46,914 bases of DNA, from NCBI GenBank assembly GCA_015485715.1, contig WFTA01000039.1, positions 1-46,914 of the forward strand, read 5' to 3'. The DNA is from Patescibacteria group bacterium. Its GTDB lineage: Bacteria; Patescibacteriota; Patescibacteriia; WFTA01; S139-112. Under the pieces are notes generated by a model. The model was not told the DNA's origin. It made no database searches and saw only the letters and a list, made by a program, of their open reading frames with translations. Every line of letters begins with the position of its first letter. Within the stretch, counting starts at the first letter, position 1. This document shows positions 1 through 46,914 of the stretch, in pieces. The translations under genes were made by a program, and so were the position numbers.

Positions 1-85
1 CATTATTGCAGATATGTTGCTTTAAATCAAATTATATACCCATTGGCTTTATAGCAAGATTTACCTCAAAAAGTGAAGCTGGGCA
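1..85 (-). repeat. TIR-element copy A (cut by the window edge; reverse orientation relative to copy C)
   Basis: Aligns along its length with the copies at 6127-6229, 36809-36917 and 46669-46775. Ends in a degenerate TIR, TCAAAAAGTGAAGCTGGGCA. Confidence 0.75.
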
Positions 86-130
86 AGTTGACCAATATAC
101 AGTGTCAAAGCCAAAACTATCATTATTGTT

Positions 131-250
131 ATTTTGGATTTGGGACTTGGGATTTTATTTGACATTTGGATTTTGGCATTTGGAATTCTTAGGTTTAGGA
201 TTTAGGATTTTTATGTGAAATTCAGAATTCTTGTGAAATTTGATTGGAAC
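131..250. repeat. Degenerate short tandem repeats (TTGGATTT / TTAGGATTT / GTGAAATT units)
   Basis: Visible reiteration: ttggatttgggacttgggatttt...ttggattttggcatttggaatt...ttaggtttaggatttaggattt...gtgaaattcagaattcttgtgaaatt. The ORF-track entry 6..218 lies inside this region and is judged spurious. Confidence 0.6.
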
Positions 251-283
251 ACATAAATCAATTATATATTTTAACATAATTCA

Positions 284-1612
284 CTACTCATTTTCAAAAC
301 AATCAAGTAAAGAGTATCTTTCTATCATCAGATGGGCGAACATGGTATTTGCCCAAGCAAACCATTTACGGGTAAAATTTTCAGGCCTGTTCGGATCAAA
401 TGCTTCATGCATATAATAAGTCCCTGCAGTAGTGTTAGCCAACATATCTATCATCTCTTCTATTTCCTGTTCAGAAGAAGATGTCAAAGCCTGCATTATG
501 AGAGACAGATGCCAGACGCCTTTCCTGTGAGGGCTGCCTATACCTCTGGCTATCTTCCCTGCATAAAAGTATGGATTTCTGTGACTTAAAATAAAGGAAC
601 GGGTAGTTTTGTATATCTTATCATCTTTCCTGCAGTAGCCTATCCACGGCAAAGACAGAAGTGAAGGATAATTTGCATCATCCATCAGGTTATAGTTGCC
701 CATACCATCCACCTCATAAGCATACAAGCTGCCTCGCTTTTTATCATCATATATGCCGTACATTTTTATACCCGCTTCTATGTCGCTCCTTAACTTCACT
801 ATCTTATCCATCAACATACTCTCATAGAATCTTTCAACAATTTCTTCCAAGTATTCAAGAGTGACCTTGGCCAATGCAAGAGATGGTATAAGGTAGTTAT
901 ACTGGCAGGGATCGTCACTTGGTCTAAACCCTGACCAGACAAGACCTGTATAGACTACTGGATTTTCTTTGGATATAAGGTGACGTTTTTTATCATTGTC
1001 TGAAAGATTATCCAAAGCGCTATAAGTAGATTTTTTGCTGTGATCCTGCTCTATCTCCAAAGTAGAGACAATGCTTTCTATGCCCTTGGCAAAGTCCTCA
1101 TCAAAAACTCCTTCATATCCTGTATATCTCCAATACTTATAAGCTATCCATATAGGCCAGCATAGGCTGTCCAGCTCATATTTTCTCAATGGATGGCCGT
1201 CTTTCCTTCTGCGGGGAGAATAATCCTCAAAAAAAGCATAAAGATACGGATCTCTGCACAATGCTCTCATCTGTCTCTTTATAGTACCTCTTACAACTCT
1301 GTCAAGTACACTGTCATACTTGGCAAGAAAAATGTAGTTATATATCTGAAGCGCAGAATCGCGTATCCACATAGCTCTTAAATCTCCTGTAAAGACAAAA
1401 TAAGTGTCATCTTCCATTTTCAATGTTGTGGTCTCAAATGTATTTACTATTGTTTTTCTAAATATCTCATACAAGACCCTGTTCGGAATACGAGATTTTG
1501 CATATAATACTATTTCTTCCAAAGCTGTTGACTTTTCAGGATTTATCTTCCTGCCCACTTCTATATCCGGGAAATCAACTTCTTCTGCTGCCTGTCTTCT
1601 AAGTCTGCTCAT
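284..1612 (-). CDS. Glycoside hydrolase family 125-like (metal-independent exo-alpha-mannosidase family, DUF1237)
   Basis: 442-aa ORF with an ATG start. Motifs FVFTGDLRAMWIRDSALQ and C-terminal RKWFAWANTMFAHL match my recollection of GH125 signatures. Confidence 0.75.
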   Translation of the reverse strand: MSRLRRQAAEEVDFPDIEVGRKINPEKSTALEEIVLYAKSRIPNRVLYEIFRKTIVNTFETTTLKMEDDTYFVFTGDLRAMWIRDSALQIYNYIFLAKYDSVLDRVVRGTIKRQMRALCRDPYLYAFFEDYSPRRRKDGHPLRKYELDSLCWPIWIAYKYWRYTGYEGVFDEDFAKGIESIVSTLEIEQDHSKKSTYSALDNLSDNDKKRHLISKENPVVYTGLVWSGFRPSDDPCQYNYLIPSLALAKVTLEYLEEIVERFYESMLMDKIVKLRSDIEAGIKMYGIYDDKKRGSLYAYEVDGMGNYNLMDDANYPSLLSLPWIGYCRKDDKIYKTTRSFILSHRNPYFYAGKIARGIGSPHRKGVWHLSLIMQALTSSSEQEIEEMIDMLANTTAGTYYMHEAFDPNRPENFTRKWFAWANTMFAHLMIERYSLLDCFENE

Positions 1613-2433
1613 AAAACAAACTTTTTAATTGCTTCAACCCATCCTATGGGTCCTTTTCCATCAATCTTTTGGAGATGATCAACTTCTACTTCTCTATTCC
1701 AGATGCCTGCCCTATTTTTAACAAGTACAGGTATATCCACAACCGCAAGCATGGACTCATCGTTGAAGCTGTCACCTATGCCTATAGTCTCCACTTCTCC
1801 ATACTTTTTTCTAAACATCTCTGTAAGTATTTTCACAGCTTTTCCCTTGCCTGCTTCTTTTCCTATGATATTGTAATACCTTCCTCCTCTGGCAAGTTTA
1901 AGCCCGTACTTTGAAACTTCTTTCTTAAGCTCTTCATCTTTCTCCGGCCCTTCTTCAAATTTGAAACTTTCGTTATACATCTTATCCTTTGCCAATTTTG
2001 CCATATCAATAGAAAGATTAGCATCACGGGCCACTTCATCTGGCGTCATATCTGAAAATCCTGTTATCCTCCAGCCTTTTTCCTTCCTTATTTTCCTAAG
2101 TACATCTGTTAAATAATCATATTTGACACCCAAGACTATCACATCGTAGTCTCCATCCTTTTCAACAGTGTAACCTTCGGCAAACTCAGCTATAGGAAAA
2201 TCAAAATATTTATCAGGTATATATATTGCTCCTCCGTTTTCTATAATAAAAGGATCATATACACCCAGTTTTTTCTGGTAGTACTCGTTTTCTGACTTGG
2301 TCTTGGAAGTGCAAAAAACTATAGGCACACCTAAAGATTTGACTTTTTCCACATACGGTAAGGATACTTCATACGAATAAGTATCTCCATCAAGCAATGT
2401 TCCATCTAAATCTGTAAAAACCACTTTCTGCAT
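1609..2433 (-). CDS. HAD-IIB phosphatase of the mannosyl-3-phosphoglycerate phosphatase (MpgP/YedP) type
   Basis: 274 aa. HAD motif I FTDLDGTLL, motif II CTSKT, motif IV GDSFNDESM. ATGA stop/start overlap with the downstream GH125 ORF. Confidence 0.65.
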   Translation of the reverse strand: MQKVVFTDLDGTLLDGDTYSYEVSLPYVEKVKSLGVPIVFCTSKTKSENEYYQKKLGVYDPFIIENGGAIYIPDKYFDFPIAEFAEGYTVEKDGDYDVIVLGVKYDYLTDVLRKIRKEKGWRITGFSDMTPDEVARDANLSIDMAKLAKDKMYNESFKFEEGPEKDEELKKEVSKYGLKLARGGRYYNIIGKEAGKGKAVKILTEMFRKKYGEVETIGIGDSFNDESMLAVVDIPVLVKNRAGIWNREVEVDHLQKIDGKGPIGWVEAIKKFVL

Positions 2434-2466
2434 AAAGTTGAAAATTGGTTAATTGAAAATTGAAAA

Positions 2467-3639
2467 TTAGCTTCCTTTCTTCTTATCCAACCTTTCTATA
2501 ATCTTTACTTTTTCCAGTCTGGAAATCCTGCTTTTGGATATATATTTCTTAAATGTTTGAATGGTGTAATCATAGGTTTTTCTATCTACAAAATAAGGAG
2601 ATCCGTCTTTACCGCCATGTGCAAATGAATACCTTGCCGGATCCTCATAGGAAGGCTTTGCGCCATAGATAACTTCTGCAACCAGAGACAGTGCCCGCAC
2701 AGTCTTGGGACCCACTCCTTGTGTGGATAAAACCTGCTTGAAGCTGTTCGGCTTCTGCAGAGTAAGATTGTATATTACTTTCTGCAAATACTTATTTGCA
2801 GAAAAATCCTCATACAAAGTATCATACTCCTTAAACTCACATCCCTTCAGATCAAGAAGTGTCAATTGAGCTGATGTATGTCTGTCTTTCATTCTGATCA
2901 TCTGAGAAAGTTTTCCTTTATGACGGGAGACAACAGCAAGATCTTTCATCAACTCTTTAAAACTCAAAGATGACAATAACTTGTAGGATACATCTCTGTT
3001 TTTTATGCTTTTGGAAGATGTCAGATCCAAAACTTTGTCTAAAACTTTTTGCGTGCTTATGCCAGAATGCGGTTCAGACAACATATCTGAAATATAACCT
3101 GAATGCCAGTGATAGCGTCTTGCAGTCTGCAAGCTGGTATTCATGCCCTGCTGAACCACAGTCCAGCTTCCTGATTTGGAAAATATAAAAGTATGATGAT
3201 ATATCTGATAGCCATCTTGCAGAAGACAGGAATCAACTTTGGCAGACATTCTTGAATTATAAACAAGGTTTTGTGAGTCTTTATCTGAAAGCCCGGCAGC
3301 AGATGCACGTTCTTCTATCTCCTCAGGCGTTTTTCTGGATGTTTTTCCTTTCCCTCCGCAGATATATACACCAAGCTCCTCTTCCCTGCCTTTGATTGCT
3401 TCTTTCAAAGCAGCTGTTAAAGTTGTAGTCAGGCCTGACGCATTCCAATCAAAAGCAAGCACAGTGCCCAATGACTGAAACCACACAGGATCGCCCATTC
3501 TTCTTACAAATTCTTCAGGCCCCTCTTCCTCTACTATAATCCTGACAATCTCCCTGCCCAAAGATACCATTCTCCTGAAAAGCCATGGCGGACACTTGCC
3601 CCAGTCAAGTGTAAATGTTGCCACTCCCTTGGAAATCAT
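2467..3639 (-). CDS. DUF763-like protein with a C-terminal helix-hairpin-helix
   Basis: 390 aa. The N-terminus (TLDWGKCPPWLFRRMVSLGREI) resembles the DUF763 family as I remember it. An HhH-like GVGPKTVRALSLVAEVIYG lies near the C-terminus. Confidence 0.5.
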   Translation of the reverse strand: MISKGVATFTLDWGKCPPWLFRRMVSLGREIVRIIVEEEGPEEFVRRMGDPVWFQSLGTVLAFDWNASGLTTTLTAALKEAIKGREEELGVYICGGKGKTSRKTPEEIEERASAAGLSDKDSQNLVYNSRMSAKVDSCLLQDGYQIYHHTFIFSKSGSWTVVQQGMNTSLQTARRYHWHSGYISDMLSEPHSGISTQKVLDKVLDLTSSKSIKNRDVSYKLLSSLSFKELMKDLAVVSRHKGKLSQMIRMKDRHTSAQLTLLDLKGCEFKEYDTLYEDFSANKYLQKVIYNLTLQKPNSFKQVLSTQGVGPKTVRALSLVAEVIYGAKPSYEDPARYSFAHGGKDGSPYFVDRKTYDYTIQTFKKYISKSRISRLEKVKIIERLDKKKGS

Positions 3640-3642
3640 AGA

Positions 3643-3957
3643 TTAATCTTGAATACTTTTTTGTGCATTGACAGAACATTCATGTATAGTTTTATAAATT
3701 TTTATCGCACACTCTGGAGAAAAACCAGATTGCTCTGCATATGAACTCCATTTATTTTCTACTTCTTGAGCTCTTTCTGGATCATAAACATTTAAATCAT
3801 GACGGCGTTTCAACTCGCCAATTTTGGAAACTAATTCAAACCTCTCTGCAAGGGATTGCAAAATTTTCTCATCAACTTTATCTATACGCTCTCTAAGTTG
3901 CTCTAATTCTTGTAATGGATCAGACTCTGCTCTATTTTTTTCTTGTTTATTTAACAT
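3643..3957 (-). CDS. Chorismate mutase, AroQ (type II) class, stand-alone
   Basis: 104 aa. LEQLRERIDKVDEKILQSLAERFELVSKIGELKRRHDLNVYDPERAQEV is the typical all-helical CM_2 pattern. Confidence 0.7.
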   Translation of the reverse strand: MLNKQEKNRAESDPLQELEQLRERIDKVDEKILQSLAERFELVSKIGELKRRHDLNVYDPERAQEVENKWSSYAEQSGFSPECAIKIYKTIHECSVNAQKSIQD

Positions 3958-3970
3958 ATAAAATATTTTA

Positions 3971-4525
3971 TTATAATCCTAAATCATCTGCAATTTCCTG
4001 CATAGCAGAAAGTTCTATATCTATAAGTTCTTCCAGAGAAAGTCCCAGATATTCTTCTGCTTTCAGGATAATATCCCTGTTTACACCTGCAGCAAATGAC
4101 GGCTGTTTGAATTTTTTTAAAACTGACTCTCTCTTCACACTTGCAAGTTTTTTATCAGGCTGAACCAAAGCGCAGGCAACTATCAGTCCTGTGAGCTCTT
4201 CAGCACTGTAAAGCGCTTTTTCCAAAAGGGTTTTGGGCTCTATACCATGCACATGGTTATGCACATATATAGCCTGCACAATTTCCGGGTCAAGGCCTGC
4301 CTCTGTCAGGTATTCTTTTGACTTTACAGTATGCAGCTCTGGCGTATCCTGTGTCTCCTCCCAGTCTATATCGTGCAAAAGACCGGCCAGGGCCCACTTT
4401 TCCTCATCTTCACCAAACTTTCTTGCCAATGCCCTCATAATAGCTTCAGCTGCAAGCATATGCTTGATAAGATTTTGATTTTTTACATGCTGATGGAGCA
4501 GATCAAGCGCTTCTTCTCTGGTCAT
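3971..4525 (-). CDS. HD-superfamily metal-dependent phosphohydrolase
   Basis: 184 aa. His...HD signature (KHMLAAEAIM ... GLLHDIDWE). Confidence 0.6.
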   Translation of the reverse strand: MTREEALDLLHQHVKNQNLIKHMLAAEAIMRALARKFGEDEEKWALAGLLHDIDWEETQDTPELHTVKSKEYLTEAGLDPEIVQAIYVHNHVHGIEPKTLLEKALYSAEELTGLIVACALVQPDKKLASVKRESVLKKFKQPSFAAGVNRDIILKAEEYLGLSLEELIDIELSAMQEIADDLGL

Positions 4526-4541
4526 AAAAATGTATTAATTA

Positions 4542-6056
4542 TTAATCTTCTTTGGGCTTCAGTGTAGGGAAAAGAATAACCTCTTTGAGATTGTGAGAAT
4601 TGGTCAAAATAGATGCCAGCCTGTCTATACCCATACCAAATCCTGCTGTAGGAGGCATAGCATGTTTGAGTGCTTCTACATAATCCATATCTATCCTATG
4701 TGCTTCGTCGTCTCCTGCCTGCCTTGCTTCCTCCTGCTCTTTAAATCTCTCAAGCTGGTCTATGGGATCATTCAACTCTGAAAATGCATTGCATACCTCT
4801 CTGCCTGCAATAATAAGCTGAAATCTCTCCACATATCTGGGATTGTCTTCCTTTTTCTTGGCAAGTGGAGAAAGCTCTACAGGATGGTCTATGAGAAAAA
4901 CAGGTCCTGTCAAGTGAGGCCTTGCGAGCTCTTTGTATAGTTCGTCCAGAATTTTGCCCCTGCTCCAGCCTTTCTCCACTTCCACTCCTCTGCTGACCAC
5001 TTCTTTTATAAGCTCTTCTTCATCAAGCAGATTGTCAATATCCAAATCTGCATACTCTATTAAAAGATCCCTAAATGTAACTTTCCTGTAAGGAGGTGTA
5101 AAATCTATTTCTTTTCCCTCAAACTCTATTTTAATATCTCCTGTGATTTTAGGAACCAAATATGCAAAAAGCTCTTCTGTGAGTTTCATCAAATCATTAT
5201 AATCTGCCCAAGCCTGATAAAACTCTATCTGAGTAAACTCAGGATTGTGTTCTCTGTCAATGCCCTCGTTTCTAAAACACCTTGCAATTTCATACACTTT
5301 TTCAAACCCGCCTACAATAAGCCTTTTTAAATACAGTTCAGGAGCAACCCTTAAATAAAGATCTATATCAAGTGCATTGTGATGAGTGATAAAAGGGCGG
5401 GCTGTTGCTCCACCCGGTATAGGCTGAAGAATGGGTGTTTCCACTTCTATAAAACCTCTGTCGTCAAAAAACCTTCTTATTTCTCTTACCATATATGATC
5501 TTTTTTCAAAGATATTTTTTACATTTTTATTGGCAAGCAGATCCAGATATCTTTTTCTGTATCTTATCTCAGTATCAGTCAGGCCATGCCATTTTTCAGG
5601 AAGCGGCAGCAGGGCTTTAGCCAAAAGCCTGTATTCTCTAACTTTAATGCTCTTTTCACCTTTCTTGGTGGTAAAAACATATCCTTTTGCCTCTAAAATA
5701 TCAGCTGAATCTATCAAATCAGTAAAGAATTTATAATTTTCATCTCCTATTTCATCTTTTTTAAAATAAAGCTGTATTTTACCTGATTCATCTTCCAAAT
5801 CTGCAAATGAAGATCCTCCATGGATGCGCATAGATCTTATCCTGCCGCATACAACCACTTCCTCTCCGCTTTTTGCAAGCTCGTCAAACTTATCCAAAAC
5901 ATAAGATATGGGCAAACTGCAGTTGCATCTGGCAGGATAAGGATTGATGCCTTTCTCCTCAATAAGTTTCAATTTCTCTTCTCTTACTTCTTCTTCACTT
6001 CTGTTGCCAAACAATCCTGAAGTCTGGCTGTTTGGATTTACATCAGAATCACTCAT
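4542..6056 (-). CDS. lysS: Lysine--tRNA ligase, class II
   Basis: 504 aa. N-terminal OB-fold region, class II motif 2 ([21 protein letters not shown]) and motif 3 (GFGMGIDRL). Confidence 0.92.
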
Positions 6057-6126
6057 ACGACAAAAATTAATTATACATAAAAGTTATTTTAAGAATAACA
6101 TAAATATAGAAAAAATCAAAATTATA

Positions 6127-6229
6127 CAGCCCCACTTTTCAAGATTATCTGCAGATATGTTGCTTTAGATTAAGTTATACACCCCTTGACTTTATAGCAA
6201 GATTTGCCTCAAAAAATGGGGCTGGGTTG
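6127..6229 (-). repeat. TIR-element copy B (left TIR shortened)
   Basis: CAGCCCCACTTTTC...TCAAAAAATGGGGCTGGGTTG. Aligns with copies A, C and D. Overlaps the last 11 codons and the stop of comF. Confidence 0.85.
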
Positions 6230-6926
6230 CCCTTGCAAATACCAATCCATAAATACGAACTGAAGGAACGGCTTTTCTAATAGTAAAAGACAGAGATTTT
6301 AAAGTAGCTCCTGTAGTTATTACATCATCTACTATGATGATATCTTTTCCTTCTAAAAGTTCGGGCACTATAACTTCAAATGCATCTTTGATATTTTCTA
6401 TTCTTTTTTCTTTAGTCAACTTTGTCTGGCTCTTGGTATACACTTTCCTTACAACAGCAATTTTCTCTACATGTCCTCCAACATAATCTGCAATTTTATC
6501 AGCCAGTAGATAACTTTGATTATAACCTCTTTCCCATTCTCTTTTCTTATGCAAAGGAACAGGCAAAAAAATAAAATTATCCCTCATCAGTACAGAAAGC
6601 AAAAGAGGGGAATTTTCTATTTTCTTCACCATAAAATCAGTAGAAACAGACGCAAGCTCAGTAAGATTATCATACTTAAGTCCATATACTATTTCCTTTA
6701 CAACTCCCTTTTCCCAACAGCAAACAAAAAGCCCGTCTATATCAGACGGGCATCCTTTATGCGGGCTTCCCACTGGTGTTTTTTGCAGACAAGAAGGACA
6801 GAAAAATTCATCTATTACTTCTACCCTACCAATGCAATCTCTACACAGCCAATCTCCCTCTCTTCTGCATCCCAAGCACTCAACAGGAAAAATCAAATCC
6901 ATCAGATAATCAAACAGTCTTTTCAT
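6192..6926 (-). CDS. comF: ComF family protein (phosphoribosyltransferase-like competence protein)
   Basis: 244 aa. N-terminal double CxxC (CLGCRREGDWLCRDC ... CPSC) and PRTase motif IIIVDDVITTGATL. The C-terminal TQPHFLRQILL* is encoded by repeat copy B. Confidence 0.8.
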   Translation of the reverse strand: MKRLFDYLMDLIFPVECLGCRREGDWLCRDCIGRVEVIDEFFCPSCLQKTPVGSPHKGCPSDIDGLFVCCWEKGVVKEIVYGLKYDNLTELASVSTDFMVKKIENSPLLLSVLMRDNFIFLPVPLHKKREWERGYNQSYLLADKIADYVGGHVEKIAVVRKVYTKSQTKLTKEKRIENIKDAFEVIVPELLEGKDIIIVDDVITTGATLKSLSFTIRKAVPSVRIYGLVFARATQPHFLRQILL

Positions 6927-9501
6927 ACACCACTTTTCCCTTTTTAAGCACTGCTCTTGCTTTATCTCCTTTTTTAATCCTGCCTTCTATAATCTCATCT
7001 GCCAAAGTAGATACTATCATATCCTGAATATTCTTTTTTACCAGTCTTGCTCCCTCCTCTGGTGAGAAACTGAGATTGGCAATTTTATCTATAACCTTTT
7101 TATCCACTGTCAACTCTATTTTATTATCACCCCTGACCTGATCTATGACTTTATCTATCTCAATCTCTGCAATTTTCCTAACTTCTCTCTTATCCAGAGG
7201 CCTAAATACAATAACTCTATCGAGCCTATTCAAAAACTCAAGCCTAAACTCCTTTTTAAGTTCAGATATTACTTCCTCTTTGATGACTGAAAATTGTTTG
7301 TCAAAATCTATTTTCTCCTCCTTGCCAAATCCAATATTTTCAGATTTAAGCTTGGAAAGGCCTACATTGGATGTCAGGATTATAATAGTATTTCTAAAGT
7401 CGGCTTCCTTGCCTTTGGAATCTGTAAGTCTTCCTTCGTCAAGTATCTGCAAAAGTATGTTGAATACTTCGGGGTGAGCTTTCTCTATTTCATCAAACAA
7501 AACTACAGAGTACGGCTGTCTCCTTATCCTGTCTGTGAGTTGCCCCCCTTCCTGATACCCCACATACCCTGCCGGTGCTCCTATCAGTCTGGATACATTG
7601 AAACTTTCTGAAAACTCTGACATATCAAAACGTACCAATGCCTTGGGATTCTGGAATACTTCCTCTGCTAAAACCTTTGCTGTCTCTGTTTTTCCCACCC
7701 CTGAAGGACCTAAAAACATAAAAGATCCCAAAGGCCTGTCGTGCTGGCTTAAACCAGTACGTGATTTTTTGATAACTTTCACAAGCTCATCTATAGCCTC
7801 ATCTTGGCCTACAATACGCAACTTCAGACGTCTGCTTAGATCTTTTAATCTGGCTGCTTCAGATGCAATCAGGTTGGTAACCGGAATACCAGTGATATCT
7901 GAAACCAAATTTGCAATATCTTTACTGGTAATTCTGCCAATGTATCCTTCTCTATTGGCTGTAGTCTGAGACAGATATCTATCTATCTCTTCTCTTAGTC
8001 TCTTTTCTTCCTCTTTTAACATTAGAGCTCTTGGAAAATTCTCCTGCTGAACTGCCTTTCTTTTCTCCTCTATAATCTCATCAAGCTTCATCTCCAATTC
8101 TTTGGCTTTTTTCTTGTGCTCAAGAGATTTTTTAGACAATTTACTTATAGATATTTTAGCTCCTGCTTCGTCTATCAAATCCACTGCCTTATCAGGTAAA
8201 AACTTATTTGATATATATCTGTCTGATAATCTTACTGCTGCCTCTATTGCATCATTTGTTATTTTTATTTTATGATGCTCTTCATAAGCAGATTTAATTC
8301 CTTTTAAAATCTGAATAGTCTCTACAACTGACGGCTCTTTGACTTCTACCACCTGCAGCCTTCTCTCAAGTGCTGAATCCGGCTCTATATGTTTTTTATA
8401 CTCATCATAAGTTGTTGCTCCTATTAATCTTATCTCGCCTCTTGCCAGAGCTGGCTTTAAAATATTGGCAGCATCCAGCGATCCCATAGCAGATCCTGCA
8501 CCCACAATGTTATGTATTTCATCTATAAAAAGTATAATATCCTCATTTTCCATTACTTCCTCTATAACCTGTTTAAGACGAGATTCAAATTCTCCTCTAT
8601 ACATAGCACCTGCAACGAGCAAAGACAAATCAAGATTGTATATTTTCTTGCCAATTAGCACTTCAGGAACATCACCTTCTACTATTTTTTTGGCAAGACC
8701 CTCTACTATGGCGGTTTTCCCTACACCCGGCTCACCTAAAAGTATAGGATTGTTTTTATCTCTTCTGGATAAGATCTGTATCATTCTCTCAATCTCTTTT
8801 TCTCTGCCGATGACCGGTGTTAGCTTCTTTTGATAATAAGGATCCGTAAGTTCAACTCCGACATAATCCAAGATAAGCTCCTGCTTACCTTTCTTGTTCT
8901 TCTTTGTCTTTGATTTTGTCTTGGGCGCAGTTGATGCAAGATCTGCCTCCTCTTCAGGAGAGTCGAATTCACCTGCAACTTCTTCAAATTTATCCACACT
9001 TTTAATAGCGGCTTCCACCTGTGCAGTCAAATTATCAAGTGCCATTTTCTTCCTTGACAGGAAATCTCTTACTACATCCTCGTTAAAAGATATTAATCCC
9101 AGAAGAAGATGCTCTGTTCCTATAAACTTATGCTTATGCTTGGCAGCAATCAAAACTGATTTTTGGATTACATCTTTTGCCTCTTCTGATAATGTTATAT
9201 CTTCTATTTCGTCAATTTTTTCCAAACTCCTTTTCAAGATATCATATTGCTCTCCATATTTCTTCTCTTTCTTGTTATTTGTGTCAGATGATACAACCTG
9301 ACCTTCTCCTTCATTTCGCCAATCATCTACGTCAGTCAGCTTCAACTTATATAAGAGTTCAAAAGCAACAGAACCCTTTACCTGCGTCAATGCCTGCATG
9401 AGGTGCTTGGGCAATACCTCTTTTTCATTTTCCTTAAAAGCAATCTCAACTGCTTTTTTAAGGACATGCTTGTATTTGTTGGTAAATTTAATTTCATTCA
9501 T
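6910..9501 (-). CDS. clpC: AAA+ Clp ATPase, ClpC-like
   Basis: Two Walker A boxes (GEPGVGKT, GPSGVGKT), Clp-N repeats, a short coiled-coil middle domain and an IGF loop (SENIGFG). The track start at 9507 is TTG, so I prefer the ATG at 9501 (MNEIKF...). Confidence 0.85.
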   Translation of the reverse strand: MNEIKFTNKYKHVLKKAVEIAFKENEKEVLPKHLMQALTQVKGSVAFELLYKLKLTDVDDWRNEGEGQVVSSDTNNKKEKKYGEQYDILKRSLEKIDEIEDITLSEEAKDVIQKSVLIAAKHKHKFIGTEHLLLGLISFNEDVVRDFLSRKKMALDNLTAQVEAAIKSVDKFEEVAGEFDSPEEEADLASTAPKTKSKTKKNKKGKQELILDYVGVELTDPYYQKKLTPVIGREKEIERMIQILSRRDKNNPILLGEPGVGKTAIVEGLAKKIVEGDVPEVLIGKKIYNLDLSLLVAGAMYRGEFESRLKQVIEEVMENEDIILFIDEIHNIVGAGSAMGSLDAANILKPALARGEIRLIGATTYDEYKKHIEPDSALERRLQVVEVKEPSVVETIQILKGIKSAYEEHHKIKITNDAIEAAVRLSDRYISNKFLPDKAVDLIDEAGAKISISKLSKKSLEHKKKAKELEMKLDEIIEEKRKAVQQENFPRALMLKEEEKRLREEIDRYLSQTTANREGYIGRITSKDIANLVSDITGIPVTNLIASEAARLKDLSRRLKLRIVGQDEAIDELVKVIKKSRTGLSQHDRPLGSFMFLGPSGVGKTETAKVLAEEVFQNPKALVRFDMSEFSESFNVSRLIGAPAGYVGYQEGGQLTDRIRRQPYSVVLFDEIEKAHPEVFNILLQILDEGRLTDSKGKEADFRNTIIILTSNVGLSKLKSENIGFGKEEKIDFDKQFSVIKEEVISELKKEFRLEFLNRLDRVIVFRPLDKREVRKIAEIEIDKVIDQVRGDNKIELTVDKKVIDKIANLSFSPEEGARLVKKNIQDMIVSTLADEIIEGRIKKGDKARAVLKKGKVVYEKTV

Positions 9502-9518
9502 ATACAAAACAAATTAAT

Positions 9519-10409
9519 TTATTGGGTCATACTTCTTAAAGCTGCTATCCTTTCTTCTACAGGGGGATGGGTGGAGAGCAGTTTGTAAAACCAATTTTTA
9601 GCTTTCCTGCCAAAAGGACTTGATATATAAAGGTGGGCAATAGCTGCATTGGAATTTTTTATCTCTGAATTTCCCGCTATCTTTTCCAATGCCCTTGCTA
9701 GGCCCTCAGGATACCGTGTAAGCATTGCTGCTGACGCGTCTGCTAAAAACTCTCTTTTTCTGGATACAGCAAGCTTAATCAGCTCAGCAAACACAGGAGC
9801 AAATACTATCATAACAATTCCTACAATAAGTGCAAGAGAATTAGAATTCTCTGAATTCCGTCTCCCTCCAAAGAAAATCCCCCACCTAAATACATAATCA
9901 GCAATGATTACTACTATACCAGCTAAAACTGCTACAATACTCATAACCCTTATATCATAGTTTTTTATATGCGACAATTCATGAGCTATAACTCCTTCCA
10001 ATTCTTCATTTTCGAGATTTTCTATTATACCAGATGTTAAAGCAATTGAAGAGTGAGCTGGATCACGTCCGGTTGCGAATGCATTCATGGCAGATGTGGG
10101 AATAATATAAATTTTAGGCATTGGAAGACCTGCTGTAATACACAGATTCTCAACCATTCTGTAAACATAAGGATTATCTTCCTTTTTTATGGGTCCTCTA
10201 GCGCCTGACAAAGATAAAGCAATCTTATCTGAATAATAATAACTCCCTAAACTTGATAATATAGAAAATATAAAGGCAGTAATGACTATGGTGGTAACAT
10301 TGCCACCCGAAACTACTGCTGCTGCATAGGCAACACCTATTACTACAATTATAAATATAAAGATTAAAATATTTGTCTTTAATTTGTTTCTGTATATTTG
10401 ACTATACAT
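9519..10409 (-). CDS. htpX: M48 zinc metalloprotease HtpX
   Basis: 296 aa. HExxH motif (HELSHIKNYD) between hydrophobic helices, with typical HtpX architecture. Confidence 0.85.
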   Translation of the reverse strand: MYSQIYRNKLKTNILIFIFIIVVIGVAYAAAVVSGGNVTTIVITAFIFSILSSLGSYYYSDKIALSLSGARGPIKKEDNPYVYRMVENLCITAGLPMPKIYIIPTSAMNAFATGRDPAHSSIALTSGIIENLENEELEGVIAHELSHIKNYDIRVMSIVAVLAGIVVIIADYVFRWGIFFGGRRNSENSNSLALIVGIVMIVFAPVFAELIKLAVSRKREFLADASAAMLTRYPEGLARALEKIAGNSEIKNSNAAIAHLYISSPFGRKAKNWFYKLLSTHPPVEERIAALRSMTQ

Positions 10410-10421
10410 ATGTAAATTATA

Positions 10422-12707
10422 CTACATTTTATCCTCCTCTGTCAAGACAAAATCGCATTCTTTACTTGAACACTTTATTGCTTTTTTACCTTCAACAAGG
10501 ATGGAAGAACATTTAGGACATTTTTTATCTATGGGTTTGTCCCAAACAGCAAACCTGCAATCAGGATATCTGCTACAGGCATAAAACACTTTCTTTCTTC
10601 TGGTTGTCTTTGCTACAATTTCACCGTCACCGCACTCAGGACACTTAATATCAAGAGACTTACTATTGTTCTGAATGTATTTGCATTCAGGATAACCTGA
10701 ACAAGCTACAAATACACCATATCTGCTTCTTTTCCTAATAAGATCTTTGCCACACTCAGGACAAGATCCCAAATCTTCTTGATTTTCTTCATCCTCACCA
10801 TTATTAATCTGTTTAGTATTTTTACATTCAGGAAAATTTGAACAGGCCATAAACTTACCATACCTTCCAAATTTTATCACCATTCTGCTTCCGCACTTCT
10901 CACAAACCTCATCTGTCTCTTCTTGTAAATCTTTTTTAGATACTGATTCCTCTTTTTCCTTAAGATGCTTGGAGAAAGGAGTATAAAATTCCTCTATAAC
11001 CCCCTTCCACTCCTTATCTCCAACTGCTATCATGTCAAGCTCATCCTCCATTTTAGCTGTAAATTTATAATCAACAATCTCTGGAAAATGCTCAACCAGT
11101 ATTTTACTGACAACCTCTCCCATTTCAGTGGGCTTTAAGTTTCTACCTTCTTTGATAACATATCCCCTCTCCTGAATTGTAGATATGATAGATGCATAGG
11201 TAGACGGTCTTCCTATACCAAGCTCTTCCAGCTTTTTGACCAATGATGCCTCTGTATATCTGGCCGGTGGTTTTGTGAAATGCTGAATAGCCAAAATTGT
11301 ATCTGCATATACTTTTTCCCCTTCTTTTAAATCTGGTAAAATTTTCTCCTTTGACTGAACTGGATATACTTTCATAAAACCGTCAAATTTTATAGTCTGA
11401 CCAGTAGCCCTAAATGTATACTCCCCTGCCTGAATATCTACACCTACTGAATTAAGCTGAGCTTTTTCCATCTGGCTGGCAATTGCCCTTTGCCAGATAA
11501 GCTTGTAAAGCTTGTACTGCTTATCATTTAAATACTGTTTAATTTCGTCAGGATGTAAGGAGACACTGGTGGGCCTGATGGCCTCATGAGCTTCCTGAGC
11601 ATTCTTAACTTTTGTCTTATACTTAACCGCTTTTTCAGGAAGATATTTCTCTCCAAAATTATTTTTGATATATTCCCTCGCATCTGAAATAAACTTATCC
11701 GACAAATTCACAGAATCTGTTCTCATATATGTTATAAGCCCTGTCTGTCCCATATCTCCCAGTTCCACTCCTTCATAAAGCTGTTGAGCTATGTACATAG
11801 TCTGCTTAGCTGAAAAACCCAAAAGCTGGTTGGCGGCCTGTTGAAGTGTTGATGTAATAAAAGGTGCAGGAGCGGACTTTTGCGTTATTTTTCTATCTAC
11901 TTTAACTATCTTAAAATCATTATCTTTAATTTCTGATACAACCTTTTCAACCTCTTCCCTTGTTTTAAGTCCAAGCTTATCAAGAGTTTTGTCTTTTATC
12001 TTGGAAAGTTTAGCAGTAAACTGGCCTTCTTTTTCCTTTATTTTATCCTTTTCCTCATCTTCTTTTAAAATAGATATCTTTATCTCAGAACTCTCTTTAT
12101 CTTTGGAAAGGAGCACATCAACACTCCAGTATTCCTCTGGTTTAAATTTTTTAATCTCCTCCTCTTTTTCAACTATAAGCCTGAGAGCTGCTGACTGGAC
12201 TCTGCCCGCAGAGAGTCCTTTGGCAACTTTTTTCCACAAAAAGGGAGAAAGATTATATCCTACCAGCCTGTCCAGTATACGACGTGCCTGCTGAGCATCT
12301 ACAAGCTTCATATCTATATCTCTTGATGATTTAAGTGCCTCTAAAATAGCTTCTTTAGTAATCTCATGAAAGGTAATTCTTTTAATCTCTTTCTTATTTT
12401 TATTAAGATTGAGTACCTCATATAAATGCCATGCAATTGCTTCTCCTTCCCTGTCTGCATCTGTCGCAAATATAACTTCATCTGCACCAGCTACCAGCTT
12501 TTTTAAATTATTTACCACCTTTCTCTTGTCAGGCGGAATAACATACTGGGGTTTAAAAGAATCGTCTAAATCAACTCCCAGCTTTGTCTTGGGTAAATCC
12601 CTGATATGTCCATATGAAGATTCAACTACAAAATCCTTATCTACATACTTTGATATAGTCTTGGCTTTTGTAGGTGACTCAACAATCAATATCTTTTTTC
12701 CTGCCAT
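10422..12707 (-). CDS. topA: DNA topoisomerase I (type IA) with four C-terminal C4 zinc ribbons
   Basis: 761 aa. TOPRIM region (ILIVESPTKAKTI, DADREGEAIAWH), catalytic Tyr context GLITYMRTDS, and four CxxC...CxxC modules. Confidence 0.93.
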   Translation of the reverse strand: MAGKKILIVESPTKAKTISKYVDKDFVVESSYGHIRDLPKTKLGVDLDDSFKPQYVIPPDKRKVVNNLKKLVAGADEVIFATDADREGEAIAWHLYEVLNLNKNKKEIKRITFHEITKEAILEALKSSRDIDMKLVDAQQARRILDRLVGYNLSPFLWKKVAKGLSAGRVQSAALRLIVEKEEEIKKFKPEEYWSVDVLLSKDKESSEIKISILKEDEEKDKIKEKEGQFTAKLSKIKDKTLDKLGLKTREEVEKVVSEIKDNDFKIVKVDRKITQKSAPAPFITSTLQQAANQLLGFSAKQTMYIAQQLYEGVELGDMGQTGLITYMRTDSVNLSDKFISDAREYIKNNFGEKYLPEKAVKYKTKVKNAQEAHEAIRPTSVSLHPDEIKQYLNDKQYKLYKLIWQRAIASQMEKAQLNSVGVDIQAGEYTFRATGQTIKFDGFMKVYPVQSKEKILPDLKEGEKVYADTILAIQHFTKPPARYTEASLVKKLEELGIGRPSTYASIISTIQERGYVIKEGRNLKPTEMGEVVSKILVEHFPEIVDYKFTAKMEDELDMIAVGDKEWKGVIEEFYTPFSKHLKEKEESVSKKDLQEETDEVCEKCGSRMVIKFGRYGKFMACSNFPECKNTKQINNGEDEENQEDLGSCPECGKDLIRKRSRYGVFVACSGYPECKYIQNNSKSLDIKCPECGDGEIVAKTTRRKKVFYACSRYPDCRFAVWDKPIDKKCPKCSSILVEGKKAIKCSSKECDFVLTEEDKM

Positions 12708-12767
12708 AAAAAGTAAATTAATAACATTGCTTTTTATTATAATTACAAAAAGTTTATTGTCAAATTG

Positions 12768-13853
12768 CTACCTGTTAAGTGCATAATACATACCTGAAGT
12801 ATTGACAATTTTTCCTTTCAACTGCATAGAAATAAGTAAAGAATTTATTTCGTTTACAGGTAAATTTGTCTTTCTGGCTATATCATCTACATGGAGTGAA
12901 TTTTCATTTCTCAAAACATCAATCACTACTGCTTCCTGCTCATTATCAGGGATTACTTCTCTAGCCTGCCTGTGAAGCGATACTCTTTTTATATTTAAAT
13001 ATTCAATAATGTCCTCATATGAAGTTAAAGGTATTGCTCCCTGCCTGATAAGCAAATTTGTGCCGCGGGACTGGGAAGAAAATATAGATCCGGGAAGAGC
13101 AAAAACATCACGGCCATACTCCAAAGCTGCCTTAGCTGTGATAAGAGATCCTGATGAAGTATCTGCCTCTATTACAGCTACTGCTTTTGAAAAACCTGCT
13201 ATAACCCTGTTTCTATACGGAAAATTTGATTTATAGCCGGGAATACCGGGTGCAAACTCTGACATTATAAGACCGCCTTCTTCTATAATTTTTTCTGCAA
13301 GTCTTGTGTGTGACGAAGGGTATATCTTATCAAGACCTGAACCAAGCACTGCTATGGTTCTTTTGTGTTTTTCAACACATACCCTGTGCGCATATCCGTC
13401 CACACCCAAAGCCAGTCCTGACACAATAGTAATGTTGTACTGCAAAAGCCCTTCCACTATAGATCTGGTTGCCTGTCTGCCATAAGGAGTTATCTTGCGT
13501 GTCCCTACTATAGATATTGACCAATTGTCATAATCACTGGATAAAATACCTTTATAATAAAAAACTACGGGAGAATCAGACAATTCTTTCAAATTAGACG
13601 GATAATCTTCATCATCAAGACATACAGCTTTTAAATTGTATTTCTCCAGAAGTTCAATTTCATGATCAGGATCTATATTTTTCTTTTCTCTCCAAAATTT
13701 ATTTACAATACTTTCAGGCAGTCCACATCTGATGTACCCAGACTTTTCACTTTCCCAAGCTTGTTTTATATCTCCAAAATAATTTAATATCTGCCTGATC
13801 CTAAGAGCACCCAGATACTGAGATCTATTGAAAGCAAGATAATATTTAAGCAT
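12768..13853 (-). CDS. dprA: DNA-processing protein DprA (Smf)
   Basis: 361 aa. Rossmann-like core with SGLALGVDGYAHR and a C-terminal winged-helix-like tail. The dprA-topA adjacency is a common arrangement. Confidence 0.85.
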   Translation of the reverse strand: MLKYYLAFNRSQYLGALRIRQILNYFGDIKQAWESEKSGYIRCGLPESIVNKFWREKKNIDPDHEIELLEKYNLKAVCLDDEDYPSNLKELSDSPVVFYYKGILSSDYDNWSISIVGTRKITPYGRQATRSIVEGLLQYNITIVSGLALGVDGYAHRVCVEKHKRTIAVLGSGLDKIYPSSHTRLAEKIIEEGGLIMSEFAPGIPGYKSNFPYRNRVIAGFSKAVAVIEADTSSGSLITAKAALEYGRDVFALPGSIFSSQSRGTNLLIRQGAIPLTSYEDIIEYLNIKRVSLHRQAREVIPDNEQEAVVIDVLRNENSLHVDDIARKTNLPVNEINSLLISMQLKGKIVNTSGMYYALNR

Positions 13854-13858
13854 AGAAA

Positions 13859-15292
13859 CTAATAATCTTTAAGCTTGTTCATACCTGTATGCTCCTGTAT
13901 CTTCTCTAATACTTTGGCTTCTATTTGCCTGATTCTTTCTCTGGTAACACCAAACTCCTGTCCCACCTCCTCCAGTGTGTGATTAATGCCATCTGAAAGC
14001 CCAAATCTCATATCTATAATCTTTTGTTCACGAGGTGATAAATCTTTGATAATCTCCTGAACATGATCTTTCAAAAGCTGAAGAGCAGCAAACTTAGAAG
14101 GAGACAACGAATCATCATCTTTGATAAAATCAACCAGTTTTGCAGAATCATCACTCTTGGTATCACCTATAGCTGCCTCTAAAGATACAGTCTCTTGTGA
14201 TATATTTATAATATGTAGTATTTTTTCAAGAGGTTCACCCATCTCAGCTGCTATTTCTTCAGGAAGTGCTTCTCTTCCTAAATCCTGCAGGAGTTTTCTC
14301 TGAACCTGTTTAAACTTGTTTATAGTCTCTACCATGTGGACAGGTATTCTGATTGTTCTTGACTGATCAGCAAGCGCTCTATTTACTGCCTGTTTTATCC
14401 ACCAAGTAGCATAGGTAGAGAATTTATAACCTCTTCTGTAATCAAACTTTTCAACAGCCTTAAAAAGCCCAATATTCCCCTCTTGAATCAAGTCAAGAAG
14501 CGTCATACCGCCTCTTCCAACAAATTTCTTGGCAATAGATACAACTAACCTCAAATTTGCCTCTATCAACTTATTAAATGCAAGAACATCTCCTTTCTCT
14601 TTTGCCTTTGCAAGCTGCATCTCTTCTTCTGCTGTCAAAAGAGGGATCTTACCTATATCTCTGAGATACATCTGGATAGAGTCATCTGAAATATCAGACA
14701 AATCATACTTGGTCATTATATCAGGTATTTTGTCAATAATGCTTTGAATGGAAGGAGATGAAGACGGAAGTGAAACAGATGCACCCTTCTTCCTATTGCG
14801 TGTATAATCAAGAATACTAATTTCTCCCTCTATTAACTGAACATTATTTACTTCCAAAAGATCGAGTAGCTCTGAATATAAATCAAGATACTCCTCTACC
14901 TCTGGCAATGTATAAAGTACTTCATCTTCTGTAACAAATCCTCTCTGTCTTCCTTTTTGAACAAGATTTTTGATAGCCTGTCTTAACTCCTCTTCCTTTT
15001 CTTTTGTTAAAACAAATTTAACAGACTTATCTGCTTTTTTCACAGGCTTTGTCTTTTTGGAGGTTGTTTTTTTGGTGGTTGTTTTGGTAGAAGAAATTTG
15101 TCTCTTAGTCTTCACTGATTTCTTCATGGCTTTTTTTGTTGTTTTTACTTTCTTTACTGTTTTTTTAATCTGCTTTTTTGCTGTTTTTTTAACACTCTTA
15201 CTCCTGGAAGCAGTTTTTTTAGTAGCAGACTTTTTTGCAGTTGTTTTCTTCCTTCCTGATGTGGATTGTTTTTTATCCGACTTTTTGGGCAT
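13859..15292 (-). CDS. rpoD: Primary-type sigma-70 factor with a Lys-rich N-terminal tail
   Basis: Region 2 ([14 protein letters not shown]), region 3, and region 4.2 ([20 protein letters not shown]). The track start at 15343 is GTG, so I prefer the ATG at 15292 (MPKKSDKK...). Confidence 0.88.
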
Positions 15293-15387
15293 AAAAAATA
15301 ATTTAATTATAAAAATATCTAAGAGTACATTATCTGTATACACTATACTATATTAAACAGCAAAACAATAAAAAGGTTTCATAAATA

Positions 15388-17127
15388 CTATGAAAGACTT
15401 TTTTTATCCACCTCCCTTATTTTTAAAGTTATCTCTGAGATTTGATTAAGCAAATTATCTATCATCTCTTTTTGTCTGTATTCTTCTGCTTTTTCCAGTT
15501 TTTTTGTCAAATTCTTAAGACGGGAAGACAAAACATTCTTTATCCTGCCTTTGATAAGGTTTGATATTTCAATTTTTGCCTCTTTTTCTGTCATCTCATG
15601 ATATTCTTTTTCAATAATCATCTCATATTCAGGATAGTCTTCTGGTTTGTCCTGATTTATTAGTTTTGTATAAATATCTTTATCCTGCTCTCTAATATAC
15701 TTTGAAAATCCAAACACCTCCTCTACTTCGCCGGCCAAAGATGGAAATCTAATCAACAGTGCTATAATGTAATCATCTGCAGATACTGCTTTTTGTCTAC
15801 TAATATTTGTAGTATTTATCTGGTCTTCCTCTATAAACACCTTTTGTGACTTTAACCTTTGAATACTCTCCTGAATGAATGCAGGATCTATATCCATTTT
15901 ATCACTCAAAATATTTATATACTTTTGTTTGTCCAGAGGATTGGGTAAAGATTTAATAAGAGGAAATACTTCATCTTGTATCTTTTTCTGTCCTTCAGAA
16001 GATTTTAAATCAAATCCGTCTTTCCCTTCTATCAAATATATAAAATAGTCTATCACAGGTATAATATTTTCTGCAGACTTCCGCCAAGCACTCTCATCTT
16101 CCCGCACAACATCTGCCGGATCCTTGCCAATTGATACGTCAAGTACGCCAACTTCAAATCCATACTGCCATGCTCCCATCACGGACCTTTTAAGAGCAGA
16201 TCTTCCAGCTTCATCCTGATCAAAACAAAAAACAATCTGATGTGCAAATCTCTTTAAAAGTTTCAGCTGGTGTGATGTAAAAGCTGTACCAGATGATGCT
16301 ACTACATTGCAAACTCCTGCCTGATGCGACATTACCACATCCATATTACCTTCAACTACTATCACATATCCTTTATCCCTAATTGATTCTTTTGCAAAAT
16401 TAAGCCCAAAAAATATATTTGATTTATGGTATATAGGCGTCTCAGGGGTATTAATATATTTGCCGCCGTATTTTTCTACTCCTTCTTTATCAGGCATGAG
16501 TCTGCCTGTAAATCCAACCACAAGGTTATGCTCGTTATAAATCGGAAACATAATCCTCTCTCTGAATCTGTCATAAAACTCCTGCTCTCCTTTTGCTACC
16601 ACCAAACCTGACTGAATGATAAATCTGGAATTATGCCTTTGAGAAAGATATTTGGAAAGATTATTCCAGCCGGCAGGAGCAAAGCCTATGTGAAATTTTT
16701 TAATAATCTCATCTTTGACTCCTCTGTCTCTTAAATAAGCAAGGGCTTTTTCCCCTTCTGTAGACCAAAGTTTAGACTCAAAAAAATTAAGGGCATCAGA
16801 TAGAATATCCTGTAATTTTACCTTTACATCCTTCTTGACTCCTGAATATCCTGACAATTCAATACCTGCCTTCTGAGCCAGTATCTTCAAAGCCTCTGCA
16901 AACTCAACATTCTCAATCTTTTCAATAAATCTGATTACATCCCCGCCCTCACCACAACCAAAACATTTAAAAATCTGTTTTGCCGGATGAACCATAAACG
17001 ACGGTGTTTTCTCCTGATGAAACGGACACAGAGCCTTCAAACTGCTCCCTGCGGGCTTTAACTGTAAATACTCTCCTATTACATCCACTATGTCCAAGCG
17101 TGACTTTATTTTATCAATGTCATTCAT
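15388..17127 (-). CDS. dnaG: DNA primase
   Basis: 579 aa. Zinc-binding CPFHQEKTPSF...CFGCGEGGD and TOPRIM motifs (VVVEGNMDV, DQDEAG). Lies upstream of rpoD, as in the classical dnaG-rpoD operon. Confidence 0.92.
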   Translation of the reverse strand: MNDIDKIKSRLDIVDVIGEYLQLKPAGSSLKALCPFHQEKTPSFMVHPAKQIFKCFGCGEGGDVIRFIEKIENVEFAEALKILAQKAGIELSGYSGVKKDVKVKLQDILSDALNFFESKLWSTEGEKALAYLRDRGVKDEIIKKFHIGFAPAGWNNLSKYLSQRHNSRFIIQSGLVVAKGEQEFYDRFRERIMFPIYNEHNLVVGFTGRLMPDKEGVEKYGGKYINTPETPIYHKSNIFFGLNFAKESIRDKGYVIVVEGNMDVVMSHQAGVCNVVASSGTAFTSHQLKLLKRFAHQIVFCFDQDEAGRSALKRSVMGAWQYGFEVGVLDVSIGKDPADVVREDESAWRKSAENIIPVIDYFIYLIEGKDGFDLKSSEGQKKIQDEVFPLIKSLPNPLDKQKYINILSDKMDIDPAFIQESIQRLKSQKVFIEEDQINTTNISRQKAVSADDYIIALLIRFPSLAGEVEEVFGFSKYIREQDKDIYTKLINQDKPEDYPEYEMIIEKEYHEMTEKEAKIEISNLIKGRIKNVLSSRLKNLTKKLEKAEEYRQKEMIDNLLNQISEITLKIREVDKKSLS

Positions 17128-17169
17128 ACCTTATCTATATAACACAAAAAATAAATAAAATCAAAATGG

Positions 17170-17198
17170 TTGATTTTTGTAAAAAAATATTGTATCAT
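17170..17198 (+). promoter_or_regulatory. Candidate sigma-70 promoter for rel (TTGATT-N17-TATCAT)
   Basis: Hexamers read directly from the sequence, ~47 nt upstream of the ATG at 17245. No experimental support. Confidence 0.35.
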
Positions 17199-17244
17199 AT
17201 TGAGCAATTAAAAATATGAACAAACGACACATAGATATTAATAT

Positions 17245-18729
17245 ATGAATATAGAAGATTTAAAACAAATTATAAAAAAGAGAGGGGTAAAGATAGATGA
17301 GACCCTGCTTGAATATGCCTATGAATTTGCATCTGAAGCACACAAGGGCCAGAAAAGGCTGACAGGAGAAGATTATATACAGCATCCATTAAGAGTGAGT
17401 TATAAACTCGCAGAAATAGGTGTTGATCAGGATACCATAATAGCAGGATTACTGCATGATGTCCCTGAAGATACAGACAAAACTATAGAAGATATCGAAA
17501 AAGAATTTGGAAAGGACATATCATTTATGGTCGAAGGTATTACCAAACTGGGGAAGGTTAAATACAGGGGCATAGACAGGTTTGTAGAAAATCTAAGGAA
17601 AATGTTTGTTGCTATGGCAGAAGATATCAGGGTTGTGTTTATAAAATTTGCTGACAGGCTCGATAACCTAAATACTCTTCATATACTTCCTCCAAACAAG
17701 CAGAAAAGAATTGCAAGAGAGACAATCGAGATATATGCTCCTATTGCAGCACGCCTTGGTATAGGTGTTCTTAAGGGAGAGCTTGAAGACAAAGCATTTC
17801 CATATGCATATCCTGAAGAATACAAATGGTTAATGCAAACAATAGGAGACGAAAAAGAGAAACAACAAAAAATAGTCAATGAATATATTAAAAGAACAAA
17901 TGAACTGCTTCGCGCAAATAATATAAATGACTATTACATAGACGGTAGAGTAAAACACAATTACTCTCTTTATAAAAAATTAATGAGACCAAAATACAAT
18001 AAAGATATAAACAAAATATATGATCTTGTTGCATTAAGGATTATCGTCAATACTGTAGAAGAATGTTATCTAGTATTAGGGCTTATACATAACCAATGGA
18101 AACCAATGCCAGAAAGGTTCAAAGACTATATAGCCCAACCCAAACCAAATGGTTACCAGTCACTGCATACAGTTATTTTCACCTATAGTAAACACCCCAT
18201 GGAATTTCAAATAAGAACTAAAGAAATGCACGAAATTGCAGAATACGGAATTGCTGCTCACTTTCACTACAAAGAAAGTGGAGAAAAATATGCACCAAAA
18301 ATAAGGGAAGAACAACTGGAATGGCTCAAACAGCTAAAAAGAATACAGAAAGAAATAAAAGAAAATGACAAACTTCTGGAGACTATAAAGCTTGACATCT
18401 TTCAAAACAGGATTTTTGTCTTCACACCTGAAGGAGATGTAGTTGATCTTCCGGAAGAAGCAACTCCTATAGATTTTGCCTATCATATACATACTTATTT
18501 AGGCGACCATTTTGGAGGGGCAATAGTAAACGGCAAAAAAACGTCAGAAGATACACACCTTAAAAGCGGGGATGTGGTAGAGATAATAGTAAACAAAAAC
18601 AGGAAAAGTCCAGAAGAAGAATGGCTTGATATTGTCAAAACCCATACAGCAAGAAGCAAAATAAAAAGCGCATTAAGCAAACAAAAAAGAAATGTTATCA
18701 AAAGGCTTATCTCAAAAGATAACATCTAA
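17245..18729 (+). CDS. rel: Short bifunctional RelA/SpoT homolog (HD hydrolase + synthetase + TGS; no ACT/RRM end)
   Basis: 494 aa. HD region (HPLRVS...LLHDVPEDT), synthetase motifs (YDLVALRIIV, PNGYQSLHTVI, EFQIRTKEMH), and a TGS-like IFVFTPEGDVVDLPEEATPIDFAYHIH. Confidence 0.88.
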   Translation: MNIEDLKQIIKKRGVKIDETLLEYAYEFASEAHKGQKRLTGEDYIQHPLRVSYKLAEIGVDQDTIIAGLLHDVPEDTDKTIEDIEKEFGKDISFMVEGITKLGKVKYRGIDRFVENLRKMFVAMAEDIRVVFIKFADRLDNLNTLHILPPNKQKRIARETIEIYAPIAARLGIGVLKGELEDKAFPYAYPEEYKWLMQTIGDEKEKQQKIVNEYIKRTNELLRANNINDYYIDGRVKHNYSLYKKLMRPKYNKDINKIYDLVALRIIVNTVEECYLVLGLIHNQWKPMPERFKDYIAQPKPNGYQSLHTVIFTYSKHPMEFQIRTKEMHEIAEYGIAAHFHYKESGEKYAPKIREEQLEWLKQLKRIQKEIKENDKLLETIKLDIFQNRIFVFTPEGDVVDLPEEATPIDFAYHIHTYLGDHFGGAIVNGKKTSEDTHLKSGDVVEIIVNKNRKSPEEEWLDIVKTHTARSKIKSALSKQKRNVIKRLISKDNI

Positions 18730-19658
18730 TCAAGCCTATCCAGTTTTAATATCTTTTCCACTATAGCAGTAAGTTCCTCTCGGGAATATGCCTCTATACT
18801 GATAGTCCATGAAGTAGAACCTTTTTTATTTATTTTTACATTTGTTTTAAACAAACTGGTAAGTCTCTCAGTATAGCTTTTTATTTGTGGATCAACCTTT
18901 ACAGCTGCTTTTCCTGTCCTTGCTTTTCCTTTAGGTATGTATTTCCTAACCAGCATATCTAAATCTGCACGGGACATCTTTTTCTCAGCCGCTTCCTGAG
19001 CCACCTCTACCTGTTTCTCCTTATCAGGGATAGTCATAATAAACACAGCATAAGCTTCAGGCAGCTTGCCTTCTACAATCAGTCTCTGCACTGTTTCAGG
19101 CAAACCCAAAACTCTGATAGTATTGGTAATGACAGGCCTTGATTTTCCCACTTTTCTGGCTATTTCTTCATGAGACATAGAAAACTCATCAGCAAGTTTT
19201 TTATAAGCTAAGGCCCTGTCTACAATATTTAAATCCTCTCTTTGAAGATTTTCTATTAGAGATAACTCCAGCTTTTGAAGTAGACTTGCTGATCTGACAA
19301 TCACAGGAACTTTCTTAAGTTTCAATATTTTAGCTGCCCTCAGTCTTCTCTCTCCTGCAATAAGCTCATACCTGCCTTTACTGATTTCTGTTACAATCAA
19401 GGGCTGAAGAATACCATGCTGACGAATAGACGAAACCAGATCTTGAAGGGATTCCGGAGAAAAATTCCTTCGCGGCTGCTGGGGATTGGGGATAATATCT
19501 TCAGGAGATACCTGCAATACCTTTTGTTCATCATCGCCTAAAATACCTGCCAAACCTTCTGCAGTCAGTGATTCAGATTCCATTATTTCATCCAAGTCTG
19601 AATCATCAGAACTTCCCAAAAGTGATGCAAGTCCTCTTCCCAATGATTTATTTGGCAT
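18726..19658 (-). CDS. parB: Chromosome partitioning protein ParB/Spo0J
   Basis: 310 aa. ParB box GERRLRAAK, LIENLQREDLN, and an HTH region. Confidence 0.88.
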   Translation of the reverse strand: MPNKSLGRGLASLLGSSDDSDLDEIMESESLTAEGLAGILGDDEQKVLQVSPEDIIPNPQQPRRNFSPESLQDLVSSIRQHGILQPLIVTEISKGRYELIAGERRLRAAKILKLKKVPVIVRSASLLQKLELSLIENLQREDLNIVDRALAYKKLADEFSMSHEEIARKVGKSRPVITNTIRVLGLPETVQRLIVEGKLPEAYAVFIMTIPDKEKQVEVAQEAAEKKMSRADLDMLVRKYIPKGKARTGKAAVKVDPQIKSYTERLTSLFKTNVKINKKGSTSWTISIEAYSREELTAIVEKILKLDRLD

Positions 19659-19704
19659 AAATTATGTCTTAATTACACTTGCTTATTATATCACATAATA
19701 CCTG

Positions 19705-20502
19705 CTATCCAAAAATAAACCACTTTGGCTTTTTTTCTTCCTCTTCCAAAGACAATATTTCTTTGGCAAGCCTTTTATAGGCTTTAGCCCCCTTTGATCC
19801 GGGATCATACTCCAAAATGGTCTTGCCAAATGAGGGAGCTTCAGCAAGAGACACTGATCTTGGAATAACAGATTTAAAAATTCTTTCAGGAAAATAGCGA
19901 TACAGCTCATGAAAAACCTCCTGCGACAACTTGTATCTGTCATCATACATTGTCATCACAGCTCCTAAAATATTCAAGTCAGGATGCAGTCTGTTTTTTA
20001 CCAGATTAATAGTATGAAGAAGCTGGGACAATCCTTCCAGAGCATAATACTCAGTCTGCACAGGAATTAAAATACTGTCTGCGGCAGTCAGGGCATTTAT
20101 AGTAAGCATTCCCAGAGAGGGAGGACAGTCTATGATAATATAGTCATAGCTGTGCCTAAGCCCGTCTATCACCTGCCTCAGCCTGTACTCTCTCTTGGCA
20201 ACTCTGACCAGCTCTATATTAGCCCCTGCCAGATCAAGAGTAGCAGGCGCTATCCTGTGGCCGTCTATTCTGGTGCCAATTATAACATCCTTTAGGTGAT
20301 ATCTGCCGACAAGCGCTTCGTATACTCCCTTGTCTATATGGCGGGGATTAAAACCTACTCCTGATGTAGCATTGCCCTGAGGATCAATATCTACAAGCAA
20401 CACAAACTTGCCAAAATGGGCAAGATAAGCAGACAAGTTGACTGCAGTTGTGGTTTTAGCCACTCCTCCCTTCTGGTTTACAATTGCAATTGTTTTGGAC
20501 AT
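19705..20502 (-). CDS. parA: ParA/Soj partition ATPase
   Basis: 265 aa. Deviant Walker A (NQKGGVAKTTT), with typical ParA length and layout. The overlapping ORF 19686..19946 is judged spurious. Confidence 0.9.
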   Translation of the reverse strand: MSKTIAIVNQKGGVAKTTTAVNLSAYLAHFGKFVLLVDIDPQGNATSGVGFNPRHIDKGVYEALVGRYHLKDVIIGTRIDGHRIAPATLDLAGANIELVRVAKREYRLRQVIDGLRHSYDYIIIDCPPSLGMLTINALTAADSILIPVQTEYYALEGLSQLLHTINLVKNRLHPDLNILGAVMTMYDDRYKLSQEVFHELYRYFPERIFKSVIPRSVSLAEAPSFGKTILEYDPGSKGAKAYKRLAKEILSLEEEEKKPKWFIFG

Positions 20503-20535
20503 TATAATAATTTTTAATTTTATAATTTCAAATTT

Positions 20536-20590
20536 TTACCCAGAACCAAGTAGGTTCTGGGTAACCCTAAACCCCACGTGGTTTAGGGTT
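20536..20590. promoter_or_regulatory. Two abutting hairpin palindromes upstream of parA
   Basis: TTACCCAGAACC-aagta-GGTTCTGGGTAA (12-bp perfect arms, 20536-20564) and AACCCTAAACC-ccacgt-GGTTTAGGGTT (11-bp arms, 20563-20590). Neither strand has a flanking T-tract. Confidence 0.7.
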
Positions 20591-20793
20591 AAACAATATC
20601 CAATCTATAAAAAATCTAATACTAAATCCAAAATCCCAAACAGTACTAAAGTATTTTTAGGTTGTTTGAAAATTAAAAATTTCATTGAAAATTGAAAATT
20701 TCACCCCGCCTGCCCTATCGGATGATTAGGGTTGAATAACTGGGGTTGAAAATTTGAAAATTATTTATAGTTTCTTATACTATTTTACCACAA

Positions 20794-20822
20794 TTGACCA
20801 ATTAAAGAAAATATTTTATTAT
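20794..20822 (+). promoter_or_regulatory. Candidate promoter for tRNA-Leu (TTGACC-N17-TATTAT)
   Basis: Hexamers read directly. The -10 element ends ~16 nt before the mature tRNA 5' end. Confidence 0.4.
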
Positions 20823-20838
20823 AAATATGCCAAATTTC

Positions 20839-20922
20839 GGGCAAGTGGCGGAACTGGCAGACGCGTAGGTCTCAAAAACCTATGGGCTTTTGCCCGTGAG
20901 GGTTCGATCCCCTCCTTGCCCA
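20839..20922 (+). tRNA. tRNA-Leu (anticodon CAA), class II with a long variable arm; CCA not encoded
   Basis: Folded by hand. Acceptor GGGCAAG/CTTGCCC, D stem GCG/CGC, anticodon stem TAGGT/ACCTA with loop CTCAAAA, variable arm GGGC-tttt-GCCC, T stem GAGGG/CCCTC with loop TTCGATC, discriminator A. Confidence 0.93.
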
Positions 20923-20941
20923 CAGTCTTAAAGATCAAAAC

Positions 20942-20966
20942 AAAACCCCGACTCAGTCGGGGTTTT
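20942..20966. terminator. Bidirectional intrinsic terminator shared by tRNA-Leu (+) and the giant ORF (-)
   Basis: AAAACCCCGAC-tca-GTCGGGGTTTT, with A-run and T-run flanks that give a U-tract on either strand. Confidence 0.75.
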
Positions 20967-20986
20967 GATTAACTATCAAGGAGATA

Positions 20987-23900
20987 TTAGTTTTTATTTT
21001 GATTTCCATTTAAATTTAGTAAAAGACTCATTCTAATTAATCTATCAACACTTTCCCTATTTAGTACAGATAACCCAAATTGTCCTCTCTTTCCTTCCCA
21101 TTGAAGCCCTATTCCTGTGGCCTGACTGCCCTCATAATATTCTCTGTTAAAATATAAACGGGTACTACCTCCTACATTTAACCCTGCTTCAATCACCTGC
21201 TTGTGGGGAAGATTAGCGCCTCTAACATCAAATGGTCCTACGCCGGCTTCAATAATATACTGTAATGCAGGTTTTTTATTTATTTGCAATCCGTCTTTAT
21301 TTATCTCCACCTTTCCTCCTGTATTCAATATAAGTTGAGGTTCAATATATACTTTTCCACTTGATATCTTTGTCTTCAAAGATATAGCGGCTGATGGGAA
21401 GAAAAATGTATCTCTATCAGTTCTAACCATCACAGGAATCTGTACGACACTTACCCTTTCTCCTTCATTATTCGCAAGCGCTGCCTGTATAAAAGCACTA
21501 CCTACATCAATCCAGTTCAAACCACCTAAAAACCTTATCTCACCTTTTATTCCATCAGTAAATTCAGCTTTTACACTTAAACTTCCTGACAGCTGAAGTA
21601 GATGTTCTATTGGAAGTCTGATGTTTAAAGGAGAATTTTGGGAGTTTAAAACATCCGAACCAGACGGGCTAAGAGCTGCCATAATATCTCCAGTAGTATA
21701 GGAGATTTTCAAACTTTTCTCCATATATTCACTGCTACTGAATACTTTCATTTTAAATCCCCTTCTTTCCTCCATACCACCTCTTGAACTGAATTCCAAA
21801 TCTCTATAAGTCAGTTCTCCTCTTAAACCACTTTCTCCATACTGAGGATCTTCATATAAATCAGTTGCTTTCAATATAATATAGGTTAATAAATCAATCT
21901 GTTCTTGAGCTATTTCCTGTACTGAAGTATTTGCAACATTCTTAAGCATAAAATCAACAAGCTGATAAGGCTTAGTATCTTTTCCAAGACCTGATACTAT
22001 ATCTGCTAATTCTTTTATTTGCTTAGGATTAAGCTCTAAATACTCTTCTATCTCATTTCTTTCAAACATAATCTTTAAGGAGTTTAAAATGCCTGCCAGC
22101 ACCTTAACATTGTAAGGCACTTTGTTGCTTTCCATATCTACATCCATAATGCCTGCAAGATAAGGAAGTCCTATCTTAAGCTTAACATCTCTGTCTCCAA
22201 AATATTCCTTAATTTTTTCTGCAAAATCCTGCATATTCTTAGCCCCAAGAGCAATCTTTTTAAATACATCTAAATCAAAAGGTGTTCCATCAGGAATTTC
22301 AAAAGATATAATATCTTTCTTGTACTTTCCAAGGTTGGGGTCATATTCTGATATATATATTTTTGCTTCTTTTTCACCTATATAATACCCGGCATTAGCC
22401 ATTAGTGCCGCCCAACTCCACTCTATCTTTGAGGCAACATCAAAGCGTCCCAATAGCCTGTCAAATTCAGCTACTGTTTCCCAGCTGATATCACCGTTTT
22501 CAACCAAAACATTTAGTGCGGCTCTGCTTAATACATTATTTTCAAACTCTGCCCAAGATTTGGTAACCTCTGCTTTCCATCTTCCAAATATTGCCTGCAC
22601 CAGATCAGCAGATATTTTTGCCTTATCTCCTCTTTTTTCAGCCATCACAGCTTCCACAGCAAACCTTAACTTGCCTTTTAGAAAATCTATATATCCGCTC
22701 TTTAAACTTGCAAAAGTTCTCTCTTTATCTTTTAAGTACTCAACTTCGTTAAATTTAATCTCAAGTATATCAGCCAAATAAGCGTAAATTTCACTTGCAG
22801 ACAAATCCATACCGTTCTTCTCCAATTTAGATATAAATTCTTTTATTCCCAACTCAAAACTACCTGCATTCAGGACAAAACTCTCAAAAGCATACTCTTT
22901 TACATCGTTTATCTTGTCTATCTTTTGCTTAAATCCTTGAAGTTTTGTATTTACTATTCTTCCAATTCTGGCATACAGACTGTCTATATTCCTGTCAATA
23001 TTCCCTTCTGCACCTATCTCCTCCTTTACACCCTCAACAACTGCTTCTATAAACCCTTTAAAGGCTAAAATCTTTAGTTCCTCAAATCCCTGCACCATCT
23101 TTTCTCCTGTTTTTGAAAAGAAATACTCCTTCAAAGAAAAATTCAAAAGACTGTTTAAATCTGCTTCTATTTTTCTGTAAATATTTTCTCTTCCTTCAGG
23201 TGAGTCTATATCAACATAGCCAGATATGGCAATTCTTATTATTTCCCCTACAGTAAATCCAAGCCTGTCAAATACTTCCTCCCTGCTTCCGTCTTCTCCT
23301 ATTTTCTTATTATATCCTTCAACAAATATGCTTAGGAGTTCTTCAACATCAGGACTTGAGAGCCATTCTGATATCTTGCCTTTATATTTGCCATCTTTTG
23401 ATCTGCCAAGATCTGCAAGCAGTTCATCAAGATTAATATTACCTTCATCATCCATATAAAATCCCTTTTCCCTGACAGCTAAAAGAAAATTCTGAATCAT
23501 TGCATAAAGCTCAGCATTTTGTAAAAACGCTTCCTCTATGCTCTCTGACTTTTTAATACCCATTTTCTCAAGTTTTAACAAAAATCTATCTATAAGCTCT
23601 GCACTGAACTTATCAAAACTGATTTGTGTTCTTTCCTTAGATATTTCAACCACTAAACTATCCAACACAGATATAAATCTGCTTTTCTCAAGCTCAACCC
23701 CTGCTCCCTCTACAGCCAGTCTTATATTTCCCTTTCTGTCAACATTAAGATCAAATCCCTGCACTTTAAACCAATCTTCATTTTTCATCAGAACTTCAAG
23801 ATCTTCAACACTCAATGAAAACTGACCTTCCTTTGTATTCAATCTTGCTGAAATCCCCTTCGTCTTTCCTATAAATACATTACCCCAGTTAATCATATTC

Positions 23901-26900
23901 CACTCTGCAAGCTGGAATATGAATTCATTATCTCCATATTTAGCCTGCAGACCCTGCAGTGCCACTGCTCTGGCATTTCTATCTATATCAGACAACATAC
24001 CATCATCTATATATCTTAAATCTTTACTATCAAACTCTATTATTCCATTTAACAATGCTTCAGCATACAAATCCTTTGCATCTCTCATTGCCTCAACCAA
24101 TGTAAACATATCAATACCAAGCTCAAACTTTTCACTTGACAAATCTGCACTAAATCTAAATTTTGAAATACTAGCAACAAGCTTTTTTACATCGCCAGAA
24201 TAATCAAGATGCCCCTCTCCTGCTGCAACTTCTATTTCACTTCCTTTTTTCTTTGCTTCAAATTCCTTAAGCCATGCATCTGCTATCTCTTTATATCTCT
24301 CAAGTCTCATAAAAGCAAGATAGGCTGTAAAATCACCTGTTCTGCCATACTCTAACTTTAAACCTTGCAAATCAGCCTCTATACCTTTGTTAATTTTTCT
24401 TACTCTGTCAGCAACTTCTTCAGGAGTCATTTTAGGGGCATTTAAATCCAAATTTGCGAATTCTTTTGCATAAATTTGTTCAACACCCAAAACAAACTTC
24501 ATATCTCCCAAACCTGCCTCAAGACCCTTTATAATGCCATATATATATTTTCCATACCCTTCAGAAAAAAATGCCTCAGCACTCACCCTCAAAGCATATT
24601 GTATATCCTCTTTACTAATATCTCCTCCTTTCTGAAGCAGGATTTCCCCTATATTTGCATAAACAAGCTCTTTAAAATTCTTTACAAATACATTTCTAAG
24701 ATATGCAGTATATGCATCGTTTTCCATCTCAACACCCACCATTCCAGTAAACTCAAAATATTCACCTATAACCCTTTTTGCAGCATCTTGATATCTTTTC
24801 TCAGGATCAGATTCTCTGCTGTTTTTAAGATAATACTCAAACCTTTCAGCCGCACTGTCGCTTGACAAATAATCTCTCAAATCCCTAAATGCAAAACTCA
24901 TCTGCAGTCTGAGATAGTCTCTTCTTAATTGCTCAAATTCAAAATCTTTCAGAAAAGCTTCCCAGTTTTCTGTCACAGCCATTGCTTTTTCTAAATCTAT
25001 ATAGGTCTCACCATTTTTATATGTTACCGTCAATCCTTCTAAACTTGCAAACACCTGATCTTTAAAATCTTTCACTTTAGCTCGAGCTAATGCAATCTCT
25101 ATACTATTTTCACCAAATACACTCTCAACTTGTGATACAAATATATTGCCCCAATTATCTATCTCAACCCTAAATTCCTCTACTGATAATTTCTTCCTGT
25201 CTTCAGCAATTTTACCACTTATTCTTTTGACATAAGTTTCAAAATCATCAGCTATAATATTTGCTAACTCTGCAGAAAATTTTTCTCTGCTGATATATAC
25301 ACCTTTAAAATAGAATTCTGTTCCTCCTCCTCTTTCTGCATGAGGCAGGAAAGTACCCATTGAGTCAAAGCTGAATACCTTATCAGACTGGTTATAATAA
25401 ATATTGGTAAACTCTGTGGTAAATCCTGAAGGAAGCTGAACAAATATGCCATTAATATTTACACTCTCAACACCAGCAAAATTCTCTTTTATAAACCACT
25501 CCAGCCAATTTTTATCTACCTTTTTACCTTTATAGAAAATCTCATCAGATGTTCTGGGTAGTGTAAAATTATTCCAGTTAAAACCCTCTTTATCTTTTCC
25601 TTTTATATCTACTCCTTTTAGTGATACACTTAATGTATCCTTGCCTTCTGGGCCAGCATTAAACCAACTTAGATTAAAAGACTCTATAAAAAACCTATCA
25701 TTGTTTACCTTTGGTAAAGTAAATTCAATCTTACCTTTGACTGGATTAGAATCATGAGGTTCAACATTCTTATAAGTCTCTATTCCTCCGTAAGAAATAC
25801 TAAACTTATTACCATCAAAAAATACGTCATATACATCTGCCGAATATCCTTGACCAAACCATTTCAAATTCTTTGGAACATAAGTAACTAACACTCCTTG
25901 TATCATTTCGTACCATGGAGGCAGTTTTTTACCTTCAGCTATAGCTTGCCTATATCTGGTTGCAAATGTATACAGAGAGAGATCATTACTTTCCGCATCC
26001 AAATACTTTTCAAACATACCATCTACTCCTCTGACTCTAAACTTAGAAGGATATTTTAAAACCTCCATCTGTATCCCCCCAACATCGACAGCTCTTTCAA
26101 AATCAGTTTTTATTTTTTCATAAAATCCTTTCAGCCATGAAATAGCATTCTCTCTATATCCCTTTATAAATAGAGGTATATATTCGCCCGCCTCTGTTAT
26201 TTTCTCTTTAGGAATAGATGTTTTCTCATCTAAAATATTTAAATATTTATTCCATTTACTTGATATATCATTAGCATATTTATCTAATGACAAGGATAAA
26301 TCGTAAATATTTTTATTAACCCACTTATAATATGAATATACTAGTTGGGAATATTTTTTTCTTTTTTCAGTAATTATTTCACTGCCAGCTTGCATAATCT
26401 TTTCTTCCAGTTTTCCTATCATATCCGTCCATACATTAGATATTTCTTTTGGATCAAATTTTCCAGATTTTATACTCTCTTCAATTACTTTTCTGGTGTC
26501 TGCAATAGATTTATATATATCACTCCTTACATCATCTGGAAGTACAAAAAGTAATTCTGAAAATTTTTTTTCGAAATCATTTATCTCTTGTAAAAACTTA
26601 TTGGCAGCTTCAGCTCCTTTCTGATTAATCTCAGATGATATGTTGTCTAACACTTTATTCAATTCTCTTCTTACTGAATCAGGCAAACTCTCTACTATTT
26701 TTTTAATCTCATCAAAAGGAGACTTTAACTTCCTTATCTCATCAGGCCATTTGAGAGTAGCCAATATATCCCTAGCCTCTTCTCCTCTAAGATCAGGGTT
26801 TGCAAAAGGACCTATACCAGATCCTGTTTTAAATCCTGCAGAAAATACAGGACCTTCTCCGCCTTCTATCTTAAGCTTTGGGACAGGAAGAGTATCAAGC

Positions 26901-29900
26901 TTGGTTGTGGTTGTCTCTGGAACAGGAAAAGCAGGTGTAGTATTTATTAAAATACCTACCAGATATCTTACAAATATTTCAGCAGATACTCTATATGGAT
27001 TTACCCTGCTTTCTCCTTCTCTTTTTTGTAGTTCTTTTTCAAATTCTCTCCATACATCAAATTCTGATATCGACCTTACAGCTCTTTCAAAAACATCTCT
27101 GTCTATATTGAAATATCTGTCATAATACTCTTTATATAAAGCAGTTATCTTATCCTTAAACCAGTCAACTGCTTCAGAAACAAATAAAAGCCTCTGGGAC
27201 CTTGCCTCAGGACTGACACCACCACTTAAATCCCAGTAATAATCACCTCTCATTACATTTTGCAAAAGCAGTATATCTCTTATAAACTTGTACAGATTTG
27301 GGTGCTTTTTTTCCAAATCACCGAAAGTTTTTATTCCTTGTTCAGGTATACTGAATCTAACCTGAGGCAATACTTCATCCATTCTCTCTCCTCTCATCCA
27401 AGTGATAATCTGCGCTGTTTTAAGATAGGCGTCATTACTGTTTGATGATAAAACTTTATCTATATCTTCATCTGGTATATCTTTTAGTTTGGCATATTTT
27501 CTTACATCATCCACACTTATACCAGTAAATCTGTCAAATATTCTCAAATATTGTTCTACCTTTATTTTCTTACCTTTTACACCTTTATATATTATCCTTC
27601 CATCTTTTTCTGCAAACAATTCTGAAGTTATCTCATCATTTTTCAACTCTTTAAAAAACTTTTGCTTTTTTTCCTCTGTCCATCCCTGAGTATATTTCTC
27701 TAAATACTCATTTGTATAATATGCTACATATCTCATTCCCTTGTGAAGCATCCAGTATGTCCTTTCAAATATATTGTGAGGTGCAGGAGTTTCTGTAAGA
27801 GAACCCTCCAAAATATCCTTAATCTCTTCCCATTCACTATCAGGTGCAAGAGCAAAAAGCTGAGACTCAAGATGTTTTCTCAAATCTTCAGCAGGGATAT
27901 CTATACCAAGTCTTTGAAGATCATTCTGAGATATCTGTGAAAACAAAACATTCAGACGAGGTCCTGCATATTTGGACCAGTGATAAAAATCCTGCTGTCC
28001 TTTCTGTGGATGTGCCTCAGCTTGACTACTGCCATAAAAAGATGCAAGCACATACAAAAGAAGAGCAGGAACAAGGGCTTTTGCATCTTTTGCTCTATTG
28101 TCCGCATGTTTGACAGCACTCTCTATAGCACCTTTTAGAGATACCCCACCTCCACTGCTCAGCATATCTGCTAAAGCATCTATTAAATACTCTTTTTCTG
28201 CCTGAGGTACACTGCCTTCTGCAAGAGCCTTAATACCATCAATTGTCCCCTGTATACTCCCTATGCTTTGGTCCAAAACCTCTGCATAGATGTTAACCCT
28301 TGACACCATTTCATCTCTTATTGTTCTATGTAATTCACCAAGAACCAATAGTACACTGCTAAATAATTTTGTATCTTCAGCTGAAAATCTTTCAACTGCT
28401 GTAGAATACATATCATTTACTTGTTGATAGACACCATCAATCTGGTTTTTATACTCAATCAAAAATAAAACAGGATTTGTATCTCCACTGCTGATATTTT
28501 CTATCACCTGTCTGGCAATATTTCTGCTGTTTTTTATTTTTGGCATTATTTCCCTTACCTCATCTATAATTCCTTTTATCCCCCCTACTACGCCTCTCAT
28601 CTGTTCTGAAATGTTTTTTTCTTCAATTTTTGACAGAAATTCACCTGCTTTTGCTATTCTCTCCATATGCCTTCTCTCTTCAGCAGAAGATATACTGTCA
28701 GCTGCTTTTCTGGACAATTCCTGAACCTCTTCAAAAAGAGAGGAATCGCCTGTTTCCATACTTACAATGCCAGCACCCAAAGTTAACAGCCTTGAATAAA
28801 CATCTGCACTCATCTCTAACTCTTGTGTGGCATTTTCTAAAACTTTAGATATACTTTCTGCTCTACTTAATCCAGAATATATATCTAATGCACTAAAGGT
28901 ACCCTTTTCTACCAAATATTTAATATGCAGCAAAACCTCTCTATACTCTGAAAATCTGTTAAATATACTCTGATCTACAATATCTTCCAATAAACCTGTG
29001 GCTATATTTCCTTTAATCGCCTGTTGTGATAATTGGCGCTGCAAATCCCCTACTTTTCTGTCAGGACTCACTAAACACACCTTCTGATAAGTAGAATCTA
29101 TCACTTTCAAGACTTTTTTCTTTGTACCCTCATCTAATCTTGCTATCTGACCATACCCCTCAAAATTTATATTTTGAGATACTATATCTCTTATCTGAAG
29201 CAAATTTTTGTTTACCTCAAGCTCTATTCTCTTTATTTGATCAGCAAATATCTGCTCTTTTGGATATTTAAGTTGAGTGTAATAATATTCAATCATCAAG
29301 TTGTCTAACTCTGGTATATGGTTTTTAGGATCTTTTGCACAATCTATAGCTTTATCAACAATGCTGCGTAAAGATGCAATCTCTCTCTTAGAGGCAAATT
29401 TAGATATCTGATTTTTATATTTTTGCCAAAGCCCTTCTACTCCGTCCAACTCTAATCTAAACCTATCAAGTTTTTTTAATATTGTTTTTTCATCTCCAAG
29501 TTCTATATCAAAAAGCAGATTTCTGACTGTATCAATAATATCTCTCTTTAAGCCAAGAAAACCGACTTTATATCTGTGATATTCTATTTTATCTAATATC
29601 CCCTTCTCTCTTGCATAATGTATATTTTCTACCAGACGCCTTGCCTCACTTAGGCTTAAATCAGAAGACTTAACCACTGTCCTGACTGCTTCAGACGGCT
29701 TCATTTTTCCATCAATAATCCCATTTAAAACAACACTCCATACCTCTGGAATAATATTTAAACTTTCTCTGTATTTTGCTCTAAATATTTCACCCAACTC
29801 ACCCACTAAGCCATATCTGACACTTTCACTCAACTTTGAGACAACTTCACTATTATCAGGCAAAACCCTATTTCCCTCCATCAAAGCCTGCAAAGGAATA

Positions 29901-30550
29901 GAAAATCTTATATTTCTCCTGCCTTCGATTCCAAAACCATGTTCACTTGTTAATTCATCAATTGCTTCAACAACTTTTTCTACTGCCGCGCGGACAACAT
30001 CAGGTACTGTTGAAGATTTAAATCCACTATCTACTATATACATATGAACCCACTCAGCCAAACTAAAATGCCTGTTATCCTGTGTATTGTACTGCTCTTG
30101 TAACCTTGTTCTATCTGAGTCTGACAGTAAATTACGTGCTTTCTGAGTGGCTGATGTTAATTTTTCTGAAAGCGTAGACTTGGAAATTATCTTATAGTAA
30201 TTCCTGTATACCCCCTGCCAATTGTTCGCATTTCTTTTGGATAACCTAACTAACACATTTTGAGGTATTTCTGATAAAGTATTCAAAACCTCATCTATAG
30301 CATCAGGAATTTGATTATATATACCCGAAAGATCAGAAAATTCACTTTTAATATTTGCACGCAATTCTTCAAATGCACTTCTTACATCGTTTGGATCCAC
30401 ATATTCAAGCTTTCCACATACACCAGCCGGGAGCTCTTCCAAAAACCTTTCAGTATCAAAAATACCAGTAGCAACTTCTGGAGATCCGCCACCCGCTGTC
30501 TTAATCATATGCTGAAAATCTTCTTTTGATTGTATTCTGCTGTACCTCAT
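20987..30550 (-). CDS. Giant hypothetical protein (3187 aa); no family recognised
   Basis: Uninterrupted 9.56-kb ORF with an ATG start in DNA where stop codons are frequent. Mostly K/E-rich, helix-like sequence. More beta-like segments lie at about 25275-25890 and in the C-terminal ~255 aa (20990-21760). Confidence 0.85.
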   Translation of the reverse strand: MRYSRIQSKEDFQHMIKTAGGGSPEVATGIFDTERFLEELPAGVCGKLEYVDPNDVRSAFEELRANIKSEFSDLSGIYNQIPDAIDEVLNTLSEIPQNVLVRLSKRNANNWQGVYRNYYKIISKSTLSEKLTSATQKARNLLSDSDRTRLQEQYNTQDNRHFSLAEWVHMYIVDSGFKSSTVPDVVRAAVEKVVEAIDELTSEHGFGIEGRRNIRFSIPLQALMEGNRVLPDNSEVVSKLSESVRYGLVGELGEIFRAKYRESLNIIPEVWSVVLNGIIDGKMKPSEAVRTVVKSSDLSLSEARRLVENIHYAREKGILDKIEYHRYKVGFLGLKRDIIDTVRNLLFDIELGDEKTILKKLDRFRLELDGVEGLWQKYKNQISKFASKREIASLRSIVDKAIDCAKDPKNHIPELDNLMIEYYYTQLKYPKEQIFADQIKRIELEVNKNLLQIRDIVSQNINFEGYGQIARLDEGTKKKVLKVIDSTYQKVCLVSPDRKVGDLQRQLSQQAIKGNIATGLLEDIVDQSIFNRFSEYREVLLHIKYLVEKGTFSALDIYSGLSRAESISKVLENATQELEMSADVYSRLLTLGAGIVSMETGDSSLFEEVQELSRKAADSISSAEERRHMERIAKAGEFLSKIEEKNISEQMRGVVGGIKGIIDEVREIMPKIKNSRNIARQVIENISSGDTNPVLFLIEYKNQIDGVYQQVNDMYSTAVERFSAEDTKLFSSVLLVLGELHRTIRDEMVSRVNIYAEVLDQSIGSIQGTIDGIKALAEGSVPQAEKEYLIDALADMLSSGGGVSLKGAIESAVKHADNRAKDAKALVPALLLYVLASFYGSSQAEAHPQKGQQDFYHWSKYAGPRLNVLFSQISQNDLQRLGIDIPAEDLRKHLESQLFALAPDSEWEEIKDILEGSLTETPAPHNIFERTYWMLHKGMRYVAYYTNEYLEKYTQGWTEEKKQKFFKELKNDEITSELFAEKDGRIIYKGVKGKKIKVEQYLRIFDRFTGISVDDVRKYAKLKDIPDEDIDKVLSSNSNDAYLKTAQIITWMRGERMDEVLPQVRFSIPEQGIKTFGDLEKKHPNLYKFIRDILLLQNVMRGDYYWDLSGGVSPEARSQRLLFVSEAVDWFKDKITALYKEYYDRYFNIDRDVFERAVRSISEFDVWREFEKELQKREGESRVNPYRVSAEIFVRYLVGILINTTPAFPVPETTTTKLDTLPVPKLKIEGGEGPVFSAGFKTGSGIGPFANPDLRGEEARDILATLKWPDEIRKLKSPFDEIKKIVESLPDSVRRELNKVLDNISSEINQKGAEAANKFLQEINDFEKKFSELLFVLPDDVRSDIYKSIADTRKVIEESIKSGKFDPKEISNVWTDMIGKLEEKIMQAGSEIITEKRKKYSQLVYSYYKWVNKNIYDLSLSLDKYANDISSKWNKYLNILDEKTSIPKEKITEAGEYIPLFIKGYRENAISWLKGFYEKIKTDFERAVDVGGIQMEVLKYPSKFRVRGVDGMFEKYLDAESNDLSLYTFATRYRQAIAEGKKLPPWYEMIQGVLVTYVPKNLKWFGQGYSADVYDVFFDGNKFSISYGGIETYKNVEPHDSNPVKGKIEFTLPKVNNDRFFIESFNLSWFNAGPEGKDTLSVSLKGVDIKGKDKEGFNWNNFTLPRTSDEIFYKGKKVDKNWLEWFIKENFAGVESVNINGIFVQLPSGFTTEFTNIYYNQSDKVFSFDSMGTFLPHAERGGGTEFYFKGVYISREKFSAELANIIADDFETYVKRISGKIAEDRKKLSVEEFRVEIDNWGNIFVSQVESVFGENSIEIALARAKVKDFKDQVFASLEGLTVTYKNGETYIDLEKAMAVTENWEAFLKDFEFEQLRRDYLRLQMSFAFRDLRDYLSSDSAAERFEYYLKNSRESDPEKRYQDAAKRVIGEYFEFTGMVGVEMENDAYTAYLRNVFVKNFKELVYANIGEILLQKGGDISKEDIQYALRVSAEAFFSEGYGKYIYGIIKGLEAGLGDMKFVLGVEQIYAKEFANLDLNAPKMTPEEVADRVRKINKGIEADLQGLKLEYGRTGDFTAYLAFMRLERYKEIADAWLKEFEAKKKGSEIEVAAGEGHLDYSGDVKKLVASISKFRFSADLSSEKFELGIDMFTLVEAMRDAKDLYAEALLNGIIEFDSKDLRYIDDGMLSDIDRNARAVALQGLQAKYGDNEFIFQLAEWNMINWGNVFIGKTKGISARLNTKEGQFSLSVEDLEVLMKNEDWFKVQGFDLNVDRKGNIRLAVEGAGVELEKSRFISVLDSLVVEISKERTQISFDKFSAELIDRFLLKLEKMGIKKSESIEEAFLQNAELYAMIQNFLLAVREKGFYMDDEGNINLDELLADLGRSKDGKYKGKISEWLSSPDVEELLSIFVEGYNKKIGEDGSREEVFDRLGFTVGEIIRIAISGYVDIDSPEGRENIYRKIEADLNSLLNFSLKEYFFSKTGEKMVQGFEELKILAFKGFIEAVVEGVKEEIGAEGNIDRNIDSLYARIGRIVNTKLQGFKQKIDKINDVKEYAFESFVLNAGSFELGIKEFISKLEKNGMDLSASEIYAYLADILEIKFNEVEYLKDKERTFASLKSGYIDFLKGKLRFAVEAVMAEKRGDKAKISADLVQAIFGRWKAEVTKSWAEFENNVLSRAALNVLVENGDISWETVAEFDRLLGRFDVASKIEWSWAALMANAGYYIGEKEAKIYISEYDPNLGKYKKDIISFEIPDGTPFDLDVFKKIALGAKNMQDFAEKIKEYFGDRDVKLKIGLPYLAGIMDVDMESNKVPYNVKVLAGILNSLKIMFERNEIEEYLELNPKQIKELADIVSGLGKDTKPYQLVDFMLKNVANTSVQEIAQEQIDLLTYIILKATDLYEDPQYGESGLRGELTYRDLEFSSRGGMEERRGFKMKVFSSSEYMEKSLKISYTTGDIMAALSPSGSDVLNSQNSPLNIRLPIEHLLQLSGSLSVKAEFTDGIKGEIRFLGGLNWIDVGSAFIQAALANNEGERVSVVQIPVMVRTDRDTFFFPSAAISLKTKISSGKVYIEPQLILNTGGKVEINKDGLQINKKPALQYIIEAGVGPFDVRGANLPHKQVIEAGLNVGGSTRLYFNREYYEGSQATGIGLQWEGKRGQFGLSVLNRESVDRLIRMSLLLNLNGNQNKN

Positions 30551-30780
30551 ACTTTATTGTCTTTTAATTCCTGTATCAATGCTTCTAAATTATAAAAATC
30601 TAAATCTCCATAATACGCTTTTTGTATCCAGTTTTGAAATATTTCTGGATATTGATAGATATACATCTCCAGTAAAATCTTATAAATTCGCGGAATTTGA
30701 GTGAAATATCTGTATACTTTCATTTTAAATGATTTGGGTACATTTGGTGTTGAATATATTATGGAAAAAAGAGTATTCAT
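30547..30780 (-). CDS. Small hypothetical protein (77 aa), translationally coupled to the giant ORF
   Basis: ATG start. Its TGA overlaps the giant ORF's ATG (ATGA at 30547-30550). Aromatic-rich, with no signal peptide. Confidence 0.5.
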   Translation of the reverse strand: MNTLFSIIYSTPNVPKSFKMKVYRYFTQIPRIYKILLEMYIYQYPEIFQNWIQKAYYGDLDFYNLEALIQELKDNKV

Positions 30781-30870
30781 ATTAGTAAATTATATCATAA
30801 AAATATCAAAAATTCAACCCAAAAATCTTGGAAAACACTAATATAACAAAAATCCAAAATATGTCAAGAT

Positions 30871-31956
30871 TTAGCTAAGTCTATGCCTAAAAATACTCTC
30901 CAAAAAACCCAATCCTGCATATTCAAATATCAATGCACTACCACCATAACTTAAAAAAGGAAGAGGAAGTCCCACAATAGGCGAAAGACCTATATTCATA
31001 GCAATATTTATAAAAGTTTGTACAAAAAATAAAGTGAAAATACTAAGAGATAAAAAAAACGAGAAAGAATCACTGCTTAAACGTATAATCCCTATACATC
31101 TCCAAAAAAACAACCCCCATAAAGACATAATAAACAAAAATCCTACAAAACCAAGCTGTTCAAGAAAAGATGCAAATATAAAGTCAGTCGATGCCTCAGG
31201 AAGGAATCTAAGCTGAGATTGTACTCCCTGACCCAGACCCTTTCCCACTAAGCCTCCAGAACCAACAGCTATGATGGATTGCTTTACTTGGAAACCTTGT
31301 CCTGCAGGATCCCTGTCAGGATTTAAAAACACTGTTATCCTCCCCTTTTGTTCAGGAGATAACACAAAAAACCACCCAGCAATAAATACAAACAGAGCCA
31401 ACATCACCAAAACTACAAATCCTTTCTTTGTCAATCCAAAAGCCGCATTAAGGACAAACCATATTAAAAGTAATATAAATATAGGCCCAAAATCTGGCTG
31501 CATACCAAGAAGGATCAAAGAAGGTAAAAGCAGAAAAAAAGACTTTATCCATACAGACCAGTCCCTTCTATCCTGTTTTGAGATAAAATATGACAATGCC
31601 AAAACAGAAGCTATTTTTACATATTCAACTGGCTGAAATGAAAACGGTCCCAGAATAAACCAACCCTTTGTCCCCCTGATCTCAATACCAAATACTAAAA
31701 CCAAAACCAACAACAAAACACCTCCTAAATATAAAACATAAGACCATCCGCCTATTTTCCTGAAGTCAAAAAAAGAAATTAAACCAAAAACAACAAGACC
31801 TATAAACAGAGCAATAAGCTGTTTATGAAACCGGGTCAGACCCTCTGCGTCAAGAGATAAACTGTAGATCACAAACAACCCAATTAAAGTCAAAGTTAAA
31901 GATACCAATAATAAAATCCAGTCTGTTTTTCCAACTGATTTAACATTAATTTTCAT
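30871..31956 (-). CDS. SEDS-family peptidoglycan glycosyltransferase (FtsW/RodA)
   Basis: 361 aa and polytopic. Motifs PDFGPIFIL, RFLPEASTDFIFA and GLPLPFLSYGGSAL. Confidence 0.88.
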   Translation of the reverse strand: MKINVKSVGKTDWILLLVSLTLTLIGLFVIYSLSLDAEGLTRFHKQLIALFIGLVVFGLISFFDFRKIGGWSYVLYLGGVLLLVLVLVFGIEIRGTKGWFILGPFSFQPVEYVKIASVLALSYFISKQDRRDWSVWIKSFFLLLPSLILLGMQPDFGPIFILLLIWFVLNAAFGLTKKGFVVLVMLALFVFIAGWFFVLSPEQKGRITVFLNPDRDPAGQGFQVKQSIIAVGSGGLVGKGLGQGVQSQLRFLPEASTDFIFASFLEQLGFVGFLFIMSLWGLFFWRCIGIIRLSSDSFSFFLSLSIFTLFFVQTFINIAMNIGLSPIVGLPLPFLSYGGSALIFEYAGLGFLESIFRHRLS

Positions 31957-31957
31957 A

Positions 31958-32830
31958 CTACTCTTTTCCTAAAATATCTTGTATATAATCCTGATATGAA
32001 AGATCTATGTAATTCGCTTGATTATATACATCTAAATCCACACTTACCTCTGCCCTATAAGGTGTTGTATAAAACACTGGCCAGAAAGCTGTAAATCTCC
32101 TCTTTTCTCCATATCCTACCTGATTTAGAACTATATAGTTAGTGCCTATAATATTATCATCAAAATCATAGAGTAAAATCACCATTCCAACATTCCAAAA
32201 ACCATATGGAGTGTTGTTATAAAGCACCCCCTCTACCAGAAGATTGTCATTTGATTTTTTAATATTTATATCTTGTATTTCTATATTATTCAAAATTTTC
32301 ATCGGATTTATATCTTTTACTCTCTGCCAATCTACATCCAAAATATCCAGTCTAATAGAGGGAGAAAACGACGAAACTTGAACATTGAATCTCATAAGAT
32401 ATTTGGTCGAATTTGGCAGGATGGATACACTTTCCTCATCCATGGGGTTACCGTCAACAACAAATCTGTATCTAAGATTATCAATCTTCCATTTTATATT
32501 GGGGTTGGATACTTTTGCTATTATATCAATTTTATCTGTAGAAGGTATAAAAACAGCAGTAACGCTTTTTACTTGAATATCTATAGGAGAGAATTTACGC
32601 CTTAGAACCTGAAGAGGTACATATGTCCGGGTAAGCTCATACTCTGTAAAATAAGTCTTGATGTCATTCACTCCATATAATACCCATTGTATTCCCAAAT
32701 TATACAAAATAAGGATATCAATAAAAAAAAGAGAGAAAATTCCGAGTCTTTTCAAAAAAAGTCTGTTTCTTGCAAAAAACCCTGCATATTTTAATTCCTT
32801 TTCTGTAAAATGTTTATAGTCAGGAGACAT
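31958..32830 (-). CDS. Hypothetical single-pass membrane protein with a beta-rich ectodomain
   Basis: 290 aa. One N-terminal hydrophobic helix (LGIFSLFFIDILILYNLGIQWVLYGV). Its stop lies 1 nt before the SEDS gene's start. Confidence 0.6.
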   Translation of the reverse strand: MSPDYKHFTEKELKYAGFFARNRLFLKRLGIFSLFFIDILILYNLGIQWVLYGVNDIKTYFTEYELTRTYVPLQVLRRKFSPIDIQVKSVTAVFIPSTDKIDIIAKVSNPNIKWKIDNLRYRFVVDGNPMDEESVSILPNSTKYLMRFNVQVSSFSPSIRLDILDVDWQRVKDINPMKILNNIEIQDINIKKSNDNLLVEGVLYNNTPYGFWNVGMVILLYDFDDNIIGTNYIVLNQVGYGEKRRFTAFWPVFYTTPYRAEVSVDLDVYNQANYIDLSYQDYIQDILGKE

Positions 32831-32897
32831 AGGTTTTACACAAATTAAAATTTATTCTATATTATAGTAAGAATGCATTAAAATTAACTTCAAATAT

Positions 32898-33239
32898 ATG
32901 TTTGAAACAAGCAGAGATATATTAAATTTATCCATCACTATAGCCATCATCCTAATCACTCTCATTGTGGTTGTAATAGGTGTCTACATCACTTTGATTA
33001 TACGCGATTTCAGACAATTAAGCAAATCTGTGAGAGAGAAAATTAAGCTAATAGATGGACTTGTGAATAAAACTTCAAACACACTTGATCTTGTAAATCA
33101 AAAAATAAAAAGCTCTTCTACCTATCTGACAGTTTTTGTCAAAATTGCGGATAAATTCATAGATTACCTCAAAGAAAAATCAAAATCCAAAAAACAATCC
33201 AAGCAGAGTGAAAGAAAAAAAGTAAAAGATGAAGAATAA
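32898..33239 (+). CDS. Small membrane-anchored coiled-coil protein (DUF948-like)
   Basis: 113 aa. An N-terminal TM helix, then a helical region and a K-rich tail. TAATG overlap with dnaE. Confidence 0.45.
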   Translation: MFETSRDILNLSITIAIILITLIVVVIGVYITLIIRDFRQLSKSVREKIKLIDGLVNKTSNTLDLVNQKIKSSSTYLTVFVKIADKFIDYLKEKSKSKKQSKQSERKKVKDEE

Positions 33240-36200
33240 TGAGTATGAAATTTGTCCATCTTCATGTCCATTCTCACTACTCTCTGCTTGATGGACTACC
33301 TAAGATAAAGGATCTTGTTGCCAAAGCTAAAGAGATGGATATGCCAGCATTGGCTCTTACAGATCATGGGTCGATGTACGGTGTGATTGAATTTTACAAA
33401 GAATGCTTAAAAGAAAACATAAAGCCGATTATAGGCATGGAAGCATATCTTGCACCCAGAAGGCTTATTTACAAAAAACCTCAAATAGACGATAAATATT
33501 TTCACTTAACGCTTCTCGCGAAAAATGAAACAGGTTATAAAAATCTAATGCAACTCTCCAGTATAGGATTTCTGGATGGATTTTACTACAAGCCGCGTAT
33601 AGATATGGAAGCGCTCAAAAAATATCATGAAGGCATTATCTGCCTGTCAGGATGCGGGAGAGGTCCTGTACGTTCTTCTCTTCAAGATAAAAACATAGAC
33701 AAAGCCAAGCAATATATTAAAGACCTATATGATATTTTCCAAGATGATTTTTATATTGAAATGCAAATCATACCGTGGAAAATAAAAGAAAAACACACCC
33801 AACAAATGGAAGAAAATAAAATACTGTATCAGCTTTCTCAGGAATTCAATATCAAACCAGTTGCCACCTGTGATGTGCATTATATAGAAAAAGAAGATGC
33901 CCAAATTCAGGATATTCTTGTCTGCATTCAAACAGGAAAAACGGTTGATGATAAAAAGAGACTTGATATGAGGGATGCTGACTTATCCTTTGCCTCACCC
34001 CAAGATGTCTATGAAAGATTTAAGAATTTCCCAGAAGCAGTTGAAAACACTCTTGAAGTTGCAGAAAAATGCAGTCTAAAACTTGATCTTAAAACATGGC
34101 ACTATCCTAAATTTCAACTACCAAAAGGAGAAAAAAGTCCTGAGGATTATCTGCGTAAAAAGGTAGAAAAAGGGGCCAGAAAAATATATGGAGAAATTAC
34201 CACAGAAATACAAGAAAGAATAGATTATGAACTGCATATTATCAACCATAAAAAATATGCTGATTACTTTCTCATTATTTCTGACTTTATGCAATGGGCC
34301 AGAAGGCGCGGGATTTTGACTACAGCTAGAGGATCCGGATCTGGTTCTCTGGTTGCCTACTGTCTGGAAATTACATCAGTGGATCCTCTCAAGTATAAGC
34401 TTCCCTTTGAAAGATTTTTAACCCTTGAAAGACCGTCACCACCTGATATAGATGTAGACATTATGGATGAAAGAAGAGATGAGGTTATTCAATATGTAAG
34501 GGAAAAATACGGATATGAAAATGTGGCCCATGTATGCACATTTGGTACCATGATGGCAAGAGGGTCTTTCAGGGATGTAGCCAGAGTTTTAGGCAAAGAA
34601 TACGACTGGGCAGACAGAATAGCCAAAATGATACCTTTTGGATCCCAAGGCTTTCCTATGACACTGGAAAAAGCTCTAGAAGTAAACCCTGAGCTCAAAA
34701 AAATATATGATACAGACCCTGAAGTAAAAAAAGTATACGATATGGCAAAAAAAGTCGAAGGGTGTGTTAGGCATGTATCCATCCATGCTGCTGCTGTTGT
34801 CATAACTCCTGAAAAGCTGACTAACTATGTACCTCTTCAGTTTGATCCCCAAGGAAGAAAAAATTCAATCATCACCCAATATGATATGTATAAGATAGAT
34901 CCGGGCATGTCAGCAGAATCTGTAGGTATATTGAAAATGGACTTTTTGGGACTCAGAAATCTAACCATCCTTGCGCGATGCATTGAGCTTGTGGAAAAAA
35001 CCAAAGGAAAAAAAATAGATATCTACAACATACCCCTTAATGATAAAAAAACTTTTGATATGCTCTCTCAAGGTCATACTTACGGAGTATTTCAAATGTC
35101 AGGCGCAGGGATGACCAAATATATAAAAGAGTTGAAACCTACAGAAGTCTTTCACCTAATAGCCATGGTCGCTCTGTACAGGCCCGGGCCCATGGAAATT
35201 ATTCCGGAATATATCAGACGCAAGAATAATCCTGAAACAGTCACCTATCCTGATCCACGTCTAAAAGATATACTGGAGATGTCCTATGGCCTTTTTGTAT
35301 ATCAGGATGACATTATTATGACTGCCATCAAACTTGCAGGATATACAGCAGGAGAAGCAGATGCATTTAGAAAAGCTATGGGTAAAAAAATACCCGAAGT
35401 AATGCAGGCCCAAAAAGAAAAATTCTTTGAAGGGTGCATAAAAAACGGCTTAAATAAAGAGCAGGTACAAAACATCTGGGATATGATAGAGCCGTTTGCA
35501 GCCTATGCTTTTAACAAAGCCCATGCGGCATCATATGGCATGCTCGCCTATAGAACAGCATATATGAAAGCTAACTTTCCGGCAGAATACATGACAGCTC
35601 TCATGACATCTGAAGCAAACAATCCTGACAAAATAGCTGAAACTATCAGAGAATGTAGAAAAATGGGTATTGATGTCCTTCCACCTGATATCAATGAATC
35701 CTACGGCAATTTTACCTATATATCCGACAAAGAAATAAGATTTGGACTCAATGCCATAAAAAATTTAGGTGAAGACGTAGTGCTTACCATACTTTACGAA
35801 AGAAAGAAAAATGGAAAATTTAAATCTCTTGAAGATTTTCTCAAAAGAGTAAAAAGTAAAAATCTCAACAAAAAATCTCTGGAAGCACTTATTAAATCAG
35901 GAACTCTTGACTCCTTGGGTGACAGATCCACCATGGCTGCTAATATAGATAAGATGCTGCAGTATATAAAAGAAATCCAAAAACCAATATCAAATCAAAT
36001 CTCGCTCTTTGGAAACACTGAAGAAGAAAAAGAGATAAAAGTAAACATGACACCTGTTGAAGAAATTCCGCTTCAAGAAAAAATGGCATGGGAGAAGGAA
36101 TATCTTGGACTGTATATTTCAGAACACCCTTTTGAAAAATACTACAATGATCTTGAAGATTATCTTATAAAAATATCAAATATTCATACTATCGAGGAAG

Positions 36201-36775
36201 GGGAATTCCTGTGCGGCGGCATAGTCTCATCTGTGAAAACGATTACTACCAAAAATGGAGATCAAATGGCCTTTATTCAGATAGAAGATATATCTGAAAA
36301 TATTGAAGTGATTGTTTTCCCTAAGACCTATGAAAAATATAAAAATATACTATTTGAATCAAAAATTGTCCTTATAAAGGGGAGTAAATCAGACAAAACA
36401 GATGAAAGTAAAATAATAGCAAACCAAATATATGATCTTGAAGAAATAAAGGATAAAAAAAGCAAATTGGAAGAAATATTTAACTCTAACAGATCTACAA
36501 ATACTGCAAAATCTATAAAACCAAATTCCAGTCAACCTCATAAAATAGAAAAAGTATATATAAATGTATCAAATGGCAACGGGAAAACCAAAGAAAATCT
36601 ATTAAAGTTAAAAGAGCTTCTTCAGTATTATCCCGGAAACTTACAGGTAGTCATAGTTATAAAAAACCACTCCAAAAGCAAAGTCATCCTTACTCCCCAC
36701 TATGTCAATTATACACCAGATTTAGTGAACCAGATAGAAAATATATTTGGAAAAAATTCTGTAAAAAAGGTATAA
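33239..36775 (+). CDS. dnaE: DNA polymerase III alpha subunit
   Basis: 1178 aa. PHP domain (FVHLHVHSHYSLLDG), GRGSGSGSLVAYCLEIT, PDIDVD, an HhH region and an OB fold. Confidence 0.95.
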   Translation: MSMKFVHLHVHSHYSLLDGLPKIKDLVAKAKEMDMPALALTDHGSMYGVIEFYKECLKENIKPIIGMEAYLAPRRLIYKKPQIDDKYFHLTLLAKNETGYKNLMQLSSIGFLDGFYYKPRIDMEALKKYHEGIICLSGCGRGPVRSSLQDKNIDKAKQYIKDLYDIFQDDFYIEMQIIPWKIKEKHTQQMEENKILYQLSQEFNIKPVATCDVHYIEKEDAQIQDILVCIQTGKTVDDKKRLDMRDADLSFASPQDVYERFKNFPEAVENTLEVAEKCSLKLDLKTWHYPKFQLPKGEKSPEDYLRKKVEKGARKIYGEITTEIQERIDYELHIINHKKYADYFLIISDFMQWARRRGILTTARGSGSGSLVAYCLEITSVDPLKYKLPFERFLTLERPSPPDIDVDIMDERRDEVIQYVREKYGYENVAHVCTFGTMMARGSFRDVARVLGKEYDWADRIAKMIPFGSQGFPMTLEKALEVNPELKKIYDTDPEVKKVYDMAKKVEGCVRHVSIHAAAVVITPEKLTNYVPLQFDPQGRKNSIITQYDMYKIDPGMSAESVGILKMDFLGLRNLTILARCIELVEKTKGKKIDIYNIPLNDKKTFDMLSQGHTYGVFQMSGAGMTKYIKELKPTEVFHLIAMVALYRPGPMEIIPEYIRRKNNPETVTYPDPRLKDILEMSYGLFVYQDDIIMTAIKLAGYTAGEADAFRKAMGKKIPEVMQAQKEKFFEGCIKNGLNKEQVQNIWDMIEPFAAYAFNKAHAASYGMLAYRTAYMKANFPAEYMTALMTSEANNPDKIAETIRECRKMGIDVLPPDINESYGNFTYISDKEIRFGLNAIKNLGEDVVLTILYERKKNGKFKSLEDFLKRVKSKNLNKKSLEALIKSGTLDSLGDRSTMAANIDKMLQYIKEIQKPISNQISLFGNTEEEKEIKVNMTPVEEIPLQEKMAWEKEYLGLYISEHPFEKYYNDLEDYLIKISNIHTIEEGEFLCGGIVSSVKTITTKNGDQMAFIQIEDISENIEVIVFPKTYEKYKNILFESKIVLIKGSKSDKTDESKIIANQIYDLEEIKDKKSKLEEIFNSNRSTNTAKSIKPNSSQPHKIEKVYINVSNGNGKTKENLLKLKELLQYYPGNLQVVIVIKNHSKSKVILTPHYVNYTPDLVNQIENIFGKNSVKKV

Positions 36776-36808
36776 TATAATAAAATTCAAAAGGCAAAAG
36801 GCAAAATT

Positions 36809-36917
36809 CAACCCAGCCCCACTTTTTGAGGTAAATCTGTGCTATAAAGCCATAGGGTGTATAATTTGATTTAAAGCAACATATCTGAAGGTAATGTTGA
36901 AAAGTGGGGCTGGGTTG
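36809..36917 (+). repeat. TIR-element copy C (reference copy, perfect 18-bp TIRs)
   Basis: CAACCCAGCCCCACTTTT ...core... AAAAGTGGGGCTGGGTTG, with no internal ORF. Confidence 0.9.
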
Positions 36918-36944
36918 CCCAGAACTCTACGTAATTTTGGGCAA
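36915..36944. promoter_or_regulatory. CCCAGAA/TTCTGGG-family palindrome (one mismatch)
   Basis: TTGCCCAGAA-ctctacgtaa-TTTTGGGCAA. It is the homolog of the perfect copy at 46631-46660. Confidence 0.6.
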
Positions 36945-37152
36945 AATTAAGGAAATAAATTTAATTATTAGTTATTAATAGTCAATATTAATAAATTTCT
37001 CAATTATCAATTTTCAAAAAATTTTCAATTTATAAAACAGTAGGTAGTAATTAGATATCAAGTACTGAGTATAAATAATAATCTATAAATTTTAGGGTAA
37101 TAATTATTATATGCTATTATATACCATCTATGTTCCAATATTTTAATATTAA

Positions 37153-37177
37153 TCCCAGAATTTTCTGGGTTCTGGGA
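37153..37177. promoter_or_regulatory. CCCAGAA/TTCTGGG-family palindrome, 11 nt upstream of the 37188 start codon
   Basis: TCCCAGAA-tt-TTCTGGG-TTCTGGGA (one left arm and two tandem right arms). Confidence 0.55.
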
Positions 37178-37187
37178 AATCGATACT

Positions 37188-38390
37188 ATGCCAAAAAATA
37201 AAAAAACACCATCCAAAGCAACCATCACACCCCCCAAAGAAGAAAAAAATAATCTTCTCAAAAAAATATCCCTTTTTTTTATAGTAACAGCTTTGGCTGT
37301 TATTTTAATAATTGTACTTACATATACCTCTAGAGCAGAGATATATATAACTCCAGCTATAAAAAGCAATACCATATCATTTCGGGTTATAGTTTCAGAA
37401 AATACCATAAAAAACAATGAGTTACCCGTCATAAAAGGGAAAATTTGGGAATCTAATCTTGAAGGGAATAAACAATTTCAGGTTCAAAATACCAATATAG
37501 AAAAAGTAGGAAAATCAAAGGGAGAGATAATTATAATTAACAACAATACCAGAAACCAGACGCTGGTTAGAACAACAAGATTTCTAACACCTGACAATTT
37601 TCTATTTAGACTTGACAGGACAGTGGTAATACCAGCTCAAAGCAAAATTAGAGCAACGGTAACAGCTGATAAAGCAGGAATCGAAGGAGATATCAAGCCT
37701 CCACTTAGGCTCACTATTCCGGGGCTTAGTAAAAGTCTGCAAGATAAAATATACGGAGAAGTAGCTGCTCCATTCTATGGCGGACTTATAAAAATAGGTC
37801 AGGTAACAGATCAGGAAGTATCATCAGCATTATCCAAATTTATAGAAGAACTCAGCGAACAAGACCAAGTCAATTTCTTGGCCGATTATTTATCACAAGA
37901 AGGATCACTCCCATCTGAAAGCATTGATATTATAAACAACACAGAGATAATATCACAACAGATTACACCTGAGATAGGAAGTGAATCAGATATATTCACA
38001 ATAGATCTCTCTGTTAAATCAAGAGGGGTTATATTTGACAAATCATCACTTATCAAAATATCACAAAATAAATTCATAAATTCTCTACCTGAAAGCGAAA
38101 GATTCATCTCCATAGACAGAAGTTCTCTGAATGTATCCCTAGACGATATAGATATTGAAAACAAACAAGCATATCTGACTGTTAAAATAACAGGATACTC
38201 TATAGTAAACGAAACATTTATTGACAAAAATCAATTAAAAGGAAAAAGCATTCAGCAGATAAAGGATATGTTCTCAGATAACCCGCAAATTAAAAAAGTT
38301 GAGGTCTACTTAAATCCATTTTGGGTCAAAAAAGTTCCTCAAATGGAGAAAAATATCTTTATCTTTATCAATTCTCCTGCCATAGAATAA
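37188..38390 (+). CDS. Hypothetical N-terminally anchored extracytoplasmic protein
   Basis: 400 aa. A basic N-terminus, one TM helix (ISLFFIVTALAVILIIVLTY), then a beta-rich sequence. The antisense ORF 37058..37432 is judged spurious. Confidence 0.65.
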   Translation: MPKNKKTPSKATITPPKEEKNNLLKKISLFFIVTALAVILIIVLTYTSRAEIYITPAIKSNTISFRVIVSENTIKNNELPVIKGKIWESNLEGNKQFQVQNTNIEKVGKSKGEIIIINNNTRNQTLVRTTRFLTPDNFLFRLDRTVVIPAQSKIRATVTADKAGIEGDIKPPLRLTIPGLSKSLQDKIYGEVAAPFYGGLIKIGQVTDQEVSSALSKFIEELSEQDQVNFLADYLSQEGSLPSESIDIINNTEIISQQITPEIGSESDIFTIDLSVKSRGVIFDKSSLIKISQNKFINSLPESERFISIDRSSLNVSLDDIDIENKQAYLTVKITGYSIVNETFIDKNQLKGKSIQQIKDMFSDNPQIKKVEVYLNPFWVKKVPQMEKNIFIFINSPAIE

Positions 38391-38396
38391 GATTGT

Positions 38397-39113
38397 ATGA
38401 AAACTGTTGTCATAATCCCCACCTATAATGAAGCAGAGAATATAAAAAACATAATCATGGAAACTTTTCAGGTAAACAATTCTCTGCATATTCTAATTGT
38501 TGACGACAACTCTCCTGACAAAACGTCAGAAAAAGTAAAACAACTTCAGTCAAGCTATACAAACAACCTCCACCTCATAACCAGAGATGGTAAATACGGA
38601 TTAGGGTCAGCATACATTACAGGCTTTAAATGGGCTCTAAAAAACAAATTTACACTAATATGTGAAATGGATGCGGATGGATCCCATAACCCTCAACACA
38701 TAAACGAATTTATAAAATATATAAATCAAGGATATGATGTGGTTATAGGATCAAGAAGGATTAAAGATGGACACATAATTGGATGGAATATATTTAGACA
38801 CATAGCGAGCTTTTCTGCCATGAAATTTGCCAAAATATTCCTAAATCTTAAAACAGAGGATATTACCAGTGGATTTAGGTGTTACCACAAAAAAATATTT
38901 GATAAAATAAATCTGGATAATATCAAAAGCAACGGCTATGCCTTTCAGGAGGAAATGCTTTACTTATGTGAAAAAAATAACTTTAAAATAAAAGAGATAG
39001 CCATCACCTTTGTAGACAGAAAAAAAGGCAAATCAAAATTGACCCTCAAGGATATATTAGAATTTTTTATAGTAATGATTAAACTTAAAATAAATGAATA
39101 TCGTAAAATATAA
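38397..39113 (+). CDS. GT2 polyprenyl-phosphate mannose synthase (Ppm1/DPM1-like)
   Basis: 238 aa. Motifs IIPTYNEAENI, IVDDNSPDKT, GLGSAYITGF and MDADGSHNP. Confidence 0.8.
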   Translation: MKTVVIIPTYNEAENIKNIIMETFQVNNSLHILIVDDNSPDKTSEKVKQLQSSYTNNLHLITRDGKYGLGSAYITGFKWALKNKFTLICEMDADGSHNPQHINEFIKYINQGYDVVIGSRRIKDGHIIGWNIFRHIASFSAMKFAKIFLNLKTEDITSGFRCYHKKIFDKINLDNIKSNGYAFQEEMLYLCEKNNFKIKEIAITFVDRKKGKSKLTLKDILEFFIVMIKLKINEYRKI

Positions 39114-40614
39114 AAATACAATATACCTGACACTTATTGCTGCAGTATCAGCATTATTTAAAATCGGGCTGGCCTTAAAATGGAAAGGGATGCTCTTTGA
39201 TGATATGGTATCAGTATATATAGCCAGGCAATCATTAAGTAATATATGGACATATCTTCAATGGGAAATGCATCCTCCCCTCCATTATCTGTATCTTCAC
39301 TTCTGGATAAATGTATTTGGCGACAGTGATGTAATTATGAGAATTTCAACAATATTTATAAGTATCATCAGTATATTCATAATATACCTTTTAACCAAAA
39401 AAATATCCCAAAACAGCCAAGCTGCTGTACTGGCAGCATTTTTTACTGCCTTTTCTTCATACCAAATCTATTTCTCAACATGGATAAGAATGTATGCTCT
39501 CTTATTTTTTCTTGCGTCATTGTCATTTCTTATATTTTTATATGCTGTTGAAAAAAATAAAAAATCCCTGTGGATACTTTTAACTATTGTCCAAACTTTA
39601 GCTGTCTATACCCATCTTACTGCAATTTTCATATTTATCATAGAGGCCATATACATTTTGTTTTTAAAATATAAGAAAACAATAAAGATCAACACAATAT
39701 ACAAATGGTTTTTATCAGGATTTGTTTCTTTCCTGCTCTTTCTTCCTTGGTTATACAACTTTATAAGTGTCAGGTTAAAAATCTTTCCCTCAAATTCATG
39801 GTATTTTTGGGCAGAAGGATATGATTCTTATTTTTTAACTATTCCTGTCAAGTTTCAATTTGCCGGCGTGGAAAACAACATACTTGATCTTTTGGGAACT
39901 ATAATCGTCATAATAGGGATTATATTTTTTATTTTTGATTTCAAAATAACCGATAAAAAAATAACATCTACAGTCTATGATTTAAAAAACATCATCCTTC
40001 CTTTGAGTATACTGTTTATACCATTATTAATATTTTTTATATTTAAAATAAACACCCTTAGATTTATGTTTATATCATCCATTGGTCTGTATATAATCAT
40101 TGGAATCGGACTGTTTAGAATTATACAAAAAACCAAAATTCCATCATTTTATATCTACTCATTTTTTGTATCTATCATAATTTTGGTCTTTGTATCCCTA
40201 TACTCAACTGACTATACCATAGGGTGGAAAAAAATAATCAATTTTATAAATCAAAACTCTACAAGGAACGAACTCATCCTGGCCAGTCATCCGTTTCAAC
40301 TGCTGCCCTTTTATACTCTATATACCGGAAAGTTGCCCTACATATCATATATACAGGAAGATATCAAAACCAATAATTTGGTAGTAGATATTCTCAAAAC
40401 AAATTTTTATCCTGTATTTACAGAAGATAATGTAAATAAAATAGATGACCTTACAAAAGATTATGACAGGATATTCCTAATCAGAACAGATAAATTCTTT
40501 ACATATTCAAACAGACTTGTATTTGAATATTTAATCTTAAAAGGATGGAAACCTAAAAAAAATCTGAAAATTAAGACATTCACAGAACCGGAGGTATGGA
40601 TACTTGAAAAATAA
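39094..40614 (+). CDS. GT-C fold membrane glycosyltransferase (PMT_2/ArnT-like, GT39/GT83 type)
   Basis: 506 aa with more than 10 hydrophobic helices. Acidic first-loop motif (MLFDDMVSVYIARQ). Overlaps the upstream GT2 gene by 20 nt. Confidence 0.7.
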   Translation: MNIVKYKNTIYLTLIAAVSALFKIGLALKWKGMLFDDMVSVYIARQSLSNIWTYLQWEMHPPLHYLYLHFWINVFGDSDVIMRISTIFISIISIFIIYLLTKKISQNSQAAVLAAFFTAFSSYQIYFSTWIRMYALLFFLASLSFLIFLYAVEKNKKSLWILLTIVQTLAVYTHLTAIFIFIIEAIYILFLKYKKTIKINTIYKWFLSGFVSFLLFLPWLYNFISVRLKIFPSNSWYFWAEGYDSYFLTIPVKFQFAGVENNILDLLGTIIVIIGIIFFIFDFKITDKKITSTVYDLKNIILPLSILFIPLLIFFIFKINTLRFMFISSIGLYIIIGIGLFRIIQKTKIPSFYIYSFFVSIIILVFVSLYSTDYTIGWKKIINFINQNSTRNELILASHPFQLLPFYTLYTGKLPYISYIQEDIKTNNLVVDILKTNFYPVFTEDNVNKIDDLTKDYDRIFLIRTDKFFTYSNRLVFEYLILKGWKPKKNLKIKTFTEPEVWILEK

Positions 40615-41061
40615 TTATCTGGAAGCAATAAGAGTATTCTGACGGATATTATAGGTGCTTTTGTCTTTTGCTTCCTCTATGGATTTGTTTATGATATTGA
40701 ATACCATTACCACTATAGCATAGGATAAAACAATGATAATAAGTCCAATAGACGCATTGGTAATAAGCTTGGTACCCTTTTGTGATCTATCACTATTACC
40801 CCCTGATGTCATCCACATAAACCCTCCATATAATACTATAGCAAAAAATAGTATTCCCAAAAATGTCAAAGCTGATTTTATCAATGTAAGAATAACCACT
40901 CTTAAATCAGATCTATATATTTTCAAATCTAATGGTGTAACACTGTCCACATTCTCTATAATAGTGTCTTTGGGTTGAGCATAGGCAGGATCATTCACTG
41001 TATATACTAAAAAGACCGCAAAGATGAGGATAAATAAAATTAAAATTGCAACTTTTTTCAT
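40615..41061 (-). CDS. T4SS-type (VirB2/TrbC-like, CPR 'T4SS_pilin') pilin paralog P1
   Basis: 148 aa. Signal peptide ending AYAQ and core YGGFMWMTSGGNSDRSQKGTKLITNASIGLIIIVLSYAIV. Confidence 0.72.
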   Translation of the reverse strand: MKKVAILILFILIFAVFLVYTVNDPAYAQPKDTIIENVDSVTPLDLKIYRSDLRVVILTLIKSALTFLGILFFAIVLYGGFMWMTSGGNSDRSQKGTKLITNASIGLIIIVLSYAIVVMVFNIINKSIEEAKDKSTYNIRQNTLIASR

Positions 41062-41071
41062 ATATCCAAAA

Positions 41072-41428
41072 TTACTTTATAAGCTCAGTAAACACAAACT
41101 TAGTGATTGCATAAGCAGACATTATAATAATAACACCTATAACTCCGCTTTTGATAAACCCTGTACCTTTTTTGGCCTTATCAGAGTCACCGCCTGATGT
41201 CATCCACAGAAAACCTCCATATATAGTCAAGATTAAAAAAATAACTCCTATAAATGCAATAACAGTGCTTAAAATATCTCCTATTAAAACTTTAATATCA
41301 GATCTTTTATTCAACCCTGCAGCTCCTGCTGCCTCATCAAGTCCGTATTGAGCAAAAGTGATATAAGGATAATACAATAAAAACAATATAATAAAATAAT
41401 TTGTTATTTTTCTAAACATACTAATCAT
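41072..41428 (-). CDS. T4SS-type pilin paralog P2
   Basis: 118 aa. Signal peptide ending TFAQ and core YGGFLWMTSGGDSDKAKKGTGFIKSGVIGVIIIMSAYAI. Confidence 0.75.
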   Translation of the reverse strand: MISMFRKITNYFIILFLLYYPYITFAQYGLDEAAGAAGLNKRSDIKVLIGDILSTVIAFIGVIFLILTIYGGFLWMTSGGDSDKAKKGTGFIKSGVIGVIIIMSAYAITKFVFTELIK

Positions 41429-41456
41429 ATTATCAATCTGATAATATTATATCATA

Positions 41457-42419
41457 TTAGTATATACAAGTACAATTCACGCATTGACTCTTGAAACCAC
41501 CACCACAATCGCTATCTTGTTCACATTCTTCTCCACCTTCTATTACACCATCTCCACATATAGCTCTTCTTTCACAACACTCCAATCCTGATCCAGAGCA
41601 TGTACCAAAAGCTACCTCTGCACACTCACCAACAGGAACACATCCTGCGGTTCCAGTACAAGTCTTCTCACAGCATACATTTCCTCCAAAACATGACATA
41701 TCTGATCTTAAGCTGTATTCAGGAGGGCACTTGGACATACAGTCAAATATACATGTTTTTGGAGATGGAGAAGGTAAAGATTTTGTAGGGACTGGCTTAC
41801 TACAGCATACAAATGCAGGATCACCGCAAGCACCAACTTTTGAAACCACTTCACACCCTTCTTTAGGCACGCACCCATAATTAGTTAAACATCTATCAGC
41901 AGCTGCACAACATACATATGATGAAGACGGACAAGAGCCGCCTTCCACAGGAACACTGCAGCCAAACCTTGGTACACAGCCTAATACTGCCTCTGAAGGA
42001 CAGGCACCTATAACACTTGATTCCTCTTCATCTCCTAATAATATATTTGAAAATACAAAATTAACCATGGCATATGAAGAAAATACAATGACAATTCCAA
42101 TCACTCCGTTTTTTATGAAGCCTGCTCCTTTTTTTGCCTTTTCAGGATCCCCGGCTGACGTCATCCATAAAAACCCTCCAAATATGGTCAGGACTAAAAA
42201 AAGAACCCCTATCCAGACTATAATCTCACCTATTATTTCACCGGTTGTGACTGTCAATGGTTTATTCTTTTTAATTGCTGCTTCAGTGGCTGCTATGTCT
42301 AAATTTTGTGTATAATTAACAGCCTGAGCATTAGCCTTAGGTATATTGAAAACAAAAAAATAACTCATCAAAACAAGAAGTAAAAAAACACTGCAAATTT
42401 TATAAGATATCCCTCTCAT
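41457..42419 (-). CDS. T4SS-type pilin paralog P3 with a ~190-aa Cys-rich C-terminal extension
   Basis: 320 aa. Signal peptide ending ANAQ and core FGGFLWMTSAGDPEKAKKGAGFIKNGVIGIVIVFSSYAM. This is followed by four 6-Cys modules and a CGDG...EEC...DC tail. Confidence 0.75.
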   Translation of the reverse strand: MRGISYKICSVFLLLVLMSYFFVFNIPKANAQAVNYTQNLDIAATEAAIKKNKPLTVTTGEIIGEIIVWIGVLFLVLTIFGGFLWMTSAGDPEKAKKGAGFIKNGVIGIVIVFSSYAMVNFVFSNILLGDEEESSVIGACPSEAVLGCVPRFGCSVPVEGGSCPSSSYVCCAAADRCLTNYGCVPKEGCEVVSKVGACGDPAFVCCSKPVPTKSLPSPSPKTCIFDCMSKCPPEYSLRSDMSCFGGNVCCEKTCTGTAGCVPVGECAEVAFGTCSGSGLECCERRAICGDGVIEGGEECEQDSDCGGGFKSQCVNCTCIY

Positions 42420-42442
42420 CTGATATGTTTAATTCTAAAAAT

Positions 42443-42470
42443 ATTATATCAAAATATAAAATAAAAACAA
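42443..42470 (-). promoter_or_regulatory. Candidate promoter for P3-P2-P1 (TTGTTT-N16-TGaTATAAT, extended -10)
   Basis: Read on the minus strand between the P4 terminator and the P3 ATG at 42419. Confidence 0.45.
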
Positions 42471-42471
42471 T

Positions 42472-42499
42472 AAAAGCCCCGGCTTGCGCCGGAGCTTTT
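42472..42499 (-). terminator. Intrinsic terminator downstream of P4
   Basis: Minus strand: AAAAGCTCCGGC-gcaa-GCCGGGGCTTTT followed by ATTGTTTTTATTTT. A GC-rich stem in AT-rich DNA. Confidence 0.8.
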
Positions 42500-42520
42500 G
42501 TAATAACATCCAAAAACTTA

Positions 42521-42901
42521 TTAAGTAGCTGCCTGTTCCAAAATATTGAATACAAAAGTTACAATAGCAAATGCTAAGAATATGATAATAAGACCTATTA
42601 CACCGTTGATTATAAACTTTCTACCTTTTCCAGCCTGCTCATCATTGCCCCCCGCTGTCATCCAGAGGAAACCTCCGAAAAGAACCAAAATCAAGAATAT
42701 AATACCAAGAACACCCAGCAAGACATTAATCAAATTAATCAACACCTCTCTTAAATCACCTCTTGGTAAATCAGAGGCACCCAAATAAGAGGTTCCAAAA
42801 TCAGGAGTTCCTCCTCCCTGTGCCAACACTGCTGCTGGCAATACAAAAACAAATAAACTCAAAACAAATGCTGTTATATGTTTTACGAATCTATTTTTCA
42901 T
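42521..42901 (-). CDS. T4SS-type pilin paralog P4
   Basis: 126 aa. Signal peptide ending VLAQ and core FGGFLWMTAGGNDEQAGKGRKFIINGVIGLIIIFLAFAI. Confidence 0.75.
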   Translation of the reverse strand: MKNRFVKHITAFVLSLFVFVLPAAVLAQGGGTPDFGTSYLGASDLPRGDLREVLINLINVLLGVLGIIFLILVLFGGFLWMTAGGNDEQAGKGRKFIINGVIGLIIIFLAFAIVTFVFNILEQAAT

Positions 42902-42984
42902 ATATTTATGTATAAATTACACAAAAATTTTTGTCCCCGACCTTTGAAGTATTAATTGTTTACTGTGGATAACTAACTAATTCT

Positions 42985-42993
42985 ATTATAACA
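42985..42993 (-). promoter_or_regulatory. Candidate extended -10 element (TGTTATAAT) upstream of P4
   Basis: Perfect TGnTATAAT on the minus strand, ~85 nt upstream of the P4 ATG. No convincing -35 element. Confidence 0.35.
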
Positions 42994-43026
42994 AAAAAAA
43001 GAAAAAAATAAAATAAACTATAGTAT

Positions 43027-43497
43027 CTACAAATCATTCTTCTGTTTTTGATCCTGTAAAAATCTGTTATAATCTTGAACATTTTTTTGCAACAACACAT
43101 TACCTATAACCCTAATGATTGTAAATGCACTTAAAATCAATATAATACCAATAACTGTATTTACAAGTATATTCTTTCCCTTTTCAACTCTTTGAGATGA
43201 GCCTGCTGAAGTTAAAAATACAAACCCGCCGTAAATAAAATAAGCAAATGCAGCCACACTCATAACAGCTAATATCCACTGTAAAATATTTATTGCAGTC
43301 TGAATAAAACTGTTTACAGTACAGTCAGCAGGATTTATGCCTGCACAATCTATTGATACAAGTCCTTCAAATTCTTTAGGCTTCTCTGATGCAGGAGGTG
43401 TATTGCCCTGCGAATATACAACATCTATATTGCTGTTATATGCAAAAATCAAGAGAAAAACAGGAATAATAAATATTAAGACAACTTTTCTGTACAT
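43027..43497 (-). CDS. T4SS-type pilin paralog P5 (most divergent)
   Basis: 156 aa. Signal peptide ending VYSQ and core YGGFVFLTSAGSSQRVEKGKNILVNTVIGIILILSAFTI. The ectodomain carries a Cys pair (DCAGINPADC). Confidence 0.65.
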   Translation of the reverse strand: MYRKVVLIFIIPVFLLIFAYNSNIDVVYSQGNTPPASEKPKEFEGLVSIDCAGINPADCTVNSFIQTAINILQWILAVMSVAAFAYFIYGGFVFLTSAGSSQRVEKGKNILVNTVIGIILILSAFTIIRVIGNVLLQKNVQDYNRFLQDQKQKNDL

Positions 43498-43498
43498 A

Positions 43499-44902
43499 TC
43501 AAAATGTTTGATTTACCAATCTTTCAGCCTCTATAATGGCCTTCTGGGGTGTTAATTCACCATTAGTAACCTTTAGTATCATATCCTTAAATATTTTCTC
43601 AACAGCAGATATATTCCTGCCGCGATACCAACTCATTGCCGTAAGAGCCTGATTTGCAAATACAGACATCTCCGGATCAAGGATTTGCTTAGCTATTATA
43701 CTCCTTAAAGCAGCCGGTTTACCGGATCTTTCTAGATATTTTTTTACGACCTCCTGACGAGTTGTTGCAAAATTTACAAAATCCCATGCATAGTCTGAAT
43801 TTGCACTGGTTTTGGCAACAGCCAGTCCCCAAAAACTCCCCCAATTCACACTTGTCCCTGTAGCATCAGTTCCATTGGCATTTATATGCGGAACAGGTGC
43901 TATACCTAAATCTATCTTAGGTGCAAGAGACCTGATAATAGGTTTTTGATATGAATACCCTATCATCATAGCCAATCTCCCGCTTGCAAACATCTCAACT
44001 GCCTGTGGAAAATTCTCAGACCATGTGTATATTGCTTTTGCTGGATTGGCAAAATCTGTATAAAATCGCAGTGCTTCCTGACCGGGTCTGAAATCTCTAT
44101 TTGCAGAATATGCGCTTCTTCTTGCAAAAGTAGCAGTATAACCGTCCGGAGTTGTAAACTGAGTTCCGTTTTGAGCCATCAAAAGAGACAAAATATCAAA
44201 ACTTCTGTTTATATTATATGCTCCACCCAATGCAATAGCAGACTGAAGAATGTTCCCGTCTTCGTCATACTTGGTTAATTTCCTAGATATATTTGCAACC
44301 TCAACCCAGCTTTTCGGAGGTACGACAATGCCCGCTTGATCAAGAAGCAGTCTGTTATAATACAAAACAAGAGTGTCTACAGATACGGGAAGGGCCCATA
44401 CCTTGTTATCACTTACTGCATTTTCATAAACAATCTGAACAAATCTGTCTTTTACTTCTAATGGTCTTAAGAATTTAACATTCTCAAATCCATATTTAAC
44501 TTTCTTCTTCAATCCGCCTGTCACTTCTCCTACAGGAATTTCCTTAACACCTTCAGGTGCAGGCGCAAGCTTCGTCTTATAACCACCCACCCAAGTATTA
44601 TGAACCATAATTATGTCGGGACCCCTGCCTTCTGCCCACGCATCCAGAAGTTCTCTTTCGTAATTCTCAAATTTAATTTTCCTGTAATTTATATCTACAT
44701 TTAATCTACTCTTTCTGTATGATTGTATAACAGGCTCCCAATCATAATTAGTATCAAAAACACCCCAAAACTCCAAAGTAACTTTGTTTTTCATCATCCT
44801 CTTTGCCCTTACAGAATCAGATACGCACCCCGCTCCCAATAAAAAAACCAGCAAAAAACTGGCTATAGTGAATAATATCCTGTTTTTTCTACCTTTCGTC
44901 AT
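43499..44902 (-). CDS. Extracellular solute-binding lipoprotein (ABC-transporter SBP, family 1 sugar type)
   Basis: The track start at 44953 is a TTG inside a TTGAAAATT repeat. The ATG at 44902 gives MTKGRKNRILFTIASFLLVFLLGAGC, a lipoprotein signal. The body is typical of sugar SBPs (TLEFWGVF..., PDIIMVHNTW). Confidence 0.75.
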   Translation of the reverse strand: MTKGRKNRILFTIASFLLVFLLGAGCVSDSVRAKRMMKNKVTLEFWGVFDTNYDWEPVIQSYRKSRLNVDINYRKIKFENYERELLDAWAEGRGPDIIMVHNTWVGGYKTKLAPAPEGVKEIPVGEVTGGLKKKVKYGFENVKFLRPLEVKDRFVQIVYENAVSDNKVWALPVSVDTLVLYYNRLLLDQAGIVVPPKSWVEVANISRKLTKYDEDGNILQSAIALGGAYNINRSFDILSLLMAQNGTQFTTPDGYTATFARRSAYSANRDFRPGQEALRFYTDFANPAKAIYTWSENFPQAVEMFASGRLAMMIGYSYQKPIIRSLAPKIDLGIAPVPHINANGTDATGTSVNWGSFWGLAVAKTSANSDYAWDFVNFATTRQEVVKKYLERSGKPAALRSIIAKQILDPEMSVFANQALTAMSWYRGRNISAVEKIFKDMILKVTNGELTPQKAIIEAERLVNQTF

Positions 44903-45198
44903 ACATCTAAATAATACCACAAAACAAAGAATAAAACAATAAACAATTTTCAATCCCGGTCATAACGACGGGATAAATAATCAATTTTCAATTTACCAAT
45001 TTTTCAATCAATTATTTAATTATCCAATGAATTAAATCCTAAACTCTGCATCAAAATCAGTGTATATTTATAGTTTAAACCATTAAGTCATTAAATAATT
45101 GAAAATTTGAAAATCATTGTTGGTTATTGTTCAGGATTTCGGACTTTTAAATCTAAGATGATAAAAATACAGGCAAATCAGACTGCTCACCTCCCTCA

Positions 45199-45795
45199 TC
45201 ATTGTACACTCTTTAAAAGATTATTCAAAATATTATTCTGCCTTCTATACGCCCATCTTACAAACAAATCAACAAAAAAGTTATACTCACCTTTTTTAAT
45301 ACTCCATATTCCATGATCGAGAAGATATATGTTTTCTGTCTTATCTTCCAGAATTATATTTGCAAATTCCCTCACTCTAGTAAATCCAGATAAATTCCAA
45401 ATGCCAAGTATATCAAGACTCATGCCCTCATTTTTCACCATTTCTCTATTTCTATTTAAAAGATAAAAAAACTTCTCCCTTATTCTGTCAGAATACAGAT
45501 CGTCGTATCTTAGATGCCTGCCTTTTACATATCTCTCTACAATTACATATGATGGCATAATACCTCTTCTCTTAAAGAAAACAATATCTTTCTCTATTAA
45601 AAACTCTGAAAAATAATTATTTATAATCCTGTCATATCGTTTTAAATTTTCGCAATGTCTTCCGGGACTAATAAGATATCTGGGACCTATAGGAAATTTT
45701 ATTACCTTATCAGTATCATAATAAAACACCATGTGTTCTCCGCCTACAGACAGAATTTTTCCTATCAACTCCTTGTTATATGGCTTATCTGCCAT
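45199..45795 (-). CDS. Small hypothetical protein, possibly with a protein-kinase-like fold
   Basis: The preferred ATG at 45795 (MADKPYNKE...) lies 1 nt after the upstream stop. Gly-loop-like SVGGEHMVFYY, DKVIKFP, and later IYLLDHG. The functional assignment is weak. Confidence 0.4.
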   Translation of the reverse strand: MADKPYNKELIGKILSVGGEHMVFYYDTDKVIKFPIGPRYLISPGRHCENLKRYDRIINNYFSEFLIEKDIVFFKRRGIMPSYVIVERYVKGRHLRYDDLYSDRIREKFFYLLNRNREMVKNEGMSLDILGIWNLSGFTRVREFANIILEDKTENIYLLDHGIWSIKKGEYNFFVDLFVRWAYRRQNNILNNLLKSVQ

Positions 45796-45796
45796 A

Positions 45797-46576
45797 CTAC
45801 TTGGTATTTCTAAGTTTCTGTAATTCTTCTTTAATAAGTGCAGAATCTGGCTTGGCTTCCAAAGCTTTTTCAAAATACAACACAGCATTCTTAGTATCAC
45901 CATCTTCTTTGTATATATCTGCCAAAAAAACAGCCAGATCATAATACCTGTCAGGATTTGCATCTATTCCTTCCTTTAAAATATTTTTGGCTTTTTCCCT
46001 GTCTTGAAGAAAATACAAAGCAAATTCAGCGTAATTTCTGTAATAATTGATATTAAAGGGCTCACCTTTAGAATTTTCTATTGCCTTTAGATAATTATAC
46101 TCTGCCTTTTCAGGGTTATACAGATTATAAGTATAAAGAGCGGCAAGATTCCCAAAAGATAGAGAGTTTTTGGGTCTAATTTCTGAAAGATACTCCCATG
46201 CATCGCGGGCTCCTTCATAATCACCAACCTGCATCTTGGCTTCTCCCAGCATCAGCCATCCGTTGAAATTATTATTATCTTCCTCAAGAATAGATTTAGC
46301 AGTTAAAAATCTTTGATAGAAAACATCTACTGTACTGGGATCAAGGCTTTCATCTTTCACCTTCCACTCGAAATATGTTTCTATACCCTGTACCGGCATC
46401 TGCTGCTCTTCAGATTTATCTTTAATCATTCCATAAATAACAATAAAAATTGCTACAACAGCAACTACAATCGCTCCTACCCACTTCCAGCCTAAATTTT
46501 TTTCATCATTACCATCTGTTCTTTTATTACCCAAACCCTGCACCTCAGATGACTGTTGTATGTTTTGTTGATCCAT
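45797..46576 (-). CDS. Membrane-anchored TPR-repeat protein
   Basis: 259 aa. TM helix WVGAIVVAVVAIFIVIYGMI, then TPR-like repeats (WLMLGEAKMQVGDYEGARDAWEYLSE..., YDLAVFLADIYKEDGDTKNAVLYFEKALE). Confidence 0.75.
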   Translation of the reverse strand: MDQQNIQQSSEVQGLGNKRTDGNDEKNLGWKWVGAIVVAVVAIFIVIYGMIKDKSEEQQMPVQGIETYFEWKVKDESLDPSTVDVFYQRFLTAKSILEEDNNNFNGWLMLGEAKMQVGDYEGARDAWEYLSEIRPKNSLSFGNLAALYTYNLYNPEKAEYNYLKAIENSKGEPFNINYYRNYAEFALYFLQDREKAKNILKEGIDANPDRYYDLAVFLADIYKEDGDTKNAVLYFEKALEAKPDSALIKEELQKLRNTK

Positions 46577-46630
46577 AAATAATAATAAATTCTAAATCCG
46601 AAATCCTAATTTAATAAATTTACCTTAATT

Positions 46631-46660
46631 TTGCCCAGAACTACGTAGAGTTCTGGGCAA
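46631..46660. promoter_or_regulatory. CCCAGAA/TTCTGGG-family palindrome (perfect 12-bp arms)
   Basis: TTGCCCAGAACT-acgtag-AGTTCTGGGCAA, 55 nt upstream of the TPR gene's ATG. Confidence 0.7.
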
Positions 46661-46668
46661 TCCAGTCC

Positions 46669-46775
46669 CACCCAGCTCCACTTTTTGAGGTAAATCTTGC
46701 TCTAAAGCCAATAGGTATATAATTTGCTTTAAAACAACATATCTGCAGATAATCTTGAAAAGTGGGGCTGGGTTG
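46669..46775 (+). repeat. TIR-element copy D
   Basis: CACCCAGCTCCACTTTTT...core...AAAAGTGGGGCTGGGTTG. The core has the same orientation as copy C, but the outer flanks are inverted relative to C. Confidence 0.9.
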
Positions 46776-46855
46776 ACTTTTGAATTTTGCCTTTTGAATT
46801 TTATTATATTATTTCCTTAATTTTGAATTTTGATTTTTGAATTTTGAATTTTTAT
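46776..46855. repeat. Short tandem TTGAATTTT-type repeats
   Basis: acttttgaattttgccttttgaatttt...ttaattttgaattttgatttttgaattttgaattttt. Confidence 0.65.
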
Positions 46856-46914
46856 TACACATACTTATATTGTAAATAATCCAGCACCACAATGCAAGCT
46901 GCAATATACCAGAA

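What the first reader, a model, noticed from the sequence alone, without database searches (positions are those of the whole stretch)
20987..30780. A 3187-aa orphan giant ORF with an ATGA-coupled 77-aa partner takes up one fifth of the window
A 9.56-kb ORF stays open in DNA where stop codons are abundant, so it is very unlikely to be non-coding. I recognise no catalytic motif (no HExxH, P-loop or similar) and no N-terminal signal peptide. Most of the protein is K/E-rich and helix-like. A more beta-like block of about 200 aa lies at roughly 25275-25890, and the C-terminal ~255 aa (20990-21760, ...GLNVGGSTRLYFNREYYEGSQATGIGLQWEGKRGQFGLSV...) are also beta-rich. One hydrophobic stretch (ALVPALLLYVLASFYG, around 28030-28090) could be a membrane helix. 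The upstream 77-aa aromatic-rich ORF ends in ATGA with the giant start, which suggests a dedicated partner such as a chaperone, adaptor or export signal. The pair sits between tRNA-Leu and the cell-wall gene block and shares a bidirectional terminator with the tRNA. Giant surface or host-interaction proteins are expected in episymbiotic small-genome bacteria, but this one has no recognisable family.
Basis: partly seen in the sequence, partly recalled or inferred. Interest (0 to 1): 0.7.

Follow-up and report, generated by a model that had tools for sequence, protein, structure and literature searches.

The report
Orphan giant protein with swappable tail
A real 363-kDa protein of unknown family, found only in three closely related lineages of ultra-small (Patescibacteria) bacteria, is made together with a tiny conserved partner, and its last 350 residues have been exchanged as a cassette between lineages, the pattern expected of a part that recognises another cell.

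Summary
A 3187-aa ORF (20987-30550, minus strand) overlaps a 77-aa upstream ORF by ATGA. Promoter-like sites lie upstream and the only terminator-like hairpin in the region lies downstream.

Both genes are real. Independent assemblies reproduce them, and two orthologous loci (81% and 32% protein identity) keep both ORFs at the same place between ftsW/rodA and tRNA-Leu/parAB. dN/dS is 0.01 for the small ORF and 0.12-0.61 for the giant.

The family is a true orphan. Pfam, NCBIfam, PADLOC, PDB sequences, Foldseek, phage, plasmid and metagenome searches gave nothing, and a full HMMER scan of 1.84 billion representatives found only the one distant ortholog.

There are no repeats, signal peptide, LPxTG or convincing membrane helix. 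None of the 825 invariant columns is His or Cys, so an enzyme is unlikely.

The new finding is a sharply bounded C-terminal cassette (aa 2838-3187). Flanking DNA is about 91% identical between close relatives, but the cassette is unalignable. The three cassettes are equidistant at about 31% identity.

My best reading, which is inferred, is a non-enzymatic structural or binding protein whose exchangeable C-terminal domain sets specificity for a partner or host. The export route and the function are unproven.

The parts
30840..30867 (-). Promoter-like site P1 (TTGACA-16-TATATT with TG), about 60 nt upstream of the 77-aa ORF
   Evidence: It is the best match in the 10.6-kb scan, 11 of 12 positions. 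Both hexamers are conserved in L001 and in the distant L003 within otherwise diverged intergenic DNA.
30789..30817 (-). Promoter-like site P2 (TTGAAT-17-TATAAT with TG). Its -10 box ends 8 nt before the ATG of the 77-aa ORF, which implies a leaderless or near-leaderless mRNA.
   Evidence: The same arrangement (TTGATT-17-TGtTATAAT, 7 nt before the ATG) is present in L003. No Shine-Dalgarno-like purine run is visible before either ATG.
30547..30780 (-). The 77-aa partner gene. The protein is basic and aromatic-rich, with an invariant N-terminal motif TLFSIIYSTPNVP.
   Evidence: 76 of 77 aa are identical to L001 despite pS 0.35, giving dN/dS 0.01. It is 47% identical to the L003 ortholog, E 6e-26. 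Only these two clusters exist in the 5.8-billion-cluster database. No Pfam, PHROG, NCBIfam or PADLOC family matches.
20987..30550 (-). Giant gene: 3187 aa, 363 kDa, pI 5.3
   Evidence: Orthologs are P0002 (81%) and P0006 (32%, E 6e-162 over the central 1200 aa). All three are collinear over their full length.
28079..30550 (-). N-terminal region, aa 1-824. This is the fastest-evolving part outside the cassette and is rich in indels.
   Evidence: dN/dS is 0.42-0.61. Identity to P0006 is 19-35%. Eight of the 11 deletions of 8 or more residues in P0006 fall here.
28028..28084 (-). Conserved hydrophobic segment, aa 823-841 (AKALVPALLLYVLASFYGS). It is a marginal membrane-helix candidate.
26951..27853 (-). 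Most conserved core, aa 900-1200, with motifs such as QNVMRGDYYW and AVDWFK
   Evidence: 93-96% identity to P0002 and 37-45% to P0006. dN/dS is 0.12-0.23.
26783..26944 (-). Pro/Thr/Gly-rich linker, aa 1203-1256
   Evidence: Read directly from the sequence. Indels cluster here in the three-way alignment.
25271..25894 (-). Central beta-rich globular domain, aa about 1553-1760 (motifs YGGIxTY, DSNPVKG, LPSGF, GGTxF)
   Evidence: AlphaFold gives strands with pLDDT 65-81 in the core. Identity is 99% to P0002 over aa 1501-1600. Invariant motifs are shared with P0006. Foldseek found no match with E below 1e-3 in PDB or BFVD.
22040..22069 (-). Junction anchor: a 30-nt block (MFERNEIEEY, aa 2828-2837) that is perfectly identical between the window and L001, immediately before the breakpoint
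20968..22039 (-). Exchangeable C-terminal cassette: aa 2838-3187, the stop codon and about 20 nt of 3' UTR. A short helical head is followed by a Gly-rich, beta-rich domain.
   Evidence: It is not alignable at DNA level with L001, while the flanking 30 kb is about 91% identical. dS is 1.35-1.45, against 0.10-0.34 upstream. The three cassettes are equidistant at 30.1-32.1% identity. No second copy and no template repeat exist in the loci.
20941..20967 (-). Intrinsic-terminator-like hairpin ending the operon. It is shared back-to-back with tRNA-Leu, and it is where DNA identity with L001 resumes.

Best explanation
**Shown.** The region is a two-gene operon: promoter(s), then the 77-aa gene, then the 3187-aa gene, then a terminator. 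Both products are lineage-restricted orphans of a small Patescibacteria clade. The giant protein is modular and non-repetitive, and it has no conserved His, Cys or catalytic motif. Its last 350 residues are an allelic cassette that was replaced by homologous recombination. One breakpoint lies just after a conserved anchor (MFERNEIEEY) and the other lies in the terminator.

**Inferred.** The giant is a structural or binding protein rather than an enzyme. The conserved 2800-residue body acts as a scaffold or stalk. The exchangeable beta-rich C-terminal domain is the specificity determinant that contacts something outside the cell's own conserved machinery, most plausibly the surface of the host or partner cell on which such bacteria depend. 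It is therefore under diversifying or frequency-dependent selection.

The small basic partner is made first from the same, probably leaderless, mRNA. It probably binds the acidic giant co-translationally as a holder or adaptor for folding, assembly or export. Export, if it occurs, must use a route other than an N-terminal Sec signal. The VirB2-type secretion or pilus system encoded nearby is a candidate, but this is a guess.
For: **The genes are real and constrained.** Independent assemblies agree. Three syntenic orthologs exist. dN/dS is 0.01 for the partner and 0.12-0.61 for the giant.

**Operon signals.**

**Orphan status.**

**Non-enzymatic character.** None of the 825 invariant columns is His or Cys, and the invariants are enriched in W, Y, F, G, L and P.

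**Composition.** Cys is 0.09% against 0.98% in the other proteins of the window (binomial P about 1e-10). His is 0.69% against 1.40%. This resembles the pilins and other envelope proteins of the window.

**Cassette exchange.**

**Fast evolution.** The giant is 32% identical to its distant ortholog where FtsW is 74%.

**Polymorphism hot spot.** Of the 18 SNPs between two 99.92%-identical assemblies, 16 lie in the giant gene, in clusters.

**Lineage context.** The organism is a Patescibacteria type with a VirB2-like pilin array. Published work links giant proteins of such bacteria to host attachment (PMC8080830). Published work also reports that their type IV secretion systems lack known adhesins and substrates (PMC12102498).
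Against: No signal peptide, sortase motif, lipobox-like start or convincing membrane helix is present, so extracellular location is unproven. Some cytoplasmic proteins in the window (ClpB, RpoD, ParB) also lack Cys.

No adhesion-type domains or repeats are present, unlike the known giant surface proteins of CPR bacteria. The type IV secretion core genes are not within 10 kb of the window.

With only three lineages, one recombination event cannot be told apart from an old balanced polymorphism. Within the one species sampled four times, the cassette does not vary. No confident fold was obtained for the cassette.
Confidence: 0.4

Rival explanations
1. It is a cytoplasmic structural scaffold, for example a cytoskeletal, cell-division or chromosome-organising element. 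It would stay inside the cell, and the cassette divergence would reflect relaxed constraint or co-evolution with another fast-evolving internal partner.
For: There is no signal peptide or convincing membrane segment. The protein is large, acidic and mostly helical in the modelled segments. Its position between ftsW/rodA and parAB is fixed in all three genomes.
Against: Patescibacteria that share the DnaE-FtsW synteny lack the gene, so it is not a core division or segregation factor. It evolves far faster than its neighbours. The razor-sharp cassette replacement with saturated dS, and the concentration of SNPs in this gene, are atypical of internal housekeeping scaffolds.
Confidence: 0.2
2. It is a polymorphic toxin or effector. 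A conserved delivery body would carry a variable C-terminal toxic domain used against competitors or the host, as in Rhs, CdiA or LXG proteins.
For: The body is conserved and large, and the C-terminal module is sharply demarcated and swapped directly after a conserved peptide motif. A small helical-looking partner is encoded upstream, as with LXG toxins.
Against: There is no immunity-type ORF downstream. The terminator, tRNA-Leu and parA follow directly. The three cassettes are homologous to each other at about 31% identity rather than being unrelated folds. They contain no invariant His or Cys and match no known toxin, Rhs, LXG, PAAR or TPS family. There are no orphan cassettes.
Confidence: 0.12
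3. It is an intracellular anti-phage or anti-mobile-element sensor whose variable C-terminal domain recognises invader proteins.
For: The gene evolves fast, is lineage-specific and polymorphic, and its variable module is C-terminal.
Against: There is no NTPase, nuclease, protease or other effector domain. PADLOC gave no match. No Walker A motif is conserved. No neighbouring defence genes were found.
Confidence: 0.07
4. It is a remnant of a phage or mobile element (a tape-measure-like protein) integrated next to tRNA-Leu.
For: There are weak PHROG matches to tape-measure families, with E 2.6e-6 and 1.4e-5 over aa 499-1443. The gene is adjacent to a tRNA gene.
Against: The distant ortholog does not share these matches, so they are probably compositional. 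No phage, integrase or tail genes are nearby. tblastn against 50,697 phage genomes and a scan of IMG/VR contigs found nothing. GC content equals that of the flanks. The gene is stable at the same chromosomal site in diverged genomes.
Confidence: 0.03

Closest known systems
Giant membrane or surface proteins of CPR bacteria, e.g. the 1392-4163-aa proteins of Vampirococcus lugosii (PMC8080830)
   Same: They are very large lineage-specific proteins in an ultra-small, host-dependent bacterium, and are proposed to mediate host recognition.
   Different: Those proteins have predicted membrane localisation and recognisable interaction domains (WD40, PKD, integrin, fibronectin, DUF11). This one has no signal peptide, no convincing membrane helix, no repeat and no known domain.
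Polymorphic toxins (CdiA, Rhs, LXG)
   Same: The body is conserved and the C-terminal module is exchanged by recombination directly after a short conserved peptide. LXG toxins also have small helper proteins encoded upstream.
   Different: There is no immunity gene, no delivery domains and no toxin family match. The alleles are homologous to one another.
Receptor-binding tips of phage tail fibres, and the receptor-binding domain classes of CdiA or colicins
   Same: Alleles are deeply diverged yet homologous, have sharp recombination boundaries, and sit on an otherwise conserved long protein. This is the pattern seen here.
   Different: There is no sequence or fold relation, no phage context, and no trimerisation or chaperone module was recognised.
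S-layer protein cassette types (e.g. Clostridioides difficile slpA; from my own knowledge)
   Same: These are abundant Cys-free envelope proteins with deeply divergent, recombining cassette types among close strains.
   Different: S-layer proteins carry a signal peptide and cell-wall-binding domains and are much smaller. None of these features is present here.
VirE1-VirE2 type pairs: a small chaperone gene immediately upstream of, and coupled to, a type IV secretion substrate (from my own knowledge)
   Same: The gene order is small-then-large with a start/stop overlap, the substrate has no N-terminal signal, and VirB2-type genes are present in the genome.
   Different: The partner is basic rather than acidic. 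There is no homology. No coupling protein or VirB4 lies within reach of the window. Secretion is untested.

Membership tests
Polymorphic toxin systems (Rhs/CdiA/LXG type) | Recognisable N-terminal trafficking or delivery domain (LXG, TPS, PAAR, Rhs/YD repeats, filamentous haemagglutinin repeats) | tested here: not met
   Pfam and NCBIfam scans of all three orthologs returned only hits far below threshold. There are no internal repeats.
Polymorphic toxin systems (Rhs/CdiA/LXG type) | Variable C-terminal module demarcated by a conserved junction motif | tested here: met
   DNA identity of about 91% ends directly after MFERNEIEEY (aa 2828-2837) and resumes in the terminator.
Polymorphic toxin systems (Rhs/CdiA/LXG type) | Cognate immunity gene immediately downstream, co-varying with the toxin module | tested here: not met
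   The stop codon is followed by the terminator hairpin, the oppositely oriented tRNA-Leu, and parA. No ORF lies between them. In L003 the downstream genes are ferric-reductase-like.
Polymorphic toxin systems (Rhs/CdiA/LXG type) | C-terminal module belongs to a toxin (nuclease, deaminase, pore-former and so on) family | tested here: inconclusive
   No family or PDB match was found. No His or Cys is invariant. The structure model was too poor to judge, with pLDDT 35.
Sec/sortase-dependent giant adhesins of single-membrane bacteria | N-terminal signal peptide | tested here: not met
   The N-termini MRYSRIQSKEDFQH... and MKFYKLTPEKLDEN... are hydrophilic. No hydrophobic window falls in the first 260 residues. 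SignalP was not available.
Sec/sortase-dependent giant adhesins of single-membrane bacteria | Tandem Ig-like or other repeats, and a C-terminal LPxTG anchor | tested here: not met
   Self-BLAST found no repeats. No LPxTG motif is present in any ortholog.
Phage tail tape-measure proteins | Significant and consistent profile match | tested here: not met
   Hits to phrog_167 and phrog_3336 appear only in the two close orthologs (E 6e-8 to 2e-4) and are absent in P0006.
Phage tail tape-measure proteins | Location within a tail-gene module | tested here: not met
   The neighbours are ftsW, dnaE, parAB, relA, dnaG and rpoD.
Diversity-generating retroelement targets | Variable region paired with a nearby template repeat and a reverse transcriptase | tested here: not met
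   No second copy of any cassette segment exists in the window, L001 or L003. No reverse-transcriptase domain was found among the window ORFs that were scanned. The divergence covers 1.07 kb and includes synonymous sites.
Type IV secretion substrate with dedicated chaperone (VirE1/VirE2-like) | Small chaperone gene upstream and co-expressed with the substrate | tested here: met
   The ATGA overlap occurs in two genomes and a 16-nt spacer in the third, and the pair is conserved. This is an architectural resemblance only.
Type IV secretion substrate with dedicated chaperone (VirE1/VirE2-like) | Acidic chaperone, a recognisable C-terminal secretion signal, and dependence on a coupling protein | not testable with these tools
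   The partner's pI is 8.1-8.8, so the acidic criterion is not met. The secretion signal and dependence on a coupling protein cannot be judged from sequence. No VirB4 or VirD4 lies within 10 kb beyond the window.
Integral membrane protein (single-pass anchor) | A hydrophobic segment of about 19 or more residues with favourable insertion energy | tested here: inconclusive
   The best 19-mer (aa 823-841) has Kyte-Doolittle 1.44 and a summed Hessa-scale dG of +5.5 kcal/mol. The P0006 equivalent is about 15 residues with dG +7.0. TMHMM and DeepTMHMM were not available.

The most novel reading that the evidence does not exclude
The pair encodes a previously undescribed kind of host-recognition device of episymbiotic Patescibacteria. 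A 363-kDa domain-less stalk protein would be exported without a Sec signal, with the help of its 9-kDa partner. Its recombination-swappable C-terminal beta domain would determine which host cell the bacterium can attach to.
Probability: 0.25. Interest if true: 0.75.

Novelty: new variant of a known kind. Interest (0 to 1): 0.52.

Why it matters
How ultra-small, host-dependent Patescibacteria choose and hold on to their hosts is largely unknown. Known candidates are type IV pili and a few domain-bearing giant proteins.

This protein takes up about 1% or more of a roughly 1-Mb genome (the genome size is my assumption for this group). It is kept intact in three lineages and is the local hot spot of polymorphism. 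Its terminal module has been swapped as a cassette. That makes it a concrete, testable candidate for a specificity determinant, because the cassette can be expressed, used for binding assays and exchanged.

It also shows that comparing close relatives can extract functional hints from proteins that no database can name.

Tried and rejected
**Homology searches with no result**
- Pfam, NCBIfam, PADLOC and PHROGs on all orthologs.
- PDB sequence search with a single sequence and with a three-sequence profile.
- Word-indexed search of 5.8 billion clusters with the whole protein, which found only the protein itself and its 81% ortholog.
- The same search with aa 2040-3187 failed to return even the query's own protein. 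I treat this as a tool failure, not a negative.
- The HMMER scan of 1.84 billion representatives covered only aa 840-2039 and added one ortholog.
- Pattern scans of GTDB genomes, JGI metagenomes and IMG/VR with the giant and with the partner found nothing.
- tblastn against phage and plasmid collections found nothing.

**Structure**
- AlphaFold of aa 2601-3187 gave pLDDT 35, which is unusable.
- AlphaFold of aa 1480-1880 gave pLDDT 54. Its best Foldseek hits (nuclear pore subunit, LptC and others) had E of 1e-3 or worse and TM of 0.33 or lower, so I rejected them.

**Rejected ideas**
- The tape-measure lead, because the distant ortholog does not share it.
- A diversity-generating retroelement, because there is no template repeat.
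- A membrane anchor, because the insertion energy is unfavourable.
- A core division or segregation role, because other Patescibacteria with the same upstream synteny lack any giant ORF downstream of ftsW.

**Other attempts**
- I looked for other cassette alleles in contigs that share the identical ParA. Only the same allele turned up, plus a contig that breaks at the cassette end.
- A literature search for the sample and accession names found nothing relevant.

Full report
**Observation**

The window holds an ATG-initiated ORF of 3187 codons on the minus strand (20987-30550). A 77-codon ORF (30547-30780) has a stop codon that overlaps the giant's start as ATGA. With the local base composition, a frame this long would stay open by chance with probability about 1e-114.

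tRNA-Leu(CAA) is at 20839-20923 on the other strand. Between it and the giant's stop codon lies a 12-bp GC-rich hairpin with T-runs, at 20941-20967. This is the only terminator-like site in 20500-31100. FtsW/RodA lies just upstream.

Two promoter-like sites precede the small ORF. P1 is TTGACA-16-TATATT. P2 is TTGAAT-17-TGaTATAAT, and its -10 box ends 8 nt before the ATG. Both are conserved in the orthologous loci, although the surrounding spacer has diverged. P2 would give a leaderless or nearly leaderless mRNA. No Shine-Dalgarno-like sequence precedes either start.

**Is it a real gene and a sound assembly?**

I could not map reads, but four lines of evidence agree.
- An ENA scaffold from the same environment is 99.92% identical over 22 kb. 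Its only defect is a 100-N scaffolding gap, which explains the 703-aa 'fragments' in the protein database.
- A contig of another MAG is identical over the 3' 1201 nt.
- A relative with about 91% DNA identity (L001) keeps a 3194-aa ORF and the 77-aa ORF.
- A much more distant relative (L003; FtsW 74% identical) keeps a 3193-aa ORF that is collinear over its full length at 32% identity. It also has a homolog of the small ORF (47% identity, E 6e-26).

Codon-level comparison with L001 gives dN/dS of 0.01 for the small ORF: 76 of 77 residues are identical despite 35% synonymous differences. For the giant up to residue 2800, dN/dS is 0.12-0.61. Both are therefore expressed, selected proteins.

**Organism and context**

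The neighbours are housekeeping genes: dnaE, ftsW/rodA, parAB, relA/spoT, dnaG, rpoD, dprA, topA, clpB and lysS. Ten kilobases away lie glycosyltransferases and an array of five VirB2-like 'T4SS_pilin' genes. Such arrays are a published hallmark of Patescibacteria (PMC12102498).

The closest FtsW in 185,579 species-representative genomes is only 44% identical and belongs to Patescibacteria MAGs. The lineage is therefore a poorly sampled branch of that phylum.

Four of those relatives share the DnaE-...-FtsW arrangement but have no giant ORF downstream. The pair is thus a lineage-specific addition at this site. In all three carriers the tRNA-Leu(CAA) follows. In L003, two ferric-reductase-like genes have been inserted between the giant and the tRNA.

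**Family searches**

Nothing known matches.
- Pfam, NCBIfam, PADLOC and PDB sequences, searched with single sequences and with a three-sequence profile, gave only noise.
- A full HMMER scan of 1.84 billion cluster representatives with residues 840-2039 found only the query's own cluster and the L003 ortholog.
- The small protein's profile found only its own two clusters among 5.8 billion.
- Pattern scans of GTDB genomes, JGI metagenomes and IMG/VR found nothing, and tblastn against phage and plasmid collections found nothing.
- Weak PHROG matches to tape-measure families occur in the two close orthologs but not in the distant one. They are best explained by composition.

**Anatomy**

The protein is 363 kDa with pI 5.3 and no internal repeats. 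The three-way alignment, the indel map and the identity profiles define these modules.
- A fast-evolving, indel-rich N-terminal region (aa 1-824).
- A short conserved hydrophobic segment (aa 823-841).
- A highly conserved core (aa 900-1200; 45% identity even to the distant ortholog).
- A Pro/Thr/Gly-rich linker (aa 1203-1256).
- A helical stretch, followed by a beta-rich globular domain (about aa 1553-1760).
- About 1000 residues that align with few indels.
- The C-terminal module (aa 2838-3187).

AlphaFold with three sequences gave a medium-confidence model for the central beta domain, with pLDDT 65-81 in the core. Foldseek found no credible relative in PDB or BFVD. The C-terminal model was unusable at pLDDT 35.

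The hydrophobic segment is not a convincing membrane helix. Its Kyte-Doolittle score is 1.44, its summed Hessa-scale energy is about +5.5 kcal/mol, and it is only about 15 residues long in the distant ortholog. There is no signal peptide, LPxTG or twin-arginine motif.

Of 825 columns invariant in all three orthologs, none is His or Cys. The invariants are enriched in Trp, Tyr, Phe, Gly, Leu and Pro. This argues against most hydrolase, nuclease, protease or metal-dependent chemistries and for a structural or binding role.

The protein has 3 Cys in 3187 residues, against 0.98% in the other proteins of the window (P about 1e-10), and half the usual His. The pilins and other envelope proteins of the window share this composition, but so do a few cytoplasmic proteins.

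**The C-terminal cassette**

This is the main new finding. Between the window and L001, DNA identity is about 91% across 30 kb. The exception is window 20968-22039, which BLASTN cannot align at all.

The upstream breakpoint falls immediately after a 30-nt perfectly identical block encoding MFERNEIEEY (aa 2828-2837). The downstream breakpoint is at the terminator hairpin, about 20 nt past the stop codon.

Within the cassette dS is 1.35-1.45, which is saturated, against 0.10-0.34 upstream. dN is 0.6-0.8. The difference is therefore not just fast protein evolution in place. It is replacement by a long-diverged allele.

The three known cassettes remain homologous and are equidistant, at 30.8%, 32.1% and 30.1% identity. 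Over the rest of the protein, the two close relatives are 75-99% identical per 100-residue window (81% overall), and the distant ortholog is about 19-45% identical to either. The window's cassette is, if anything, closer to that of the distant species.

There is no second or silent copy and no template repeat, so a diversity-generating retroelement is excluded. GC content matches the rest of the gene.

At finer scale, 16 of the 18 SNPs that separate two 99.92%-identical assemblies lie in the giant gene, in three clusters. About 8 would be expected by length, and my hand calculation gives a binomial P of about 1e-4. Within the one species sampled repeatedly, the cassette itself is invariant.

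**Interpretation**

The shown facts point to a non-enzymatic, modular protein with a conserved body and a terminal domain subject to allelic exchange. That signature is typical of molecules that face other organisms. Examples are receptor-binding tips of tail fibres, the receptor-binding classes of CdiA and colicins, S-layer cassettes and polymorphic toxins.

The lineage belongs to a phylum whose cultivated members are all obligate epibionts. I therefore consider a partner- or host-recognition role for the cassette the most likely reading, with confidence about 0.4. The body would act as a stalk or scaffold, and the small basic protein as a co-translated holder or adaptor.

The weak link is export. 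Nothing in the sequence shows how, or whether, the protein leaves the cell. The nearby VirB2 array is suggestive only, since no secretion ATPase lies within 10 kb beyond the window.

The rivals are:
- an internal scaffold (0.2);
- a polymorphic toxin (0.12), which lacks an immunity gene, has homologous rather than unrelated alleles and has no catalytic residues;
- a defence sensor (0.07), with no effector domain and no PADLOC hit;
- a phage remnant (0.03);
- an assembly or non-coding artefact, which is effectively excluded.

**Novelty and score**

Giant lineage-specific proteins in Patescibacteria are known as a class (PMC8080830). This one differs from described cases in four ways.
- It has no signal peptide, membrane segment, adhesion domains or repeats.
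- It has a strictly conserved 9-kDa partner.
- It has a cleanly swappable C-terminal cassette.
- The family is confined to three lineages among about 15 billion proteins.

I rate it a new variant of a known kind, of moderate interest (0.52). It is a good, testable candidate for a specificity determinant, but the mechanism is inferred and the phylogenetic spread is very narrow.

Noticed in passing
window 2-83, 6127-6229, 36809-36912, 46670-46788; also L001 3574-3776: A roughly 105-nt intergenic repeat occurs in four copies in the window, in both orientations, at 84-92% identity. It has terminal inverted ends (CCCAGCCCCACTTTT ... AAAAGTGGGGCTGGG). It looks like a miniature mobile element, an extragenic palindrome or a structured RNA. 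It has no Rfam family.
   Followed up: partly
window 40615-43497 (-): An array of five VirB2-like 'T4SS_pilin' (PF18895) paralogs. The 320-aa member (41457-42419) is 9.7% cysteine (31 Cys), while its neighbours have 0-1.3% Cys. It is called differently in other assemblies: it is missing from the ENA scaffold's gene calls and is 318 aa in GCA_015487705.1.
   Followed up: partly
window 30781-30870 (-), L003 9655-9760: Two tandem promoter-like sites are conserved across diverged relatives. The proximal -10 box lies only 7-8 nt from the ATG, which suggests a leaderless mRNA for the 77-aa gene.
   Followed up: partly
L003 19598-20997: In the distant relative, two ferric-reductase-like genes (Ferric_reduct, FAD_binding_8/NAD_binding_1) are inserted between the giant gene and tRNA-Leu. 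The window and L001 have no such genes there.
   Followed up: no
window 31958-32830 (-) and 32898-33239 (+), 37188-38390 (+): Three conserved neighbours of unknown function. The 290-aa protein upstream of ftsW has an FxLYD domain (NF038353, E 2e-5). The 113-aa and 400-aa proteins have no family and no Cys or His. All three are syntenic in L001 and L003.
   Followed up: no
L027 (ENA scaffold_2746, sample SAMN12239301) 1-281: A 20.5-kb scaffold from a sister sample starts 281 nt upstream of parA, at the tRNA/cassette end of the giant gene. In another MAG the giant sits alone on a 9,971-bp contig. Assemblies tend to break at the borders of this gene, which may reflect strain heterogeneity there.
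   Followed up: no
tool behaviour: The word-indexed protein search with residues 2040-3187 returned no hit at all, not even the identical database protein P0001. That negative result should not be counted as evidence.
   Followed up: no

Follow-up and report, generated by a model that had tools for sequence, protein, structure and literature searches.

A short intergenic repeat in a Patescibacteria genome, a probable MITE-like relative of hairpin-bounded GIY-YIG elements

A sequence of about 105 nt, bounded by terminal inverted repeats, occurs four times in the window (the whole stretch of 46,914 nt that was analysed), which raises the question of what kind of element it is and how it came to be dispersed. 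The window is contig C39 of a bacterial MAG of 0.98 Mb with 34% G+C, 88% complete and assembled in 87 contigs; the relatives of this genome are all Patescibacteria, with genomes of ~1 Mb. An earlier note on this DNA had named a MITE, a REP/BIME-like element, a structured small-RNA gene and an invertible switch as candidate identities; the MITE turned out to come closest, and the other three found no support.

Copies in the window and in the genome

The four copies lie where the earlier note had placed them (Table 1), A and B facing one way and C and D the other in agreement with the strand calls, and the two ends of copy C are exact reverse complements as described. The statements that the copies are intergenic or at a gene 3' end, and that target-site duplications could not be seen, also hold. 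Every copy is intergenic except B, which ends comF; its arm and core encode the last 11 ComF codons (TQPHFLRQILL) and the stop codon. No direct repeats were found at the copy flanks, and direct similarity between left and right flanks is at background level. The arm CCAGCYCCACTTTT (14 nt, at most one mismatch) has seven occurrences in the window, where 100 shuffles predict 0.04.

Table 1. Positions of element copies, adjoining palindromes, flank modules and the arm-bearing 16S rRNA insert (window coordinates unless a contig is named)
Feature	Position	Strand	Remarks
Copy A	1..85	-	cut by contig end; nhmmer 7-83 = model positions 4-80
Copy B	6127..6229	-	comF 3' end; 67 nt upstream of lysS
Copy C	36809..36917	+	perfect 18-nt arms; 33 nt past dnaE stop
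Copy D	46669..46775	+	91 nt upstream of TPR gene (minus strand)
Degenerate palindrome GCCCAGAACT...GGGC	36917..36942	.	adjoins copy C
Perfect palindrome GCCCAGAACTACGTAGAGTTCTGGGC	46633..46658	.	11 nt left of copy D
Module M1			AT-rich CAAATGTCAAATT type
Module M2	82..131	+	GGCAAGTTGACCAATATACAG...; in the window as GGCAAGTTGACCAATATACAGTGTCAAAGCCAAAACTATCATTATTGTTA
Module M3			TGTAAATTGGATAATTATTTTGGGG...
Module M4			TAGATATTAAAAATTGTTTATAAAA...
Module M5	36772..36808	-	AT-rich GAATTTTGCCTTTTGAATTTT type; left of copy C
Module M5, repeated	46782..46857	+	right of copy D, inverse orientation to M5 of copy C
16S h17 insert	C9:11194-11515 (L065 1695-2020)		17-nt perfect arms, intact GIY-YIG ORF

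The genome-wide copy-number search that had been proposed was carried out with iterated nhmmer and gave 44 loci in 0.98 Mb, occupying a total of 4357 of 980,733 nt. Of the 44 loci, 13 are no more than 250 nt from a contig end; the assembly is thus interrupted by the repeat, and 44 is a lower bound, the true number probably being higher; the repeat accounts for many of the contig breaks in this MAG. All 44 copies are outside rRNA genes, and so lack the rRNA-gene location required of an IVS. The defining feature of the element is an arm pair of 14–18 nt, CCAGCYCCACTTTT / AAAAGTGGRGCTGG, with a fuller form (C)CCAGCYCCACTTTT / AAAAGTGGRGCTGG(G). Elements are 105–109 nt long and non-coding, with arms of 18–30 nt, and conform to MITEs in size, terminal inverted repeats and copy number. 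The mean pairwise identity between copies is 88%.

RNAalifold supports only a terminal stem of ~18–20 bp, the core having no consistent fold. The stem is stable, with a mean MFE of about -39 kcal/mol, and its single covarying pair is at arm position 4, where C-G alternates with U-A; the arm polymorphisms (C/T, G/A) vary mostly independently of each other. Individual arms are not themselves palindromic. Searches of Rfam at gathering and at permissive thresholds returned only miRNA-like hairpin matches at chance level. The promoter-like pair TTGATT-N18-GATAAT that the earlier note had reported from the core is present in 22 of the 35 full copies of the genome and is absent from copy C. Where both neighbouring genes are known, 23 of 29 spacers have co-directional genes flanking the element. 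The element points to a gene start 22 times and to a gene end 15 times (p=0.32), i.e. without orientation bias. No T-tract was found after the stem, and there was no promoter call inside copy C. On these three grounds a promoter or terminator role was rejected.

Arms shared with GIY-YIG elements in rRNA genes

Outside the 44 copies, arm-like inverted pairs in the present genome are confined to its rRNA genes. At the tip of 23S helix 63 (H63) the sequence is CCCAGCCCCACTTTTTTAAAGTGGAGCTGGG, in which the two arms practically adjoin each other; in relatives, among them the only genome from the same family, this site is taken by short hairpins that are unrelated. Mini hairpins of the form TCCAG...CTGGA are present at 23S H45 and at the 5'-terminal helix (H9/H10), and 16S h6 carries a palindromic expansion of 104 nt starting with CCCAGCCGCAG (L065 1232-1335). 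The clearest relative is found at 16S h17, where a 313-nt insertion corresponds to a 322-nt unit with the arms TCCAGCCTCACTTTTGG / CCAAAAGTGAGGCTGGA (Table 1). These arms differ from those of the ~105-nt element at one of 14 positions and are diverged beyond. The unit encodes a frame of 105 aa that matches the GIY-YIG domain PF01541 at 3e-19 and continues through the right arm into 16S sequence; the closest solved structure to this protein is 1ZG2, a single-domain UPF0213. The search for an autonomous partner suggested in the earlier note was thus half rewarded: an ORF-bearing element with matching arms exists, and its gene encodes a GIY-YIG nuclease, not a transposase.

Some further peculiarities of the stable-RNA genes were recorded. 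The 23S gene (C76:7279-11258; L031), in which the mini hairpins of H10, H45 and H63 are located, is 3980 nt long as compared to the 2925 positions of the model, and its positions 2469-2945 form a stretch of 477 nt closed by a perfect 17-nt inverted repeat, CATCTAATTTTAAGGTT. The arms of the element are lacking from the other small GIY-YIG ORFs of the genome, which are found within duplicated tRNA genes. Such tRNA-associated ORFs were seen at C21:17920-18670 and C72:5500-6200 and, in a sister genome, at L063:2195-2760. They sit between an intact tRNA gene and a duplicated 5' part of it (C21 and the sister) or a copy interrupted in the T-loop (C72). Separately, there are duplicated tRNA 3' ends with a double hairpin (CCCTGATATACATCAGGG CGCCCTGTCGAATGACAGGGCG) in place of the T-loop. 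A second, tRNA-targeting type of element seems to be involved. Downstream of the tRNA/GIY-YIG cluster of the sister, about six 32-nt units (GCTACAGCGAGACAATGTCCGCTTTCGCTAAA) are arranged head to tail (L063:2850-3050), and a GC-rich stretch related to these units occurs at C26:10640-10740 of the present genome.

A scan for CCAGCYCCACTTTT-N60-85-AAAAGTGGRGCTGG, with one genome per species, yielded 58 gene-less hairpins of 91–109 nt in 56 loci, spanning many classes of Patescibacteria as well as a few MAGs labelled otherwise. The cores of these exact-arm hairpins are unrelated, and only L085 has the core of the present element. Eleven are within or adjacent to a 23S or 16S gene, their positions including the 5'-terminal site (H9/H10) and H45 among others; the majority are not beside detectable rRNA sequence, and none was found in viral contigs. 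As element DNA was not found in 60 relatives, a lineage-specific reading had been considered; it was rejected when the arms-only scan found hairpins across the phylum. Few genomes have the exact arm pair (2 of 401, the present one included, in an even phylum sample); the small GIY-YIG protein has homologues in many (48 of 151).

Gene-bearing forms were identified at several loci elsewhere. In genome G101 (locus L124) the exact arms, as CCCAGCCCCACTTTT / AAAAGTGGAGCTGGG, bracket a GIY-YIG element of 310 nt in 23S rRNA, and at or near this 5'-terminal 23S site L112-L114 have gene-less hairpins of ~100 nt with the same arms. To judge from the sequences, this is the relation expected of an autonomous element and its miniature derivatives. 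Likewise, 23S H63 is occupied by the ORF form in L081 and by the minimal hairpin in the present genome, so that gene-less and gene-bearing forms have been found at the same sites, i.e. H63 and (at or near) the 5' terminus of 23S. Similar arms of 19–26 nt bracket the GIY-YIG ORFs of L081 (at 23S H63), L089, L076 and L067. Of 29 homologues drawn randomly from the phylum, 11, L124 among them, have matched arms with a score of 13 or more and a span of ~280–340 nt. Full-length members have a length of ~310–325 nt, with a single stand-alone GIY-YIG gene of ~90–105 aa between the arms, and those that could be placed are in or next to rRNA genes, with the exception of L067. Short members (~100 nt) consist of the arms and an arbitrary, fast-changing core only. 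On the evidence of the conserved arms (C)CCAGCYCCACTTTT / AAAAGTGGRGCTGG(G) by which it is defined, the family is Patescibacteria-wide. The exceptional unit of L067 (CAYISE010000018.1, reverse strand, ~6650-7050) has 19-nt arms and lies at the 5' end of a protein-coding gene, of which ~35–40 nt of the start are duplicated, in diverged form, on both sides, leaving the gene intact.

Insertions in CPR rRNA genes have been described before. GIY-YIG proteins were found there to be encoded by non-intron sequences, and the other insertions are for the most part short (<200 bp) and uncharacterised (Tsurumaki et al. 2024, PMC11270868). The 16S h17 insert of the present genome and the 23S inserts of L081, L089 and L124 are of the same kind as the former, and the ~100-nt 23S hairpins of L081, L089, L112-L114 and L117 match the short class. 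The searched text of PMC11270868, in which the words 'inverted', 'hairpin' and 'intergenic' are absent, reports no conserved shared arms, no link between ORF-bearing and short insertions and no copies outside rRNA genes. Classical rRNA IVSs, i.e. those of Salmonella and Campylobacter in helices 25 and 45 and the ORF-bearing helix-45 IVS of Coxiella (PMC4990558), are also stem-loops at the tips of variable helices, and share with the present family a patchy spread, the occasional presence of a small ORF and a stem suited to RNase III. However, the known ones encode S23p-type proteins or nothing, in contrast to the GIY-YIG proteins found here, and unlike the ~105-nt element they have not been reported as dispersed intergenic families.

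Flank modules and comparison with a sister genome

The sequences that adjoin the element are themselves recurrent and were grouped into five modules, M1-M5 (Table 1). Each module adjoins some copies on the left and others on the right, where it is reverse-complemented; C and D for this reason resemble a single composite in which the core has been turned round. M2 is next to the element at 11 of its 12 genomic places, and in copy A the inner arm is joined directly to it. M1, M3 and M4 are likewise found away from the element, beside other small palindromic repeats. Complementarity between the two flanks of a copy is significant in 6 of 32 copies and is no higher than that of flanks paired across different copies; the element is therefore not regularly situated at the tip of a copy-specific hairpin, and the idea of insertion into the tip of an AT-rich hairpin already present was abandoned.

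The intergenic DNA of this genome contains other repeats. A second palindromic family of ~100 nt (CAATTATTTAATTATCCAATGAATTAAATC...) is present in the window at 45008-45102 and on at least 13 other contigs (e.g. C1:4386-4585, C20:13-270 and C9:74-320), and it fills slots in the sister genome at which the present genome has the ~105-nt element. Much of the remaining intergenic DNA consists of AT-rich motifs with a period of ~8–9 nt (TTTGGATTT, GAAAATTG, CAAATGTCAAAT), seen in the window at 120-283 and 46776-46860 and in many spacers genome-wide, which recur as modules adjoining several different repeat families.

For one sister genome (GCA_054030415.1), ~110 kb could be compared, retrieved via exact-protein look-ups. 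Flanking DNA is 88–98% identical between the two genomes. Both have the element, in the same orientation, at six loci (B, C, D, C52, C6 and the tandem pair C17/C21), with 96% identity between orthologues for copy C and 97% for copy D. Seven copies (A, C34:7356, C21:8136, C33:27723, C33:30261, C20:1807 and C20:5575) were found in the present genome only, and no sister-only copies were found in the ~110 kb. Insertion polymorphism, which the earlier note had proposed as a check of the MITE reading, is thus evident at seven of the 13 sites that could be compared. Five of these seven have a different insert in the sister, e.g. another repeat family in the slot of C33:30261 and a hairpin with the arms CAACCCCACACTATTA in that of C20:1807, and at the other two the spacer simply does not have the element; the sister is without it at C33:27723, and no insert was named in the orthologous spacer of copy A. 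At the junctions that were compared the flanking AT-rich sequence is near-identical in both genomes. None of the seven sister sites is a clean empty site, so that gain is not separable from loss or replacement at every site.

Three of the copies absent from the sister share 98% identity, which suggests a young subfamily. Orthologues of the two genomes are mostly each other's best match, i.e. there is no strong homogenisation, and concerted evolution was rejected on this basis. Elements with the same core were also found on L053, a contig of a near-identical strain, and on L085, from a more distant MAG (isolate S139_133). The exact 28-nt core pattern was found in no genome contig and in a single metagenome contig, that of the near-identical strain. 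On the L085 contig (WFTG01000034.1; 37-610 versus 2885-3978) the modules and the element are 92–97% identical to those of the present genome, and the only coding match is 66% identical. This contrast hints at horizontal spread of the repeats, at a paralogous comparison or at a chimeric contig.

Origin and spread of the element

We consider it probable that the ~105-nt repeat is a gene-less, MITE-like derivative of a hairpin-bounded GIY-YIG family that has been amplified recently in intergenic DNA. Its kinship through the arms is plain, as are the GIY-YIG copy in its own genome, the polymorphism between sisters, the absence of target-site duplications and the random orientation. The link between nuclease and element and the mechanism of copying are inferred from the sequences. 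One short subfamily would have left the rRNA genes and would have been copied into AT-rich, repeat-laden spacers between housekeeping genes, its amplification reaching at least 44 copies, some of them presumably gained after the split from the sister lineage. The arms would form a hairpin or cruciform on which the GIY-YIG nuclease acts in trans to start the copying, and repair or recombination with the repeated flank modules as homology would complete it; such a process would account for modules that accompany the element and are seen on either of its sides. When transcribed, the 18–30-bp stem is likely to be a substrate of RNase III, for which a gene is present in the genome; this would be a side effect and not the reason for which the element exists, and effects on RNA, such as altered 3' ends as in comF, would be secondary. 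In its most specific form, in which the arms are the recognition hairpin of a ~95-aa GIY-YIG nuclease and the ~310-bp unit is autonomous without target-site duplication and copies ~100-nt derivatives in trans into spacers and stable-RNA genes, we advance the proposal only tentatively.

The amplified copies could alternatively be recognition repeats of a host-domesticated nuclease that modulates DNA uptake or recombination. In other phyla the Ssn proteins, single-domain GIY-YIG ssDNA nucleases, are bracketed by dispersed NTS/SRM hairpin repeats (Chenal et al. 2025, PMC11893778; Patescibacteria are not mentioned in that paper). There the gene of a ~94-aa single-domain GIY-YIG protein is bracketed by a repeat present in tens to hundreds of dispersed copies. 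The arrangement found here is similar, with a nuclease of ~93–105 aa between hairpin arms that also occur throughout the genome, and the competence genes comF and dprA lie in the window or the sister locus. However, the published SRM motif has no match in the copies, with 15 in the whole genome, so that the ~105-nt element is not an SRM by that motif. SRMs are, moreover, self-contained hairpins of 20–50 nt, standing separately on each side of the gene, whereas the arms described here pair across 70–290 nt and across the gene itself (PMC11893778). With copies that turn over quickly between sister genomes and exact arms as rare in the phylum as found above, we regard a domesticated system of this type as unlikely.

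A conventional MITE, moved by a DDE-type transposase in a cut-and-paste or copy-paste manner, would agree with the terminal inverted repeats, the length of ~105 nt, the high copy number, the intergenic location and the insertion polymorphism, and the transposase could be missing from an 88%-complete assembly in 87 contigs; the transposase families searched for comprised one, Y1_Tnp (PF01797). We nevertheless judge this explanation very unlikely, given that target-site duplications are lacking, that the genome has no second, longer element with these arms save the GIY-YIG insert, and that shared flank modules on either side are not predicted by precise transposition. The Correia elements of Neisseria (CREE/NEMIS) are a counterpart: ~100–155 nt in length, they have long terminal inverted repeats, occur in many copies between genes and are transcribed into hairpins that are cut by RNase III, and some copies have promoter-like boxes. 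DDE-type mobilisation has reportedly been proposed for them. They differ from the ~105-nt element, which has no target-site duplication and has a GIY-YIG-bearing form with the same arms, in that they have a TA target duplication and no known ORF-bearing partner.

Selection by the host for an RNA function, as a small-RNA gene, an RNase III site, a terminator or an mRNA stabiliser, would be in line with the stable stem and its one covarying arm pair, with the presence of RNase III and with the prevalence of co-directional neighbours. Yet the covariation check supports the arm stem only, leaving the structured-sRNA candidate of the earlier note without a conserved core: nothing is conserved or covarying outside the arms, the cores are unrelated across the wider family, and the sister genome has unrelated inserts at the same slots. 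As Rfam matches, orientation bias and a T-tract after the stem are also lacking, a function of this kind seems very improbable as the reason for the element.

The candidate of a promoter switch inverted by a site-specific recombinase is favoured by cores that lie both ways between the same flank modules (e.g. C versus D and C35 versus C1) and by the promoter-like boxes in most full copies. A single pool of flank modules serving both ends is, however, explained equally well by insertion or copying in either direction. All six loci shared with the sister have kept their orientation, and there is no orientation bias towards genes, leaving such a switch with hardly any probability. Least credible is mobilisation by a RAYT (Y1 HUH) transposase as in elements of the REP/BIME or REPIN type, which the ~105-nt element resembles as a hairpin-forming doublet of ~100 nt in mosaic intergenic repeat clusters, since its arms are not individually palindromic and no RAYT gene was found in this 88%-complete assembly, the search that detected Y1_Tnp in six control genomes giving no match here.

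A single conserved arm pair ties together, within one genome, a nuclease-bearing rRNA insert, three to four minimal hairpins at rRNA helix tips and an intergenic family of 44 copies. This bears on the many short insertions in rRNA genes of Patescibacteria that have so far been unexplained. Should the arms indeed be the recognition hairpin of an autonomous ~310-bp unit, these units would be among the smallest autonomous mobile elements known, and many short CPR rRNA insertions and intergenic repeat families of this type would have a common origin. If the link to the nuclease holds, it would offer a natural enzyme-substrate pair for hairpin-specific GIY-YIG nucleases and a testable model for how genomes of ~1 Mb with almost no classical transposons acquire and shuffle repeats.

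Follow-up and report, generated by a model that had tools for sequence, protein, structure and literature searches.

VirB2-like pilin arrays are a known feature of Patescibacteria, in which 441 have been surveyed (Quinonero-Coronel et al. 2025, PMC12102498). Such an array is defined as 2–11 divergent pilin genes, in tandem or one non-pilin gene apart, in a genome encoding VirB4; the published arrays contain 2–11 divergent paralogues with a mean identity of 25% (maximum 54%) (PMC12102498). In Southlakia epibionticum, a series of PF18895 pilin genes, SEML1_0014-0019, is essential (Wang et al. 2023, PMC10633639). In Paceibacteria MAGs, the five signal-peptide genes with the highest expression include T4SS pilins (PMC10936435). 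Gram-positive-type T4SSs normally form no pilus, nor has a filament of such proteins been observed in a Patescibacterium (PMC12857230). The T4SS is nearly universal in Patescibacteria (and essential in Southlakia), and the roles published for the arrays are speculative only.

VirB2, TrbC and TraA of the T-pilus and F-pilus resemble the proteins described here in being small, with a Sec signal peptide and two hydrophobic helices linked through a short basic loop. In Gram-negative T4SSs, a VirB4-dependent machine pulls the pilin out of the membrane. Unlike these, the present system is monoderm, without an outer-membrane core complex, possesses many paralogues instead of one major pilin, and has no VirB5; the structural match goes no further than a generic hairpin. 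Archaeal Ced (CedA1; 8dfu) and Mycoplasma ICE (Mbov_0395, NF045849) also have VirB2-like hairpins, VirB4-type ATPases and no outer membrane. Both differ in moving DNA and in having one or two pilin genes, and the matches to them are below cut-off or non-significant. To our knowledge, neither has a solute-binding protein (SBP) partner. Tandem runs of divergent VirB2 genes are found in Anaplasma phagocytophilum and Bartonella, and antigenic or host-range variation has been proposed for them; the present paralogues, in contrast, fall into ancient classes, keep a constant order across families and carry no DNA signs of recombinational variation. The enterococcal pheromone receptors PrgZ and TraC and Agrobacterium ChvE are T4SS-linked proteins of the SBP fold, membrane-tethered or periplasmic, that recognise a molecule of the partner cell. 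PrgZ and TraC pass the peptide to the Opp permease; ChvE signals through VirA and also works with an ABC importer. In the present case, however, most relatives are without a matching ABC permease, and translation of a pilin gene is coupled to that of the SBP gene.

The locus was found in a window of 46,914 nt (the whole stretch of DNA analysed) from a Parcubacteria-type genome of 0.98 Mb, 88.6% complete. It is another case of the published Patescibacteria array, with five tandem genes, 24–48% pairwise identity and VirB4 in the genome, and as an array it is nothing new. PF18895, tandem divergent paralogues and a monoderm MPF-FATA-like T4SS with VirB4, TrsD and PrgI are common to both. The Southlakia array is part of the T4SS cluster, for which no SBP is listed, whereas here and across this class the array is apart from virB4 and begins with the gene of an orphan SBP. 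An SBP at the head of a pilin array does not appear in the main texts and supplements examined of PMC12102498 and PMC10633639, and its constant position at the head of related loci, a new point compared with the published arrays, looks unpublished. The five pilin-like ORFs are present where the original prediction placed them, on the minus strand at 40615-43497, each complete with start codon and signal peptide. In the order of transcription, the features are:

43499-44953, minus strand: SBP gene, SBP_bac_1 solute-binding protein, probable lipoprotein; first gene of the array
43027-43497, minus strand: P5, 156 aa, position-1 pilin-like subunit with Cys-pair loop
42985-42993, minus strand: extended -10-like motif TGTTATAAT, upstream of P4
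42521-42901, minus strand: P4, 126 aa, most conserved paralogue, candidate major subunit
42472-42499, minus strand: intrinsic terminator after P4, stem of 12 bp (7 of them G-C) closed by a 4-nt loop and followed by a T-run
42443-42451, minus strand: extended -10 motif TGATATAAT, upstream of P3
41457-42419, minus strand: P3, 320 aa, pilin module at about 42036-42419 and C-terminal tail at 41457-42035
41446-41454, minus strand: second copy of the extended -10 motif TGATATAAT, inside the P3-P2 gap
41072-41428, minus strand: P2, 118 aa, short distal pilin-like subunit
40615-41061, minus strand: P1, 148 aa, final pilin-like subunit and the most divergent of the five; short hydrophilic C-terminal tail

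Intergenic gaps are 1 nt (SBP-P5), 125 nt (P5-P4), 101 nt (P4-P3), 28 nt (P3-P2) and 10 nt (P2-P1). The operon structure read earlier from the DNA mostly stands: the gaps, the terminator, which is genuine, and the promoter motif before P3 are as described. It overlooked the motif belonging to P4 itself, and the second TGATATAAT in the P3-P2 gap is additional to it. Three extended -10 motifs fall within 254 nt of intergenic coding strand (chance expectation about 0.03), compared with 12 on the two strands of the window together. P5 is translationally coupled to the SBP gene, the stop codon of which is 1 nt from the P5 start. P4 resembles a monocistronic unit, flanked by its own promoter-like motif and a strong terminator. 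The promoter region was copied along with the gene when P3/P2 duplicated: repeat family D3 links 41437-41469 to 42434-42466.

A common plan is shared by all five proteins: Sec signal peptide, variable N-terminal ectodomain and two-helix hairpin with a conserved loop. Hydrophobic segments of each are the signal-peptide stretch and two further helices, as given by hydrophobicity analysis. The predicted signal-peptide ends (AYAQ, TFAQ, ANAQ, VLAQ, VYSQ), one per ORF, and the near-invariant loop GGF(L/M/V)(W/F)(M/L)T(S/A)(G/A)G...KG are all present. This short basic loop is the conserved part of the hairpin, and its short form, GGFxWMTxxG...KG, is kept across about 30,000 cluster representatives. 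Divergence among the paralogues is mostly in the ectodomains; the modules of P2 and P3 are 48% identical. In P5 a pair of cysteines, C51...C59, immediately precedes TM1, with the conserved motif C-x5-8-C-x2-[DN]-F. P3 bears an extracellular C-terminal tail of 192 aa with 30 Cys.

Membership of the pilin family, claimed beforehand without database searches, was borne out by profile search for P2 (34.7 bits), P3 (39.4 bits), P4 (37.2 bits) and P5 (39.6 bits), which exceed the Pfam PF18895 (T4SS_pilin) gathering cut-off of 26.6 bits. P1 scores 24.3 bits, slightly under the cut-off; it aligns across the entire module, has the invariant residues and sits within the distal clade. P4 also matches the TrbC/VirB2 profile below threshold (24.3 bits, E = 3.6e-5). 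NF045849, the pilin-like family of the Mycoplasma ICE, gives sub-threshold matches to all five (E = 2.8e-7 to 5.8e-4). Close homologues bear both PF18895 and PF04956. AF2 models the P4 hairpin with helices at 50-81 and 87-125 (pLDDT 83.4), and in the mature module at 20-54 and 60-98 (pLDDT 79.7). For a comparison with solved VirB2-type pilins (TraA, VirB2, CedA1), a two-helix hairpin is too simple for Foldseek to discriminate, and every match has E >= 0.96 and is a generic helical hairpin. The sole pilin among these matches is the archaeal Ced pilus 8dfu (rank 10, E = 8.5, TM 0.59 normalised to target); the ATP-synthase c subunit, a ring-forming hairpin, is among the best small matches. No match was obtained in a sequence profile search against PDB.

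None of the five proteins has the class III signal peptide motif, G/[FM]TLxE, in its first 40 residues; the signal peptides are of Sec type I, ending in A/S-Q, and not class III. The missing motif speaks against type IV pilus pilins, and an earlier remark on prepilin peptidase is beside the point for Sec-type signal peptides. The major and minor pilins of type IV pili and of type II secretion may serve as an analogy, being ordered, non-interchangeable paralogues with one abundant and several specialised members. They are an unrelated family, in contrast, and it is they that have class III signal peptides and a prepilin peptidase.

The window gave no VirB4, VirD4 or VirB6 family matches in profile scans, so that the predicted lack of T4SS machinery in it holds for these families. 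Remaining ORFs of the window, five small or mid-size ones in 3643-6926 and 18726-20502 excepted, either match no Pfam family or contain domains that are housekeeping or unrelated. VirB4- and VirB6-like genes were also sought elsewhere in the genome. A VirB4-like ATPase was found on contig C58 (NF045971, CD1110 family, 356 bits against a cut-off of 325 bits); it additionally matches CedB, and its neighbours are a TrsD-like and a PrgI/VirB3-like protein (PrgI PF12666). Three VirD4-like ATPases are on contigs C57 and C37. VirB6/TrbL had no match in the host genome, where the ORF upstream of PrgI runs off the contig end. The T4SS-pilin interpretation is supported, with a family match and a T4SS ATPase in the genome. 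PF18895 occurs in 41/41 relatives and VirB4 in 39/41; across the phylum, VirB4 occurs in 147/151 genomes.

The array and virB4 are not neighbours in this genome or in its class. It is located at 484 kb in a closed genome (G012) in which virB4 is at 301–306 kb, and the VirB4 operons of the class have their own PF18895-domain gene 2–6 kb away. This separation and the VirB6/TrbL non-match count against a T4SS-filament explanation, as do the generic structural matches, the usual lack of a pilus in Gram-positive-type T4SSs and the fact that no filament of these proteins has been observed. In genomes of other lineages (G107, G063, G045 and G098) the orthologue of the SBP-pilin module forms one uninterrupted block with PrgI, TrsD and VirB4 on one strand. 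The order is SBP, two pilins, PrgI, TrsD, VirB4 in G107; SBP, PrgI, TrsD, VirB4 in G063; and SBP, nine pilins, four ORFs (one weakly TrbL-like), PrgI, TrsD, VirB4 in G045.

The SBP matches Pfam PF01547 (E = 1.8e-25) and PF13416 (E = 1.2e-18), and its nearest solved relatives are sugar SBPs. A conserved Cys follows the signal h-region, and the protein is probably a lipoprotein. The gene is single-copy in 39/41 relatives. It immediately precedes the array in each of the 15 class-level loci fetched and leads the pilins on the same strand in 25/40 loci from other families; gaps between SBP and pilin in these 15 and 25 loci are mostly -7 to +60 nt. The SBP-pilin link is a recurrent module, not peculiar to the host genome. 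The array thus makes up the downstream part, one half, of a conserved module whose first gene encodes the SBP_bac_1 lipoprotein. No PF00528 (BPD_transp_1) permease match was obtained in 8/10 near-complete relatives that retain the SBP. The host genome has just two single-permease loci, each with its own ATPase and both judged NitT/TauT-like from their sequences; no MalF/MalG-type BPD_transp_1 permease pair for the SBP was found in it, which at 88.6% completeness is weak evidence alone. A canonical ABC-importer SBP is disfavoured: the SBP_bac_1 fold is present, but no cognate permease pair was found. A conserved orphan sugar-type SBP, co-encoded with pilins and in some lineages contiguous with PrgI, TrsD and VirB4, offers a handle on the role of the T4SS.

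Phylogenetically, the paralogues fall into ancient classes in a fixed order: P5 of the position-1 Cys-loop class, P4 of the conserved class, and P3, P2 and P1 variable and distal. The position-1 clade, including P5, has one member per genome in 15 loci (SH-aLRT 96). The P4-type clade has short branches (SH-aLRT 98) and members in 15/16 loci, and P4 orthologues in other genomes are 60–72% identical. Conservation, gene order and its own promoter and terminator make P4 the likely major subunit. P3 and P2 are sisters (SH-aLRT 98) and so a lineage-specific duplicate; distal members have been duplicated in the same manner in loci L020, L035, L037 and L036, as pairs.

The five genes probably encode pilin-like subunits of the VirB2/TrbC superfamily, belonging to a chromosomal monoderm-type T4SS and assembled with the SBP as follows. 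The signal peptide would be cleaved, leaving membrane-embedded hairpins whose two ends face outwards and whose basic loop faces the cell interior. VirB4 machinery would then pull the hairpins from the membrane into a surface filament or conduit. P4 would be the main building block, P5 an adaptor or initiator joining the binding protein to the structure, and P3, P2 and P1 variable accessory subunits, with the Cys-rich domain of P3 exposed outside the cell. The tethered sugar-type SBP would recognise or capture a host-derived glycan for the T4SS apparatus and feed no ABC importer. The roles given to P4, P5 and the SBP are drawn from conservation and gene order. That a transporter-less sugar-type SBP is a working part of the Patescibacteria T4SS, capturing host glycan on or near a heteromeric VirB2-like structure, is a tentative proposal. 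If true, the T4SS would be a host-sensing or uptake organelle and not an exporter of DNA or effectors, and the structure would consist of a P5 adaptor, a P4 shaft and variable distal subunits, with the SBP tethered next to or onto it. We know of no T4SS with a binding-protein component of this kind. Single chains with 2–16 fused pilin modules exist; they fit poorly with a helical polymer of free monomers.

Antigenic or functional diversification of a surface filament had been suggested for the five genes. The functional half of this agrees with ancient one-per-genome clades; the antigenic half finds no support in the DNA. Interchangeable major pilins, differentially expressed so as to evade recognition or suit different host strains, are an unlikely explanation, which the 2025 survey itself proposes as an antigenic or host-range reading (PMC12102498). 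Low identity among the paralogues, with most divergence in the ectodomains, and lineage-specific duplication of distal members are in its favour, and separate promoter-like motifs would permit differential expression. However, the position-1 and P4-type proteins form ancient clades, each represented only once or a few times per genome, and many families keep them in one order, a pattern typical of parts that are not redundant. The five genes are all complete with signal peptides, so that none is a silent cassette; long identical DNA tracts, an invertible promoter and inverted repeats around any promoter were likewise absent among them. The only DNA repeat common to the pilin genes is a 58-nt loop-coding stretch of 64–78% identity. 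A recombinational locus with an expression site and silent cassettes is thereby rejected. Ancient, ordered classes favour subunit specialisation over antigenic variation, and their fixed order is a second handle, arguing for a heteromeric machine.

It is also improbable that the SBP and the hairpins form an autonomous membrane machine, a receptor with a pore or platform, which is independent of VirB4 and VirB2-like by ancestry only. The SBP without a permease partner, the preservation of the SBP-pilin module as a tight unit and its distance from virB4 in this class are consistent with such a machine; poly-pilin chains are easier to reconcile with a fixed oligomer in the membrane than with a filament that grows, and the c-subunit ring among the Foldseek matches points the same way. 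The linkage to PrgI, TrsD and VirB4 in several other families speaks against it, as do the near universality of VirB4 where the module occurs, the PF18895-domain gene near the VirB4 operons of the class, and the Southlakia PF18895 series, which is within an essential T4SS cluster that has no SBP. Unlikely, too, is a generic, non-polymerising, Sec-inserted two-helix anchor for the display of ectodomains (small pieces, Cys-rich tails, Ig-like stalks). The tail of P3 would suit it, and the hairpin module begins a giant 2214-aa Big_5 Ig-like protein in the host genome and proteins of 1,400–4,800 aa in many others. Mere anchoring, however, needs neither a loop so widely invariant nor an ordered set of paralogues with VirB3/VirB4 linkage, and the smallest members, P2 and P4, display almost nothing. 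The subunits of a T4SS-associated structure are the preferred reading, in which the candidate major subunit is a third handle: its module is also at the head of giant Ig-like surface proteins. The module of the giant protein in the host genome is P4-type (SH-aLRT 97), consistent with co-assembly with P4.

Five pilin-like genes (P1–P5) stand in tandem on the minus strand at 40615–43497, P5 first and P1 last in transcription order, headed by a gene for a solute-binding protein (SBP). All five predicted ORFs are present at their coordinates, as are the signal-peptide ends (A/S-Q) and the glycine-rich loop motif attributed to them:

40615–41061, minus strand: P1, 148 aa
41072–41428, minus strand: P2, 118 aa
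41457–42419, minus strand: P3, 320 aa
42521–42901, minus strand: P4, 126 aa
43027–43497, minus strand: P5, 156 aa
43499–44953, minus strand: SBP gene, 484 aa, end 1 nt before the P5 start

Each of P1–P5 has a hydrophobic signal-peptide stretch and two further hydrophobic helices. Eleven columns are invariant in their alignment, centred on GGF..T..G...KG and IG. Signal peptides are of Sec type I and the class III motif is absent from P1–P5, so that, judging by the signal peptides, P1–P5 fall outside the type IV pilus pilins and would need no prepilin peptidase. The predicted pilin family is recovered by profile for P2–P5 (PF18895, T4SS_pilin, 34.7–39.6 bits, cut-off 26.6), with P1 below the cut-off (24.3 bits). 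TrbC/VirB2 (PF04956) also matches P4 (E = 3.6e-5), and both families are found in close P4 homologues. NF045849, a Mycoplasma ICE pilin-like family, matches all five below its cut-off. At E ≤ 0.001, 29,973 cluster representatives of the family are retrieved in a global search. AlphaFold2 models of P4 form a confident helix-loop-helix hairpin, with pLDDT values of 83.4 (full length) and 79.7 (mature module). Foldseek comparison of both models with the PDB gives generic helical hairpins only, all at E ≥ 0.96, and no significant pilin match; the archaeal Ced conjugation pilus 8dfu is at rank 10 (E = 8.5). A profile HMM search of PDB sequences gives no match. The case for membership is therefore made by profile HMMs and gene context; the fold is compatible, not diagnostic. 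Affiliation of P1–P5 with the family and with type IV secretion systems (T4SS) is held with high confidence.

The terminator proposed at 42472–42499 is found (12-bp stem with 7 G-C pairs, T-run), as is the extended −10 motif before P3, TGATATAAT. To this extent the predicted operon structure stands; it overlooked two further motifs, the extended −10-like TGTTATAAT 84 nt upstream of P4 and a second copy of the P3 motif in the P3–P2 gap. The intergenic coding strand, 254 nt in all, holds three such motifs; both strands of the whole window together hold 12. From the positions of motifs and terminator, the likely transcription units are therefore SBP–P5, P4 alone (closed by the terminator), P3, and P2–P1.

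No family match to VirB4, VirD4 or VirB6 occurs in the 47 kb, as had been stated. ORFs scanned in the window encode GH125, a ClpB-like ATPase, topoisomerase I, DprA, sigma-70, primase, RelA/SpoT, DNA polymerase III alpha, FtsW, and GT2 and GT-C glycosyltransferases; those outside the array have housekeeping or unrelated domains, or no Pfam match. This Pfam scan covered the window ORFs except five small to mid-size ones in 3643–6926 and 18726–20502.

T4SS genes are present elsewhere in the genome, a 0.98-Mb assembly of 87 contigs and 88.6% completeness in which the window forms contig C39. A PrgI/VirB3-like gene (PF12666) lies on contig C58 (6.3 kb), together with genes for a TrsD-like protein and a VirB4-like ATPase (NF045971, 356 bits, cut-off 325 bits). 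On the minus strand of C58 these make up a T4SS core operon (locus L015): an ORF open to the contig end, PrgI, TrsD-like and VirB4, followed by membrane proteins of 213 and 223 aa and a 117-aa signal-peptide protein. In the last, the first transmembrane helix is cut by the contig end; it may represent a VirB4-linked eighth gene of the pilin-like set. TrbL/VirB6 (PF04610) is not found in the genome, and a likely VirB6-like ORF upstream of PrgI is truncated by the end of C58. VirD4-like ATPases are encoded by two tandem genes on contig C57 and a third on contig C37. The C57 pair (472 and 489 aa; C57:16788–25515, locus L016) is preceded by a 480-aa multi-transmembrane protein and a 1377-aa DUF11 surface protein; the C37 protein has 853 aa. 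Thus, with P2–P5 placed by profile and T4SS genes on other contigs, neither of the two outcomes named as speaking against the original prediction was found, namely failure of profile placement and a genome devoid of any T4SS-like ATPase or channel. Two PF18895 proteins lie outside the window, one of 128 aa on contig C48 and one of 2214 aa on contig C68. The latter (C68:6121–12765; locus L019:1122–7766, minus strand) opens with a pilin module of P4 type (PF18895, 29.9 bits), and Big_5 Ig-like domains follow. A family HMM built from the seven paralogues gives no further members in the genome.

The protein heading the array belongs to SBP_bac_1 (E = 1.8e-25) and is a probable lipoprotein, because a conserved Cys follows the signal h-region. 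Its closest solved proteins bind maltose, trehalose or acarbose, and the closest named relative of its gene is from a Parcubacteria-group MAG. Of 41 genomes of the same class, 39 have one copy of the SBP gene. Among the PF18895 matches listed, it directly precedes the array, sharing contig and strand with it, in about 30 of those genomes, and in all 15 class loci examined it is followed directly by 2–9 pilin genes. In the closest relative, a genome of the same family, the orthologue (G001:C37:1478–2872, locus L027) has 51% identity, with one in-frame TAA in the six-frame search and yet a 460-aa ORF in the ORF call; two pilin genes and the contig end follow. The pilin module occurs in none of the 64 SBP ORFs of the examined loci. 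All 10 near-complete relatives (98–100%) keep the SBP and 8 of them have no BPD_transp_1 permease. The present genome is limited to two single-permease loci, both with an ATPase of their own and judged from sequence to be NitT/TauT-like. In most of the class, therefore, no canonical ABC importer can serve the SBP. The gene next upstream of the SBP encodes a GalU-like nucleotidyltransferase (PF00483) in all nine class loci compared and, phylum-wide, in loci L020, L031–L035, L037–L040 and most of L041–L086; it is missing there in the window, where a 254-aa ORF without assigned function and a TPR protein are found instead.

Phylum-wide, the SBP is present in 124 and VirB4 in 147 of 151 genomes; phyletic co-occurrence of VirB4 with the module was rejected as uninformative because of this near-ubiquity of VirB4. 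In other families, pilin genes come after the SBP in 25 of 40 loci, at a spacing that is mostly −7 to +60 nt, and the exceptions are mainly the weakest SBP matches. At least 17 genomes of 9 families have SBP and VirB4 on one strand, the SBP being 2.4–13 kb upstream; six of these genomes were verified by locus:

G107: SBP, 2 pilins, PrgI, TrsD, VirB4, contiguous
G063: SBP, PrgI, TrsD, VirB4
G045: SBP, 9 pilins, 4 ORFs (one weakly TrbL-like), PrgI, TrsD, VirB4
G098: SBP, 4 pilins, 2 large ORFs, PrgI, TrsD, VirB4
G061 and G105: GalU-like gene, SBP, 2 pilins; two opposite-strand genes; large ORF, PrgI, TrsD, VirB4

The G045 locus also encodes a PEMT/ICMT-like membrane methyltransferase (L083:8915–9571) between the pilins and the VirB6-like, PrgI, TrsD and VirB4 genes. 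Contiguity in G107, G063, G045 and G098 makes the SBP-pilin module part of the T4SS cluster in some lineages; in the class of the window it is apart from virB4, and in the closed genome G012 the module is at 484 kb vs virB4 at 301–306 kb.

Sixteen arrays supplied 96 pilin modules for a tree, in which ordered classes separate. The position-1 clade (SH-aLRT 96) has one member from each of 15 loci, includes P5, and carries a Cys-pair loop, C-x5-8-C-x2-[DN]-F, just before the first transmembrane helix. The position-2 group (support 94) has no member in the array of the window; weak support (81) places the C48 protein among position-1 and position-2 genes that lie outside the position-1 clade. The P4-type clade (SH-aLRT 98, short branches) has members in 15 of 16 loci and includes both P4 and, grouped with it (SH-aLRT 97), the module at the N-terminus of the 2214-aa protein. 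Resolution is poor in the distal set, where duplications specific to one genome are numerous; P3 and P2 form a sister pair (SH-aLRT 98), the upstream promoter region being duplicated along with them. Pilin modules of P1–P5 share 24–48% pairwise identity, vs 60–72% for P4 orthologues in other genomes. These data point to ancient subunit classes that are not redundant and turn over only distally, not to interchangeable antigenic variants.

Tandem arrays as such are already known from an earlier survey and from work on Southlakia epibionticum. From 3,035 Patescibacteria genomes, Quinonero-Coronel et al. (2025; PMC12102498) obtained with PF18895 and PF04956 441 arrays of 2–11 pilin genes at a mean identity of 25%; the main text and supplements, so far as available, name no solute- or substrate-binding protein, SBP, ABC or the corresponding Pfam accessions. 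In S. epibionticum, the PF18895 series SEML1_0014–0019 within the T4SS cluster is essential for epibiotic growth (Wang et al., 2023; PMC10633639), and no SBP_bac_1 protein is listed in that cluster. A 2025 review (PMC12857230) repeats the finding and notes that no pilus has been shown so far. In two Paceibacteria MAGs, T4SS pilins are among the five most expressed signal-peptide genes (Kuroda et al., 2024; PMC10936435). The array is a member of this published kind; its SBP-led wiring and ordered subunit classes are worth carrying forward.

Family membership, topology features, T4SS genes in the genome and SBP linkage form the observed base of an explanation, together with the orphan SBP, contiguity with PrgI/TrsD/VirB4 elsewhere and the ordered classes. 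By analogy with VirB2-type pilins, Sec would insert the hairpins so that both termini face outward and the basic loop inward, and a VirB4 machine would extract and assemble them. P4, conserved and with its own promoter and terminator, would be the main subunit, P5 an adaptor tied to the SBP, and P3, P2 and P1 accessory subunits. P3 would display outside its C-terminal tail (41457–42035, minus strand; 192 aa, 30 cysteines), which should be extracellular by topology. This tail consists of about four GCVP...C...CC modules and a CGDG...EEC end and has no Pfam match. The SBP may recognise or capture a host-derived glycan for the apparatus. The explanation as a whole is considered rather probable; the filament and the roles of single subunits are much less certain. 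A filament from P1–P5 is predicted, none having been seen in Patescibacteria to date.

Antigenic variation, on which the survey authors speculate alongside host-range adaptation, would find room in the genome-specific distal duplications. It is considered improbable: the array has neither silent cassettes nor long tracts of identical DNA, no inverted repeats flank a promoter, and the repeat and inverted-repeat check gives nothing favouring gene conversion or an invertible promoter. The functional half of the predicted "antigenic or functional diversification" is thus retained in the ancient ordered classes, and the antigenic half is not. An apparatus autonomous of the T4SS and dependent on the SBP would suit the distance from virB4 in the class of the window and is set against contiguity with VirB4 in other lineages; its chance is equally small. 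Slightly less probable still is an anchor that displays ectodomains without polymerising. Poly-pilin chains occur in the global search (P0121–P0149), one signal peptide being followed by 2–16 tandem ectodomain-hairpin modules per polypeptide (four in P0122, 427 aa); such chains are consistent in topology and awkward for a polymer of free monomers.

GT2 (Ppm1-like) and GT-C/PMT_2 glycosyltransferase genes (38397–40614, plus strand) converge on the P1 end. Pilin glycosylation by them as a conserved link was rejected, a GT2 neighbour being found in only 1 of 15 related loci. A 3187-aa ORF of the window (20987–30550, minus strand) has no Pfam match at E ≤ 0.001. Giant ORFs (1,400–4,800 aa) whose only pilin module is N-terminal are frequent both among relatives and among the matches of the global search.

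Follow-up and report, generated by a model that had tools for sequence, protein, structure and literature searches.

Tandem arrays of genes encoding VirB2-like pilins are well recognized in Patescibacteria, those described comprising 2–11 genes with a mean identity of ~25% (Wang et al. 2023, PMC10633639; Quinonero-Coronel et al. 2025, PMC12102498). In a survey of the T4SSs of Patescibacteria, 1135 of the 1948 assemblies had a pilin gene close to virB4, and no dedicated adhesin such as PrgB was found (PMC12102498). The array is essential for the epibiotic growth of Southlakia epibionticum (PMC10633639), and VirB2-like arrays are essential in the sole genetically tractable Patescibacterium (PMC10633639, PMC11665869); a filament made of these proteins is considered a possibility (PMC12857230). 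The pilins described to date are small, and C-terminal domains, cysteines, and disulfides are not mentioned for them (PMC10633639, PMC12102498).

In the stretch of DNA analyzed here (46,914 nucleotides from an ultrasmall bacterium of the Patescibacteria, hereafter the window), the third of five co-oriented pilin genes, which span 40615–43497 and are 25–48% identical, encodes P3, a pilin of this type that carries 30 Cys in the 192 residues following its second hydrophobic helix (Table 1). With a confidence slightly above even, P3 is taken to be a modular VirB2-like pilin whose disulfide-stapled extension would be displayed on the surface for adhesion or host recognition, with a conserved stalk and a recombining tip. 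The array is syntenic in L001, L028, and L029, and the DnaE encoded in the window is ~50% identical to that of CPR genomes (MAGs labelled Saccharibacteria, Paceibacterota, and Adlerbacteria), indicating a Patescibacteria-type chromosome such as those that carry the described arrays.

Table 1. Features of the P3 gene and its surroundings (positions counted from the first letter of the window)
Feature	Position	Strand	Description and basis
P3 gene	41457..42419	(-)	320 aa: signal peptide, VirB2-like pilin domain, Cys-rich extension; ORF list, PF18895
Putative Sec-type signal peptide, residues 1–31	42327..42419	(-)	MRGISYK, hydrophobic core, ANA/Q; sequence reading
Pilin core, residues 55–128	42036..42257	(-)	Helix 1, Lys-rich loop (SAGDPEKAKKGAG), helix 2
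Acidic junction linker, residues 129–139	42003..42035	(-)	GDEEESSVIGA; sequence reading
6-Cys module 1, residues 140–171	41907..42002	(-)	Regex match, module alignment
6-Cys module 2, residues 177–206	41802..41891	(-)	Regex match, module alignment
Ser/Thr/Pro-rich linker, residues 207–222	41754..41801	(-)	SKPVPTKSLPSPSPKT; 209–222 = PVPTKSLPSPSPKT; sequence reading
6-Cys module 3, residues 223–250	41670..41753	(-)	Divergent spacing C-3-C-3-C-11-C-5-CC; regex match
6-Cys module 4, residues 254–282	41574..41660	(-)	Varies between strains; duplicated in orthologue P0005
CGDG...E-CE...DC...C-x2-C-x-C repeat (tail), residues 288–318	41466..41558	(-)	ICGDGVIEGGEECEQDSDCGGGFKSQCVNCTC; phmmer, Cys spacing, local repeat HMM
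Pilin paralogue 1, 156 aa	43027..43497	(-)	PF18895 39.6 bits
Pilin paralogue 2, 126 aa	42521..42901	(-)	PF18895 37.2 bits; PF04956 24.3 vs 27.9 bits, sub-threshold
Pilin paralogue 4, 118 aa	41072..41428	(-)	PF18895 34.7 bits; 48% identical to the pilin part of P3
Pilin paralogue 5, 148 aa	40615..41061	(-)	PF18895 24.3 bits, just under cut-off; aligns with the other paralogues
Terminator-like hairpin, 12-bp stem and T-run	42472..42499	(-)	Separates P3 from the pilin gene upstream of it; consensus scan, sequence reading
Promoter-like site	42460-42432	(-)	After the terminator-like hairpin; consensus scan, sequence reading
Hypervariable patch	41413..41712	(.)	Covers module 4, the tail, and the intergenic region, plus the last part of module 3 and the initial codons of the pilin gene that comes next

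The fusion of a pilin to a 30-Cys C-terminal domain, as described in an earlier sequence-only reading, is encoded in one ORF. The pilin domain PF18895 (T4SS_pilin) is recognized in residues 63–122 at 39.4 bits, above the gathering threshold of 26.6, with which the precomputed annotation concurs; PF04956 (TrbC/VirB2) has no match in P3, and the best NCBIfam match, to a Mycoplasma ICE 'pilin-like conjugal transfer protein', is sub-threshold. Hydrophobic segments lie at residues 3–29, 55–90, and 101–128 in a hydrophobicity scan, the first corresponding to the signal peptide region, with cleavage probably occurring after ANA and before Q, and the last ending at about residue 128, beyond which residues 129–320 occupy 41460–42035. 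P3 therefore has the layout typical of PF18895, that is, a signal peptide and two hydrophobic helices with a short basic loop (SAGDPEKAKKGAG), and the AF2 model places the helices of the core at residues 57–88 and 92–127 (pLDDT 74–82). The motif GGF.WMT..G...K.KG is common to P3 and its four paralogues in the alignment. The G/FTLxE motif of class III signal peptides is absent from P3, whose N-terminus is of the Sec type and whose core is a helical hairpin. The AF2 model of full-length P3 is poor (pLDDT 52 overall, 31–60 in the extension) and retrieves only generic helical hairpins in Foldseek. Given that a Sec signal peptide and then a helix–loop–helix with a Lys-rich loop precede the extension, the latter should lie outside the cytoplasm, in agreement with what had been proposed. 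No VirB4, VirB6, or VirD4 domain was detected among the ORFs of at least 100 aa in the 47-kb window, so pilin-domain homology is what links P3 to a T4SS. Genes for Dsb, MdbA, and VKOR are likewise absent from the window; MdbA-like oxidoreductases and VKOR are enriched in CPR genomes (bioRxiv 10.1101/335083).

P3 is not unique, as extended pilins recur in Patescibacteria. Cys-rich C-terminal extensions were found on ~12% of 359 sampled pilin ORFs, and 25 of the 52 sampled arrays hold at least one pilin of this kind. The Cys counts of these extensions are mostly even, and a loosely similar 6-Cys framework (C-C-C-C-CC) occurs on other pilins in one or two copies; since a local HMM of the P3 modules gave no significant match among 1009 metagenomic ORFs, this likeness is one of pattern and motif only. 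Other pilins of the same family in Patescibacteria end in Ig-like domains (Big_5, TIG, and Big_7), one of 1605 aa ends in DUF4215 repeats, and extensions on related pilins reach 1479 aa. The earlier suggestion that such a fusion is undescribed holds for the literature searched, in which no description of C-terminal pilin extensions was found, but not in the sense of a one-off.

An alternative that carries some weight, though it is unlikely, is that P3 functions outside any filament as a membrane-anchored surface protein, with the pilin hairpin as its anchor and an ectodomain that would extend through the wall or S-layer and serve as a fixed adhesin or receptor. Gram-positive T4SSs are generally without pili, and no pilus of Patescibacteria has yet been observed (PMC12857230, PMC10633639). 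VirB2-like proteins may act in this manner in the T4SS channels of monoderms, and the sub-threshold match to the Mycoplasma protein points in the same direction. Extensions of up to 1479 aa are hard to place on each subunit of a filament; even the 192 residues of P3 could interfere with helical packing if every subunit bore them, which speaks against the modular-pilin reading. However, the core of P3 is as conserved as those of its short paralogues (48% identity to its neighbour, with all family-invariant residues kept), suggesting equal constraints from assembly, and arrays in which short pilins stand beside extended ones resemble sets of major and minor subunits.

Within the extension, the pattern C-x3-8-C-x3-5-C-x7-11-C-x5-6-CC has exactly four matches, which are the four sequences that had been singled out before, and both the linker between modules 2 and 3 and the CGDG...EEC tail were found as claimed. 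The spacings of modules 1 to 4 are 7-5-8-6-0, 5-5-8-6-0, 3-3-11-5-0, and 5-5-7-6-0, respectively. The modules are 24–36% identical to one another, and a recent internal duplication at the DNA level was discarded because no tandem repeat was found; the Ser/Thr/Pro-rich linker is kept in the orthologue and might be O-glycosylated by a PMT_2 and GT2 pair encoded adjacently. In a phmmer search against 1.84 billion representatives, the extension has relatives for its tail alone, leaving the four modules as sequence orphans, and a word-indexed homology search returned only the self-match. Pfam and NCBIfam yielded nothing significant on the extension or on single modules. Sequence searches of the PDB found no match for the extension, the best profile match having an E value of 0.39. 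Neither did tblastn against plasmids and phages retrieve any match.

A beta-defensin-like fold is a weak lead for these modules. The beta-defensin fold family is known from animals, with a canonical spacing of C-6-C-4-C-9-C-6-CC, and P3 modules resemble its members (trans-defensins, the tick carboxypeptidase inhibitor TCI, and the avian beta-defensin AvBD11) in their six Cys, a CC end, and a spacing that may be similar, as well as in the tandem arrangement seen in TCI and AvBD11. The model of a module has a pLDDT of 86.7 and just two short strands, the beta-defensin fold being a three-stranded sheet with C1–C5, C2–C4, and C3–C6 connectivity, and its sole Foldseek matches in the PDB are to avian beta-defensin 11 (E 3.8–5.1, TM 0.46–0.50); the top sequence-profile match in the PDB mentioned above is a domain of the tick carboxypeptidase inhibitor in which each of the six Cys aligns. 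In hhalign, the modules give P=8e-4 against beta-defensins and 0.36 against alpha-defensins, the former at a probability of 24.6% over 17 columns. PF00711 matches none of the four P3 modules of the window and one of 15 aligned modules (E 0.007). On these grounds, P3 might be a precursor of secreted defensin-like peptides, with the pilin part as a leader for export and anchoring; the small disulfide-rich peptides would be cut free at the acidic or the Ser/Thr/Pro-rich linker and act on the envelope of the host, and C-terminal processing is indeed a feature of TrbC from RP4. This is improbable, however, as the defensin-type matches are all statistically non-significant, whether in sequence or in fold, and the modules are acidic or neutral whereas antimicrobial defensins are cationic. 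Moreover, there is no evident protease site or protease gene, and the Ig-like adhesin domains at the same position on related pilins favour display over release.

The Cys content of the extension is far beyond chance. P3 contains 31 Cys, one in the signal peptide and 30 in residues 129–320, where they make up 15.6% of the residues, compared to 0.56% (80 of 14,349) for the remaining genes in the window. The extension is, as noted before, richer in GC than the pilin part (0.435 vs 0.333), but GC3 is not raised (0.224 vs 0.273), so that the rise stems from codons for Cys, Gly, Ala, Pro, and Val; horizontal acquisition, at which the GC content might hint, is ruled out on the same basis.

The tail appears to be a single copy of the CGDG...E-CE...DC repeat known from large secreted proteins. 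By phmmer against the same 1.84 billion representatives, it matches P0002–P0004, with E=3e-8 to P0002 (15 stretches), all of which are large secreted proteins that themselves match DUF4215 weakly. Its Cys residues are spaced C-10-C-5-C-7-C-2-C-1-C, as they are in 22 repeats distributed over three such proteins, the modal spacing being C-10-C-5-C-5-C-2-C-1-C, and it scores 30–38 bits against a local HMM built on the repeats. The likeness to this repeat that the sequence-only reading had pointed out is supported in this respect and in the motif CGDG-x6-E-x-CE-x-D-x-DC, which the tail appears to share with DUF4215 and TIGR02232 ('Myxococcus cysteine-rich repeat'), but not at curated thresholds: in contrast to the CGDG...EECD repeat proteins, P3 has only one copy, which alone reaches 10.9 bits (E 0.59) against the DUF4215 (PF13948) cut-off of 27, and NCBIfam gives no TIGR02232 match at E<=1.

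Both the very high Cys content and P0004, which carries a MopE-type Cu-binding motif in addition to the CGDG repeat, would fit the notion that the Cys residues bind metal (Zn, Cu, or Fe) or serve as a redox or thiol buffer instead of forming structural disulfides. Such a role is highly improbable: the site is predicted to be extracytoplasmic, a strict six-Cys periodicity is seen with no His or Asp partners at fixed positions, and CC doublets with this spacing are typical of knotted mini-proteins. The case for disulfides is further made by six Cys per module and by the mostly even counts in related extensions.

It should be noted that the fusion is not an artefact. The P3 ORF is intact on seven contigs representing four allele types, occurring in GCA_054030415.1, GCA_027072705.1, GCA_015487705.1, and three Logan read-run assemblies, with the arrays all syntenic; a profile scan of genome and metagenome contigs with the P3 alignment found no further alleles. 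All 30 Cys of the extension are invariant across P3 orthologues. Relative to a 78%-identical orthologue, dN/dS is 0.05 in the pilin and 0.09 in modules 1–3, which marks P3 as a real gene under purifying selection. Although family members are mostly 100–190 aa and the source is a metagenome-type assembly, a frameshift, an assembly chimera, or a mis-called ORF that would link a normal short pilin with some Cys-rich ORF unrelated to it is effectively refuted by the identical reading frame in independent assemblies and read sets, a junction with zero substitutions in close strains and only conservative ones in the orthologue, the low dN/dS directly downstream of it, and GC3 continuous across it.

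Variation in P3 is concentrated at its distal end. The assembly L028 is near-identical to the window over 5.0 kb and L029 over 9.8 kb. Of the 23 differences in L028, 20 fall inside the 300-bp patch at 41413–41712, as do 56 of the 62 in L029, and the patch differs by 15–26% between otherwise identical strains. The alleles of the patch are mosaic, and the orthologue P0005 has an additional module at the position of module 4. Local dS is 0.26–0.85 and dN 0.07–0.19, both being zero in codons 1–235, and dN/dS in the patch is 0.2–0.4 and never exceeds 1; this diversity looks like exchanged old alleles, not demonstrable positive selection. The changes, which in a DGR target would be limited to template adenines, involve all base types and indels and reach into the intergenic region, and the window contains neither a second copy of the patch or a silent cassette nor an RT domain or template repeat; for this window, a DGR or silent-cassette origin was rejected on these grounds. 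Ordinary homologous recombination between strains is the probable mechanism, and part of the mosaicism could stem from metagenome assemblers merging co-existing strains.

With respect to P3 as a modular pilin, we infer its topology, disulfide bonding, filament incorporation, and adhesin or host-recognition role as follows. P3 would be exported by Sec and its signal peptide removed, upon which the two hydrophobic helices would insert as a hairpin whose Lys-rich loop points toward the cytoplasm, or to the lumen side if a VirB2-type filament forms, and the 192-residue extension would hence lie at the exterior of the cell or of the filament. There, the 30 Cys may form ~15 disulfides, three per unit, resulting in a rigid chain of four knotted modules and a terminal CGDG repeat, of which modules 1–3 would constitute a conserved stalk, and module 4 and the repeat an exposed tip touching the surface of a partner, most likely the host cell of the presumed epibiont. 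Recombinational exchange of old, divergent alleles would then hold tip diversity in the population. Because the distal end is hypervariable at the strain level, the adhesin or tip role put forward earlier gains new support, and a surface role is backed by analogy with the Ig-like and DUF4215 fusions on pilins of the same family; on the whole, the earlier interpretation is partly supported. A more specific version, in which Patescibacteria display tandem beta-defensin-like modules on a VirB2-like pilus and the recombining distal module and CGDG repeat set host-cell specificity, is doubtful, as is its wider form, by which the adhesins that the essential T4SS of Patescibacteria seems to lack would be modular VirB2 pilins carrying Cys-knot or Ig-like ectodomains. 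The patch marks the residues likeliest to set specificity, making host range testable. For the host-contact element, a pilin bearing a rigid ectodomain of its own offers a concrete candidate, as do the extended pilins, some with Ig-like domains, that about half of the sampled arrays hold.

Among the known systems close to P3 are the VirB2-like arrays of Patescibacteria (PF18895), with which it shares an above-threshold pilin domain and a tandem array of five divergent paralogues; it differs in its additional 192 residues with 30 Cys and in an array that is not beside virB4 within the window. The core, in which a two-helix hairpin comes after a signal peptide, is common to F-pilin TraA and the VirB2/TrbC pilins of diderms, whereas P3 is from a monoderm and lacks a PF04956 match, the only one among its paralogues being sub-threshold. 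VirB2 and TrbC are cyclised or trimmed, and we know of no natural C-terminal domain fusions on TraA or VirB2/TrbC pilins. As in variable filament tips and receptor-binding proteins, such as pilin variable regions and phage tail-fibre tips, the divergence of P3 is sharply distal and its alleles are mosaic, but no silent cassettes, template repeat, or reverse transcriptase are present in the window. In Streptococcus sanguinis, PilB and PilC combine a pilin module with a C-terminal adhesive module and are encoded beside short pilins (PMC8179133, PMC9934059). P3 shares the design principle alone with these modular type IV pilins. They belong to an unrelated superfamily marked by class III signal peptides and one N-terminal helix, features that P3 lacks, and their grafted modules are vWA and lectin domains instead of Cys-knots. 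To our knowledge, P3 would be the first natural VirB2-type pilin to serve as a display scaffold.

P3, the third gene of a five-pilin array, begins as a pilin: a signal-peptide core (residues 3–29) is followed by two hydrophobic segments ending at residue 128, Pfam T4SS_pilin (PF18895) covers residues 63–122 at 39.4 bits (cut-off 26.6), and an AF2 model places long helices at 57–88 and 92–127 with pLDDT of 74–82. In NCBIfam the sole match, a Mycoplasma ICE pilin-like protein, falls below threshold. PF18895 is also matched by the four co-oriented neighbours, the last at 24.3 bits, just under the cut-off, and all five share the motif GGF.WMT..G...K.KG, with 28–48% identity to P3. In Patescibacteria, tandem arrays of 2–11 divergent VirB2-like pilin genes have been described (PMC12102498), and such arrays are essential in Southlakia epibionticum (PMC10633639; PMC12857230). 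The remainder of the window, at 35% GC, is chromosomal and holds housekeeping genes such as dnaE, topA, dnaG, rpoD, clpB, lysS, parAB, ftsW, and relA/spoT. Its DnaE is ~50% identical to those of MAGs labelled Saccharibacteria, Paceibacterota, and Adlerbacteria, which identifies the source as a member of the Patescibacteria (CPR). The closest DnaE (61% identity, residues 437–1175) comes from a contig that carries the label 'uncultured Gammaproteobacteria' (L020, CAYQCH010000007.1), probably a binning or taxonomy error; other close matches are CPR MAGs at about 46–52%.

Features of the window and their coordinates
Feature	Position	Strand	Remarks
First pilin gene	43027-43497	-	
Second pilin gene	42521-42901	-	
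P3 ORF	41457-42419	-	320 aa
Fourth pilin gene	41072-41428	-	
Fifth pilin gene	40615-41061	-	
Hypervariable patch	41413-41712		from end of module 3: module 4, tail, 28-nt spacer, first codons of next pilin gene
Strong terminator-like hairpin	42472-42499	-	12-bp stem, 7 GC pairs, T-run; directly 3' of second pilin gene, ahead of P3
SBP_bac_1 solute-binding protein	43499-44953	-	lipobox-like LLGAGC
GT2 and PMT_2 genes	38397-40614	+	mutually overlapping
Giant ORF	20987-30550	-	3187 aa, beside tRNA-Leu
~105-nt intergenic repeat	1-83		cut by window start
~105-nt intergenic repeat	6127-6229	+	
~105-nt intergenic repeat	36807-36917	-	
~105-nt intergenic repeat	46670-46812	-	

The C-terminal extension (residues 129–320) holds 30 of the 31 Cys of P3. 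The pattern C-x3-8-C-x3-5-C-x7-11-C-x5-6-CC has four non-overlapping matches (residues 140–171, 177–206, 223–250, and 254–282), with the linker PVPTKSLPSPSPKT between modules 2 and 3 and the tail ICGDGVIEGGEECEQDSDCGGGFKSQCVNCTC at the end, so that translation and counting reproduced exactly the four modules, 30 Cys, linker, and tail described in the sequence-only reading. Cys accounts for 15.6% of residues in the extension versus 0.56% in the other window genes (14,349 residues). The raised GC reported for this segment was also confirmed (0.435 vs. 0.333 in the pilin part), but third-position GC is not higher (0.224 vs. 0.273), so the rise comes from Cys, Gly, Ala, Pro, and Val codons and is uninformative on foreign origin. 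Given that the modules are mutually 24–36% identical and that no DNA-level repeat was found among them, they represent old duplications.

That pilin and Cys-rich part belong to one gene is borne out by the relatives of P3, namely the orthologue P0005 (352 aa, 78% identical) and P0006 and P0007 (at least 94% identity), which sit in the same five-pilin array with the same SBP, TPR, PMT_2, and GT2 flanks on contigs from NCBI (three assemblies) and Logan (three read-run assemblies). All 30 extension Cys are invariant over four alleles, and dN/dS against P0005 is 0.05 over the signal peptide and pilin part together and 0.09 over modules 1–3. This practically excludes a frameshift or chimera at the junction.

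Pfam, NCBIfam, and PDB sequence searches returned no match covering the four modules. An exhaustive phmmer search (1.84 billion representatives) found relatives for the last ~35 residues only: a 2748-aa T9SS-sorted protein, in which 15 stretches match (E 3e-8), plus a pair of smaller proteins; each of the three matches DUF4215 weakly. The Cys spacing of the tail, C-10-C-5-C-7-C-2-C-1-C, resembles the modal spacing of 22 extracted repeats, C-10-C-5-C-5-C-2-C-1-C, and a local HMM of these repeats matches it end to end at 30–38 bits, suggesting that the tail is one copy of the repeat class in those three proteins; the proposed resemblance to CGDG...EECD repeats holds to this extent, but under the curated DUF4215 threshold. 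As for the fold, the AF2 model of module 1, built from a 15-module alignment, reaches pLDDT 86.7, and Foldseek against the PDB retrieves only avian beta-defensin 11, not significantly (E 3.8–5.1, TM 0.46–0.50). The best PDB profile match, a tick carboxypeptidase inhibitor domain with six of six Cys aligned, is not significant either (E 0.39). Hhalign against nine beta-defensins gave a non-significant 24.6% probability (P=8e-4) across 17 C-terminal columns, versus 0.16% for alpha-defensins, and none of the four modules matches Pfam Defensin_beta. These indications are concordant but none is significant, making a beta-defensin-like fold a lead only, and the modules are not placed in that family.

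Variation between close strains is concentrated at the distal end of P3. The near-identical locus L028 differs from the window at 23 columns over 5,007 bases, 20 of them inside the hypervariable patch, as are 56 of the 62 differing columns of L029 (over 9,764 bases). P3 codons 1–235 carry zero substitutions between close strains, codons 236–284 show dS of 0.26–0.41 and dN of 0.07–0.11, and the L029 tail reaches dS 0.85 and dN 0.19. Against P0005, which differs by one whole module within this segment, dS is about 1.0–1.3 in the patch versus 0.32 elsewhere. The alleles are mosaic, L028 combining a window-type tail with an L029-type module 4. High dS, mosaicism, and the reach into non-coding DNA point to recombinational exchange of old alleles and disfavour point-mutational positive selection. 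A DGR is likewise disfavoured on these grounds, and the window holds neither a template repeat nor a silent copy, and no reverse transcriptase.

Extended pilins recur elsewhere. Among 120 relatives found with a pilin-domain profile (median 139 aa, maximum 248 aa), nine bear C-terminal extensions of 5–12 Cys and nine bear N-terminal inserts rich in Cys. In P0090, P0103, P0118, P0121, P0058, and L105 53-1123, a Cys-rich segment (6–19 Cys) lies between signal peptide and first helix, at the other exposed end. In the best 80 matching metagenomic loci, a non-random sample with ORFs called from the first Met, 45 of 359 pilin ORFs have at least four Cys beyond the pilin core, mostly in even numbers, 14 have extensions of at least 100 aa, and 25 of 52 arrays with at least three pilins hold at least one such extended pilin. 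The 6-Cys C-C-C-C-CC framework occurs in C-terminal extensions of five of these 359 pilin ORFs and in 0 of 650 non-pilin ORFs of those loci, frequently with a G-x-C-P-G-x4-6-CC ending. It is also found in four pilins of the first sample (P0020, P0112, P0092, and P0099), always in single copy by the strict pattern; four or five copies were seen in the P3 lineage only. PF18895-family pilins may be far larger: one of 1605 aa carries Big_5, TIG, Big_7, and C-terminal DUF4215 repeats, and Big_5 is also found in two others (637 and 653 aa). Proteins of 453–1605 aa in metagenomic Patescibacteria arrays (L072 3084-9740 (+), L085 2997-4958, L081 4833-6746, and L037 4986-6347), extended C-terminally by Big_5, TIG, Big_7, DUF4215, or 40 Cys without a Pfam match, look like modular VirB2-like pilins. 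The searched literature on Patescibacteria T4SS makes no mention of pilin fusions, cysteines, or disulfides, and a survey detected no adhesins (PMC12102498). Thus, the fusion does appear undescribed, as had been supposed, but it is recurrent.

Between P3 and the two upstream pilins lie the terminator-like hairpin and, after it, a promoter-like site, by consensus match only. The hairpin could divide the array between two transcription units, an arrangement that would be compatible with lower, separate expression of P3 as a minor subunit. The stop of the SBP_bac_1 gene lies one base ahead of the first pilin gene, also in L001 and L029, which suggests co-transcription of this solute-binding lipoprotein with the array. 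On the other side, genes for a GT2 glycosyltransferase and a membrane enzyme of the PMT_2 type (protein O-mannosyltransferase/ArnT-like) converge on the array and abut its last pilin gene, syntenically in all relatives; that the S/T/P linker of P3 is their O-glycosylation substrate is plausible speculation.

Elsewhere in the window, the ~105-nt intergenic repeat, also present in L001 and L029, has a long hairpin fold (−29.7 kcal/mol, z = −2.7) closed by the stem CCCAGCCCCACTTTT / AAAAGTGGGGCTGGG; no Rfam family matches it, and it may represent a small mobile element or structured RNA. The giant ORF product has only 3 Cys, no hydrophobic segment, and no Pfam match at E<=0.001, and is apparently cytoplasmic.

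The positive-inside rule would place the Lys-rich loop of P3 on the cytoplasmic side, with the mature N-terminus and extension pointing outward, so that the extension should be oxidised outside the cell. MdbA-like oxidoreductase and VKOR are enriched in CPR genomes (bioRxiv 10.1101/335083); neither was found in the window. The extension would be displayed directly on the membrane or on a filament in which the short paralogues are the main subunits; that the helical hairpin is a membrane anchor without any filament is conceivable but unlikely. Considerably less probable is that the extension serves as a source of cleaved defensin-like peptides, the beta-defensin matches being non-significant, and metal binding by the cysteines is more doubtful still. 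An artefactual fusion is scarcely credible in view of the six assemblies. With P3 taken as a displayed pilin, conserved modules 1–3 look like a stalk, and the variable module 4 and CGDG repeat like an exposed tip, which may be under diversifying population-level pressure; we infer that its variability is as expected of a host-recognition or attack-exposed surface. The original interpretation, a plausible adhesin or tip module on a pilin, is therefore largely reasonable but incomplete, the recurrence of the architecture and its sharply localised hypervariable tip being additions. Among the pilins seen with this apparently undescribed architecture, P3, whose function we infer, is the most elaborate; it represents a modular form, bearing Cys-knots, of the VirB2-like pilins known from Patescibacteria.
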